Source: Dendrobates tinctorius
Taxonomy: Eukaryota
DNA length: 64,000 nucleotides
NCBI RefSeq assembly: GCF_039654945.1
Contig: NW_027361850.1
Location: 9,114,001-9,178,000, forward strand
Reading direction: 5' to 3'
Below are positions 1-64,000 of the stretch, piece after piece (position 1 is the stretch's first letter; each line of letters starts with the position of its first letter). The notes beneath the pieces are model-generated. The model ran no database searches, was not told the origin of the DNA, and was given only the letters and a program-made list of their open reading frames with translations. The translations under genes and the position numbers were made by a program.

Positions 1-979
1 AAAGAGGAAAGAATATATATAAAAAAAAAATAAATTCTGACACTTTTTTTTCTTTTTTAAACAACTCCTTCCTGCTTTTCAGTACCCTAGAATCTGCGGT
101 ATGGCTGGTGATTCTGTTATGAATGGGTCACCGAGGAGGAAAAAACAAAACCAGCTAAGTCACAGAAAACCAGAGAGGTTGGTAACTATGCAGATTGCAG
201 ATCCCTGAACTTACCACACAACTAGCAGTAGCCGTGGAGCATGCCTACGATGTTCCTAGACGCCTCGTCACGGCCGGAGGGCTAAATAAGCCTAAAGCAA
301 GAAAAGGGAAAACTAACTGCCCCAGAGCAGACCCCAAAGGAATAGATAGCCCCCACACATGTATTGACGGTCAAACAAGTTGAAGGCACAAACACAGGCA
401 GGAAAATAGGCTGAGCAAATGATGGGGCCCAAACTAACTAAACGGAAAGGAAAGACACTGTCTGCAACCTGCAAAAAACCCTACAAAAATAATGTCCAGC
501 ACTTCTGATAGCAAAATTAACCCTGAAGTCACTAGACTTCTCCCACTATATCAGCACTCTGAAATATTCTGAGACAGAGCAAAAAGAGACCGAACTAGCA
601 AGGGACAAAAAGCCAATTGGCAAAATACTGATAAATAAGAGTGGAAATTCAGCACAGCCCCCAGCCAGGGCTGGCTGACCACACAAAAAACTGAACAGAC
701 CAACAAAATCAAGTGTGAACATTAGCAGAAAAACTTAGCTTTAGATGACTGGAACAGAGGTGAAAACCAAGAGCTGACAAGCCAGAAGAAATCACCAGCA
801 ACTGAATAGGGCGTCGGCAGTCTTAAATCCAATCTGAGAATCCCGAGGTCCAATCGTTATCCTCATTCTCAGGTGGCAGACCTCCACCGATCAAACCAGC
901 CTCACCACCTCCTGTCACCACCAGAGAAAGTCTGGAAGGGGAACTCACAACTGGTGAACCAGAGAATGAACTCACAACA
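1..979 (-). mobile_element. 5' LTR (115-979) and start of internal leader (1-114) of a Ty3/Gypsy chromovirus-like element that continues left of the window
   Basis: TG..CA termini (TGTTATGA at 115, TCACAACA ending 979). Bases 1-125 are the reverse complement of the LTR-end and leader of element A (15401-15440 joined to 19043-19100). Confidence 0.8.
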
Positions 980-1252
980 GACAGTGGTCCGATTTCAAAA
1001 TTAAGACCTTGTCATTAACCTACAAAGTGGCTTGGTCCTTAAAGGGTTAATGTCCAAAACTTACAAACGGTATCCTCTGGATCGCAGCAGGGAAACAAGA
1101 CAGTCCGTTAATACGGCTGATTGCAGAGGGCGACTTCACCTCCGTATAATGCTGCGGGTGCTAGAAGTTCACTCTGCTTGGTGCTGTGTTCCCTCACTCA
1201 GGCTGAGCTTTTGCAGAGCTGTCTGCTCTGCACCTTGCAAACTCCACACTGA

Positions 1253-1586
1253 GGCTATGTGCACACGTATGCAGAAAATTTCTGCATGAAAACCGGACTC
1301 CTTCCCAGAAAACGCACATTTTTTCCATGCGTTTTTGCCGCAATTTTTCCCAGAGCATCCCCAGACATAGAAAATAGCCAGAAATGCAGAATTTACCGCG
1401 AAATTAATGAGCATGCTGCGTTTTTTACCGCAAAGCGTTTTTTTCGCGGTAAAAAACGCATCAATATGCACAAAAAGTGCAAAATGCATTAAAATGAATG
1501 GGAAGCTTCTTTTAGGTGTGTTTTGAGTGGCTTTTTGGTAAATCTGCGGGGAAAACGCGAAAAAAACGCTATGTGTGAACACAGCC
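1253..1586. mobile_element. PIF/Harbinger-type MITE
   Basis: Imperfect TIRs GGCTATGTGCACAC / GTGTGAACACAGCC, 3-bp TGA target duplication on both sides, internal AAAACGCA/TGCGTTTT inverted motifs. Confidence 0.8.
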
Positions 1587-1882
1587 TGAAACACCCAACC
1601 CTCTGCTGCATGTTAACTCTTTCTTTTTTTCTCTTTTATATGAAATCTAGTGGAAACCTTTTTTGAGATCTTACTAACTTTGACGTATATTATTGGGATA
1701 AACATCCGGTGAGAGGAAAGTAATCTAATACATCTGGAAAATGAGCCCTCACACCAACAAAGACAAATTAAAGTCAGAAAGAAGCTGTAGAGGTTTCCCA
1801 CCTGTGATTTAATTGATTTGCTTGCATTCAGGAATTTTGTGTGTGTGCATGCTCAGATACCATCCTGTAAGTTCACTTGGAT

Positions 1883-1931
1883 GGTATCTTGACAAAGAGC
1901 ACTTGCCGCTTGAAACGCGTCAAAAGATGCC
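1883..1931 (+). ncRNA. Minimal type I hammerhead ribozyme-like motif (U3-A8 core variant) in a PLE pseudo-LTR remnant
   Basis: TTGACAA core, GAGC/GCTT stem II, GAAA, palindromic ACGCGT stem III, GTC site; stem I GGTATC/GATGCC is displaced by AAAA. Confidence 0.55.
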
Positions 1932-2276
1932 TGTATTCTCTTTTTTGTGACACAATTTTAATCTTTTCTCCATGTACTTTAGAAATTAAAATTAACTTTT
2001 TTAGACTTCATCTGTGAGATGGATTTTTCTGCCTTCTCTATTGGATCTTACACCCTGCCCAGGTGCTATTCGTGCTCCAGAAGTGTGGAATTGCAAATGG
2101 TGAGCTGGATTTTCTTGTGTGGTTTTGACTGATATTGGCATCAGAGTCTCCCATCACCCACAGCATAGTACCAAGGTAAAGATACATGATTGCAAATTTT
2201 TATGAATTCCTGATCTGCTTGCCGATATTGCAGTATGGAGATGTCTATTAGCAGCCAGGATAAAGATGCACAATTA

Positions 2277-2449
2277 GGCCGGGGTCACACTTGCAACTTC
2301 AACTCGCGTGAACATGGGACCGGAGTGTGCAGCTGCATGTATTTCTATGCAGCTGAACCCTCTGGTCCGAATCGCCGGCGGCAGTGCCGGGTATTGAGGG
2401 GAGAGACTCGCGCAAGTTTCTCACTGCAGTTGCAAATGTGACCCCGGCC
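2277..2449. mobile_element. Short PIF/Harbinger-type MITE
   Basis: TIRs GGCCGGGGTCACACTTGC / GCAAATGTGACCCCGGCC, flanked by TTA / TTC. Confidence 0.75.
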
Positions 2450-3923
2450 TTCTTCTCATTATCAGCTATACAGCAAAAAAAAGTCTCCAGAGGAGCAATT
2501 CCCAGTCAAATAAACTCCTTAACCCCTTTCTGCCAGATGATGTACTATCCCGTCCATCTGCCCTGGGCCTTAATGCCCATGGACGGGATAGTATGTTATA
2601 CGCGATCAGCTGTGCTCACGGGGGGAGCGAGGCTGATGGCGGCCAGGTGTCAGATGATTATCACAGCTGACACCCAGCACTAAGTGCCAGGAGCGATCAC
2701 TTTAACTCTCGGAACACTGCAATCAAATATGATCGCAGCATTGCAGGAGCATGCAGGCCCTCTGCCTTGGATCTGAGACCCCGAGGCATGATGTGGGGTC
2801 CCAATTGCTGCCATGGAGATCCGATGTTGTCACGACGACATCTGGGTCTCTACTGCTGAGAGACTTCCTGTCATGCGCAGTGATGACCAGGAAGTCTCTC
2901 AGGTCAGTGAGCAACTCCATGCAGCGCTGATAGCTTCTATAGCATGCAGATCTGCATGCTATAGAAGCGATCAGCCTGCACAAAATGAGTGTCCCATAGT
3001 GGTAAAAATAAGAATTAAATAAAAAAAAGATTAATTGTAAAACTATTTAAAAAAGTAATAAAAAAAATAAAAAAAATCAATATTTATTCAAATAAATATT
3101 TAAATTAAAAAATCTACACAATAAAAGTACACATTTTGTATTGCCGCGTCTGTAACGACCCGCCCTATAAAACCATCCCACTAGATAACCCCTGTAATGA
3201 ACACCATAAAAAAGGGCAAAAAACAATGCTTTATCATCATACCGCCAAACAAAAAGTGGAATAACACACGATCAAAAAGACAGATATAAATAAATGTACT
3301 GCAGAAAACGGCATCTTGTCCCGCAAAAAATTAGCCCCCATACAGCATCATCAGCAAAAAATAAAAATGATATAGCTCTCAAAATGAAGCGATACAAAAA
3401 TAATTATTTTTATATAAAATAGTTTTTTTGTATAAAAGCACCAAATCATAAAAAAATATAAATGAGGTATCGCTGTAATCGTAGTGACCCAAAAAATAAA
3501 AATGCATTATCAATTTTACCACATGCGTAACGGCGTAAAGGCCCCCCCCCCCCCCCCCAAAAAAAAGAAATTCATGAAATGCTGGTTTTTGTTCATTTTG
3601 CCTCACAAAAATCGGAATAAAAAGCGATAAAAAAAGTCATGTGCCCGAAAGTGGTACCAATAAAAATGTCAACTCGTCCCACAAGAAACAAGACCTCACA
3701 TGACTCTGTGGGCCAAAGTATGGAAAAATTATAACTCTCAAAATGTGGTGATTCAAAAACTATTTTTTGCAATAAAAAGCGTCTTTTAGTGTGTGACAGC
3801 TGCCAAACATAAAAACCCGCCATAAAAACCCGCTATAAATGATAAATCAAACCCCTCTTTATCACCCCCTTGGTTAGGGAAAAATAATAAAATTAGAAAA
3901 ATGTATTTATTTCCATTTTCCCA

Positions 3924-4062
3924 TTAGGGTTAGGGCTAGGGTTAGGGTTGTGGCTAAAGTTAGGGTTGAGGCTAAAGTTAGGGTTAGGGTTACGGTTTGG
4001 GTTAGGGTTGGGATTAGAGTTAGGGCTGGGATTAGGTTTAGAGTTGGGATTAGGGTTAGGGA
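3924..4062 (+). repeat. Degenerate (TTAGGG)n telomere-like tract inside the TTAA element
   Basis: About 23 hexamers: TTAGGG with CTAGGG, TTGGGA, TTAGAG and CTAAAG variants. Confidence 0.85.
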
Positions 4063-4092
4063 TGTGTTGGGGTTACGGTTGGATTTAGAATT

Positions 4093-4870
4093 GGGGGGTT
4101 TCCACTGTTTAGGCACATCAGGGGCTCTCCAAACGCGACATGGCATCTGATCTCAATTCCAGCCAATTTTGCATTGAAAAGTCAAACGTTCTCCTTCCCT
4201 TCTGATCTCTGCCATGCGCCCAAACAGTGGTTTACCCCCACATATGAGGTATCAGCATACTCAGCACAAATTGAACAACTTCTAGGATCTAATTTCTCCT
4301 TTTACCCTTGGATAAATAAAAAATTGGAGGCGAAAAGATCATTTTTGTGAAAAAATATGATTTTTAATTTTTATGGCTCTACATTATAAAGTTCTGTAAA
4401 GCACTTGGGGGTTCAAAGTGCTCACCACTCATTTAGATAAGTTCCTTAGTGGGTCTACTTTCCAAAATGGTGTCACTTGTGGGGGTTTCCACAGTTTAGG
4501 CACATCAGGGACTCTCCAAATACGACATGGTATCCAATCTCAATTCCAGCCAATTTTGCATTGAAAAGTCAAACGGCACCCCTTCCCTTCCAAGCTCTGC
4601 CATGCGCCCAAACAGTGGTTTACGTGCATATATGGGATATCAACATACTCAGGACAAATTGTACAACAATGTTTGGGGTCCAATTTCTCCTGTTACCGTT
4701 GGTAAAATAAAAAAAAATTGGATCTGAAGTAAATGTTTTGTGAAAAAAGTTAAATGTTCATTTTTTTTAATCATTCCAAAAATTCCTGTGAAGCACCTGA
4801 AGGGTTAATAAACTTCTGGAATGTGGTTTTGAGCATGTTCAGGGGTGCAGTTTTTGAATGGTGTCATTTT
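4093..4870. repeat. About two tandem copies of a ~390-bp unit
   Basis: GGGTTTCCAC(T/A)GTTTAGGCACATCAGGGG and the following sequence recur near 4095 and 4483. Confidence 0.75.
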
Positions 4871-5774
4871 TGGGTATTTTCTATCATATTGACCCCTCAA
4901 AATGACTTCAAATGTGATGTGGTCCCTAAAAAATGGTGTTGTTTGTAAAAATGAGAAATCGCTGGTCAACTTTTAACCCTTATAACTTCCTAACAAAAAA
5001 AATTTTGGTTCCAAAATTGTGCTGATGTAAAGTAGACATGTGGGAAATGTTATTTATTAACTATTGTGTGTGACATATTTCTCTGTTTTAAGGGCATGAA
5101 AATTCAAAGTTGGAAAATTGCGAAATTTTCAAAATGTTCGCCACAATTCCGTTTTTTTCATAAATAAACGCAAGTCATATCAAAGAAATTTTACCACTAT
5201 CATGAAGAACAATATGTCATGAGAAAACAGTGTCAGAATCACCTGAATCCATGAACGTGTTCCATAGTTATTACCACATAAATGGACAGTGGTCAGAATT
5301 GTAAAAATTGGCCTGGTCCTTAACATGCAAACCACCCTTGGGGGTAAAGGGGTTAAAGGGAAGGTGCAAAACAAATTTTTTTCCAGCAATTGAAAAAATG
5401 TAAAGAATTAATGTTAAAATTTTCTGAAAAAATATTATTTGTTTATAATTTAGGAAAGTATTAAAAATATTTTTAAAAGGTTTGGTATTTCCACTTTTAA
5501 ACACTAGGGGGAGCAGCTACTGAAATTTGACACAAAAACCTAGTGTACAACTAGCTCACATTACTGCACTGCAGTAAACATGGGCTGAATCTGCTCACAT
5601 GTGTGTGATGTCACTCCTCTCCTCCCCTTCTGGGTGTTTGCCAAGGGATAAGAGAGAATGACATTTAGGAACAAAATGCAGAGCCATTTTGTTGGTGACA
5701 AGTTATAGTGACAAGTAGGTGTTCACCGAGAATGGCAGGCATCAAAGATTCTGTTAGTTGGTGCAGCTCGCTGT

Positions 5775-5940
5775 ATCACACTCACGCTCATGCTCACACG
5801 CTGATGCTCACACTCATGCTGACACTCATGCACATGCTCGCACGCTGACACTCACGCTCACAAGCTCATGCTTACACATTGACGCTTACGCTGACGCTCA
5901 CATGCTGACGCTAACGCTGACGCTCACATGCACACTCTCA
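5775..5940. repeat. Degenerate hexamer microsatellite (CACGCT/GACGCT)n
   Basis: Direct inspection. Confidence 0.7.
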
Positions 5941-7464
5941 AACTAAGCCCGACACCCTTATTACTAAGCCGATAAGTAAACACAAACACACACAAACCTA
6001 CGCACACATTGTCAGCAGCCTATGCAGGAGTGTTAACAGAACAAACGTACATAGGCTGTAACCATATAGTAACTATTAATTTTAAAGAAAAGAAAAAAAA
6101 ATTGCATGGGCTCCCTTGTCATTTTAATAACCAGCAGAGGGAAAGCCGATGGCTGGGGCAGATGTTTAAAGCCTGGGAAGGGGGTAATGCCCATAGAGCT
6201 TCCCAGGCTATTAATATCAGCTCACAGCTGTATACTTAACCTTTACTGGCTACTAAATTGGGGGATCCCCTCAAAAAATGATGTGGGGTACCCCTATAAT
6301 TAATAACCAGCAAAGGCTATGCAGAAAGTTGCTGGCTGATATTAATAGCCTAGGAAGGGGCCATGGATATTGGCCCACAGGCTAAAAACACCAGCTCACA
6401 GCCACCCCAGAAAAGGAGCATCTCTTAGATGCACCAAATCTGGCACTTAGCCTCGCTCTTCCCACTTGCCCTGTAGTGATGGCAAGTGGGGTAATAGTTG
6501 GGGGGGTTGATGTCACCTTTGTATTGTTTTTTGACATCAAGTCCACGGCTTAGTAATGGAGAGGCGTCCATAAGACATCTATCCATTACTAATCCTATAG
6601 TTATATGGTAAATAAAAACACAGCCAGAATAAAGCTCTTTTTTACTCTTCACCACGACAGCACCCACTGGAGGTATCGGATCCGCCCATTTGGAACAGGA
6701 AACCCTACAGGAAAGATAAAAGGGGCGGTCCGCCTTTCCTCCTCAGTTTTGGTTTCCTGTTCCAAATGGAGCAGGATCCTGCAGGATCTTACCTGGGCCA
6801 TGCATCTGCCTGTGCGGTCTCCTCGGGAACGGCAGGGGCTGCGGTCCGGGAGCAGCGTCGGGGGAGATTCCGTTTGACGGCTCCCCCCTCGTCTGGTGGC
6901 ATAACGGTGATGACCGGGTCCGGGGAGGGCCGCCCGGTCTTACCAGGGAGCGGGCCGGTCTGGCATCCGGAGGCAGAACACCCCCCCCCCATCGGTGGGG
7001 ATACAGCGTGGGAGGTGAAGCCATGAGCGCACGAACCGCGCATGTGAGTAGCGGTGGCGCAGGAGCCGGCCGGCGCCCGACGCTCCTATACCCCGGAAGT
7101 AATGGTTGAACTTCCGGGGTAGGATGGCGATGACGCGGCGCATGCGCCCTGACACAGGGCGACTTCCGGGGGCACGACAGGAGTGAAGACAAAACAGCGC
7201 TGCAGCGCTGCAACGATGGAACCATGTCGTCCCCCACGGAGTCGCAGGCCCCAGCAGGGGATTCAGCTGGGGGCAATTCCACCAGGGACCGCAGCGCCAG
7301 GACAGAGACTGCCCGCAGGAGCGAGGCAGCAGAAACCAGATCCAGACCGTCTCAGCCATCCGACCCGGTATTAAGCTTCACTGGGTGAGTGTGCAAAGTA
7401 TATACTCTACCTATTAAGCTAACCTCCTCCCCCCCCTCTCTTTACCTTTGACCTCCCACTTCAG

Positions 7465-8680
7465 TCAAAGAAAAAAGAAAAAACTAAACATAAAGAATGC
7501 GCATTATGTTCAGAGCCTCTCCCTGACTCCTACCCCAAAAAACTCTGCAAACAATGCATGAAAGAGACCAGGCAGGGGTCGACGATATCTTCTAAAGATA
7601 TCCGAGCCATAATTAGGGAGGAGATACAAGCCATCAACCGCGCCAGCACTCCCTCAGAGTCCAGTCATAAGAAACAGGTCGTTGTTAGTTCAGAGTCAGA
7701 GGAAGAACAGGAGTTAAATTCAGGCTCCGCATTCACGTCCTCATCGTCATCCTCGGAGATGGAAGGACGCGCATGTTTTCCACTGGACAGCGTAGATAAC
7801 CTAGTAAAAGCGGTTAGAAATACTATGGGGTGTGAAGAGGAAAGGGGAGCCCAAACCGCGCAGGACATTATGTTTGCGGGATTGGCAGAAAAAAAGAGAT
7901 CATTTCCGGTGATACCGGCAATTAAGGACCTCATCAAAAGAGTGGGAAAAACACGACCAGAGGGGTTTTCTCCCATCAGCCTCAAAACGGAAGTATCCGT
8001 TCACTGATGAAGACCTATTGAAATGGACTAAAATACCAAAGGTGGATGCCGTCATAGCCTCCACTTCCAAACAGACCTCGATCCCGGTCGAGGACGCAGG
8101 ATTGTTAGCAGACCCATTAGACCGAAAGGCAGAATCTTCGCTCAAAAGGTCCTGGGAGTCCACCACCGGGGTATTCAAACCCGCAATAGCCAGCACATGT
8201 ACTGCTAGATCAATGCTGGTATGGCTAGATCAATTAGATCAGCAGATCGAGCAAAGAGTGTCAAGGGAGAAACTGCGTGCAGCCATCCCGTTGATAAGAG
8301 GTGCAGCTGCCTTTATGGCAGATGCTTCAGCGGACACCCTAAGACTGGCAGCGAGGTCGGCAGCCCTGGTGAATAACGCCAGACGCGCGCTGTGGATAAA
8401 AAGCTGGAAAGGGGACGCACAATCAAAATCCAAAATTAGTGCAACCCCATGCGAGGGTGAGTTCCTCTTCGGGAAAGCCTTAGACGAAATTCTCGCCAAG
8501 GCAAAAGAGAGGAAAAAGGCCTTCAGTGATTCTCCCATTCCGTTTTATAGGAAAACCTTTAAGAGACGGCCATTCGGGAGAAGAAGACAGTCGGACAGAA
8601 CGAATAGATGGGCCATGAAAGACGAAAAGCAGAAGGGTACCATCTTCAGAGGGCCAACATATAGGAGAGATAAAAATTAA
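7465..8680 (+). pseudogene. DIRS gag-like ORF1, frameshifted near 7940
   Basis: N-terminal CxxC..CxxC (CALC..CKQC) followed by typical DIRS gag motifs (PKVDAVIA, DPLDRKAE, RRALWIKSW, FLFGKALD). Confidence 0.8.
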
Positions 8681-8728
8681 GAGTTTAGACCCACCAGTTG
8701 GGGGTAGATTAAAATTTTTTGTTACCAA

Positions 8729-10431
8729 ATGGGAACAAATTACGTTAAGCCTCTATGCTCTATACAACTTCCTTCCGCAGCTCCAACAGAAGCATGTCAG
8801 GATCCTATCGGACAACACCACCACAGTGGCCTATATAAACAGACAAGGAGGGACTCGATCAGAGACTCTGATGTCTTCAGCGGCAAGAATTTTAAACTTA
8901 GCAGAAAACTATTTTTTGTCCCTCTCGGCCCTTCATATCAGAGGCGAGAGCAATCAAAAGGCAGACTTCCTAAGCCGACACACTCTACGGCAAGGAGAGT
9001 GGTGCCTCAATCAGAAGGTCTTCAGGGACATAGTAGCCCTATGGGGACAACCCGAGGTGGACCTTTTCACCACAAAGGAGAACAGGCAGATAAAAACATT
9101 TGCCTCCCTATCTCCATCAGATCACCCAGACATACTAGACGCCCTTCTAGCTCCATGGAATTTCAACCTGGCGTATGCGTTCCCTCCATTGATCCTCCTA
9201 CCTCAAGTAATTCGGAAGATCAGAGACGACAAAGCAAGGATAATCTTAATAGCACCTTTCTGGCCAAAAAGACCGTGGTTTTCGTGGCTGCAAATTATGT
9301 CAATAACAGATCCTTGGGTCCTTCCTTCGACTCCCAACTTACTCTCCCAAGGCCCCTTTTTCCACCCTCAAGTGGTCAGCTTGCACTTGACGGCGTGGAA
9401 TTTGAGAGGCAGTTATTGAGGACAAGAGGATTCTCTGAGTCTTTAATTACTACACTACTACAAAGTAGAAAACAGTCCACAACCCAAATTTACACTAGAA
9501 TATGGAAAAAATTTCTTCAATTCCATACAGTACCTCATACAGCAGAAGTTCCGATAATCCCAATCTTGGAATTTCTGCAGAAAGGGAAAGACTTAGGCTT
9601 AGCAGTAAATACGCTAAGAGTACAAATATCGGCATTAGGAGCACTATATGGCCATAATATAGCAGGCAACAAGTGGATAACTCGATTCATTACAGCATGT
9701 GAACGAATAGCTCCAATCCACATACCCTCCGTCCCTACATGGGATCTAAATCTGGTCTTAGACGCCCTAACGGTAGACCCCTTTGAGCCGATCGACACAA
9801 TACCCTTCAAATACTTAGCACTTAAAATGGCCCTCTTGGTAGCACTGACCTCAGCTAGAAGAGTGGGTGATATCCAGGCCTTGTCAATAGATCCACTTTT
9901 TTTCAAGAATACCAAGACAGATTGGTATTAAAACCAGACCCTGCCTACCTGCCAAAAGTGGCAACAAAATACCATAGATCTCAGGAGATACTCCTCCCAA
10001 CCTTCTATAAAAATCCCTCTACTCCGGAAGAGCAGAAGTTCCATACTCTGGACGTCAAAAGAACTGTCCTAAAATATATTGAGAGGTCCAACAGTTGGAG
10101 GCAGAGTAGGGCCCTATTTGTTTCATTTCAGGGCTGTAAGAAGGGGTATGGAGTCACGAAGAGCACCATTTCCCGGTGGATCAGAGAGGCCATTCGTTTA
10201 GCCTACTCCGCAAAAAACGAAGATCCTCCAGGGAACATCAGGGCGCATTCCACCAGGGCAATGGCAACTTCTTGGGCGGAAAAGGGAGATGTTCCGATTG
10301 AAACTATATGTAAGGCGGCAGTTTGGTCATCCCCTTCTACCTTCTATAACCACTATAGACTTGATCTTTCATCAACCTCTGACTTAAGCTTTGGCAGGAC
10401 TGTCCTTGGCACGGTGGTCCCACCCAGGTGA
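8729..10431 (+). pseudogene. DIRS tyrosine recombinase, frameshift in a T-run near 9900
   Basis: ORFs 8729-9931 and 9922-10431 with catalytic motifs SARRVGD, HSTR, AAVW, FYNHY; overlaps RH in another frame as in DIRS1. Confidence 0.9.
8750..9419 (+). pseudogene. DIRS RNase H C-terminus and adenine methyltransferase-like domain
   Basis: SDNTTTVAYINRQGGTRS, HIRGESNQKADFLSR, DLFTTKEN..AYAFPP; the pol N-terminus (VGGRLKFF) is fused directly to RNase H. Confidence 0.85.
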
Positions 10432-10969
10432 TGGTCTCTGGAATCTCTCCAGTGGGTGCTGTCGTGGCGAAGAGTAAAAAGCCGGATTACTTACCGGTAA
10501 TGCTCTTTTAATGAGTCCACGACAGCACCCGCTCACTTCCCTCCCTAAAGATATCAATAGTTAAAGTATATCAACCAAATAATGGATAAGAAAGATGTTA
10601 AAATAAGAGAACATTGCCTAATCCTTGGCGGTCCTTCTGGTACTCTGAAACGTAAAACTGAGGAGGAAAGGCGGACCGCCCCTTTTATCTTTCCTGTAGG
10701 GTTTCCTGTTCCAAATGGGCGGATCCGATACCTCCAGTGGGTGCTGTCGTGGACTCATTAAAAGAGCATTACCGGTAAGTAATCCGGCTTATTTGAAATA
10801 CTGACACAGACTCCTTTAATAATCTTAATTAAATCAAACTTACTGAACACCTAATCCACCGACGCCCTCGTCTCCTGCAACAAAATTAAATAATAAACCA
10901 CAAATATTCCTCACCTGTCCACTGAGAAGATAATGCATAATGTCCCACGATGATCCTGATCACTTTGAG

Positions 10970-11522
10970 TAAACTGAACAGAAGTACGATAACAAGTCTG
11001 TATTTACACAAATAAACGCAGGTGCAACAACTCTTCAAAAACAGCAAACAGGGAGATAGTGAAGTCGTTCATATGCAGCACTGCTGCAGGCAAATTTTCT
11101 TGGGAGAGGCACACACTAGGGAAAGCCGTTCAGAAGTCAAAGTTCACAACAGGGCTGGCAGTCTCTTAGGAAGTCCAGAACCGTTACCAAACCTGCCACT
11201 GCACACCAACTAGGTTAGCTGAAGTAGGCCAAGCTTACGTGTCCTAAGCAGGCAGGTGGAGACAGATGCAGATGCAGAGGAACTCAAACACAGCTTGCTA
11301 CTGAGAATTGGAGAGATTTGCTGGAAGGGCTGAATGGATCTATTGGAGAGGAACAGTCTCTTGCAGCACAGAGCCAGGGATTCAAGCAGAATACACAAGC
11401 ATGGAGTGGAAGGCAAACCAGGGTTATAAGACAGGGAAGGCAGATCACATGAACAGAAGCGAGGCAGCAGACACCATCTTGAAAAAGCACCACAGATGAA
11501 CAGAGAATCCAGAGTCCTGACA
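10970..11522 (-). mobile_element. Truncated Gypsy LTR fragment
   Basis: Ends in GAGTCCTGACA (TGTCAGG on the minus strand); layout and composition resemble the LTR at 20501-21043. Confidence 0.45.
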
Positions 11523-11699
11523 GGTGTTCACTAGAGTTGAGCGATACCGTCCGATACTTCAAAGTATCGGATCGGAATGGATCGGCCGATCTTAAAAAAA
11601 AAAAGTATCGGTATCGCCGATTCCGATACCGGAAGTCCCATTCAAGTCTATGGGACTTCCGGTATCGGAATAAGAAAAATCCTGTTTTTCCCTTGTACA

Positions 11700-12070
11700 G
11701 CCTCTCTGGGGTCTGTACGGGCCTTTCGGGGGGCTGTGCCGGCCTGCCAGGGGGTCTGTGCAGGCTCCGGTGGTCTGTGCAGGCCTGCCGGGGGGCTGTG
11801 CAGGCTCCGGTGGGCTGTGCCGGCCTGCCGGGGGGCTGTGCCGGCCTGCCGGGGGGCTGTGCAGGCTCCGGGGGGCTGTGCCGGCCTGCCGGGGGGCTGT
11901 GCCGGCCTGCCGGGGGGCTGTGCCGGCCTGCCGGGGGGCTGTGCAGGCTCCGGTGGTCTGTGCCGGCCTGCCGGGGGGCTGTGCAGGCTCCGGTGGGCTG
12001 TGTCGGCCTGCCGGGGGGCTGTGCCGGCCTGCCGGGGGGCTGTGCAGGCTTCGGGGGTCTGTGCAGGCAT
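11700..12070 (+). repeat. GC-rich minisatellite (GGGGGCTGTGCCGGCCTGCC-like); inverted counterpart at ~14180-14430
   Basis: Direct inspection; explains the overlapping spurious ORFs. Confidence 0.9.
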
Positions 12071-12202
12071 CGTCCGATGGGACTACAAGTCCCATCGGGC
12101 GATGCCTGCTACCATGACTGTGATTGACACATTAGCCAATGATGGGACAGTAGTAGTCCCATCATCCGGCTAATGTGTTGAATGTAAAAAAAAATAAAAA
12201 AT

Positions 12203-12900
12203 TACATGCTACATACATACAACATGCATATTACATACATGCTACATTCATACTACATACTACATACATGCTACATTCATACTACATATATACTACATGC
12301 AACATACATACTACATATATACTACATGCAACATACATACTACATATATACTACATGCATGCAACATGCATACTACATATATACTATATGCTACATACAT
12401 ACTACATATATGCTACATACATACTACATATATACTACATGCATGCTACATACATACTGCATGCTACATACATACTACATATATGCTACATACATACTAC
12501 ATATATACTACATGCATGCTACATACATACTGCATGCTACATACATACTACATGCTACATACATACCACATATATACTACATACTACATGCTACATGCTA
12601 CATACATACCACATACATACTACATACATACTACATGCTACATACATACTACATATATACTACATGCATGCTACATACATACTACATGCTACATACATAC
12701 CACATATATACTACATACATACTACATGCTACATACATACTACATATATACTACATGCATGCTACATACATACTGCATGCTACATGCATGCTACATACAT
12801 ACTACATACATACTACATGCTACATACATACCACATATATACTACATACATACTACATACAATACATTCATACAATACATACATAGACATACAGTACATA
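12203..12900 (+). repeat. Complex (TACA/TACATGC/TAC) microsatellite; inverted counterpart at ~13255-14043
   Basis: Direct inspection. Confidence 0.95.
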
Positions 12901-15448
12901 TAACATAGAGTAACATACTTACCAATACTTGTCACATTGTTCCCCGAAGCCATTGTCTTTTACGGAATAAATATTAACATAACAAACCACAAAAATACTC
13001 ACCCACGATCCGAAGCAGTCCACGAGTGTGTCCCACGACGATCTTGGGTAGAGAACTGCAGCATCAGCTGTTGCTGCCGTTCTCTACGGGCTGCAGGAAT
13101 CCAATGACGGAAGGTAGGTATCCTTCCGCACTGTATTCCTCCGCCACTTAAAAAAAAAAAAGTCCCTAGTCTCACTTTATGCCATTGCTGCGTGGGAATT
13201 TCCCACGCAGCAATGGCATAAAGTGAGACTAGGGACTTTTTTTACTCTGTTATATGTACTGTATGTCTATGTATGTATTGTATGAATGTATTGTATGTAG
13301 TATGTATGTAGTATATATGTGGTATGTATGTAGCATGTAGTATGTATGTAGTATGTATGTAGCATGCATGTAGCATGCAGTATGTATGTAGCATGCATGT
13401 AGTATATATGTAGTATGTATGTAGCATGTAGTATGTATGTAGTATGTATGTGGTATGTATGTAGCATGTAGTATGCATGTAGTATGTATGTAGTATATAT
13501 GTAGTATGTATGTAGCATGTAGTATGTATGTAGCATGCATGTAGTATATATGTAGTATGTATGTAGCATGTAGTATGTATGTAGCATGCATGTAGTATAT
13601 ATGTAGTATGTATGTAGCATGTAGTATGTATGTAGCATGCATGTAGTATATATGTAGTATGTATGTAGCATGTAGTATGTATGTAGCATGCATGTAGTAT
13701 ATATGTAGTATGTATGTAGCATGTAGTATGTATGTAGTATGTATGTGGTATGTATGTAGCATGTAGTATGTATGTAGCATGCATGTAGTATGTATGTAGT
13801 ATGAATGTAGTATATATGTAGTATGTATGTAGCATGTAGTATATATGTAGTATGTATGTATGTAGTATGTATGTAGTATATATGTAGCATGTAGTATGTA
13901 TGTAGCATGCATGTAGTATATATGTGTTATGTATGTAGTATGTATGTATATATGTGGTATGTATGTGGTATGTATGTGGTATGTATGTAGTATGTATGTA
14001 GCATGTAGTATGTATGTAGCATGCATGTAGTATGTATGTAGTATTTTTTTTTTTTTTTTATAACATTTAACACATTAGCCGGATGATGGGACTACTACTG
14101 TCCCATCATTGGCTAATGTGTCAATCACTGTCATGGTAGCAGGCATCGCCAGATGGGACTTGTAGTCCCATCGGACGATGCTTGCACAGACCCCCGGACA
14201 TCAGCACAGCCCCCCGGCAGGCCGGTACAGACCCCCACAGGGTGCACAGCCCACCGGCAGGCCGGCACAGCCCCCCGGCAGGCCGGTACAGACCCCCACA
14301 GGGTGCACAGACCACCGGCAGGCCGGCACAGCCCCCCGGCAGGCCGGTACAGACCCCGGACAGTCCACACAGCCCCCCGGCAGGCCGGCACAGCCCCCCG
14401 GCAGGCCGGCAGAGACCCCCGGAAGGCCCGAAATGACGGCGCATCATGATGCGCACACACCGCGCATCATGATGACGTCAGGCTGTCAATCAACTTTGAA
14501 CTTCCGATTCCGATGCCGACTTCCGATATTGAAAAAATATCGGAAGTCGGTATCGGAATTCCGATACAGCAAGTATCGGCCGATACCCGATACTTGCGGT
14601 ATCGGAATGCTCAACACTAGTGTTCACCCTTACGGCACCATTGCTGCATGGAAAGTCAAGTCAATCACCTGAACAAGATGATTGGAGGTCAGGTGTTACA
14701 GACTGGGGAGATTTAAGTGAACAACCTTCCCTCAGCTCTTGCCGTGATTTGGTTTGCTTCCTGAGCACATTTTGAAGTCTTCTTGTCTCCTGCTCCGTCC
14801 TGCATCTTTCAGATAAGTTATTTGTCTTCTTGAATCTTTTTTTGCATTGGATCCATTTTTGTTTGTCTCTGATTGTTGCTTTGCTGGTGTAGTTCAACCT
14901 GGTTCCCTGCTGGGACCTGTGCTGGACCCTGTTCCATATGCCACAGCATATGTTAGTCTTTTTAGTAACCAGTTCACACCAGAGTTCTGATTTAGGGGGG
15001 GAGAGGTCATGTAACCTCAGTATTTTTGCATATCAGACATGTTGGATTTTTCTTAGGGTTTTTTGTGTGATTGCAGACAGTATCCTTTCCTGTCCTATCT
15101 AGACAGTTTGGGCCCCATCATTTGCTTACACTATTCTCTGCCTGTGTTTTGTGTTTCATCTTGTCTCACCAGCAATATATGTTTGGGGTTCTACTCTGGG
15201 GCAGTTTAGCCTTCCCATTTCTCTCTTTAGGCTTAGTTAATTCTGTGGCTGTGACGAGGTGTCTAGGGCATCGTAGGTATGTCGCACCGCTAATTCTAGT
15301 TGTGTTGTCAGTTTAGGGGACTACAATCCGCTAAGCTACCAACCTCTCTGGTTATCTGGTTGCCTTGTCTATTCCCCTGTTATTCTCCTCGGTTACCTAA
15401 TCATAACAGAATCACCGGCCAGACTGTAGATCCCAGGGTACTCTAAAG

Positions 15449-18400
15449 CAGTGGTCCCCAACCTTTTTTGCACCAGGGACCGGTTTCAAGCAAGACCATT
15501 CTTCCATGGCCCGGCAGGGCAGGGATGGTGGTGTGGAAGGGCGGGGCTTTGGTCATAAGGGGGCGGGGCTATGGACGCGGTTGTAGTGTAGCAGTGCATA
15601 CTTATAATTAAATAACATTTATAATGTGACTCAACTCACCATAGGTTTTGAATGAGTGTTCCAACACCCCCTTCTCCCCATCATTGCCTTCTCCCCATCA
15701 CTCCCTTCTCCCCATCATTGCCTTCACCCCATCACTCCCTTCTCCCCATCACTGCCTTCACCCCATCACTGCCATCTCTCCATCATTGCCTTCACCCCAT
15801 CACTCCCCTCTCCCCATCATTGCCTTCACCCCATCACTCCCCTCTCCCCATCATTGCCTTCACCCCATCACTGCTGTCTCCCCATCATTGCCTTCACCCC
15901 ATCACTCCCCTCTCCCCATCATTGCCTTCACCCCATCACTGCTGTCTCCCCATCATTGCCTTCACCCCATCACTCCCTTCTCCCCATCACTGCCTTCACC
16001 CCATCATTGCCTTCACCCCATCACTCCCCTCTCCCCATCATTGCCTTCACCCCATCACTCCCCTCTCCCCATCATTGCCTTCACCCCATCACTCCCTTCT
16101 CCCCATCACTGCCTTCACCCCATCACTCCCTTCTCCCCATCACTGCCTTCACCCCATCACTCCCCTCTCCCCATCATTGCCTTCACCCCATCACTCCCCT
16201 CTCCCCATCATTGCCTTCACCCCATCACTCCCCTCTCCCCATCATTGCCTTCACCCCATCACTCCCCTCTCCCCATCACTGCCTTCTCTCCATCATTGCC
16301 TTCACCCCATCACTCCCTTCTTCCCATCATTGCCTTCACCCCATCACTGCCGTCTCCCCATCATTGCCTTCACCACATCACTGCCATCTCTCCATCATTG
16401 CCTTCACCCCATCACTGCTGTCTCTCCATCACTCCCCCCATGGCCTTCTCCTCATGTCCCCATCTCCTCCAGGGCCAGGCTACACAAACACAGACCAACA
16501 CACACACACACAGACATACATGTACACACACAGACATACACACATTATACATACACACAGACACCACCTCTCTCCTCTCACCTGCCCGCCGCCCGCGCTT
16601 CCTCGCTCTGACACAGCAGCGGCGCGCTCCTCTCTGTGTCAGTCAGAGACAGGAAGCGCGGGCGGCGGGCAGGTAGCTGGACGGGTCCTTGCAGCTCCGC
16701 TCCTGCTATTCCCTCTTGCAGGCAGCGGAGCTGCTTGATCACTCCCTGGCCGCCGCTAAGAACTGCTGCGTGCCGCCCCAGCCCCCGCTACGCCACTGAC
16801 CGCCCCTGGCTCCCCTTGTGTCCGCGGAGTGCTCCATCACCCCCTTCTCCCCATCATTGCCTTCACCCCATCACTCCCTTCTCCCCATCACTCCCTTCAC
16901 CCCATCACTGCCATCACCCCATCACTGCCATCACCCCATCATTGCCTTCACCCCATCACTCCCCTCTCCCCATCATTGCCTTCACCCCATCACTCCCCTC
17001 TCCCCATCATTGCCTTCACCCCATCACTGCTGTCTCCCCATCATTGCCTTCACCCCATCACTCCCCTCTCCCCATCATTGCCTTCACCCCATCACTCCCT
17101 TGTCCCCATCACTGCCTTCACCCCATCACTCCCCTCTCCCCATCATTGCCTTCACCCCATCACTCCCTTCTCCCCATCACTGCTGTCTCCCCATCATTGC
17201 CTTCACCCCATCACTCCCCTCTCCCCATCATTGCCTTCACCCCATCACTCCCCTCTCCCCATCATTGCCTTCACCACATCACTCCCTTCTCCCCATCACT
17301 GCCTTCACCCCATCACTGCTGTCTCCCCATCATTGCCTTCACCCCATCACTCCCCTCTCCCCATCATTGCCTTCACCCCATCACTCCCTTCTTCCCATCA
17401 TTGCCTTCACCCCATCACTCCCCTCTCCCCATCACTGCCATCTCTCCATCATTGCCTTCACCCCATCACTCCCTTCTTCCCATCATTGCCTTCACCCCAT
17501 CACTCCCCTCTCCCCATCATTGCCTTCACCCCATCACTCCCTTCTCCCCATCACTGCCTTCACCCCATCACTGCTGTCTCCCCATCATTGCCTTCACCCC
17601 ATCACTCCCCTCTCCCCATCATTGCCTTCACCCCATCACTCCCCTCTCCCCATCATTGCCTTCACCCCATCACTCCCTTCTCCCCATCACTGCCTTCACC
17701 CCATCATTGCCTTCACCCCATCACTCCCCTCTCCCCATCACTCCCTTCACCCCATCACTCCCTTCTCCCCATCACTGCCTTCTCCCCATCACTGCCTTCT
17801 CCCCATCACTGCCTTCACCCCATCACTCCCCTTTCCCCATCACTGCCATCTCTCCATCATTGCCTTCACCCCATCACTCCCTTCTTCCCATCATTGCCTT
17901 CACCCCATCACTCCCCTCTCCCCATCATTGCCTTCACCCCATCACTCCCTTCTCCCCATCACTGCCTTCACCCCATCACTGCTGTCTCCCCATCATTGCC
18001 TTCACCCCATCACTCCCCTCTCCCCATCATTGCCTTCACCCCATCACTCCCTTCTCCCCATCACTGCCTTCACCCCATCACTCCCTTCTCCCCATCACTG
18101 CCTTCACCCCATCACTCCCCTCTCCCCATCATTGCCTTCACCCCATCACTCCCCTCTCCCCATCATTGCCTTCACCCCATCACTCCCCTCTCCCCATCAT
18201 TGCCTTCACCCCATCACTCCCTTCTCCCCATCACTGCCTTCACCCCATCACTCCCTTCTCCCCATCACTGCCTTCACCCCATCACTCCCCTCTCCCCATC
18301 ATTGCCTTCACCCCATCACTCCCCTCTCCCCATCATTGCCTTCACCCCATCACTCCCCTCTCCCCATCACTGCCATCTCTCCATCATTGCCTTCACCCCA

Positions 18401-19034
18401 TCACTCCCTTCTTCCCATCATTGCCTTCACCCCATCATTGCCTTCACCCCATCACTCCCCTCTCCCCATCATTGCCTTCACCACATCACTGCCATCTCTC
18501 CATCATTGCCTTCACCCCATCACTCCCCTCTCCCCATCATTGCCTTCACCCCATCACTGCTGTCTCTCCATCACTCCCCCCATGGCCTTCTCCTCATGTC
18601 CCCATCTCCTCCAGGGCCAGGCTACACAAACACAGACCAACACACATACACACACACAGACATACATGTACACACACAGACATACACACATTATACATAC
18701 ACACAGACACCACCTCTCTCCTCTCACCTGCCCGCCGCCCACGCTTCCTCGCTCTGACACAGCAGCGGCGCGCTCCTCTCTGTGTCAGTCAGAGACAGGA
18801 AGCGCGGGCGGCGGGCAGGAAGCTGGACGGGTCCTTGCAGCTCCGCTCCTGCTATTCCCTCTTGCAGGCAGCGGAGCTGCTTGATCACTCCCTGGCCGCC
18901 GCTAAGAACTGCTGCGCGCCGCCCCAGCCCCCGCTACGCCACTGACCGCCCCTGGCTCCCCTTGTGTCCGCGGACCGGCAAGGGCACTGCAGCGGCCCGG
19001 TGCTGGGCCGCGGACCGGCGGTTGGGGACCCCTG
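15449..19034. mobile_element. hAT (Charlie/Buster-type) non-autonomous element
   Basis: TIRs CAGTGGTCCCCAACC / GGTTGGGGACCCCTG; perfect 8-bp TSD CTCTAAAG with central TA (15441-15448, 19035-19042). Confidence 0.93.
15668..18575 (+). repeat. 17-bp minisatellite in two blocks (15668-16430, 16833-18575), each followed by the same ~390-bp unique tail
   Basis: Alternating CCCCATCATTGCCTTCA / CCCCATCACTCCCCTCT units; tail 16430-16825 matches 18575-18970. Confidence 0.95.
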
Positions 19035-19129
19035 CTCTAAAGAAGGAAAGAATTGTAAAAAAACAAAAAGGGTGTCAGAATTTTTTATATTTTTTTTTCT
19101 CTGGGGGCGGTAGGACAATTTTGTCTTTA

Positions 19130-20500
19130 ATGGATGCTAAGAAATTGTCTGATCGCGTTGAGCAGGTCGCTGCTGAAGTTTGGAGAATTTCTGCCTATCT
19201 TTCTCAGTTGTCTGCTGTAGAACCTAAAATCCCTATTCCTGATTTATTTTCTGGGGATCGGTATAAATTTTTGAACTTTAAGAATAATTGTAAACTGTTT
19301 TTTGCCTTGAAACCTAATTCCTCGGGGAACTCGGCGCAGCAGGTTAAAATTGTCATCTCCCTGTTGCACGGCGACCCTCAGTATTGGGTTTTTCCCTGAC
19401 ACCTGGGGATCCTATTCTGACTAATGTGGATGCATTTTTTCAGGCTCTGGGGTTATTGTATGATGAACCTAATGTTATTGATCAAGCTGAGAAAACCTTA
19501 TTGGCATTGAACCAAGGTCAGGAATCAGCAGAGTTATATTGTCAGAATTTCAGAAAGTGGGCGGTCCTTACTAAATGGAACGATGATGCCCTAGCAGCTC
19601 TTTTTCGGAAGGGTCTGGCAGAGACCGTTAAAGATGTTCTGGTGGGATTTCCTGTCCCCTCTGGTCTCAATGACTCTATGTCATTGGCCATTCAAATTGA
19701 CAGACGTTTACGTGAATGTAAAACTATGCGAGAGGCGGTGTTGCCTTTCGAACAAACTTCTGAGCCCATGCAGTGTGATAGTTTTTTCTAGGGCTCAACG
19801 TCTAGAATTTAGAAGGCGTAATAAGTTGTGCTTCTTTTGTGGGGATGCCTCTCATACCATTTCCGTCTGCCCTAAGTGGGAAAAACGTTTTGCTCACTCA
19901 TCTATTTTGGGCAATGTACAACCTAGATTCCTTTTGTCGGTCTTCTTAATCTGCTCCTTATCTTCATATTCTGCTAAAGCTTTTTTTGATTCAGGAGCAG
20001 CCCTGAACCTGATGGATTTTGACTTTGCCAAACGTTGTGGTTTTCCCATGGTACCCCTGTGGAATCCTATTCCTTTGAGGGGCATTGATGCTACCCCTTT
20101 GGCAGAGAATAAACCCCAGTTTTGGACCCAGGTGATAATGTGGGTAGCCCCGGAGCACCAAGAGAATTGTAAATTTTTGGTGTTGCATAATTTACATGAC
20201 ATTATTGTGCTGGGTTTTCCTTGGTTGCAGACCCATAATCCTGTTTTGGATTGGAAATCAGTGTCTGTGGTTAGTTGGGGTTGTCAATGTGTTCCTAGTG
20301 ACACTCCTGTTTTCTCTACCTTTCCCCAGTCTCATGATGATGTCCCTGACTATTTGGCTGATTTCTCTGATGTGTTTAGCGAGAGTAAGTCTGCGTCCTT
20401 GCCTCCTCATAGGAGTTATGACTGCGCGATTGAGTTAGTGCCCGGTTGTAAATTTCCCAAGGGGCGGCTCTTCAATTTATCTGTACCTGAACATGATGCT
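19130..20500 (+). pseudogene. gag and aspartic protease of Gypsy A (Sushi/PEG10-like gag), frameshifted
   Basis: PDLFSGDR..FKNNCKLFF, zinc knuckle CFFCGDASHTISVC, protease FDSGA, LPPHRSYDCAIEL. Confidence 0.9.
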
Positions 20501-21054
20501 TGTGATGTACCGTGTACAATTCATATGGCATCTTGTGCTTGGGTGCGAGGAAAAACACAGGAGACACAGGTGTGATTAGAAAGGACTTGTATTACTTCAT
20601 ACAAGTAAGCCAAAAGGGTTCACACAGTTTGCAGATACAGAGGCAGGAGACACAGCAGGCCAGAGTAAACTTTAAGCATAGCAGAACTTCCACAACAGGT
20701 TCATGGTCTCTCTCTGTTACTTCCCTTGCAACTGTGGATTTATCAGGCAGCAGGTTTCCAGCGTCCACAAGTGTTCAAAAGTTCCTCAGCAGGAGATGGC
20801 TGGAGTACCAAGTCCAAGACTTCCAGGAGCAGGTCACAGGCTAACTGCAGACTTGATTCTGAAGCACTGATTGCTCAGCTGAGGCTGCTTAAGAGGCAAG
20901 AGGGAGAGAATCAGGGCAGGAAAATGAAAGCTGGAAACTCCATATTATCTGAGGGCAAGATAGCTGCAGCAGGACAGAAAGCAAAATGGCCGACGGAAAA
21001 AACGAATTTCAAAAACATGTCAAAAAAGACTGAGAACCTTACATTACTCCCCCC

Positions 21055-22683
21055 TTAGGGACAGCCTCCGGATGACATCAGTCCAGGCTTGTCTGGGTAC
21101 CTCTGATGAAACTGGTGGAGTAAGCAAGGAGCATTAATGTTATTGACTGGTTCCCATGAGTTGTCCTCCACTGGGTAGCCCTGCCATTTAATCAAGTATT
21201 GTAACTGATCTCTGTACAACCTGGAATCTAGAATTCTTTCCACCACAAATTCTTCCTGACCAGCGACCAGCACTGGGTCAGGGCGAGGAGAAGAACGTCC
21301 AGGAAACATGTTAGGTGTTGCAGCCTTTAGTAGGAAAACATGAAAGACAGGGTGGATTCTGATAGATCTGGGCAGTTGAAGACGACAAGCGATGGCACTT
21401 ATAATTTTATTGATTTTATAGGGTCCAATGTACTTGTGTCCCAATTTAGATGATGGAATTTTTAACTTAAGATTTCTGGTTGACAGCCAGACCAAGTCCT
21501 TGAAATCTGGTGCAGGTTTACTAAATTTATCTGCTGCTTTCTTGTACCTTTCCTGAGCCAGTTCCACATTTTCCTTTAGAAGATTAATATTCCTTTGTAA
21601 AGATGTGATTCTTTCGGCCACTGCCGGCAAGGGCGTATCTATGGGGAATCGAGGAAGAATGTTAGGATGATAACCTAGGTTGGCGTAAAAAGGAGACTGC
21701 TTAGTGGAGGCACTCTGAGAGTTGTTATAAGAGAACTCAGCCAGTGGATGTAGATCCACCCAATCATCCTGTATGTGGCAGATAAAGCAACAAAGATACT
21801 GCTCCAGGGTCTGATTGGTCCGTTCTGTCTGTCCATTAGTCTGGGGATGAAAAGCAGAAGAAAGGTTTACTTTAATGTCCAATGCGGCACAGAAATTTTG
21901 CCAAAACCTTGAAGTGAATTGCACCCCTCGATCTGAAATGACCTCATCCAGTACTCCATGCAAGCGAAACACATTCTGAATCACCAAATCTGATGTCTGT
22001 TTTGCAGTGGGTAAGCCAACACAGGGAATAAGATAGGTTAACAAAGGCAACCCATCTACCACCGCTAGAATGGTCTTCTTCCCTTGAGAGGTTGGTAACT
22101 CCACAATGAAGTCCATAGAAATGGATCCCCACGGGTGGGACGGGGTTGCAATAGACCCGTTGGCGAGGAGCATGGTGTCTTGCATCTTGCACAGACTTCA
22201 CATGAAGTGACATAGTTTAAAATGTCCTTTCTGTAAGTGGGCCACCAAAAGAAACGAGAAAGAAATTTTTGTGTTTTTAGAACTCCTCTATGCCCAGCTA
22301 TCTTAGAATCGTGAATAAGTTGCAATACTCTCAATCTGACTGTTTCGGGTATATACAAGCGTTGTCCCTGTATCCACACACCATTCTTAAAGACAAGACT
22401 TACGTCCCTTGGAGGTTGTGCCAACAAAGAATCCCAATGGTATGCTTCCTTGATGTCCTTAAGTAGGTCTTGATTATGAATCCCTCCCAGGAATCTAGAG
22501 TCAGGAAGAATAGTCTTAGAAGGAGTAAGTGGACGGGTCTCTGTTGAATGAATCCTAGAGAGTGCATCAGCCTTTCCATTGCGCGATCCTGGCCTATAAG
22601 AAATTACAAAATTAAATTGGTTTAGGAAAAGATTCCAACGAGCCTGGCGAGGAGTCAGGCACTTATCCGACCTGATAAATTCA
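21055..22683 (-). pseudogene. RNase H end, integrase and chromodomain of Gypsy B
   Basis: HDSKIAGH..CEVC, SMDFI, SDRG, GQTE, GPY motif, EFVVERILDSR..YLIKWQGY..SWEP. Confidence 0.92.
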
Positions 22684-22816
22684 GACAGACAGTCTCCTCC
22701 ATAACAACCCGGTCAGGAAGTATCAGCAAACGGATTAGGAACCATGATTACATCCCTATAAGAGATACAAGACTCGGTTCCATGAGAATGGCCGTGACAC
22801 GAACAAGGTAATTAAT

Positions 22817-25141
22817 TTGAGCCAATATGTGCTTTCGGACCTCGATTGTTCATTACTTTATAAGGGTCTATCTTTTTCTCCAGCTTCTGGTCCTAACGTT
22901 TTTTCGATAGTGAAAGATCTACACGTTTTTGCACGCTCCCTTTTATTTAAACGATTTTTCTTTAATAATGATGTATATAACTCTTCCCTACAGAAGATGA
23001 ACAGACAACGTTAAGAATTTTGGAAGAATTATCTGAGGAGCATACCACAGTTGAAGGAGGTAAGATACCTCCTTCCATTAGGCCGCAATCTCGACGGTTT
23101 CCTCCATTATCTAATTGTGGTCCTATTGATCTATTCGTTAAGGTTGTGTCTAATGAATTATCAGCTATTCCACGGTTTATCCGTGATGATAATTTGAATA
23201 AGGAAGAACGAGCAAGACTGAAATATCTGCGTGATCTTCCTGATGTGGTGATCAAACCGGCGGACAAGGGGGGTAACATAGTCATATGGCCGAAAACGAT
23301 GTATGAAAAAGAGGCGTTTCGCCAGTTATTGAACAATACCTGTTATAAAAAACTTACGTTTAACCCCTTGTCCGCCTATGATACCCAACTCAGGGGGATC
23401 ATATCTAGGGCTATTGAAGCAGAAACTATCACCAGGGAGCTGGGGTCCTCCTTGGTTGTTAATGAGCCGACAATATCAACTCTTTACTTGCTCCCAAAAA
23501 TTCATAAGGATACACAATGTCCACCAGGAAGGCCGATAGTTTCAGGTCGGGGTAATTATTTGGAACATGTGGGCCGCTGGATTGATTCAATATTACAACC
23601 TTTGGTGGAAGAATTACCATCTTTCCTTAAAGATACCAATCAGTTATTGCAGAGAGTGGATGGTCTTTCTCTAGTTAAGGATGCGATACTAGTGACGGCT
23701 GATGTCGAGTCACTGTATACTAGTATACGGCATACTGATGGTTTGAGAGCTGTTGAATTTTTTCTAAACACCTCCAGGTTGTCTATTGGTCTGAAACGAT
23801 TTATATTGGAGATATTGGAATTTGCGCTTACGCATAATTTTTTTTGTGTTCAAGGGGTCCTTTTTCCTACAGACCCAGGGGACAGCCATGGGAGCGGCCT
23901 ATGCGCCCTCTTATGCCAATCTGTTCCTGGGTCTGTGGAAAAGGGACCTCTTCCAGTCAGATCCACACGCATCTATGGACCGCGTCCTTTTATGGATGCG
24001 GTACATAGATGACGTGTTCTTGATCTGGCAGGGCTCCAGTGGTTTGCTGGGACAATTTTTTCAGCAGTTAAATGATAACACACTTAATATCAGGCTGACC
24101 TTTGTCCACAATAAGAATAAAATTGAATTTTTGGACGTCATGTTGAGGAGGGATGGCCAAGATATGATTCAGACCAATATCTTTAGGAAACCAACTTCCA
24201 CGAACTCGTTGTTGCATGCCACCTCTTCTCATCCCAAACATATGATTAGATCAGTACCGATAGAACAATTTTTACGCTTAAGGCGCATTTGTTCGACAGA
24301 TCTTGATTATGAACAACAGGCCGATGACTTGAAACAGCGTTTTAGAGAAAGGGGCTATAGTCATAGATCAATTAAAAAAGCGTACAATCGTGCAAAACAT
24401 AGTATGCGTAATCCTTTATTGTATAAGACCGGGGACCCTCCACCCAAACTGGATCAATTAAGATTTGTAACAACCTTCCATTCCCATTCAGATAGGGTTA
24501 GGAAGATATTGGAAAAGTCCTGGCCTATTTTGTTGGTAGATCCAATAATGGCCAAAATATTACCAAGTAAGCCTAGAATTGCGTATCGAAGAGCAAAGAA
24601 CTTACGGGGACACTTAATTAAGAGCCACTATGAGACTAATCCACCGTTGACATTCCTGAGTGGTGGTAATCCACGACAGGGGTGCTTTTCTTGTGGACAA
24701 TGTGTGGCCTGTATCAACATCGATCGAAGTGATACGTTTACGGATTCATCAGGCATCAAAGTATTTAAAATCAAAAAGAGGATTACTTGCTTATCAAAAT
24801 GTGTGATATACTACGCCACCTGTCCGTGCTCCCTGATCTATGTGGGATTGACCACACGTCAGTTGAAGGTTAGGGTCAGGGAGCACGTGCTGGATATACA
24901 AGCTGCGGCAAGTGAAAATGACATTTCTGTACTTAAAACCATACCAAAGCACTTTAAGTTATATCACCAATGCGATAGCAAGACATTTAGAGTTAAAGGG
25001 ATCGACATTTTGGATTCTGGCATCCGGGGAGGCAGAGTATCACAACGCTTGGCCCAATATGAGGCAAGATGGATATGGACCTTAAATACGGTCCATCCTA
25101 ATGGGTTAAACGAATGTTTAAATTTTGCATCATTTCTGTGA
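22817..25141 (+). pseudogene. PLE reverse transcriptase / GIY-YIG endonuclease, frameshifts near 22980 and 23845
   Basis: KPADKGG, LPKIHK, GRPIVS, DVESLYT, GTAMG, RYIDD, CxxCxxC linker (CFSCGQCVAC), VIY..C.C..YVG..R..EH, GLNE terminus. Confidence 0.95.
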
Positions 25142-26070
25142 TCACCCGCCGGCTGTATTGCGTAGTCCATTTGGTCATCCACGTTTGCGTGGTTGTTTTT
25201 AATCGGCTGTTTTTATATTCTTTTTTATTTTTTTGCTATGTATTTTATATTTTAGGCCATGTGTATATTATACTGAAGTACAGCATTGAGCCATACTTGG
25301 TGAACATCTTTATCTGAACCACGAGATCTATATATCTGCAGAATGAAGTTATAATATATTGTATACCATTATACCAGGATCGCACATCATGAAGCCATAT
25401 CCGGAGAACATCTTCATTTGGAATCATGAGAGCCATATACCTGCATGATACAGTCATAATTTATTGCATATTATATATTTTTTGATAATTGTGAAACTTA
25501 AAGTCCCATATGAATCAATGGGCCCCTAGATGTTACTTATAGGGTAAATTATTCAGAGACCTATAGTGATATATATGTAGCATGGTATTATTTTTCTATG
25601 TAAGGTAAATAGGTACGGTATTATCACCATGTCATTTATATGTTTGCTGCAATGCTATATACATGGTGTATCTAATACCTTTAATTGAATATATAATAAT
25701 GTTTCCTTAGGTTTTATATTTCTAACTTAATGTGCAATAATGTTGTCTTTATGCTCCATGCGATTAATAAGGATTATATGTTACGATCATTATATCCTAT
25801 ATTGTTCATCTTAAGAGTATTGTGCGGCCGTTTGAGAAGCTTTCTTGACCAAGCACGCATACGTGTCATGGTCTGGGGCTGTGACGCGGTTTCTGGCGTC
25901 TCTAGTCGGTGTGTTGCCGTGGTATCTATGACGCCGTGGCGCACGCTGATTGACGCCGGCGCCGCTTCGCATCCCTGGTCGTCATGACTACGAATGCGTC
26001 ATTTCCGGTCTGCGCTCTCTCATTTCCCGTTCACGGCCTTCTTAAACTTCCTGGCTCTGTTGTAGTTCAC

Positions 26071-26112
26071 GCCCCCTGACGAAGGACGAGCATCTGAGAC
26101 GCACGTCGGGGC
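26071..26112 (+). ncRNA. Minimal type I hammerhead ribozyme motif of the PLE pseudo-LTR (GAAA changed to GAGA)
   Basis: Stem I GCCCC/GGGGC, core CTGACGA (26076-26082), stem II GGA/TCT, GAGA, near-palindromic ACGCACGT, GTC site. Confidence 0.75.
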
Positions 26113-27206
26113 AGACGTGCAGACCCCCCTGTGACTCCTCTATTACCGCCCTTTTGGTAAGATTTACCGCCATGATTTTTATCATTGTGCCTTAAGGCCA
26201 GACAGGGTTCTCCATATTGAAACAGTGGCCATATGATGAGGGACTCCTTGGGACTTTTCTATTCAATGTCCTCTTTTTGGTGAGATGTTACCGCCATGAT
26301 GTTTTGTCATTTTATTACTCCTCTGGGCCAGATAGGGTTTCCCATATAGAAACAGCGGTTATAATGAGGCAAGATTTAGACCGGCAATGGCCAGATTTAA
26401 TAGTGTAGCCATTTTGGTGAGGTACGGTGACGGTGACACCTCCTGTGTATTATTAGAATTGTCCTTTGATGGTAATTGCTAGATATATAATATAAGGCCG
26501 TACAATGTTCTAAATGTAGTGCCCTATGTGTATTTATTCATTCACACATATTTATTGGTGATGTATATCTGTGTGATTTACTATCAGGGTTGGTTTATTA
26601 ATAGAGTGATATACAAGATTCGTCATATAAGAAATTGATATGGTGATAATACTGTGCATTTATTAATTTAGGAGACATTGGTGTCTACTTGGATTATATC
26701 ATTTGAGTTTTTCAGGGAGGTCTGCTATGTTTCCCATGTTGCGTGGGTTGTTCCATAATGTATTACTGAGCACTGTCTTTGTCTAGTTCTGTATACCTGT
26801 CCTAATAAAGATATATATATTTTTTTACATCAGATCTGTAGTCGCACACTAGTGGTTTTTCCACCCCTATTTCATCTGTTCTCTGAGACAGTATAGCTCC
26901 GATGGCACAGTCTGAAGCATCCACCTCTATTATGAAGGCAAGTTCGGGGTTGGGATGCACTAGGATAGGTGCGGTGGTAAATTTATCCTTTAGACGGGAA
27001 AATGCTTCTTGGGCTTGAGGGGTCCAGGAGAACCTAGACTCCTTCCGGGTAAGTTGTGTGATAGGTGACACTACCTCAGAGAAATTTCTAATAAATAGTC
27101 TATAGAAATTGGCAAACCTGATGAAGCGCTGCACCTCCTTGACATAGGAACTGGCCAATTTTTGATGGCTTGGGTCTTGCTTCCATCCATACTAATTCCT
27201 TGTGTA

Positions 27207-29640
27207 TGTCATGCCCGCCATGTCTATTATGTCGCATGACTCCTGGAGCAGTGTGCACATGCACTGAATTCTCATGCCCGTTATGTCTCGAGCTGCAAGA
27301 TGCCTGGAGCAGTGTGCACATGCGCCTTACCTCATGGCTGCACGCCGTTGCTAGGTAACCATCCGTCTCTGCTCTGATTCTGCAATCCTCTGTATTCCTG
27401 GAACCCCTGATCATGTGACCTTTCCTATGTTCTAGCACTGTCTGATTCTGCAATCCTCTATGTATTTCTGGAAACCCTGATCATGTGACCTTCTCTATGG
27501 TTCAGCCCAGTCTGATCTAGCAATGCTCTCTATGATCCTGGAGGATCTGAACCGGAAGGCTTTCCCTGATCCTCACCCGGAAGTGCAGGTGCTATGGTGC
27601 TATATCAGACCGCCCCTTCCTATGGTCGGGGGCCTGAGTATTGTGTTGCTTCCCTGCATGGCTGCTTGGTCTGCTCGGTCACTCCCTGTATTCTGTGTCC
27701 CTGCACTCTGCTCTGTGCTTGTACTCTGTCTCTTGTCTCGTGCCATGTCCTGTGTTGTCTCTCATGCCATGTTTGTCCTTTCCTTGCTTTGCCTTGTGGT
27801 ACTTCCGCTGTTCTCTGCCTTAGCCTGTTTTGCTATGTCTCGCCTTAGCTATTCTTTGACTTGTAGTCCTTCCTCTGTTCTCTACCTTGCCTGTTTCGCC
27901 ATGTCTGGCCTTTGCTATTCTGAGCCTTGTAGTACTTCCGCTGTTCTCTGCCTTAGCCTGTTTTGCTATGTCTTGCCTAAGTTCTTCCTTGCTCTTACCT
28001 ATGGTGCTCTGTAGTGCCTCCTGGCACACGCACCATTCCTCCTCTCTTACCTTTTGTGCTCTCTTGCACATTTCTACGCTAGTCTCAAGGTTCTCCCTTG
28101 ACCCGGCTCTGGGCTTCGGCCTACGCTCCAGTGCTAGCTCTGTTCTCGCTCTGACCTGGCTCTGTGTTTCTGCCTACGTTCCGCTCATTGTTCCGTACCC
28201 TGCCTAGCTTTGCCTTGTTTCTTGCTTTGCCTTGCCTTGTTTCTTCATGTGCCCTTTGCATGTGCCTGGCCTTCCTAGCCTCCTGCTTGTGCCTCAGCCG
28301 TGCCCGCCCTAGCCGTGCCCGCCTGTTTGTGCCTCAGCCGTGCTCATCGGTCAGTGGCAGCTGTGTCGCCTGCAATGCCCTGGAGTCTTGCCCGCCTGTT
28401 TGTGCTGCAGCCCGTCCAGCTAGCCAGTGCCCCAGCCGTGCTCTCTGTGCTTCCTTGCACCTACGATGTCTCTGCACTGTGCTCTCCGTGCATCTCTTAG
28501 CACGCGCAGGCCCTCGCCTGCCCCGTGGCATACCTCCCCGTGCTTCTGTAAAAGTACGCGCAGGTCTAGCCATGTACCCTGTTGTGCCCTCTCGCATGCA
28601 CAGGTCCTACACTGAACTCTGTCCCTGGCGTGCCCTCTGCACGCGCAGGACTCTGCTTTTAACCCTGACCCTGGCGTGCCCTCTGCATGCGCAGGACTCT
28701 GCCTTGAACCCTGAGCCTGGCGTGCCCCTCTGCACGCACAGGACTCTGCCTTGAACCCTGACCCTGGCGTGCCCCTCTGCACGCACAGGACTCTGCCTTG
28801 AACCCTGACCCTGGCGTGCCCCTCTGCACGCACAGGACTCTGCCTTGAACTATGACCCTGGCGTGCCCTCTGCACGCGCAGGACTCTGCCTTGTCCCTTG
28901 TGCCTTGGCGTGTCTCTATACACGCATCCAGTCTTGTATGTTGAACTTTGAACCCTGGCGCGTCCCCTACACACGCACCGTGTTTCACACTGTGAACCTG
29001 GCGTGTCCCCTACACACGCACCTTGCCCTTTGCCCTGGACCCTGGTGTGCCTCTAGCATGCACCCTGCCTGGAATCTTGCCTTGGACCTCGGTGTATTCC
29101 CTAACACGCACCATGCCTGGAGATCCGTCGTGCCTCCTTGCTTGTACCCTGGTTTGCCTGCTGGATTCCCGGAGCCTGCCATCCCTGCCAGAGATCGTAA
29201 GCATGAAGTCTACAGCCTGATCCCTGCAGCTGTCCGGAGTCCGATGTCATCGTGTCCTTGCCGGTAACCAGGCTTGCCTTCTAGCACGTACTATTCCATG
29301 GACCATGGCGTGCCATGCATGCACCTTGCCGTGTTTGCTTGTTATCATGTTTTGCACTGAATGTTATCCTGAATTTGTCTTAATGAAGATACCTTGAACT
29401 TATGTCTTGTCCTGTCTTGTTTCCTGCACGTCCTTGTCGTCTGACACTCGTACCTAGTGTCTGTGAGCCGGCCGTCTGGTGCCAGCAGTCGTGGTGGCTC
29501 ACCCCCTTGGTCTTGTCCCTGACACTCCCTGTATAGGGGGTGGTTCCTCACAAAGTCAGCTCGCCCTAGGTCGGTGGGTGCCACGACTCAGAGGGTCCAC
29601 TCTAAAGAAAGTCGACTCAGCGTAAGCTGACCTCGTCACA
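27207..29640 (+). mobile_element. Very long solo LTR (C, 2434 bp) inserted in the RT of element B
   Basis: TGTCATG..CGTCACA termini, 5-bp TSD GTGTA/GTTTA, B reading frame continuous across it (FLGYVMS|TQGISMD); 3' end shares CCCTGTATAGGGG and CAGAGGGTCCACTC with LTR D; ~44-bp internal repeats at 28600-29050. Confidence 0.8.
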
Positions 29641-29645
29641 GTTTA

Positions 29646-30350
29646 GACATTACGTACCCCAGAAATTGAATTTCGGTCTTATGGAATTCACACTTTTCAA
29701 GTTTGATGTAAAGATGGTTCTGTCTTAGGCATTCTAGAACCATTCTCACATATCCATGATGTTCCTCTCTGGAGTTAGAAAAAATTAAAATATCATCCAG
29801 ATAAATCACCACGAATGTATCTAGGAGATCCCTGAAGATGTCATTCACCAAGTGTTGGAAAGTGGCTGGGGCGTTACACAGTCCAGAAGGCATGACTAGA
29901 TATTCAAAGTGTCCGTAGCGTGACCTGAATGCAGTCTTCCAATCATCTCCAGGTCTAATACGGACAACGTTATAGGCCCCACCGAGATCCAGTTTAGAGA
30001 AAATTTTGGCATGCCGCACTCTCTCCAATAACTCCGGCATCAAAGGCAATGGATAACGGTTTCTAACAGTAACCTTATTGAGCTCCCTATAGTCTATGCA
30101 GGGTTTCAGCGATCCATCCTTCTTCTTTACAAAGAAGATGGGTGCACCTGCAGGAGATGAAGAGTGGCGTATGAAGCCCTTGGCTAGATTTTTGTCTATA
30201 TAGTCCTTCAAGGCCTTTAGCTCAGGCCCCGCCAGGGGGTAGATCATACCAAAAGGTATCTCTGCTCCAGGCAATAATTCAATTGGAAAATCATATGGAC
30301 GGTGAGGGGGAAGCTGGTCAGCATTCTTCTTGTCACACACATCCGCTTAG
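29646..30350 (-). pseudogene. Reverse transcriptase of Gypsy B
   Basis: [36 protein letters not shown]. Confidence 0.95.
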
Positions 30351-30366
30351 TCCTGGTGTACAGCTG

Positions 30367-32616
30367 TAAAAAACAAATCTGAACTGAGAAAAGTAAGTTA
30401 ATGTGTATGCACAATGTAAGTGCATATTAACACATGACCATTAACCAGAGAAAACAAAAAGCAAAAAACACAAATATCCTGAACTAAAAGTAAAAAATAC
30501 TGTAAATAATGCATAAAGGTAATAATAATAATAAGGGTATTTAGTAAACATAATTTTGATCAAAATAATGTACAAGCCATCCCGCCACGTCACGGCAACC
30601 CTTGTGGGACAGTCCCTACTCTAGTATTTAAAACCTTTTCACTTGCCAAGTGGCGTGAATGTGAATAAGGGTCGAGCGGCTGAACCACTAGTAACAGCTT
30701 AGGCCAGACTGGATGGCTTTCCCAGCTCAGAAAGAGGGCGGTCACACCCATATATGCACTGAATGCACAATGAAATGAATAAAAAACAAATCTGAACTGA
30801 GAAAAGTAAGTTAATGTGTATGCACAATGTAAGTGCATATTAACACATGACCATTAACCAGAGAAAACAAAAAGCAAAAAACACAAATATCCTGAACTAA
30901 AAGTAAAAAATATACTGCAAATAATGCATAAAGGTAATAATAATAATAAGGGTATTTAGTAAACATAATTTTGATCAAAATAATGTACAAGCCATCCCGC
31001 CACGTCACGGCAACCCTTGTGGGACAGTCCCTACTTTATTCATTTCATTGTGCATTCAGTGCATATATGGGTGTGACCGCCCTCTTTCTGAGCTGGGAAA
31101 GCCATCCAGTCTGGCCTAAGCTGTTATTAGTGGTTCAGCCGCTCGACCCTTATTCACATTCACGCCACTTGGCAAGTGAAAAGGTTTTAAATACTAGAGT
31201 AGGGACTGTCCCACAAGGGTTGCCGTGACGTGGCGGGATGGCTTGTACATTATTTTGATCAAAATTATGTTTACTAAATACCCTTATTATTATTATTACC
31301 TTTATGCATTATTTGCAGTATATTTTTTACTTTTAGTTCAAGATATTTGTGTTTTTTGCTTTTTGTTTTCTCTGGTTAATGGTCATGTGTTAATATGCAC
31401 TTACATTGTGCATACACATTAACTTACTTTTCTCAGTTCAGATTTGTTTTTTATTCATTTCATTGTGCATTCAGTGCATATATGGGTGTGACCGCCCTCT
31501 TTCTGAGCTGGGAAAGCCATCCAGTCTGGCCTAAGCTGTTACTAGTGGTTCAGCCGCTCGACCCTTATTCACATTCACGCCACTTGGCAAGTGAAAAGGT
31601 TTTAAATACTAGAGTAGGGACTGTCCCACAAGGGTTGCCGTGACGTGGCGGGATGGCTTGTACATTATTTTGATCAAAATTATGTTTACTAAATACCCTT
31701 ATTATTATTATTACCTTTATGCATTATTTGCAGTATATTTTTTACTTTTAGTTCAGGATATTTGTGTTTTTTGCTTTTTGTTTTCTCTGGTTAATGGTCA
31801 TGTGTTAATATGCACTTACATTGTGCATACACATTAACTTACTTTTCTCAGTTCAGATTTGTTTTTTATTCATTTCATTGTGCATTCAGTGCATATATGG
31901 GTGTGACCGCCTTCTTTCTGAGCTGGGAAAGCCATCCAGTCTGGCCTAAGCTGTTACTAGTGGTTCAGCCGCTCGACCCTTATTCACATTCACGCCACTT
32001 GGCAAGTGAAAAGGTTTTAAATACTAGAGTAGGGACTGTCTCACAAGGGTTGCCGTGACGTGGCGGGATGGCTTGTACATTATTTTGATCAAAATTATGT
32101 TTACTAAATACCCTTATTATTATTATTACCTTTATGCATTATTTGCAGTATATTTTTTACTTTTAGTTCAGGATATTTGTGTTTTTTGCTTTTTGTTTTC
32201 TCTGGTTAATGGTCATGTGTTAATATGCACTTACATTGTGCATACACATTAACTTACTTTTCTCAGTTCAGATTTGTTTTTTATTCATTTCATTGTGCAT
32301 TCAGTGCATATATGTGTGTGACCGCCCTCTTTCTGAGCTGGGAAAGCCATCCAGTCTGGCCTAAGCTGTTACTAGTGGTTCAGCCGCTCGACCCTTATTC
32401 ACATTCACGCCACTTGGCAAGTGAAAAGGTTATAAATACTAGAGTAGGGACTGTCCCATAAGGGTTGCCGTGACGTGGCGGGATGGCTTGTACATTATTT
32501 TGATCAAAATTATGTTTACTAAATACCCTTATTATTATTATTACCTTTATGCATTATTTGCAGTATATTTTTTACTTTTAGTTCAGGATATTTGTGTTTT
32601 TTGCTTTTTGTTTTCT
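30367..32616 (+). repeat. Retroposed multimer of a 415-bp non-coding unit: 1.6 inverted copies (30367-31034) plus 3.8 direct copies (31036-32621)
   Basis: Unit starts at 31036, 31451, 31866, 32281; flanked by the 14-bp duplication CTGGTGTACAGCTG (30353-30366, 32617-32630). Confidence 0.95.
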
Positions 32617-32630
32617 CTGGTGTACAGCTG

Positions 32631-34000
32631 GTAGTTCCAGGACTGACATGGTTCCTTTAGGAACAGAGCAAACTTCTGGACTCATCTGTTTCTCCGGAAA
32701 GTGTAGTTCCTTGGTCTCCCAGTTAATTGTAGGGTTCTGAGCCTGCAACCATGGCAGCCCTAGAATAATGGGAAAGTGGGGAGAAGAGATAAGCATAAAA
32801 GACGGTTTCTCCTGATGATCTTTACCCATAAGGACCTTCAAAGGCTCCGTTTCCTGATCCACTGGTCCAGAGGTCAGCAGGGAGCCATCCACAGTCTCCA
32901 TCTGTACTGGAGTAGCCTTCTTCACTGAACGTATCCCATGTTTCAAAGCAAAGGAAATATCCATAAAATTGCCACTCGCCCCTGAGTCGATCATAGCAGA
33001 GCTAGACACCCAGACAGAGTCAACCCAGAGTTTAAATGGAAAGGAAGCAATGAGAATTGTTCTTCTTACAGCTCAGCTGGGACACTGCTGAGGAAACTTG
33101 AAAAATTGCTGCGTTTACACAGTCATCGGCCTCAGAACTAACAGAGTTTAAGTCCGAGAAATCAATAGCTATGGCTGCAGATCTCTCTGGAGCCTGAGGC
33201 TCAGACATGACAGACCTCCTTTCGCAACACTCACAGTGAATGACTGCTGCAGTCGTCTTACGAGAATGGCTGGGGCAGTTTATAATGAAGTGCCCTGACT
33301 TACCGCAGTAGAAACATAGATTTTCCTTTAGGCGATGTTCCTTGCGTGCATCACTAACCCGTCTCTGTACTAAGTCCACCTGCATGGGTTCAGGTTCTGG
33401 TTCCCTTGTGATTCTACTCAAAGTTTCCTTAGCTGGGGAGGAAGGTAGGAAAAAGTTAGTGCAATTACTTTCGAACCATCTCTCCTGTCTGCGTTCAGTT
33501 AGACAAGCATCGATACGGATGCAGTAGTTAATAAATTCACCTATCGCAGTGGGAGGGTCTGCTCGAGCAAGTTCATCTTTAATCAGAGGAGACAACCCCT
33601 TCCGAAAAATAGATTTTTTTAGCGGAACTGTCCCAGGTGGTATCAAGAGCCCATCTTCTGAAATCCAAGGCATATTCGGCTACTGAGCGCTTACCTTGGC
33701 ACAAAGCTAACGTGGCTGCTTCAGCTGTTGCACCTCGGTTGGGGTCATCAAACACCTGCCCCATGGCTTCGGTTGGGGTCATCAAACACCTGCCCCATGG
33801 CTGAAATGAAAGCATCCAGATGATTCAAACATTCATCCTCAGTCTCAATCAGGGGGATTTGCCCAAATCAGAGCCTTGTTGGTAAGCAGCATGATTATAG
33901 TAAGTAGTTTGGACCGTTAAGTGGGAAATTGTGAAACGTGCAAAGAAAAATAGGTTGCCTTGGTTAATAAATCCCCTGAATTTTTCACGTTCACAGCCAA
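32631..34000 (-). pseudogene. gag and protease of Gypsy B
   Basis: LCQGKRSVAEYALDFR, EPMQVD, CFYCGKSGHFIINC, MIDSGASGNF, ILGLPWL. Confidence 0.9.
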
Positions 34001-34268
34001 AACGAAAAGGGGGTAATATATGTTCGGGGGCTATCTATTCCTTTGGGGTTCTACTCCAGGGCAGTTTAGCTTTCCCATTTCTCTCTTTAGGCTTAGTTAA
34101 TTCTGTGGCTGTGTTGAGGCGTCTAGGACATCGTAGGTACGTCCCACAGCTAATTCTAGTTGTGTTGTCAGTTTAGGGGTCTGCAATCCGCTAAGCTACC
34201 AACCTCTCTGGTTATCTGGTTGCCTTTTCTATTCCCCTGTTATCCTCCTCGGTTACCTAATGATAACA

Positions 34269-34640
34269 CTCTCCTGTGTGACACAGTCTGCTGAGCCATG
34301 TATATAATCCTATCCTGTTAGATACTGCCTGCTGAGCCGTGTATCTAATCCTCTCCTGTGTGATACTGTCTGCTGAGCCATGTATCTAATCCTATCCTGT
34401 GTGATACTGTGTGCTGAGCCATGTATCTAATCCTATCCTGTGTGATACTGGCTGCTGATCTGTGTATCTAATCCTATCCTGTGTGATACTGTCTGCTGAG
34501 CCGTGTATCTAATTCTCTCCTGTGTGATACAGTATGCTGAGCCGTGTATCCAATCCTATCCTGTGTGATACTGTCTGCTAACCTGTGTATCTAATCCTAT
34601 CCTGTGTGATACTGACTGCTGAGCTGTGTATCTAATCCTC
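34269..34640. repeat. 41-bp tandem repeat, about 9 copies
   Basis: CTATCCTGTGTGATACTGTCTGCTGAGCCGTGTATCTAATC units. Confidence 0.9.
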
Positions 34641-34641
34641 C

Positions 34642-35303
34642 CCTGACCAAGTCACGTGCTTCCATTTAACCAATAGCAGCTTGTAAAAGTGGCGCATGCG
34701 CCGAGGAGACGGCAGGTCCTGCATACATCCTGGCGTCACCTCCTCAACGCACATCACCAACGGGGCGGGGTGTGAATCCCGGACCATGGGCGAGTGCGAG
34801 TTGCAGACGCCGTTCAGATGCGGGGGAATCGGCGTCTAACTCTCCCACATGCGCACCGCTGCTGTAACAGACACACAGTCTGTGTGTCACTAAGGGGAGG
34901 AAAAGGGGCGGCGTACAATTCAGGTAGTCCAACATATATAACATGTCATTTTAATCCCTGCATAGAATCAGACAGTAAAAGCAATAGCTATCTGACGCTG
35001 GGCGAAACGCACGTCGGGGGTCCTCTACAGATCCACATTAGGTGTCCCATCTGGCCTTTACTGGTAAGCGCTGTCCTGGTATATTGTTTTTTGATCCCAC
35101 ATGGGTAGCATGTAACTTTTTCTGAGCGGCTCACTGCTGAGACTGTCTTTCACTTACTATCAGTATGGCTCATCGTAGTGATGGGGATTTTTCTGTATGG
35201 TTTTCATCCTGGGCACAGTGTTGACGTTTTTATAAAGGCTATTCTGGCCCCCAATTTTGAGAGATTGTACACACGCTCTGTTTGTTTCAGGGCAACTAGC
35301 ATA

Positions 35304-35362
<59 letters not shown>

Positions 35363-35620
35363 TTATTGTACGGGGTTCATATACGCCTGAATATTCATTA
35401 TATCATGTATACTGTGACCAACCTTCATTTTTCCTTCCCCCCCCCCCCTTTGTGTATCTTATATTGTGTCAATTTTTCTACGGAATCTTTTCACCATTTA
35501 TATATGCTGTAATACGTATGATAATAAATTTTTGCTATTTCATATGCTCCTTTGTCCTCCTACTTTTCATTCGTTCATGGAGCTTGAGCTTTTCTTTTTT
35601 CTAAATAATTCTTCTGTGCC
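34642..35620 (+). mobile_element. Solo PLE pseudo-LTR remnant with a degenerate hammerhead 3' half
   Basis: GAAACGCACGTCGGGG at 35004 (same tail as the 26071 motif), GGTAAG donor, AT-rich tail with AATAAA. Confidence 0.55.
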
Positions 35621-36499
35621 ACTGTGCACTTTGTGCCTCTGATAATATCATGCTACCTGGTATTGTTCTCAGAAATAGAATGATGTCTGTACAGGTTAGA
35701 GCGAACTTAGGCTTTTACGCCTGCAGGAGATCTTGAGGTAAAAACCTCCTCCACGTGGGTTCTGCTCTCCCTGAAGGCATCCCTCAGACTAAAGAACATT
35801 CTAGACTTGCATGGAAAAACAGCTCCTCCATTTGACCATGTGACTAGGAGCTGGCCAATAGAAGACCGAATTCACATCTCAGATGCTTACAAAACAATAA
35901 TTAAGTTATTGTACACTTTCACCATTAGATGGCAACAGAACACAGCAAACAAGAAATGCATTGCATCTAAAATGAAGGTGACTAGAAATGGAGAATTACA
36001 GCTCACAAATAATGTAAAGGGCCAGTTAGAGAGTGAGCAGTAGTGTACAGAAACTACTCACAATTCAGTATTTCTTAAAGGGACAGACACACTCTGGACT
36101 GGGTCACTACATACTTCCCCTCTGAAGATAAGCCGTCCTCGGCGACTGTGCGAGTGGTGGACTACTAAAGAAAGAAATATACAGGTAATGTAAAGCAACA
36201 CCAAGGCAAGCATGCTCAGATATATGGGAGAACAATATGCAATAAACATCTGCAAAACAAGAAGGTGGAAGTGCCAGTGTGAAATAGAGTCTCTTTCCGC
36301 AATATACTATCGTCCATATGAAAGGCTCTGGAAAGGCAATTTAGTGGCAACCACCAGTCCATAATAAGTCCACGGCTGCATAGAAAATAATGCAAACAAT
36401 AAGCAAAGTGCATGGTATTATCTAGGTGCAGAGGTGTAAACATTACTAAACTGACTAGCTAACTAAATGTACATATGAAACAGGATATTATTTTTTTTT

Positions 36500-39400
36500 A
36501 GCCTCTGTAGCGGACTGAAAGTGTTCCCTTTGTGCTTCGCTCTGAACGCCTCAACCTTTCATCTTCCTCTTGAGCAAGAATGAAAGTCTGCTGGTTCAGG
36601 AGGGATTGGCAAAGGAGCAACAACTGGAGCAGGAATCGAGACGGGGACATATTGATAACACGTGAGGATAAATTGATAGTGGAAAGGAGACTCTTCCACC
36701 ATTGGTTGTCTGGGTGGTGGCTCCGAGGTAGGATTTGTGGAGGAGGTGAGGACATCACCAGTGGATTCTCTTTTGTACATAACTTCATGTGGTTTCTGTT
36801 CAGCGTCTATGGGGCCATTCCGGTTTCTTCACTTCATATACATCGGACTCCGGATATATGATAGCTGTAATTGTGTAGGGCTCTGTTTCCCAGAGTGAAT
36901 AGAGTTTCCCTGTATGGTGGCACTTCTTTAGGCAGACTTTGTCTCCAAGGTGAAGTGGGGAAGCATTAGCTCTTTGATTGTAGCTCTCTTCCTGTTGACG
37001 GTGAGCTTCGTCCATGCGGTGATCAACGATCTGCTGGGCTTCATGTATTCTTCGCTGATGCTCTGAGACCCATTCAGTTTTAGGCAGGGGATTGATCACA
37101 TCAGGAACCTGGATTCACAAAGCACGATCTTTTGGGAGTTGACCTTGTCTTCCAAACATCAAGTAATATGGCGAGTAGCCGGTAGAACAATGGACAGTAT
37201 TGTAGGTTTCCACTAACTCATCAAGTAGTTGAGGCCATTCAGCTTGTTTGGTAACAGATGCTGTTCGAAGTATATTGATAAAGGTCTGGTTGACTTTCTC
37301 ACAAAGGCCATTCCCTTGTGGATGATAGGCAGTGGTTTTTAGCTTCTTGCATCCATGGAATTGGCAGAGTTCTTGAAATAGTTGGGACTCAAAGGCAGGT
37401 CCACGGTCTGTGAGGACTGCTTCAGGGCAACAGTAATGTCTCACATATTCGTGGTAGGTGATAGCTGTAGTCCAAGCTGTAAGGTCTTTCACCGGTATAA
37501 CAGCAACCCACTTAGTATAGTGGTCCACCATGGTAAGCGCATACGTGTAGCCCGAACGAGTTGGAGCTAGCTTCACGTGATCAAAAGCAACTAGTTCGTT
37601 CGTTTTCTGAGAATGGATTGGATGAAGAGGAGCTCTGGCATCTTTCTTACCAGCTTTAGTGAGATTGCAAGCTGAACATATGCTACACCAATTCTCCATA
37701 TCTGAACGCATCCCAATCCAATAGAAGCGTTGGCATATGGTAGCTTCAGTTTTGTGTACGCCGAAGTGCCCAGACTGGTCATGGTAGGCATCGAGAACAA
37801 TTCTGGCATCTTGCAGTGGGATTAGAATCTGATGTAATCTTTCACCTGAAACAGGGTCCAGGGAATTGCGCAAGATCAAGCACTTTTGAATGAAGTCTTT
37901 TGCGCTGTCTCCACAGACGATTAAGCTCAACATCAGGAGATGGTCTGCGTCGTCGGGCAGGTATTCTCCCAGTAGTCAAGTATTCATACATCTCTCCTAA
38001 AACACGAGAATCCTTTTGAAGGGTTTGCCATCTCAATATATCTTGGGACAAATCCAGTTTCGGTTGAGAGACTGCATCAGTTTGTGTAGCAGCAGTGGCG
38101 TTCTGTGTAGCAAATCTTTGATAGAAAGGAGGCATCTCGACATCTTCCCATAGATCTTCCTCAGGAGGATCTTCTCCTATGGGCAAACGAGATAACACAT
38201 CTGCATTGATGTTGATCTTGCCACTGCGATACTTAATGTCAAAGCAGAAACTCGCCAATATTGAAGCCCATCTCTGCTCCAGAGCACCTAGCCGTACAGT
38301 ATTAAGGTGAGCGAGAGGCTTATTTTCTGTGTAAACAGTGAAGGGGGTAGCCGCGAGGTAATCTTTGAACCTCTCGGTGACAGCTCACACAAGAGCTAGC
38401 AGCTCTAACTTGAATGAGCTGTAATTGTTATCATTCCTCTCAGCACCTCTCAAGCTTCGGCTGGCATAGGCAATGACTCTCTTTGCCATTCTGGACTTGT
38501 GATAATACCGTCCCGAGGCCTTGATAGCTGGCATCTGTGTAGAGATGGAAAGGGTGGCAGTAGTCTAGATACACCAGAATTGGAAGGGAAGTTAGTAAGC
38601 TTTTCAGCATCTGAAAGGCAGTTTCTTGTCGTTCAGACCAATCAATTGGAAATCTTCTGTCGTAGTGTTCTCTAGGGCTACCTCGTAGCAGTTCTGTAAG
38701 GGATTCTGCTATCTGCGCAAAATGAGGGATGAATCCGCGGTAGTAGCCTGCAAACCCTAGGAAACTCTTGACTTCTTTTACAGTTCTTGGAGTATCCCAG
38801 TCATTCACAGCTGATGTTTTGTCAGGATCAGGCTGGATACCTTCGGCACTTACAACATGACCCAGGTATTTGACCTTCGGCTTGAGCAGATGGCACTTTG
38901 ATGGTTTTAGTTTCAGGCCATGTTCAATGAGTACCTGGAATACTTCTGCAAGATGGCATAAGTGTTCTTCATAAGTACGGGAATACACAATAACATCATC
39001 GAGATATAACAGAACACTTTGGAAGCTGAGGTGACCGAGACATCTCTCCATGAGTCGCTGAAATGTAGCAGGGGGAGTGCATAACCCAAATGGCATACCG
39101 TCGAACTCGTAGAGTCCCATCGGGGTGGTGAAGGTTGTCTTCTCTCTATCTTCAGGAGCCATGGGTACCTGCCAATAGCCACTGGTCAAGTCAAGAGTGG
39201 AGAAATATGCAGCTGAGCCAAGAACCGTGATGGATTCTTCAATCCGTGGAAGAAGACAGGCGTCTTTGTGCGTAACGCTGTTCAGCTTTCTGTAGTCAAC
39301 ACAAAACCTGATGCTACCATCCTTTTTCTTCACCAGGACGATTGGTGCAGCCCATGGGCTTTGACTTTCTCGAATGACTTTAGAATCTTTCATCTCCTTT

Positions 39401-40091
39401 AACAGCATCTTTACTTCCTGATAGTTAGCAGGAGGAACTGGACGGTGTCTTTCCTTGATAGGAGGATGATCACCTGTTTGGATTCTGTGTTGTATCAGGG
39501 ATGTCCTGCCAAAGTCAAGTGGGTGCTTGCTGAAAGCTTGGCTGTGTCGTTTAGCAACTTTGGTGACACCCTGGATGTGTTCAATGGGATTGTTTAGTAT
39601 CCCTGACATTAAGTTCCTTCGACCAGAAGGTAGTGGGTGTGTTAGAGCCTTTGGGAGCGGCTTTCATCGACTTTTAATGAGCGAGTGTCTTGTCATCTAG
39701 GATGTCTTCAGGATCAAAGCTGTACAGTTGAGCAACTGAATTAAACTTGTATAACTCGATGGGTGCATCACTCAGGTTGATTAACCGTACTGGTACTCTA
39801 CCGTTTGAGATAGTGATGATACTTCTGGCAGCTTTTATCAGGGGCTGTCCTTCAATTGGGATGGAGTTGAGAAGTGCTTTATAGTCTTCGTTGTTAATTC
39901 CTGGTCGGGCTCTGCACCAGACTACAGTCTCACTGTTGGCCGACAAGGCAACTGGTCGTGTGTCGGTGATACGCACACGGCAGATCTCACCTTTACAGTT
40001 GGCAAACTTCTGTTGGGCACAGAGCACTTTGATGATCCGTTGAACAGCTTTCCTGTAAGGGGGAGAAACAGAAGGGAGAGAAGCATGCAAG
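36500..40091 (-). pseudogene. pol (RT, RNase H, integrase) of Gypsy E with several frameshifts
   Basis: LVKKKDGSIRFCVDYRKLN, YLDD, YTDAS, HDQSGH..CSAC, TDRG, GNGLCE. Confidence 0.92.
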
Positions 40092-40444
40092 GCAGCTGTC
40101 ACGTCGGCGGCGGTAGCCGCCGCCGTTCCAGCAACAGCGGGGCCCGCCGCCGCCTTTACTTACCTGCGCTCGCCGCGCCGCTCTGTGCCCGCCTCCTCTT
40201 CCTTCTCCTCCGTCCAGCGTGTGCCGGCTTCCTGCGGGCGCCTTAGGCCGCGGGCGCGCGCTCTGCAGATCCTTTAACCCTGCAGCGCCGCCCAGCGGTC
40301 TGAGCGCCCAATCAGCCCACTTCTGCAGGGTATATCAGGCGTCTCCAACATGGTGGAGACGCCCGATTATCGTGTGGACTTCCGTGCGGTATCCTGGCCT
40401 GGGTGTTTAGGGGTTTCTCCCTTCTCACTCCTTACATGCCTCCG

Positions 40445-40710
40445 CTCCGTCCTGTACTCTGTGCCTCTGCCCAGTCCTGTACTCCGTGCCTCTGCTCCGT
40501 CCTGTACTCCGTGCCTCTGCTCCGTCCTGTACTCCGTGCCTCTGCTCCGTCCTGTACTCCGTGCCTCTGCTCCGTCCTGTACTCCGTGCCTCTGCTCAGT
40601 CCTGTACTCCGTGCCTCTGCCCAGTCCTGTACTCCGTGCCTCTGCCCAGTCCTGTACTCCGTGCCTCTGCCCAGTCCTGTACTCCGTGCCTCTGCCCAGT
40701 CCTGTACTCC
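40445..40710 (+). repeat. 25-bp VNTR within LTR D; a shorter array lies in the 3' LTR at ~45573-45745
   Basis: TCCGTGCCTCTGC(CCA/TCC)GTCCTGTAC units; LTR lengths 842 vs 742 bp. Confidence 0.9.
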
Positions 40711-40951
40711 AGTGCCCAGTCCGATACTCCAGTTCTCAGTCCGGCACCCTCCACTCAGTCCTTCGAGCCGCCCCTCTTGGTTCTAGCAGTCGCGGTATCT
40801 GTCTTCTGAGGGTCTGCCCCTAACGGCCCCTGTATAGGGGTCGGCACCACCTGGCGCGCTCACCCCTGGGAGCTCCAGTGCCGCGATCCAGAGGGTCCAC
40901 TCTCGGACGTAACCTATCTTATCTCAGCATACGTCACAGCATAATCAGGCC

Positions 40952-43900
40952 ATGGACCCTGCTAGCGCCTCAGCGGCCACCCAAAAAGAATTGCTCTTTT
41001 TGCGTGAAAATCAGACTAGAATAATGTCTTTTATGAAGTCCATGGACACCCGCCTTTCCGCCTTACAAACCAACGACCCGGGGAACGCCCCGTTGCTAGC
41101 AGGACTCCAGCAGGAGCTCGTGCAGCAGCGTGACGCCCAATCCCACATTCTTAGCTACATGGCGTCCGTGGACGACCGACTCCAATCGCTACAGTCCTCT
41201 GCTGCCGCTTCTGTCCTACCTCGGGATCCCCTAGCCCATCCTCCACCACCATGCTTGGGGAAACCTCCCAGGTTTAGCGGTGACCCCAAGTTGTGTCGGA
41301 GGTTTTTGAACCAGTGCCGTTTGCACTTCGAGCTCCTGCCTCAGCAATACCCCTCGGATCGGGCCAAGGTAGCTTTCATTGTGTCCCATTTAGAGGGAGA
41401 GGCCTTAGCCTGGGTAAATCCCCTCTGGGAGAGAGATGACCCGGTGGTATCTAGCATCCACAACTTCCTGGATACTTTCCGCAGGGTATTTGATGAGCCT
41501 GGCCGTGTGGCCTCCACCACGGAGGCTCTTTTCAATCTTCGCCAAGGCTCCCTCACCGTCGGTCAATATGCTATCCGCTTCCGGACCCTGGCCTCTGAAC
41601 TGGGGTGGAATAACGAGGCTTTGGTTGGGGCCTTTTGGAGGGGACTCTCGGGTAAAATAAAGGATGAGCTGGCTGGCCGGGACACCCCTACCATTCTGGA
41701 GGATCTCATATCCCTAGCTACCCGTATTGATTTACAGTTCCAGGAACGCTCCCGGGAGTCAGTTAGGGAGAAGAGATCTTTTCGGTTATACCAGGCGCCC
41801 ATTCCCCGCTCTCCAGCGTCTTCCAGTAATTCCACTCCTGAGCCCATGCAAGTAGACCGTGTGAGGTTGTCAGAGCAGGAACGCAGGGAGAGAAGGACAC
41901 AGGGCCTTTGCCTTTATTGTGGCGGGGCTAACCATTTTGTGCGCACGTGCCCAGTGCGGCCTGGGAAACGCCTCCGCCTAGGCCAGGTAAGAGAGGCCTC
42001 CCTAGGTGACACCGATTCCTCTCTACCCCTTACTATTTCGGCTTTAATTGTTTCAGGTCGGGAGCGCAGATCTGTGGAGGCGTATGTGGACTCGGGTGCG
42101 GCTGGTAACTTCATCCGGCTCAAGGAAGTGGACCAGCTGCGAATTCCAGTTGTGACGTTAGAGAGTCCGCGCTCCATCGCTTCCGTGGATGGCAAACCGC
42201 TATCTGAACCTATCACCATGGTCACTCTTGAGGTGGAGATACAAGTTGGAGCTCTTCACCGAGAAAAAATCGCCTTTTATGTTTTGCCCAGTTTGTCTCA
42301 TGCCGTGCTCCTAGGCTTACCCTGGCTTCGTCTACACGAGCCCGTTCTAGACTGGCATTCCGGGGAGATCCTCCGTTGGGGACACTTCTGCCATAAACGC
42401 TGTCTGTTGCCGGTATCTCGCCCCAGTCCGCAGCAAGCTCCTATCGACCTTCCTGGGCTCCCTACGGCTTACCACTCGTTTGCAGACGTCTTCAGTAAGA
42501 AGGAGGCTGAGATTCTACCGCCGCATCGTGCCTATGACTGCCCTATTGAGCTGTTGCCAGGAGCAATCCCTCCCAGGGGAAGAATTTATCCCCTGTCGCC
42601 GGCAGAAACCGCGGCCATGTCTGAATATGTCCAGGAGAACTTGGCTCGGGGTTTTATTCGGAAGTCATCTTCTCCTGCTGGAGCAGGATTCTTTTTCGTC
42701 CGGAAGAAAGACGGATCCCTTCGGCCATGTATTGACTACCGAGGCATGAACAGTATCACGGTCAAGAATAGGTATCCCCTGCCGCTGATCCCAGAACTCT
42801 TTGACCGCTTGAGAGGGGCCCGGATCTTCACCAAATTGGATCTGCGGGGAGCCTATAACTTGATCCGAATCCACTCCGGGGATGAATGGAAGACGGCCTT
42901 CAATACTCGGGACGGCCATTACGAGTATTTGGTTATGCCCTTTGGTCTCTGCAATGCCCCTTCGGTTTTTCAGGAGTTCGTTAATGAGATCTTCCGAGAC
43001 CAACTCTACTCTTCTGTCGTGGTATACTTAGATGACATACTCATCTTTTCCCCCGACTTATCCACTCACAGAAAAAGTGTTCGGCTGGTTCTGCAACGTC
43101 TACGGGAGAACAGACTCTACGCCAAACTAGAAAAGTGTCTGTTCGAGCAGTCCTCGTTGCCTTTCCTAGGGTATATCATCACGGACTCCGGAATAATGAT
43201 GGATCCCGAAAAATTGGCTGCCGTGCTCAAGTGGCCACGTCCGGTTGGAGTAAAAGCGATCCAGCGGTTCCTGGGTTTTGCGAACTATTACAGACAGTTC
43301 GTTCCCTTCTTCTCCTCGGTAACCAAGCCCATCTCTGTCCTGACCAGGAAGGGGACCAAACCAAATGCCTGGACTCCAGAGGCTGAAGAGGCCTTTCTTG
43401 CTTTGAAGCAGTCCTTTGCTACCGCCCCGGTTCTACATCGACCGTTGGTCAATAGGCCCTTCATCCTAGAAGTGGATGCCTCTTCTACTGGTGCGGGAGC
43501 GGTGCTTTCTCAGCGGACCACTTCTGGTCAAGTGGTACCATGTGGATTCTTCTCTAGGTCGTTCTCTCCCGCAGAATGCAATTATGCCATTGGGGACCGG
43601 GAATTACTGGCCATTAAGATGGCCCTGGAGGAGTGGCGGTATCTTTTGGAAGGGGTGGTCCATCCATTCATAATCTTCACTGACCACAAGAACTTGGCAT
43701 ATCTTCAGTCCGCGCAAAGGCTCAACTCCAGGCAAGCCAGGTGGTCGCTATATTTCTCCCGGTTTGACTTCAAACTCCATTTTCGACCGGGGGACAGAAA
43801 CATCAAGGCAGATGCTCTGTCCAGGTCCCTACAATCACCTGAGGTTGAGGAGGGGTCATCTCACATCATTGAGCCTGCCAAAATTGTCACCGTGGCGCCC

Positions 43901-45412
43901 GTGACGCTTTCTCCCATCCCGCCAGGCAAGAAACTCGTTCCACAGAATAAGAGATCTGAGGTCCTGGATTGGAGGCATTCTTCCAAGGTTGCGGGTCACG
44001 TCGGGGTCAAGAAAACCCTCAGCCTTCTTTCGCGCTACTACTGGTGGCCATCCCTTCGCCAAGATGTGACTGATTTTATATCCTCCTGTACGGCTTGTGC
44101 TCTGAACAAGGTACCTAGAAGTCTGCCGTCCGGTCTGCTCCACCCTTTGCCTCCTCCTGAAGCCCCTTGGCGACAAATTGGTATGGATTTCATCACCGAT
44201 CTTCCACGTTCTTCCGGATGTACTACCATCTTAGTAGTGGTCGATCGGTTCTCCAAAATGGCCCATTTCATCCCTCTGCCCGGATTACCCACGGCATCTG
44301 AGCTGGCCAAGGTCTTCATACACCAGATCTTTAGGCTTCACGGACTCCCTCAACGAATTGTCTCTGATCGCGGAGTCCAATTTACCTCCCGTTTCTGGAG
44401 GGCACTCAGCAAGCTCATGGGTATATCTCTAGACTTCTCCTCTGCTTATCACCCTCAGTCCAATGGACAAGTTGAGCGAATCAACCAGGTATTAACAGCC
44501 TACCTGCGTCACTTCTCGAACGCCCATCAAGACAACTGGGTGTCTCTTCTGCCGTGGGCAGAGTTTGCCCACAACAACCACCCCAGTGAGTCCACCACCA
44601 AAACGCCGTTCTTCGTGGTTTCCGGCCAGAACCCTGGTGTTCCACTACCTCTCCCTACGCCTTCTGGTGTTCCTGCAGCAGATGCCCTCGCCACCGAATT
44701 TTCTCAAGTCTGGAAGGAGACCAGAGAAGCTCTTGAAAGATCCAGTATCCGGATTAAAAGACATGCAGATAAGAGGCGCAGGGACCTTCCACCTTACCAA
44801 CCTGGCGACAAAGTTTGGCTGTCAACTAAGTATATCCGTTTGAAGTTGCCTTCTTACAAACTGGGTCCTCGGTACATCGGCCCGTTCCAGGTCTTGGGAC
44901 GCATTAATAACGTGGCTTATAAATTGAAGTTGCCGGCTTCGCTTCGGGTCCCTAACGCCTTCCATGTCTCGCTCCTTAAACCTGTTGTGCTGAATCGGTA
45001 CTGCTCAGCTCCTCCTTCTTCTCCTCAGCCAGTAGGGGCTGATGATGTCTTTGAGGTGAAAGAGATTCTTGCCGTGAAAAAAGTTCGGGGGCGTACCCTC
45101 TACCTTGTTGATTGGAAGGGTTTTGGTCCCGAGGAGAGGTCCTGGGAGCCTAAAGAGAATATTAATGCTCCTCGTCTTTTAAAGAGGTTTTTGTCTAACC
45201 TCAAGAAGGGGAGACGTAAAGGGGGGGGTACTGTCACGTCGGCGGCAGTAGCCGCAGCCGTTCCAGCAACAGCGGGGCCCGCCGCCGCCTTTACTTACCT
45301 GCGCTCGCCGCGCCGCTCTGTGCCCGCCTCCTCTTCCTTCTCCTCCGTCCAGCGTGTGCCGGCTTCCTGCGGGCGCCTTAGGCCGCGGGCGCGCGCTCTG
45401 CAGATCCTTTAA
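40952..45412 (+). CDS. Gag-Pol polyprotein (capsid, zinc knuckle, protease, RT, RNase H, integrase, chromodomain), 1486 aa
   Basis: CLYCGGANHFVRTC, VDSGA, YLDD, EVDAS..TDH, H..GH..CTAC, MDF/SDRG/GQVE, GPF motif, FEVKEIL..YLVDWKGF..SWEP. Confidence 0.97.
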   Translation: MDPASASAATQKELLFLRENQTRIMSFMKSMDTRLSALQTNDPGNAPLLAGLQQELVQQRDAQSHILSYMASVDDRLQSLQSSAAASVLPRDPLAHPPPPCLGKPPRFSGDPKLCRRFLNQCRLHFELLPQQYPSDRAKVAFIVSHLEGEALAWVNPLWERDDPVVSSIHNFLDTFRRVFDEPGRVASTTEALFNLRQGSLTVGQYAIRFRTLASELGWNNEALVGAFWRGLSGKIKDELAGRDTPTILEDLISLATRIDLQFQERSRESVREKRSFRLYQAPIPRSPASSSNSTPEPMQVDRVRLSEQERRERRTQGLCLYCGGANHFVRTCPVRPGKRLRLGQVREASLGDTDSSLPLTISALIVSGRERRSVEAYVDSGAAGNFIRLKEVDQLRIPVVTLESPRSIASVDGKPLSEPITMVTLEVEIQVGALHREKIAFYVLPSLSHAVLLGLPWLRLHEPVLDWHSGEILRWGHFCHKRCLLPVSRPSPQQAPIDLPGLPTAYHSFADVFSKKEAEILPPHRAYDCPIELLPGAIPPRGRIYPLSPAETAAMSEYVQENLARGFIRKSSSPAGAGFFFVRKKDGSLRPCIDYRGMNSITVKNRYPLPLIPELFDRLRGARIFTKLDLRGAYNLIRIHSGDEWKTAFNTRDGHYEYLVMPFGLCNAPSVFQEFVNEIFRDQLYSSVVVYLDDILIFSPDLSTHRKSVRLVLQRLRENRLYAKLEKCLFEQSSLPFLGYIITDSGIMMDPEKLAAVLKWPRPVGVKAIQRFLGFANYYRQFVPFFSSVTKPISVLTRKGTKPNAWTPEAEEAFLALKQSFATAPVLHRPLVNRPFILEVDASSTGAGAVLSQRTTSGQVVPCGFFSRSFSPAECNYAIGDRELLAIKMALEEWRYLLEGVVHPFIIFTDHKNLAYLQSAQRLNSRQARWSLYFSRFDFKLHFRPGDRNIKADALSRSLQSPEVEEGSSHIIEPAKIVTVAPVTLSPIPPGKKLVPQNKRSEVLDWRHSSKVAGHVGVKKTLSLLSRYYWWPSLRQDVTDFISSCTACALNKVPRSLPSGLLHPLPPPEAPWRQIGMDFITDLPRSSGCTTILVVVDRFSKMAHFIPLPGLPTASELAKVFIHQIFRLHGLPQRIVSDRGVQFTSRFWRALSKLMGISLDFSSAYHPQSNGQVERINQVLTAYLRHFSNAHQDNWVSLLPWAEFAHNNHPSESTTKTPFFVVSGQNPGVPLPLPTPSGVPAADALATEFSQVWKETREALERSSIRIKRHADKRRRDLPPYQPGDKVWLSTKYIRLKLPSYKLGPRYIGPFQVLGRINNVAYKLKLPASLRVPNAFHVSLLKPVVLNRYCSAPPSSPQPVGADDVFEVKEILAVKKVRGRTLYLVDWKGFGPEERSWEPKENINAPRLLKRFLSNLKKGRRKGGGTVTSAAVAAAVPATAGPAAAFTYLRSPRRSVPASSSFSSVQRVPASCGRLRPRARALQIL

Positions 45413-47638
45413 CCCTGCAGCGCCGCCCAGCGGTCTGAGCGCCCAATCAGCCCACTTCTGCAGGGTATATCAGGCGTCTCCAACATGGTGGAGACGCCTG
45501 ATTATCGTGTGGACTTCCGTGCGGTATCCTGGCCTGGGTGTTTAGGGGTTTCTCCCTTCTCACTCCTTACATGCCTCTGCTCCGTCCTGTACTCCGTGCC
45601 TCTGCCCAGTCCTGTACTCCGTGCCTCTGCCCAGTCCTGTACTCCGTGCCTCTGCCCAGTCCTGTACTCCGTGCCTCTGCCCAGTCCTGTACTCCGTGCC
45701 TCTGCCCAGTCCTGTACTCCGTGCCTCTGCCCAGTCCTGTACTCCAGTGCCCAGTCCGATACTCCAGTTCTCAGTCCAGCACCCTCCACTCAGTCCTTCG
45801 AGCCGCCCCTCTTGGTTCTAGCAGTCGCGGTATCTGTCTTCTGAGGGTCTGCCCCTAACGGCCCCTGTATAGGGGTCGGCACCACCTGGCGCTCTCACCC
45901 CTGGGAGCTCCAGTGCCGCGATCCAGAGGGTCCACTCTCGGACGTAACCTATCTTATCTCAGCATACTTCACAGCAGCGAGCAATTCAGGAAACACATGC
46001 CGCATAACATTCATGCCTACCACTACTTCTGTTGTATCTCCTTTAGCCATAGTAACAATTACACCTTGACCTGGTAACTTACGATCCCCAATTTGGATGA
46101 TGGGTTCCCAGTAGCCTAGCTGGGGAACAGATTGACCATTACTTGCAATCACACTTAACCTCGCTTTGCCCACTGGATTCAGAATATCATAGTCCCAATT
46201 CTTCTCAAAAGTTTGGCGGTCAATGGTGGTAACTTGTGAACCAGTGTCTAGCAAAGCTTCCAAAGGTACACCATCAATCCATATGGTTATATACTGGCAT
46301 TTGGAGACAAACCTGGAGACTCATTGTGACTGTCCCTCTGGGCCTTTGGATTCACCTCCCGAGGGGTGGCCCTCAGCCTCAGGGGTTACCAGTTTAACTT
46401 ATAGCATTGATACATATAGAGCTCAGTACAATAAGTACAGTAGACACAATCTCCAGATGGAAGCCCTCCAGCACCTGGGCGACTAGAACGTGGTTTTGGG
46501 GACACTGCCTGACTTATGGATGAGTCGCGTGGTGCAGGGGATTGGCTTTTTAGTTCCTTTAAGGCTTGACATAGAGTCAAGGACTTGGACAAGTGCATCT
46601 GTGGTAATAGGAGTATGACCGAGAGTAGGGGCTGGCACGTACTGTGTGGCCTGCATAAATGGAGCAGGTGAAGGTGGAGATACAGTGGATATTCCGGCAG
46701 CCAGGTCTAGAGAACAAGGAGCAGAAGCATAACTGGGACAAGGTGAGTCATTACCCACTACCCGCAAGGCTAGAGCTTTAAAGTCTAAGAAAGTCATGCT
46801 GGTGTTTTGTGCTGCTAGCATGCGGAGTTGACTTTGTATGAGTCTGGAATCCACACCTTCTATGAATCTGTCAGTGATTATATTTTCTGTAGCAGCAGGA
46901 TCTAGTTTGTCTATTTGCTGTAAAGCCCTGTATGCAGACTGAAGGGCTAATGTGCAGTCCCGGAGGGTCTCACCTGGTTCCTGACGTCAGCTGTAAAATT
47001 TTAGATGAACCTCGGTAGGCTACTGGCGCTCAAATTCTTTTCTCAGGCGCGTGAGGATCTGTTCTACGCTGGTCTTTTCAGTAGATGACCAGGAACGGAC
47101 TTCTTCAGCTGCTGGACCTTCAAGCTGACCCAGGAGAAGCTGTACCCGCTGATGGGGAGAAAGTGAGAAGAGTTCAAGAGTGTACAATAGTTTTTCTTTG
47201 AACCCAGCAAGTGTATGGGGATCTCCTCTGTAGCTTGGGAGACTAGAGGTTCTTATGAAGAATGGCATGCCAGTGGCCATGACAGGGGCTGGAAACGGGT
47301 TTTCGGCATTAGCCTGTGAAACTGGAACACTAGCTGATGACGATGATGGTGTAGCGTTAGTGGACCCTGCCTGGTCATTATGAAGAGGGTCAGACATTTT
47401 GGTGATAACAGTACTGTCTCTTTAAGAATAAGGACGACACTGTAACTTAAAGAAATGCACAATTATACAGCAACACAGTTTGTGAAATGGAAGGCTCCCC
47501 CTCTTGAATATAGCACTGCTGGAAACAAGAATTTGCACTTATCTGTATAACTTGAGAGGCAGGAGAGGAGAGAAGCTGTTGCAGAAGTCGGTCACAGTGT
47601 GTGCAAAACAGGCAGGCATCTAAGTGATATTACAATTA

Positions 47639-47785
47639 ATATTAGCCTGATGAAGGGACCTTCTGAGCCCTGAAAGCTTTCAAATATAATTTCTCTGGTT
47701 AGCAATATTAGCCTGATGAAGGGGCTTTCTGAACCCAGAAAGCTTGCAAATATAATCTCTATGGTTAGCCAATAAAGGTATCACT
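47639..47785 (+). ncRNA. Two tandem minimal type I hammerhead ribozyme motifs (66-nt period), PLE pseudo-LTR remnant
   Basis: CTGATGA at 47647 and 47713, AGGG/CCCT-type stem II, GAAA at 47672 and 47738, palindromic AAGCTT stem III, stem I ATATTAGC/GCAAATAT, followed by AATAAAGGTATCAC. Confidence 0.8.
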
Positions 47786-47812
47786 CCTTTAATACTTTTC
47801 TCATTTTTTGGG

Positions 47813-50015
47813 ACATAAGTAATTACATCGACTCCTACTGAAAGAAACTATGATGTGGGTAATTAGGAATTGCTTGCTGTGAAGTTGGCTTTTGAAGAGT
47901 GGTGGCATCTTTTGGAGGGAGCCATTCAGACAGTCACCGTGGTGACAGATCACAAAAATCTAGCTTATACTGAATCTGCCAAGTGGATGACAGCTAGACA
48001 GGTCCAATAGTCTTTATTTTTTTCATGATTTAATTTTTCTATTACTTTCAGACCATGGTCTAAGAACGTGAGGGTGGATGCCCTGTCTCATAGTCTTGAT
48101 TCTGTGTCTCCTCCAGAACATCCTTCCTTCATTCTTCCTCAGTGTATTGTTGTGGTCATGGTTTCCTCGGAGCTGGAAACTGAAATCCGTACTGCTCAGT
48201 CCTTGGCTACTCCCAATAACCCTGAATGCAAGATGTTTGTCCCTGGGTATCTTCTGCAAGAATTCCATGATTCTGTGTTGAGTGATCATCCTGGGGTCAC
48301 TGCCACCCAGAAGGCAGGTGCCAGACTCTTTTGGTGGTCCGCTATGCATAAGGATATTAGAGATTTTGTGTCTGCTTGTGAAACGTGTGCACGCGCAAAA
48401 GTTCAGCATTGCCGGCCAGCAGGGGGATTGGCTCCTTTGCCAATTTTGGAATGACCATGGACTCATTTGTCCATGGATTTCATTTTAGACAGAAAAAGAA
48501 ATTCGGCATTCCAAAATACAGAAAAAATAGTTTTGTTTTATTCACAGCTTAATAATCCACACGGAGTACATTCTATTTGTTCCGTTTTAGTCACTATCAT
48601 GGACCTTCTTCAGACAATGGCAAAACCTGTTAATATTCCAAAAACATGACACGACACTGTAAGTTCAGAATAGCGTGTAGCAACGTAGGCAAGCTGCTCA
48701 TGTGGAGCTGTGAGGAGAGCAGGAGGAGGAACAAAGTGCTGACAGAGATATGCTGTATTGCTATGGTGCAGTGCATGTTTTTGGAATATTAACAGGTTTT
48801 GCCATTGTCTGAAGAAGGTCCATGATAGTGACCAAAACGTAACAAATAGAATGTACACCGTGTGGATTATTAAGCTGCGAATAAAACTAAACTATTTTTT
48901 CTGCATTTGGGAGTGCCGGATTTCTTTTTCTGTATTGAATTGGGACTGGTATCCTTTTCTGCGCACCCCACATCTGAATTCTCGGAGTAACATGTCTTTT
49001 TTGTCATATTGGATTTCATTTTAGGCTGTTGACTGGGTGAATGACTGCTATTTGGGTGGTAGTCGATCGCTTCAGCAAACAAGCTCACTTCGTCCCATTA
49101 TCTGGGTTACCCAATGCTGAAACTCTCTCCAAACTGTTTATTAGTCATGTGGTACATTTGCATGGGATTCCTCTAAATATTATATCGGATAGGGGTGTAC
49201 AATTTTTCTCTAGATTTTGTATGGCTTTCTGCAAAAGATTGGGGATTGATTTGTCCTTCTCCTCTGCTTATCACCCTGAAACTAATGGTCAGACAGAGAG
49301 GACAAATTAGTCTTTGGAGCAAATCTTAAGATGTTTTGCCACTGATCAGCAGGAAAATTGGTCATCATTTCTTCCTCTGACTGAGTTTGCCTTCAACTGT
49401 TGGGTTAATCAGTCCATGCGGACCTCGCCGTTTTTCGGTAATTATGGGTTTTATCCTCATTTTGGTTAGTTCTCCAGGATAAGTTCTGGGTGTCCTGGGG
49501 TGGATGTCACCATTCAAGAGCTGGGGGATGTCTGGAGGTGGGTTAAAAATAACATTGGGGTGGCTCAGCATCAGCAGAAGGCCGATAGGAGGCACTCATC
49601 AGGGGTCGCCTTCAAAGTGAGAGATAAGTTCCAAGACTATTAGATTGAAGTTGCCCTTGCTGAAGTTGGATCCTAGATTCATAGGTTCGTATGAAATTCT
49701 GGAAGTGGTCAATCCAGTTGCTTTCCGGTTAAAGATCCCTCAGTCTTTCTGTATTCCTAATGTGTTCCACAAGTCGTTGTTGAAGGAATTTATTCCCTCT
49801 GTTCCGTCTTCCTTGCCCCTGCCTCCTCCAGTGTCTATTGAGGGAAGCTTGGAATATGAGGTAAAAAGGATCATTGATTCCCGAATGGTCTGAAATTCCC
49901 TTCAATATCTGGTACATTGGAAGGGGTATGGACCTGAGGAAAGGACCTGGGTTCCAGCTCATTCTGTAAGGGCTGATTCGTTGGTCCAGACCTTTCATCA
50001 GAGATTCCCTGGGAA
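47813..50015 (+). pseudogene. Degraded Gypsy pol fragment (F): RNase H, integrase, chromodomain
   Basis: [62 protein letters not shown]; many stops. Confidence 0.9.
48489..49009 (+). mobile_element. PLE pseudo-LTR-type insert with inverted 5' arm and a hammerhead-like motif in each arm
   Basis: 15-bp TSD TGGATTTCATTTTAG (48474-48488, 49010-49024); arms 48490-48648 and 48773-48932 inverted; TTGT-CTGAAGA-GGTC..GACC-AAAA-CGTA-ACAA. Confidence 0.8.
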
Positions 50016-50061
50016 TCACAATCTCCACTCTGTTTCTGTCTGATATATTACTTTGTGTAGA

Positions 50062-53060
50062 TGTAGGGGGTGCACTGACCTATGGACCTGTCTGATAAAG
50101 AGGAAAATGTAAAAAGATGATCTATACAATGCTTTATTCTGACTTGTATGTATATGTGGGGGATGACAGCTAGAATTAGCGAAAGATAGTGTAGTACCGG
50201 GTTTTGGCCACAAGATGGGGACATAGAATAGTGAGAAACGGACTCAATAGCAAGCCTTAGACTAGGGAAACTGCATAGTCATGGTGGGCAGAGTTATGGG
50301 ACTGGGAAGGGGATTTCCAGAAGGAGGAGATATAAAGAAGGAGAGTCCCAGGGGCAGGGCAGACACCCAGGAGGAGGAAAGAAGCAAGAAGAGCTCAGGT
50401 GAGGACAGAGAAAGAAAGAGCTCAGGAAAGATAGACGAGAGAGAGAGACGGTCATTCAGAGGGGGGTGGTGACCCTGAGAGGACAGCTGCAGGACAGGAT
50501 GGCAGTGACTAACGGAGGCCTGGGGTACCGGACGACTGGACACCAAAGAGTGAGTAAGTGTTACAGCCGTTAGACTCAGCCAGGGGGAAGCGTTGTGGCC
50601 ATGGGCGTTACGGCAGCCACGGTGAAGGAACCCGGAGGGGATTTGCCAATAGGAACAGCAGGAGGTGACGGGTACCCGGACCTAGGGGCAGAAGCTGTCA
50701 TGTATGCCGTGGATGCCAGGAGGACACCCAATAAAGTTTGGACTTGGTTGAACAAGCTCCTGTGTCTGTCTTCAGTCCGTCTCGTGGTCGAAAGGGTCCA
50801 CCCCCCACTCGTCATACGTACTACAAAGCGGCATAGTCGGCAGGATCATCACCGCCCAATACACCAACGTCGGTGGTGAGACAGCGCCAAAGACTTAAAG
50901 GACCTGAGCTGAACGGGATGAAGATTTGCTAGAGTGGATTACAATCTGTGACTGTGATTGGGATTGCCGGATTTGACTACAAAAAAAAAAAAAAAAGAGG
51001 AATCCAGAAAGAGACTTTGTGTTAGGAGTGGCGGAAGACACTAAATAATAAATAAAGTGCCTTTGCCACCCGGGGTCCACCGTGCAGTGGATGGAAAACC
51101 CGCTGCTAGAGAGGCAGAGCACAAGGCAGTAATGTGCATAAAGGTTAGACGGCACCCAGTGCACAAAAGCAAGCTCTGTTATACTCATAGAGCTGCAGGC
51201 AAATAAGCTCAAATTAAACGCTGAGTCTGTTCAGAGTCACAGACACACAGCAATACAGTCGCAGTATTCGCGGTCACAGGAGTAGCCTTAAACAGCAGGA
51301 CTACTCCGTCTAGACCTACCATCAAATAAGGTGCGAAGCGTCGCAACCGCGGACGCAGAGAAAGCTGCAACTGCAGCGCGGCAAGAACTGAGCCGCTGGC
51401 AAGACGCTGCAATAGCGCTGGCGCAATGCAGACGCTAAGCTGCTGAGCAAGATGGAGCATATGCGCGCTGGCGCTATCGCTGCTACTGGCTGAACCCAAA
51501 CACTCACACAATCGTATTATCAGAGGGAAGGGGTTTCTTAATAAGTCAGTCACCAGTCCAAGCGTCCATCACCATACTTACAGCAGCCAGTATGAAATGC
51601 ATGCTTTTTATACCAAACAGGACCTTCCAGAAGTCTCCAAGGCTCCAGGAGGAGCCAATAGGATTAGACACAGGACCTGAGCATGTGACTCCCGAACTCC
51701 AATGGGAGCTCGTCCCATGAGCATGCTCAGTGGAGGGAACAGAGGACTTAGCCTCTGGAAAGAGTTGCCGCAAGGCACTCTCCTCTGCAATCTCCTCTAC
51801 CGCAGATGAAACACAGGAGACTGCAGCATGTAAGGGTCTAGATTTCATCATAGGGAAGGAAGAAATCAGACTCCTAACACTTTGCGCACCACCAGAGATG
51901 GCGACTGTCGGGAAGGAGGAGGTTGGCGCTAAATTGGATTACCAGGGACAGCTAAGCTGAGCCCGCCCCTGGGGGGAGAGGTGCACATTGAGTGACAATC
52001 ACCCCACTGGGAAAGCTGGGTGCTGCTGCAGGAAAGCTGGGCACCCTCCCATGTTAAAAGACTACAGCGAGAGCTGGGAGTCGTTACAAAAGCAGCAAGC
52101 TCTCACCCGTCCTGAAGACCTGCCACAGATGGAGTCCTCGACATCTGAGCCTGAAGCCTTGGAGCTGGATCACCTAGCGGAGGTGCGCCCACACTCTCCA
52201 CCGTTCACGCCGGAGTCGGAGACAGCGCGGGAAGTGGGACTGCTCTTCAGCCATTGGAGCAGCCGTCGCTGACGTGTCCTGTGGAGCCATCGGGTTTGGA
52301 GGCCGGTCCTGCCGGATGGCAGGATGAAGAACAGCAGCGGACACCAGGCGACGGGACCAGAAGCAGCAGAGGAACGCCGGGGCCCTTCCCACGGGTGACG
52401 GTTGGCGACATCAAGCCCACCCAGCGGGAGGAGGCCGGCGGCATCGTGGAAACTCCTGTCGCTCGGGTGCCCGAGTCCCCAGAGGAGCAGTGGAGTAGCT
52501 GGAAGGAAGCCGCGGCGCCAGAGGTGAGCGTCTCCCCGCCCTGGCCGGCAGCACCGCCGGCAGCCCCCGCTTCCCTGCCTCATCCGGACGCTAGGCCCAA
52601 AATCCCCGATAGTGATTTCCAGTCTCCCCGCCTGGCCTCCCGTATGCAGCATTACCGTAAGGAGCTGAGGGCTGGACGGAGCGGGGCCGCGACATCAGAG
52701 GGGGTGAGTGCATCCTTACACCGGCTGGTAACGGACCACATAGCCTCAACGCTGTCCCACTGCAGGGACACGAGGCCCAAGCTCTGCATCACCGGGCTCC
52801 CGCTCGGCGTCCCCTGAAACCGCCATGCCCTCCGGAGAAGATGTCGGTCCCCATGCAGAGGCAGCTGAGGACGCCTCTGCCCTTTTCTTCCCCTCGGTTT
52901 GAGGGCTCTATGGTCCTAAGGTCAGGTCCTAGGTGGAAAAGTACCTGGAACGGAAGAAAAGGGAAGGCGGTGGGTGACCTGGTAGGCCAGGGCCCCGGTC
53001 ATCCAGCCCCTAGAGTGGAACGCAATTCTGGAAAGTGAGAACAGTGGGGGAGATCACCAG
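50062..53060 (+). mobile_element. LTR element G: 5' LTR 50062-50825, tRNA-Ser-type PBS, unassigned internal region
   Basis: TGTAG..CTACA termini, AATAAA at 50730, GCGGCATAGTCGGCAGGAT immediately downstream resembles the complement of the tRNA-Ser 3' end; extent of the internal region is uncertain. Confidence 0.65.
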
Positions 53061-53415
53061 TTACGGCCTGTTCCACACTTCAGTTTTTTTAAATCAGTCA
53101 AAATCCGCCAAAAAGTAAAAATGGCGGATCCGCTAAAAATGTGTAAAAACGGATGCCAGCTGAAGGTACGGATCGTTTTTTTTACGGATCCGTTATACGG
53201 ATTTTTGTACGGATCCGTCAAAAAACGGATCCCTTCCATCCGTTTTTCACATCCGTTGGATCCGTTTTTCCACACCTCCAAAATGGGATGCTCCCAAATA
53301 TGATTGGCTCTTGGAGAATGCTCCCAAATGTGATTGGATACTGGAAACTAGGGAAAACTATTTCTATGGTGTAGCAATTCAATTTCTTTGAAAGGTTTTA
53401 GAGCTAGTGGCAGCG

Positions 53416-55270
53416 ATGGAAGGAGTTAGTGCGAGTATGGAAGGAGTTATTGCGAGTATTGAAAGCTTCTGTGTGGAATTTGATCTTCACTGCAATCAGT
53501 TGGCAATTATTGCTCTCCAGAGGGAGAACAGAAGACTGTGACTCCTGCGTCTGAGGAGACGGCGCCAGTGGATCATCCCATTAATGCGCAGAGGTTTACC
53601 CGTGGCGGTTTTTCCACACTATACCTGGAATTGAAGGATAATCCTGAAAAGTTCTTCAACTATGTGCGCATGAGGCAGGAATTGTTCGAGATATTGGTGG
53701 AGCATGTTGGAGAACAAATCCGGAGAAGGGACAAACAAATGCGGTTTTCTATATCACCGGCGGAGCGTTTGATGGTGACCCTTCGGTAAGTTATCTACTT
53801 TTTAAAATCTTTCAGATTCTGCAAGCTTTTATTGTTATGTTATGGCTTGTAGTTTGTATTAGGCCGGTTTCACACTAGCGCATTTTCAGCGCGCGCACGG
53901 CCGGGGGTAGCTCCGCCCCCGATCCGGCTCTCTGCCCGGCGTGCCCGCCCCTTCCTTGTAGCGCCGCCTCCTAGCGGACAGCGGCGCCTGCGATCGGCGC
54001 ACCCTATCTTTAGCATAGGGTGCGCCGATCGTGCGCAGGCTGTGCGCTAGTTGCGCTTTGACCTGCGCTGCGCACTTTTGACGGTGCGCCGTGCGCGCCA
54101 AAATCCGAAAAGTTTGATTTTGGCGCGCACGGCGCACCGTCAAAAGTGCGCAGCGCAGGTCAAAGCGCAACTAGCGCACGGCCTGCGCACGATCGGCGCA
54201 CCCTATGCTAAAGATAGGGTGCGCCGATCGCAGGCGCCGCTGTCCGCTAGGAGGCGGCGCTACAAGGAAGGGGCGGGCACGCCGGGCAGAGAGCCGGCTC
54301 GGGGGCGGAGCTACCCCCGGCCGTGCGCGCGCTGAAAATGCGCTAGTGTGAAACCGGCCTGAATTTTACTTTTTTCCCTTTTTTTAACAGATTCCTGGCA
54401 ACTGGAGAATCATTCACCTCCCTCCATTTCCAGTTCCGGATTGGGATTTCAACTATTTCTGGAATTATCCAACAGACCTGCCGGGCATTGTGGGATTGTC
54501 TACAGGAGGAATACATCCCACAGCCAACACAGGAGAGGTGGCTGGAGATTGCCGACAAGTTTCAACAAATCTGCCAGTTTCCAAATTGCATTGGTGCCGT
54601 GGATGGCAAGCATATTCGGATTGTGAAGCCCATTGGATCTGGTTCACAGTTTTACAACTATAAGAAATACTTTTCTATTGTCCTTATGGCCATTTCGGAC
54701 GCAAACTGCAAATTCATTGCCGTGGACATTGGTGCATACGGTCGTTCAAAGGACTCTCAGGTCTTCAAGATGTCCACCATGGGCCGTCGTTTGTATGGAG
54801 ACAACTTTGAGTTCCCACCTCCAAGACCACTCCCTGGAACAACAGGCCCACCAATGCCTTTTGTGTGCGTTGGTGACGACGCTTTTCAACTTTCTAAACA
54901 CCTACTCAAGCCATATGGTAGTCGTGGACTGACACACCGGAAAAAAATATATAACTATCGATTGACCAGAGCGCGCAGAGTGGTGGAGTGCGCGTTTGGA
55001 ATTTTAACTGCCAAATGGAGAGTCCTGTTAACGGCCATTAAAATGAAAACAGAGACTGTGGATGAGGTGGTGAAGGCCTGTGTCATCTTGCACAACTTTG
55101 TCCTTTCAAAGGAACCTGTTTCCATATAAGAAAATCTGTCTGAAACCACCTTGTGGGATTATCAGCAGCAAACTTTTCGGAGTATGGGGTCAGTGGCAAG
55201 AATGAGGGACACCTTTGCAGACTATTTTCTGACACCAGAGGGACAACTGGACTGGCAAGATGACATGGTA
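53416..55270 (+). pseudogene. Harbinger DDE transposase, two exons (intron 53786-54390), premature stops
   Basis: FFNYVRM, SPAERLMVTLR|FLATG spliced in frame (GTAAGT..TTAACAG), GAVDGKH, VGDDAF, RRVVECAFG, ACVILHNF; stops near 53540 and at 55127. Confidence 0.93.
53862..54359. mobile_element. Near-perfect 498-bp palindromic Harbinger MITE in the transposase intron
   Basis: TIR GGCCGGTTTCACACTAGCGC extended over ~245-bp arms; flanks TTA / TGA. Confidence 0.92.
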
Positions 55271-55294
55271 TTTTTTTTTTTTTTTTTAATATAC

Positions 55295-55600
55295 CAATTG
55301 TGGGTTCTAAGTGTTGTGTTACCAAGTGTGTTTTTTTTTTTTTTTTTTAACTTTTACACTTTGAAATGTTACCAAGTGTTGGGTATAGCATTGTGTTACC
55401 AAGTGTTGGTTTTTTTTCAAATTTTACACTGTGAAATGATACCAAGTGTTGGGTTTTACCAAGCATTGTGTTACCACGTGTTTTGTTTTACCAAATGTTG
55501 TTTTTTTTTTACCTTGTACACCACCGGTGTACTGTGAAATGTTACCAAGTGTTGTGTTGTGTTTTGTTTACCTTTTACACCACCGGTTTACTTTGAACCT
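55295..55600. repeat. Degenerate TGTTACCAAGTGTT repeats in the Harbinger intergenic spacer
   Basis: Direct inspection. Confidence 0.7.
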
Positions 55601-55787
55601 TTCCCAAGAAATGAACAAAAAAGAAACTACACAATAAAGTTCTTTGGAAAAAAAAAACATTGTTTATTAGTGATTTTTTCCAAATTTTTTTTTTGAAAGT
55701 TTTTTTTGGTATATATTTACCTTTTTTTGGTAAAATTTTGTATAACATTTTTGTTTTCTTGGGAAAAATTTTGTAAAACTTTTTTTT

Positions 55788-55843
<56 letters not shown>

Positions 55844-55949
55844 GAAAACAGCAAAATTAATAACATTACATTACATATGATGATACTGTTGGGTGGAGAT
55901 AGTATCGGAGGGGTTAACAGGGTTGACCACATCGAGGGGGGTGGAGGAC

Positions 55950-57862
55950 TGGGAAGGGAGTTGGTGAGGATCAGAAGTGGAAGGGGGGTTGAAAACGTGG
56001 TTGGGACGGGAGTGGATGGACAGACGAGGTTTGTGGGTACATTGAAGGTGTATGTGGGGGTGGGTATGGTGAGGGCATTGGGGTATAATGAAATGGGGAA
56101 GGAAGGTACTGGGAAGAATGGAATGGGGAACTAGGGAAAGGAGAGGGAGTGGTAGGAGGAGGGATGGTTGTATGATGGATGTTGGGGAAAGGATGGACAG
56201 AGGGAGGATGGACAGAGGGAGGATGGACAGAGGGAGGTTGGGATGCTTCGGACAATACTTCCACTAGAGCATTGTGACAGGCTTGCATCACACGCATCTG
56301 TTGGTGAGTACTTAAACCTTCCATTTGCCGGACAACAGATTGAAAAAAAATATGTCTCGGCGTCTGGTTTGATTCTAAATTCATCTGTTCCATGTATCTT
56401 CTGAGTTCCATGATACGTTGATTGATCATGGTCAACCCAGAAGATAACCGTTGTCCATAAGTCTGGAAACCATGCTGGACAGATGAGTTTAGACTCAAAC
56501 AGTCAGACAAGGTCATCCTTTCCTGACTCCTCAGACGCTGCCGGCCAGAACCAAAACTTGGTCAAGATGTTGCGGCAGTGTCTGAGGGGTGAGGAACAGG
56601 GTACAAGTCGTCACCAGCAGCTTCATGTGATGAAGTCTGCCCTGCTTCTCCAGTGCTGGTGGAGGGGATAGAGGGACGAGACAAGAGGGAAGGTAGAGAG
56701 GGGTCGGATACCTTGATGTGGTCACCGGGGGCGGTCTCACAAGGGATCACTCCAGAGGGAGGTAACTCTGATGCAGGCTCCCGAGTGCTGCAGATGGTGC
56801 TAAAAAAGAGAAAAAAAAAATATATTAAAGATATTGATATTTAATTTAACTGTGCTGAAAAAAAAAATTGGTTAAACGTAAACATTTGTACTACAGAAAT
56901 GGTTTGTGGAATATTTACCTTCTGGACACCATAGTCGACCGGAGGAACGCCAGGGCTCTGAAGTTTTTATACTGGGTTCCCCGGCGTCCTCCCGATCCAC
57001 TCAGGGCCTGCATCTCCTTGTTGAAGTCCCTCTTGAAGCGATCCCTGAGCGACCGCCACCGTGTGATAACCCTGTCACCTGTGAAGAAAAAAAAAAAAAA
57101 AGTGTTTTAGTATTCAACACTTCACATGCTGGAATATAAGTTACTGAAATTGTAATACTTAAGCACTAAATCCCTGGCCCTCGCATTGAGCTCCTCCCAG
57201 TTGTCTACAACCTCTGAACACACCTCCTCCCAGAGACGTCGGGTGGTCGGTCGGTCGGCATGGAAACGGTTTCCCATGTTCCACAGCGGCTCCCGTGTTT
57301 CAACCTCATGGATGAGTTTGTCCGTGTCTATTAGGAAATCCTCCTCAACTGGTCTCCGGGGAGCACGCTGTGAAACCTGTGAAGAAAAAAAATACCAAAA
57401 AAAAAAAAATTACATTCAATTCAAACACATGATTTTCATTACTCAATTATCCAAATAGGGTTACTTACCGTTTGCCGACCACCAGAGGCATCACCTCGAC
57501 GACCCTGGGATGTTCTGGGAGTCGCTCTAGTGCGGGCACCAGATTGGGAAGACTGTAAAAAGAAAAAAAAATAATTTTGGTTTGGATGGATGCGTAGTTA
57601 TAGTGTGTGCGCTGTGATGAATGTTTGTGTTGGGTGTAGCATTATGTATGTGTGTATATGCTAAACTTACACTCTGCGCGCCTCCTCCTTGTGTCTCTCC
57701 ACCCTGCATGTCTCTTCCTGGAAGCTCCTCTGAATCAGCTTCCTGTCAAAACATAATACATGGATATAGGGTTTAAACCAAAATAAATAAGAGTTAAAAA
57801 AAAAAAAAAATTATTTACCTCAGCTCACTGATGATGTGAGGGGGAGCTTTCAGGAGAAGACA
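55950..57862 (-). pseudogene. Harbinger accessory Myb/SANT-like (MADF) protein with BESS-like C-terminus, multi-exon
   Basis: Minus-strand exons read LIHEVETREPLWN..RRLWEEVC, RVITRWRSLRDRFKR..LAFLR and FFQSVVRQMEGLS..MRVMQAC; GT-AG boundaries visible as TTACC / CTG+A-run on the plus strand. Confidence 0.85.
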
Positions 57863-60800
57863 TCACTGCGGTCTGGATTCCGGGTCTGCTGCGGTCCTTC
57901 CTGAAGTAACATAGTTATTAAGGTTGAAGGGAGACTTTAAGTCCATCTAGTTCAACCCATATCCTATCCTAACTTGCCCTAACATGTTAATCCAGAGGAA
58001 GGCAAAAAAAACCCATGTGGCAAACAGTAAGCTTCACACTGGGGAAAAAAATTCCTTCCCGACTCCACATACGGCAATCAGACTAGCTCCCTGGATCAAC
58101 GCAATATTAAGGAAACTAGGGTATATACCCTATGATATTATACTTTTCAAGAAAGACATCCAGTCCCTTCTTAAATTTTAGTAGGGAATCACTCATTACA
58201 ACATCATATGGCAGAGAGTTCCATAGTCTCACTGCTCTTACAGTAAAGAATCCGCGTCTGTGAGTATGCTTAAACCTTCTTTCCTCCAGACGTAGAGGAT
58301 GCCCCCTTGTCCCCGTCACAGGTCTAAGAGTAAAAAGATCATTAGAAAGGTCTTGGTATTGTCCCCGCATATATTTATACATTGTAATAAGATCACACCT
58401 AAGCCTTCGATTCTCCAAACTAAATAACCCCAAGTGTAATAACCTGTCTTGGTATTGCAGACCCCCTAGTTCCCTAATAACCTTGGTCACTCTTCTCTGC
58501 ACCCGCTCCAGTTCAGCTGTCTTTCTTATACACCGGAGACCAGAACTGTACACAGTATTCTAAGTGTGGTCGCACTAGTGACTTATATAGAGGTAAAATT
58601 ATGTTCTCCTCATGAACATCTATGCGTCTTTTAATGCATCCCATTATTTTATTTGCCTTTGCAGCAGCTGCCTGACACTGGCCGCTAAATGTGAGTTTGT
58701 CGTCCACCCATACACCCAGGTCTTTTTCAGTGACTGTTTTGCCTAGTGTTTTACAATTAAGCACATAATTATACATCTTGTTCTTTCTACCCAAGTGCAT
58801 GACCTTACATTTATCCCCATTAAAGCTAATTTGCCATTAATCAGCCCAAGCTTCTAGTTTACATAAATCCTCCTGTAATATAAAATTGTCCTCCTCTGTA
58901 TTGACTACCCTGCAGAGTTTAGTGTCATCTGCAAATATTGAAATACTACTCTCTATGCCCCCTACAAGGTCATTAATAAATATGTTAAAAAGAAGCAGGC
59001 CCAAAACTGACCCCTGTGGTACCCCACTGCTAACCGTGACCCAGTCCGAGTCTGCTCCATTAATAACCACCCTTTGTTTCCTATCCCTGAGCCAGCTCTT
59101 AACCCACCTACACATATTTTCCCCTATCTCCATTGTTCTCATTTTATGTATCAACCTTTTGTGTGGCACCGTATCAAAAGCTTTTGAAAAGTCCATGTAC
59201 ACCATGTCCACTGCATTCCCTTGGTCCAGTCCGGAGCTTACCTCTTCATAAAAGCTTATCAGATTAGTCTGACAGGAACGGTCCCTTGTAAACCCATGTT
59301 GATATTGGGTCATAAGGTTATTCTTCTCCAGATACTCCAGTATAGTATCTCTTAGAAAACCCTCCAGGATTTTACCCACAGTTGAGGTTAAACTTACTGG
59401 CCTATAATTTCCAAGCTCAGTTTTTGTCCCCTTTTTGAATATTGGCACCACATTTGCTATACGCCAGTCCTGTGGTACAGACCCTGCTATTATGGAATCT
59501 TTAAAGATTAAAAATAATGGTCTATCTATGACTCTGCTTAATTCCTGCAGTACTCGGGGGTGTATCCCATCCGGGCCCGGGGATTTGTCAATTTTAGTGA
59601 TTTTTAGACGCCGCCATACTTCCTGCTGGGTTAAGCAGGTGACATTTAACGGAGAATTTTTATCCCTGATCATGTTATCCGTCATGGGATTTTCTTGTGT
59701 AAATACTGTTGAAAAAAAGTCATTTAGCATATTGGCTTTTTCCTCATCCACCATTTCACCCAGACTATTTTTAAGGGGACCAACACTATCATTTTTTAGC
59801 TTCTTACTATTTATGTAGTTAAAGAATATTTTGGGATTATTTTTACTTTCTCTGGCAATGAGTCTCTCTGTCTCAATCTTTGCTGTCTTGATTTGCTTTT
59901 TACAGAATTTATTTAATCTTCTGTATTTAGTTAATGCCTCATCACTACCTACTTGCTTTAATTCTCTAAATGCTTTATTTTTATCTCTTATTGCGCCCCT
60001 TACAGCTCTATTTAGCCATAGTGGTTTCCTCCTATTTCTAGCATGTTTATTCACATATGGTATATATTGTGCACAGGTCCTATTCAGGATACTAATAAAC
60101 GTCTCCCATTTTCTTTGTGTATTTTTATGTCTCAGGATATCGTCCCAGTTAATTGCACCAAGATCATCTCTCATCCGTTGGAAATTTGCCTTCCTGAAGT
60201 GTCCTTGTAACCCCTCTACTACACATCTTATTAAAGGATACATGAAAACTTATTAATTTGTGATCACTATTACCCAAGTGACCCTCAACCCTTACATTTG
60301 ATATGCAGTCTGGCCTGTTGGTTAACATTAGGTCTAGCAGTGCCCCCCCTCTTGGTGGGTCCTGAACCAGTTGTGAAAGGTAATTGTCTCTCATAGTAGT
60401 CAAAAACCTATTACCTTTGCTGGAACTGCAGGTTTCGGTTCCCCAAAGTATTTCAGGGTAGTTGAAGTCCCCCATAATAATGACTTCTCCTTGAGTCGCA
60501 GCTTCATCTATTTGCTTGATGAGGATATTCTCTGTTGCTTCCATTATTTTTGGAGACTTATAGCAAACCCCTATCAGTAATTTATTATTTTTCCCCCCTC
60601 CCCTTATCTCTACCCACAGGGACTCTACATTTTCATTAGATTCATATATATTATCACGAACAGGGGCGTATCTAGGGGGGGGGCAACCGGGGCAGTTGCC
60701 CCGGGTGCAGCCGGCAGGGGGCGGGGCGCAGTCCGGGCCGCCTAATGCAGCGGTCCACAGTGTCCTCCCTGGCGGCTGTGTTCTGCCGCCCCCCTGGCCT

Positions 60801-61044
60801 GAGAGTCAGCTGTCAAGCTGACAGCTGGCGCAGAGAAGGTGCGCGTGCCGGCTCCCAGGGAACAATTGTACTGGCATCTGTATAGACGCCAGTACAATTG
60901 CAGCTCTGACCGCCGGGCCAGAGCGACGTCAGCAGCGTGACATGTCACGTGATCACGCTGCTGACATCACTCCCCGGCGCCCAGAGTGAACGCTCAGCGC
61001 TGGTGGTAAGTGTGCTCCAATGTGGAGCTGAAGAAACCACCGAA

Positions 61045-61790
61045 GATGGGGGGGTGTTAATGTGTGGCGATGGGGTTAATGCGTGGAGATGAGGTTAATG
61101 TGGGGATGGGGTTAATGGATGGGGGTTAATGAGTGGGGGGTTAAAGAGTGGGGATGGGGGTTACTGTGTGGGGGGTAAAGAGTGGGGATGGGGGTTAATG
61201 TGTGGGGGGTTAATGAGTGGGGATGGGGGTTAATGTGTGGGGGGTTAATGAGTGGGGATGGGGGTTATTGAGTGGGGATGGAATTAATTTGTGGAGGGTT
61301 AATGAGTGGGGATGGAATTAATGTCTGGGGGTTAATGAGTGGGGATGGGGGTTAATGTGTGGGGGGTTAATGAGTGGGGATGGGGGTTATTGAGTGGGGG
61401 ATGGAATTAATTTGTGGAGGGTTAATGAGTGGGGACGGAATTAATGTCTGGGGGGTTAATGAGTGGGGATGGGGGTTATTGTTTGGGGGGGTTAATGAGT
61501 AGGGATGGGGGTTATTTAATGTGTGGGGGATTTGGAGTGGGGATGGGGTTAATGTGTGGGGGATTTGGAGTGGGGGGTACATAATGTGTGGGGGGGATTT
61601 GGGAGTGGGGATGGGGGTTATTTAATGTGTGGGGGATTTGGAGTGGGGATGGGGTTAAAGTGTGGGGGATTTGGAGTGGGGGGTACATAATGTGTGGGGG
61701 GATTTGGGAGTGGGGATGGGGGGTTATTTAATGTGTGTGAGGGATTTGGAGTGGGGATGGGGGGATTTAATGTGTGTGTGGAGATTTGAG
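61045..61790 (+). repeat. G-rich minisatellite (TTAATG(A/T)GTGGGG(ATGGGG))
   Basis: Dozens of G4-G6 runs with short spacers. Confidence 0.9.
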
Positions 61791-62252
61791 GACACAGAGT
61801 ATGTATGAGGAAACAGTATGGGGGTTGGGTGCAGACAGTATGGGGAGCGAACGGGTTAATGTATGTGGACACAGTATAGGGAGTCAGGGGTATGTGTGAG
61901 CAGACAGTATAGAGAGTGAGGGGGTAAATATATGATGAGACAGTATGGTGAACAGAGGGATGTTAGGAGGGAGGGGAATAGTGTGAGGCCACAGTATATT
62001 GCAGATATTTGTATTTAGGGGCATTATAATGACACTTCTATCTTTAAGGGCATCGTGTGGAGATTTGCTGCAGAAGACCGGAGAATATGGAAGTCTGCAG
62101 AGACAAGATGTGGGTGAGAAAACTCATCATGGGGTTTGGACAAGAAGAAGAAAAGGAGAACGACTCCAGAGATGACGTCATCTATAAGGTACTTGGATGT
62201 AAATGTTATTTGTGCTACTGACTTATTCTCATGTTTTTATTTGTTAGTAACA

Positions 62253-62645
62253 TTAAAGGGGTTGTCCAGGTTTGTACGGAGTCTGCAGTCATTCTATGTG
62301 ACTGCAGATGTCTGAATTCTCACAGTGCGCACTGAACGCTGTTAGGATTCTCTCATGCTGGTAATTTACATACATGCGGTCACATGCTGACTAGACATGT
62401 GTGGCCTCACTCAATGAAAATGATCGGAGCAAGGCCGGGCACGTCTAGTCGGAGTGTGGCCAGAAGTAAATAAATCACATGCTTGTGCTGACATGACTGT
62501 ACATCGGCAAGGGAGAATCCTAAAAGTGTGCAGTGCATTTGTTGTGAGAATTCAGAAGCTGCAATGTCAGGATTCAGCTCTGCAGGTTCCAGTAGTCATC
62601 ACACGGACACTTCACTCATATGCGATTTTCATACTTGACAACGAG
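62253..62645. mobile_element. Degenerate TTAA/AGG (Kolobok/T2-type) MITE nested in the hAT element
   Basis: TTAAAGGGGTTGTCC left end; inverted arms CTGAATTCTCACA..TAGGATTCTC / GAGAATCCTA..TGTGAGAATTCAG; right end decayed. Confidence 0.5.
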
Positions 62646-63079
62646 CTTCTCTTCCTGCTTACAGTTTTTTACTGAACATTGAGAGCATTAGGGAGAGCAG
62701 CTCGTGGGTACATGGCTAAGAGTGCAAATCGCATATGTACTTGGGGGGGGAGGTCGCCGAACCAAATTCTTCCCCGGGTGCCAGGAAGCCTAGATACGCC
62801 TCTGATCACGAAGGATGGGTTTTAAGGATGATTTTACATATAACCACACGCCTCCCCCTCGCTTATTTGTTCGGTCATTTCTGAACAGACTATAGCCCTG
62901 TAAATTAACCGCCCAGTCGTGGCTCTCATCCAGCCATGTCTCAGATATCCCCACCATGTCATAATTATATTCCAACAACATTAACTCCAATTCCTCCATT
63001 TTGTTGGCAAGGCTTCTGGCATTAGTATACATGCACTTTATGTATCTCTCTGTACCTCTATTCTTTCTTAAATTATAAG

Positions 63080-63400
63080 TGATCTGCGAGCATAAAGACA
63101 CTTGTTAAGCTACTATACAAAGGATAACAAAAGCTTTCAGGCCTTTATACTTACTGGGAAAACTGAAGTTGTTCCTATGCGGATCTGATGCGGCCTGTAG
63201 GGTCTCCTGCGGTGTGTGGCTGCTGCGACTCTGCAGTACTTTCTGAACCGATCTGCAAGTATAAGGACACTTGTTAAGCTACTATACAAAGGATATCACA
63301 AGCTTTCAGGCCTTTATACTTACTGGGAAAACTGAAGTTGTTCCTATGCGGATCTGATGCGGCCTGTAGGGTCTCCTGCGGTGTGTGGCTGCTGCTGCGT
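63080..63400. repeat. ~180-bp tandem duplication
   Basis: GACACTTGTTAAGCTACTATACAAAGGAT..GTGTGGCTGCTGC occurs twice. Confidence 0.85.
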
Positions 63401-63549
63401 GCTTCCTGAAATTATATGAAAGTGAAAAAAAAATGTAAATAACATAAAAAAAGAAATCTTTATTGGTATGTAATGTGTGTAATTCCCTGAAACTAAGTAT
63501 ACGCACAGTTTTAAGTGTTTGCATGTGTAAATTCCCTTACAATCTCTCA

Positions 63550-64000
63550 CTGAGAGTGTAACCACAGTGATTGCAGGTGTGTAATTCCTGTGTATACCCA
63601 CACTGTGTGTTGCATGTGTTTGAATTCCCTGAAAAAGTGTAACCGAGTGTAACCACAGTGATTGAAGGTGTGTAATTGCTATGTATACCCACACTTTGTG
63701 TTTGCATGTGTTTGAAATCCCTGAAAAACTCTCACAGAGAGTGTAACCACAGTGATTGCAGGTGTGTAATTGCTATGCATACCCACACTTTGTGTTTGCA
63801 TGTGTTTGAATTCCCTGAAAAAATCTCAGAGAACAGTGATTGAAGATATGTAATCCCACACTTTGTGTTTGCATGTGTTGGAATTCCCTGAAAAAGTGTA
63901 ACCGAGTGTAACCACAGTGATTGAAGGTGTGTAATTGCTATGTATACCCACACTTTGTGTTTGCATGTGTTTGAATTCCCTGAAAAAATCTCAGAGAACA
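63550..64000. repeat. ~93-bp tandem repeat running off the window
   Basis: GAGTGTAACCACAGTGATTG..CCCACACTTTGTGTTTGCATGTGTTTGAATTCCCTGAAAA units. Confidence 0.85.

Follow-up and report, generated by a model that had tools for sequence, protein, structure and literature searches.

A 415-bp satellite-like repeat block bearing the marks of RNA-mediated insertion in Dendrobates tinctorius

It has long been asked how satellite DNA founds arrays at loci far from existing ones, and the proposals that have been made mostly involve either eccDNA or capture by transposons. Where reverse transcription is concerned, twin priming of the L1 type comes with an A-tail and with a TT/AAAA nick site.

The described systems that come closest to the locus reported here are the Penelope-like elements (PLEs) and the animal non-LTR retrozymes. 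PLE insertions form partial tandems, often with an inverted and 5'-truncated copy directly upstream, and their TSDs are variable in length (PMC8557442). A PLE protein has been shown to cleave and extend both DNA strands, and reverse transcription begins inside the RNA rather than at its 3' end; its dominant substrate was unprocessed RNA, a multi-copy transcript has been proposed as the template in vivo, and hammerhead cleavage is not required (PMC11167929). The non-LTR retrozymes of vertebrates co-occur with PLEs and are related to PLE pLTRs (10.64898/2026.07.22.740005).

Here we describe a block of 5.4 copies of a 415-bp unit, 1.6 of them inverted and 3.8 direct, that interrupts a Gypsy-type element in a 64-kb window from Dendrobates tinctorius (the window being the whole stretch of DNA that was analyzed). 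The block belongs to a very abundant satellite-like family and carries an unusually complete set of RNA-mediated insertion marks, namely a TSD, priming at a microhomology and an inversion geometry that involves both strands. The locus provides a clean natural example of a satellite block that lacks a ribozyme and was seeded through RNA, the RNA intermediate being a well supported deduction.

Anatomy of the insert and its host element

The insert has a length of 2,250 bp (30367-32616) and is bounded by perfect 14-bp direct repeats, CTGGTGTACAGCTG (Table 1). Tandem Repeats Finder assigns its direct array an exact 415-bp period with 99% matches and 0% indels (score 3125). When the unit at 31450-31864 was used as a BLAST query it returned four direct copies together with inverted pieces at 30371-30783 and 30784-31038, and no further copies elsewhere in the 64-kb window. 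The two arms constitute 547-nt inverted repeats with 99% complementarity. In unit phase, the inverted arm's outer end overlaps the beginning of the direct arm by 2-4 nt, and the computed chance of the arm phases agreeing within 4 nt is about 0.02. The 3' end of the insert has no A-tail, nor is there any other poly(A) or microsatellite tail. Instead the direct array ends on a 5-nt microhomology, CTGGT, which is the site where first-strand synthesis was primed; as these bases are common to the unit and to the target, the true TSD is 9-14 bp. All details of the anatomy given in a preliminary description of this locus (the TSD, the 3.8 direct and 1.6 inverted copies, the abutting ends and the CTGGT overlap) were confirmed. 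At its other end the inverted arm stops at G165 (window position 31034), immediately ahead of a hairpin-forming palindrome, GGGACTGTCCC.

Table 1. Positions, in the window, of the parts of the insert and of the Gypsy-type element that surrounds it
Feature	Position	Strand	Remarks
Downstream portion of the Gypsy-type host: RT part of pol	29636-30352	-	RVT_1, E=3.6e-36; RT at 30340-29636
Left TSD copy, 14 bp, CTGGTGTACAGCTG	30353-30366		AVHQ in the Gypsy frame
Inverted arm, 1.62 units, 669 nt	30367-31034/31035	-	Phase 165/164 (inner) to phase 4 (outer end, adjoining the left TSD), in unit sense
Inversion junction	31035-31037		T at 31035 fits both arms (1-nt overlap)
Direct array, 3.82 units head-to-tail, 1,587 nt	31035-32621	+	Phase 1-3 to phase 342, ending mid-unit
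CTGGT, unit phases 338-342	32617-32621		First 5 bases of the target repeat; 5-nt microhomology
Right TSD copy, 14 bp, CTGGTGTACAGCTG	32617-32630		AVHQ in the Gypsy frame
Upstream portion of the Gypsy-type host: aspartic protease and gag zinc knuckle	32631-33673	-	zf-CCHC, RVP_2, Asp_protease_2 (33673-32578)

The insertion point falls in the protease-RT linker of the minus-strand Gypsy-type element. Translation of the natural flanks, with the frames compared, shows that the host reading frame gives AVHQ across both copies of the 14-bp repeat, which indicates a clean insertion with target duplication rather than a chance repeat. The host copy contains one in-frame TAA, directly after the TSD on the RT side, and its flank departs from the contigs of its own family at 4 positions in ~270 nt (about 1.5%), with the longest contig matched to the flank showing 4 differences in 174 nt (2.3%). 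Judged from the sequence, the insert is necessarily younger than the Gypsy element around it. A search for an LTR pair by which to date that element gave none, and no paralogous empty site occurs within the 64-kb window.

The insert copies are nearly identical. With the copy at 31450-31864 taken as the reference, 8 substitutions and one 2-bp deletion are present in 2,255 nt (0.4%). One copy has C93T and G307A, another C48T and C177T, and a third G36T, T153A and C180T; the outer inverted copy has G281A in addition to the 2-bp deletion. Six of the 8 substitutions are transitions and 0 are at CpG. All of the substitutions and the deletion are private to single copies, as had been noted in the preliminary description, and contig data confirm this for the three variants of the last copy, which are either absent from the family or present at no more than 0.06%.

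The window also contains a variety of other repeats and elements. A Gypsy gag-pol of 1,486 aa that seems to be intact and includes a chromodomain (40952-45412, plus strand) is flanked by 25-bp tandem arrays (40437-40716 and 45572-45751) that are probably located in its LTRs. A CR1-like LINE on the minus strand (58116-60544) has three broken frames, an AP-endonuclease part, a typical C-terminal region and an RT at 58837-60243 (RVT_1, E=3e-28). On the plus strand at 8018-10431, an ORF with a LAP2alpha domain (E=1.5e-11) precedes a 400-aa ORF that has no Pfam match and then a weak tyrosine-recombinase match (E=5.6e-4); this region may be a DIRS- or Crypton-like element. There is also a large inverted structure at 11700-14430, with up to 97% complementarity over 317 nt, whose arms are composed of GC-rich 21-bp arrays (11708-12068/14204-14428) and TACA-type microsatellites (12203-12908/13245-14044). 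Finally, a 3-kb minisatellite of 17/34-bp period (15542-18575) generates long but spurious reading frames, the largest of 769 aa, on more than one frame, and at 3924-4080 about 26 degenerate TTAGGG copies (67% matches) form an interstitial array.

The 415-bp unit and its family

The 415-bp unit has a GC content of 37.3% and a T-rich sense strand (166 T in 415); a GC-richer stretch covers phases 34-213, with the remainder of the unit AT-rich. We found the unit in 20 runs from 9 studies. Runs of the same species contain 86-98% of its sampled words, and a second (sister) species contains 46-57%, corresponding to roughly 2% divergence (about 98% identity). Four runs were aligned to one permuted unit plus flank (32207-32900), all runs being in the form of contigs and none being recorded as RNA.

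The family is enormously abundant and is tandem in DNA. Word depths in the DNA run X1 sum to 1.7-9.2e5 for the unit and to 107-705 for the Gypsy flank, a ratio of about 1000 (2,849 contigs aligned) in which depth serves as a rough proxy and not as a copy number. By rough arithmetic the unit makes up ~7% of the letters in X1, a share that likewise derives from summed depth and does not equate to copy number. A joint that goes back 415 across the phase 342/343 boundary is present in all four aligned runs, as is given by either a tandem or a circular unit. In the assembly of run X11, two contigs without flanks close the unit into a 415-nt cycle, and a tandem array would look the same. In the small runs X2 and X11 the unit constitutes only 0.05-0.1% of the letters, and thus these are not whole-genome DNA and could be either RNA or reduced-representation DNA; a 1% carry-over of DNA into RNA libraries would yield the same share. 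Among the loose ends listed, those that lead into clearly unrelated sequence occur at the scattered phases 11, 38, 215, 236, 298, 334 and 397, and among the best-supported loose ends no single junction with foreign sequence dominates. Most of the family is therefore not part of a larger element, with the reservation that repeat unitigs break at branch points.

The family is also very homogeneous, with its commonest polymorphisms reaching 10-20% at four sites. At these four sites all 5.4 copies of the insert have the major allele, which has a probability of about 0.03 if the units are assumed to be independent, which they are not. The preliminary description had used the private nature of the changes as an argument for a circular template, but this argument does not discriminate, as neighboring units of a homogeneous source array would also look identical.

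There is little in the unit to suggest a coding function or a known origin. Its only recurrent ORF in the insert is of 82 aa, with neither an exact match nor a homologue in the protein collections searched, and the insert has no RT/GIY-YIG ORF. ARAGORN detected no tRNA in the unit and no SINE origin was found. A search of full text with 23-24-mers of the unit, and for a frog satellite of this kind, did not find a published description of the 415-bp repeat, and when metagenomes were scanned with a conserved unit 20-mer, the three matches obtained (21-22 nt, in contigs of no relation) were attributable to chance.

There also does not appear to be a ribozyme. The hammerhead core CTGA.GA is absent from both strands of the unit, in agreement with the preliminary description, which had also noted no credible ORF. 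Rfam 15 returned noise only, in gathering as well as evalue mode (to E=10), with no Hammerhead family and no relevant match to HDV-like, twister, pistol, hatchet, hairpin or VS ribozymes, although it also missed minimal hammerhead-like motifs at 47647-47741 that do carry CTGATGA...GAAA. These motifs belong to a separate feature of the window at 47638-47774, where two 66-bp tandem units, each with CTGATGA, a stem of 4 bp, GAAA and then the palindrome AGCT, look like a minimal PLE-type hammerhead that would cleave as a dimer and are unreported by Rfam even at E=1. In the 415-bp unit, a loose home-made HDV-like descriptor gave one match, which begins at G165, the same base at which the inverted arm ends. 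This match is poor, with only AT pairs in P2 and P3 and a J1/2 of 55 nt, and was rejected as chance, as shuffled sequences give 0-8 matches. A candidate structured core of 180 nt at 31483-31662 was similarly rejected, its MFE of -57.5 being equal to the shuffle mean of -57.5 (z = 0.0). When folded as a circle, the entire unit is 59% paired (z = -2.6), with no marked excess of stability over shuffles. The suggestion in the preliminary description that an undescribed processing mechanism may be at work thus finds no support, given the negative Rfam result, an HDV-like match at chance level and a core with z = 0.0.

Template, priming and competing explanations

The explanation that we favor, with moderate confidence, is that the block is a young retro-insertion of a linear multimeric plus-sense transcript of an abundant satellite-like family, with Penelope-style priming from both strands. 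An RNA intermediate and priming from both target strands are well supported deductions; a Penelope-type enzyme acting in trans and a linear template are the most likely agents. The direct arm has its RNA-3' end at the right repeat and the inverted arm has its RNA-3' end at the left repeat. Only the plus sense places the RNA-3' ends of both arms against the target, and thus the template was of plus sense; with the opposite RNA sense the arms would meet the target by their 5' ends, which is incompatible with target priming. The TSD and the inversion geometry accordingly support the proposal in the preliminary description that a plus-sense non-coding multimer was retroposed by target-primed reverse transcription.

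The events at this locus may be pictured as follows. The protease-RT linker of a Gypsy copy would have received a staggered break of 9-14 bp, after which the bottom-strand 3' end would have annealed to CUGGU (phase 338-342) and primed a cDNA through 3.8 units. At phase 4 of the same template, the top-strand 3' end would have started another cDNA, which would have copied 1.6 units towards the 5' side of the RNA before ending at G165. If the first cDNA then stopped where the second had begun, this would produce the inverted-plus-direct structure with its abutting phases. The enzyme would have acted in trans, and most likely would be a Penelope-like RT with a GIY-YIG endonuclease. Most simply, the template would be a linear transcript of at least 2.25 kb produced from a genomic array by read-through or pol II. 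Stretches of at least four T occur 9 times on the sense strand, so that pol III cannot have made a multimer, and pol II or read-through would be responsible instead. As tandem arrays are abundant in the genome, linear multimeric transcripts of at least 2.25 kb are plausible and a circle need not be invoked. This explanation assumes that the family is transcribed. There are also several points against it. No PLE gene is present in the 64-kb window, and neither nick, CCAG^GAC or GCTG^GTA, is in AT-rich sequence, whereas the Anolis and Drosophila PLE nucleases are reported to prefer such sites. In addition, a lineage that moved only as linear multimers would lose array length in each generation, a loss that a rolling-circle step avoids.

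This last point, which is not decisive, also counts in favor of the template that the preliminary description regarded as the simplest, a 415-nt circular RNA that is copied round repeatedly as a retrozyme-like replicon, with something other than a hammerhead releasing and ligating the monomer. We regard such a template as rather unlikely for this insert. It is in keeping with the exact 415 period without junction variation, and with copies that equal the family consensus except for private changes; a template of one unit would likewise account for the major allele at each of the common polymorphic sites. A total of 5.4 units is within the range for vertebrate retrozymes, for which a rolling-circle model has been proposed (10.64898/2026.07.22.740005; PMC7229834), and the closed cycle of X11 is what a circle would give, though a tandem array gives the same picture. 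However, the unit has no known self-cleaving motif, with the HDV-like match falling within the shuffle range, and neither its GC-rich core (z = 0.0) nor the circular unit, only 59% paired (z = -2.6), favors a processed circle. Two polymerases working on one 415-nt circle while tethered to both target ends would also be topologically harder, and genomic tandem arrays are in such vast excess that a circle is not required. Thus, of the original proposal, retroposition of a multimer stands, but the circle no longer qualifies as the simplest template when there is an abundant tandem DNA source. A genomic tandem source capable of explaining a linear multimer, which the preliminary description had recognized as counting against its model, was found in part, in the form of head-to-tail joints in four runs. 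For this insert a circular template is neither supported nor excluded. It is improbable, in our view, that the 415-nt family as a whole is a retrozyme that has no ribozyme, or has a new one, and that spreads by rolling-circle reverse transcription of a monomeric circular RNA. If it were, a satellite filling several percent of a genome would be renewing its arrays by an undescribed route of cleavage and ligation.

The remaining explanations differ in the enzyme or dispense with the RNA. Twin priming on a linear satellite transcript by a LINE of the L1, CR1 or L2 type acting in trans, as occurs for processed pseudogenes, would account for the abutting inversion and the 9-14-bp TSD, which together make up the classic L1 twin-priming picture, and a CR1-like LINE is indeed present in the window (58116-60544). 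We nevertheless consider this distinctly unlikely, as the insert lacks both a poly(A) or microsatellite tail and a TT/AAAA target, and initiation was internal, at a microhomology; moreover, the unit and the LINE in the window have no sequence in common, including no common 3' tail. An event at the DNA level, either the capture of extrachromosomal satellite DNA or MMBIR-type template switching into a satellite and back, could draw on an extremely abundant satellite, on the established formation of eccDNA from tandem repeats and on junction microhomologies of 0-5 nt. Such an event predicts neither the 14-bp duplication nor the phase match of the arms (chance about 0.02), and a later inversion would need a breakpoint exactly at the insert boundary, which makes it very improbable. 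Least probable of all is an assembly artefact in a satellite-rich region, which we consider to have almost no chance of being correct: the locus-specific variants were not recovered in the low-coverage X1 contigs, but phase 165 meets phase 1 at the junction, unlike in the self-palindrome of a fold-back read; in addition, the host frame and the TSD are clean, and the copies have distinct private variants.

Comparison with known systems

The proposed retroposition of a linear satellite multimer in the Penelope style can be compared with four described systems. The inversions that arise by L1 twin priming, and L1 retrocopies made in trans, resemble the insert in that an inverted 5' part abuts the start of a direct 3' part within a TSD, which at 9-14 bp falls in the L1 range of 7-20. 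The insert differs in having no poly(A) and no TT/AAAA nick site, and in having the transcript of a tandem repeat as its template. Because the A-tail and the TT/AAAA site are both absent, the PLE style is preferred over the L1 type, and the Penelope-like picture is the better fit to the insert.

PLE insertions (PMC8557442, PMC11167929) show the same combination of a partial tandem and an adjacent inverted 5'-truncated copy within one TSD. The insert also shares with them internal initiation (phase 342/415, with the second start at phase 4), the absence of an A-tail and priming from both strands. Even its lack of a hammerhead has a counterpart, as hammerhead-less PLE clades (Naiad and Chlamys) are known. 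The insert is unlike PLE insertions in that it has no RT/GIY-YIG ORF and consists entirely of a 415-nt non-coding repeat; in addition, its target is not AT-rich and the 30-40-bp "tail" cannot be defined in a pure tandem.

As in classical satellite DNA with its dispersed euchromatic blocks, the family is homogeneous, arranged head-to-tail, very high in copy number and also present in a sister species. What sets the block apart is that it bears the marks of RNA-mediated insertion, rather than those of unequal exchange or of eccDNA capture. If this pattern recurs genome-wide, then a major satellite would be spreading by reverse transcription, and there would be a natural case of non-coding tandem arrays mobilized in the Penelope style without a hammerhead. 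The family is young, homogeneous and abundant, and consequently the question is directly testable in Dendrobates tinctorius.

The likeness to animal non-LTR retrozymes and to PLE insertions that was put forward in the preliminary description is borne out, with the hammerhead left aside. In common with these retrozymes (Cervera and de la Pena 2020, PMC7229834; Li, Clavereau and Pollet 2026 preprint), the insert is a short non-coding tandem whose unit is within their 50-970-nt range, with a low GC content (37%), a TSD of more than 4 bp, a non-autonomous nature and presumed mobilization by a PLE RT. Its 5.4 units are also within their usual range of seven or fewer. The 415-bp family is, by the proxy of depth, far above the copy numbers reported for vertebrate retrozymes, and while monomeric circular RNA is a feature of retrozymes, the 415-bp unit is known here from DNA sequence and contigs. 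A further difference is that the insert has neither the type I hammerhead, the motif that defines the family, nor any other known ribozyme. The insert thus works like an animal non-LTR retrozyme and yet falls outside the family by its defining motif. Mobilization that is free of a hammerhead would agree with the dispensability of ribozyme cleavage in vitro, and it would widen the retrozyme concept beyond units that carry a ribozyme.
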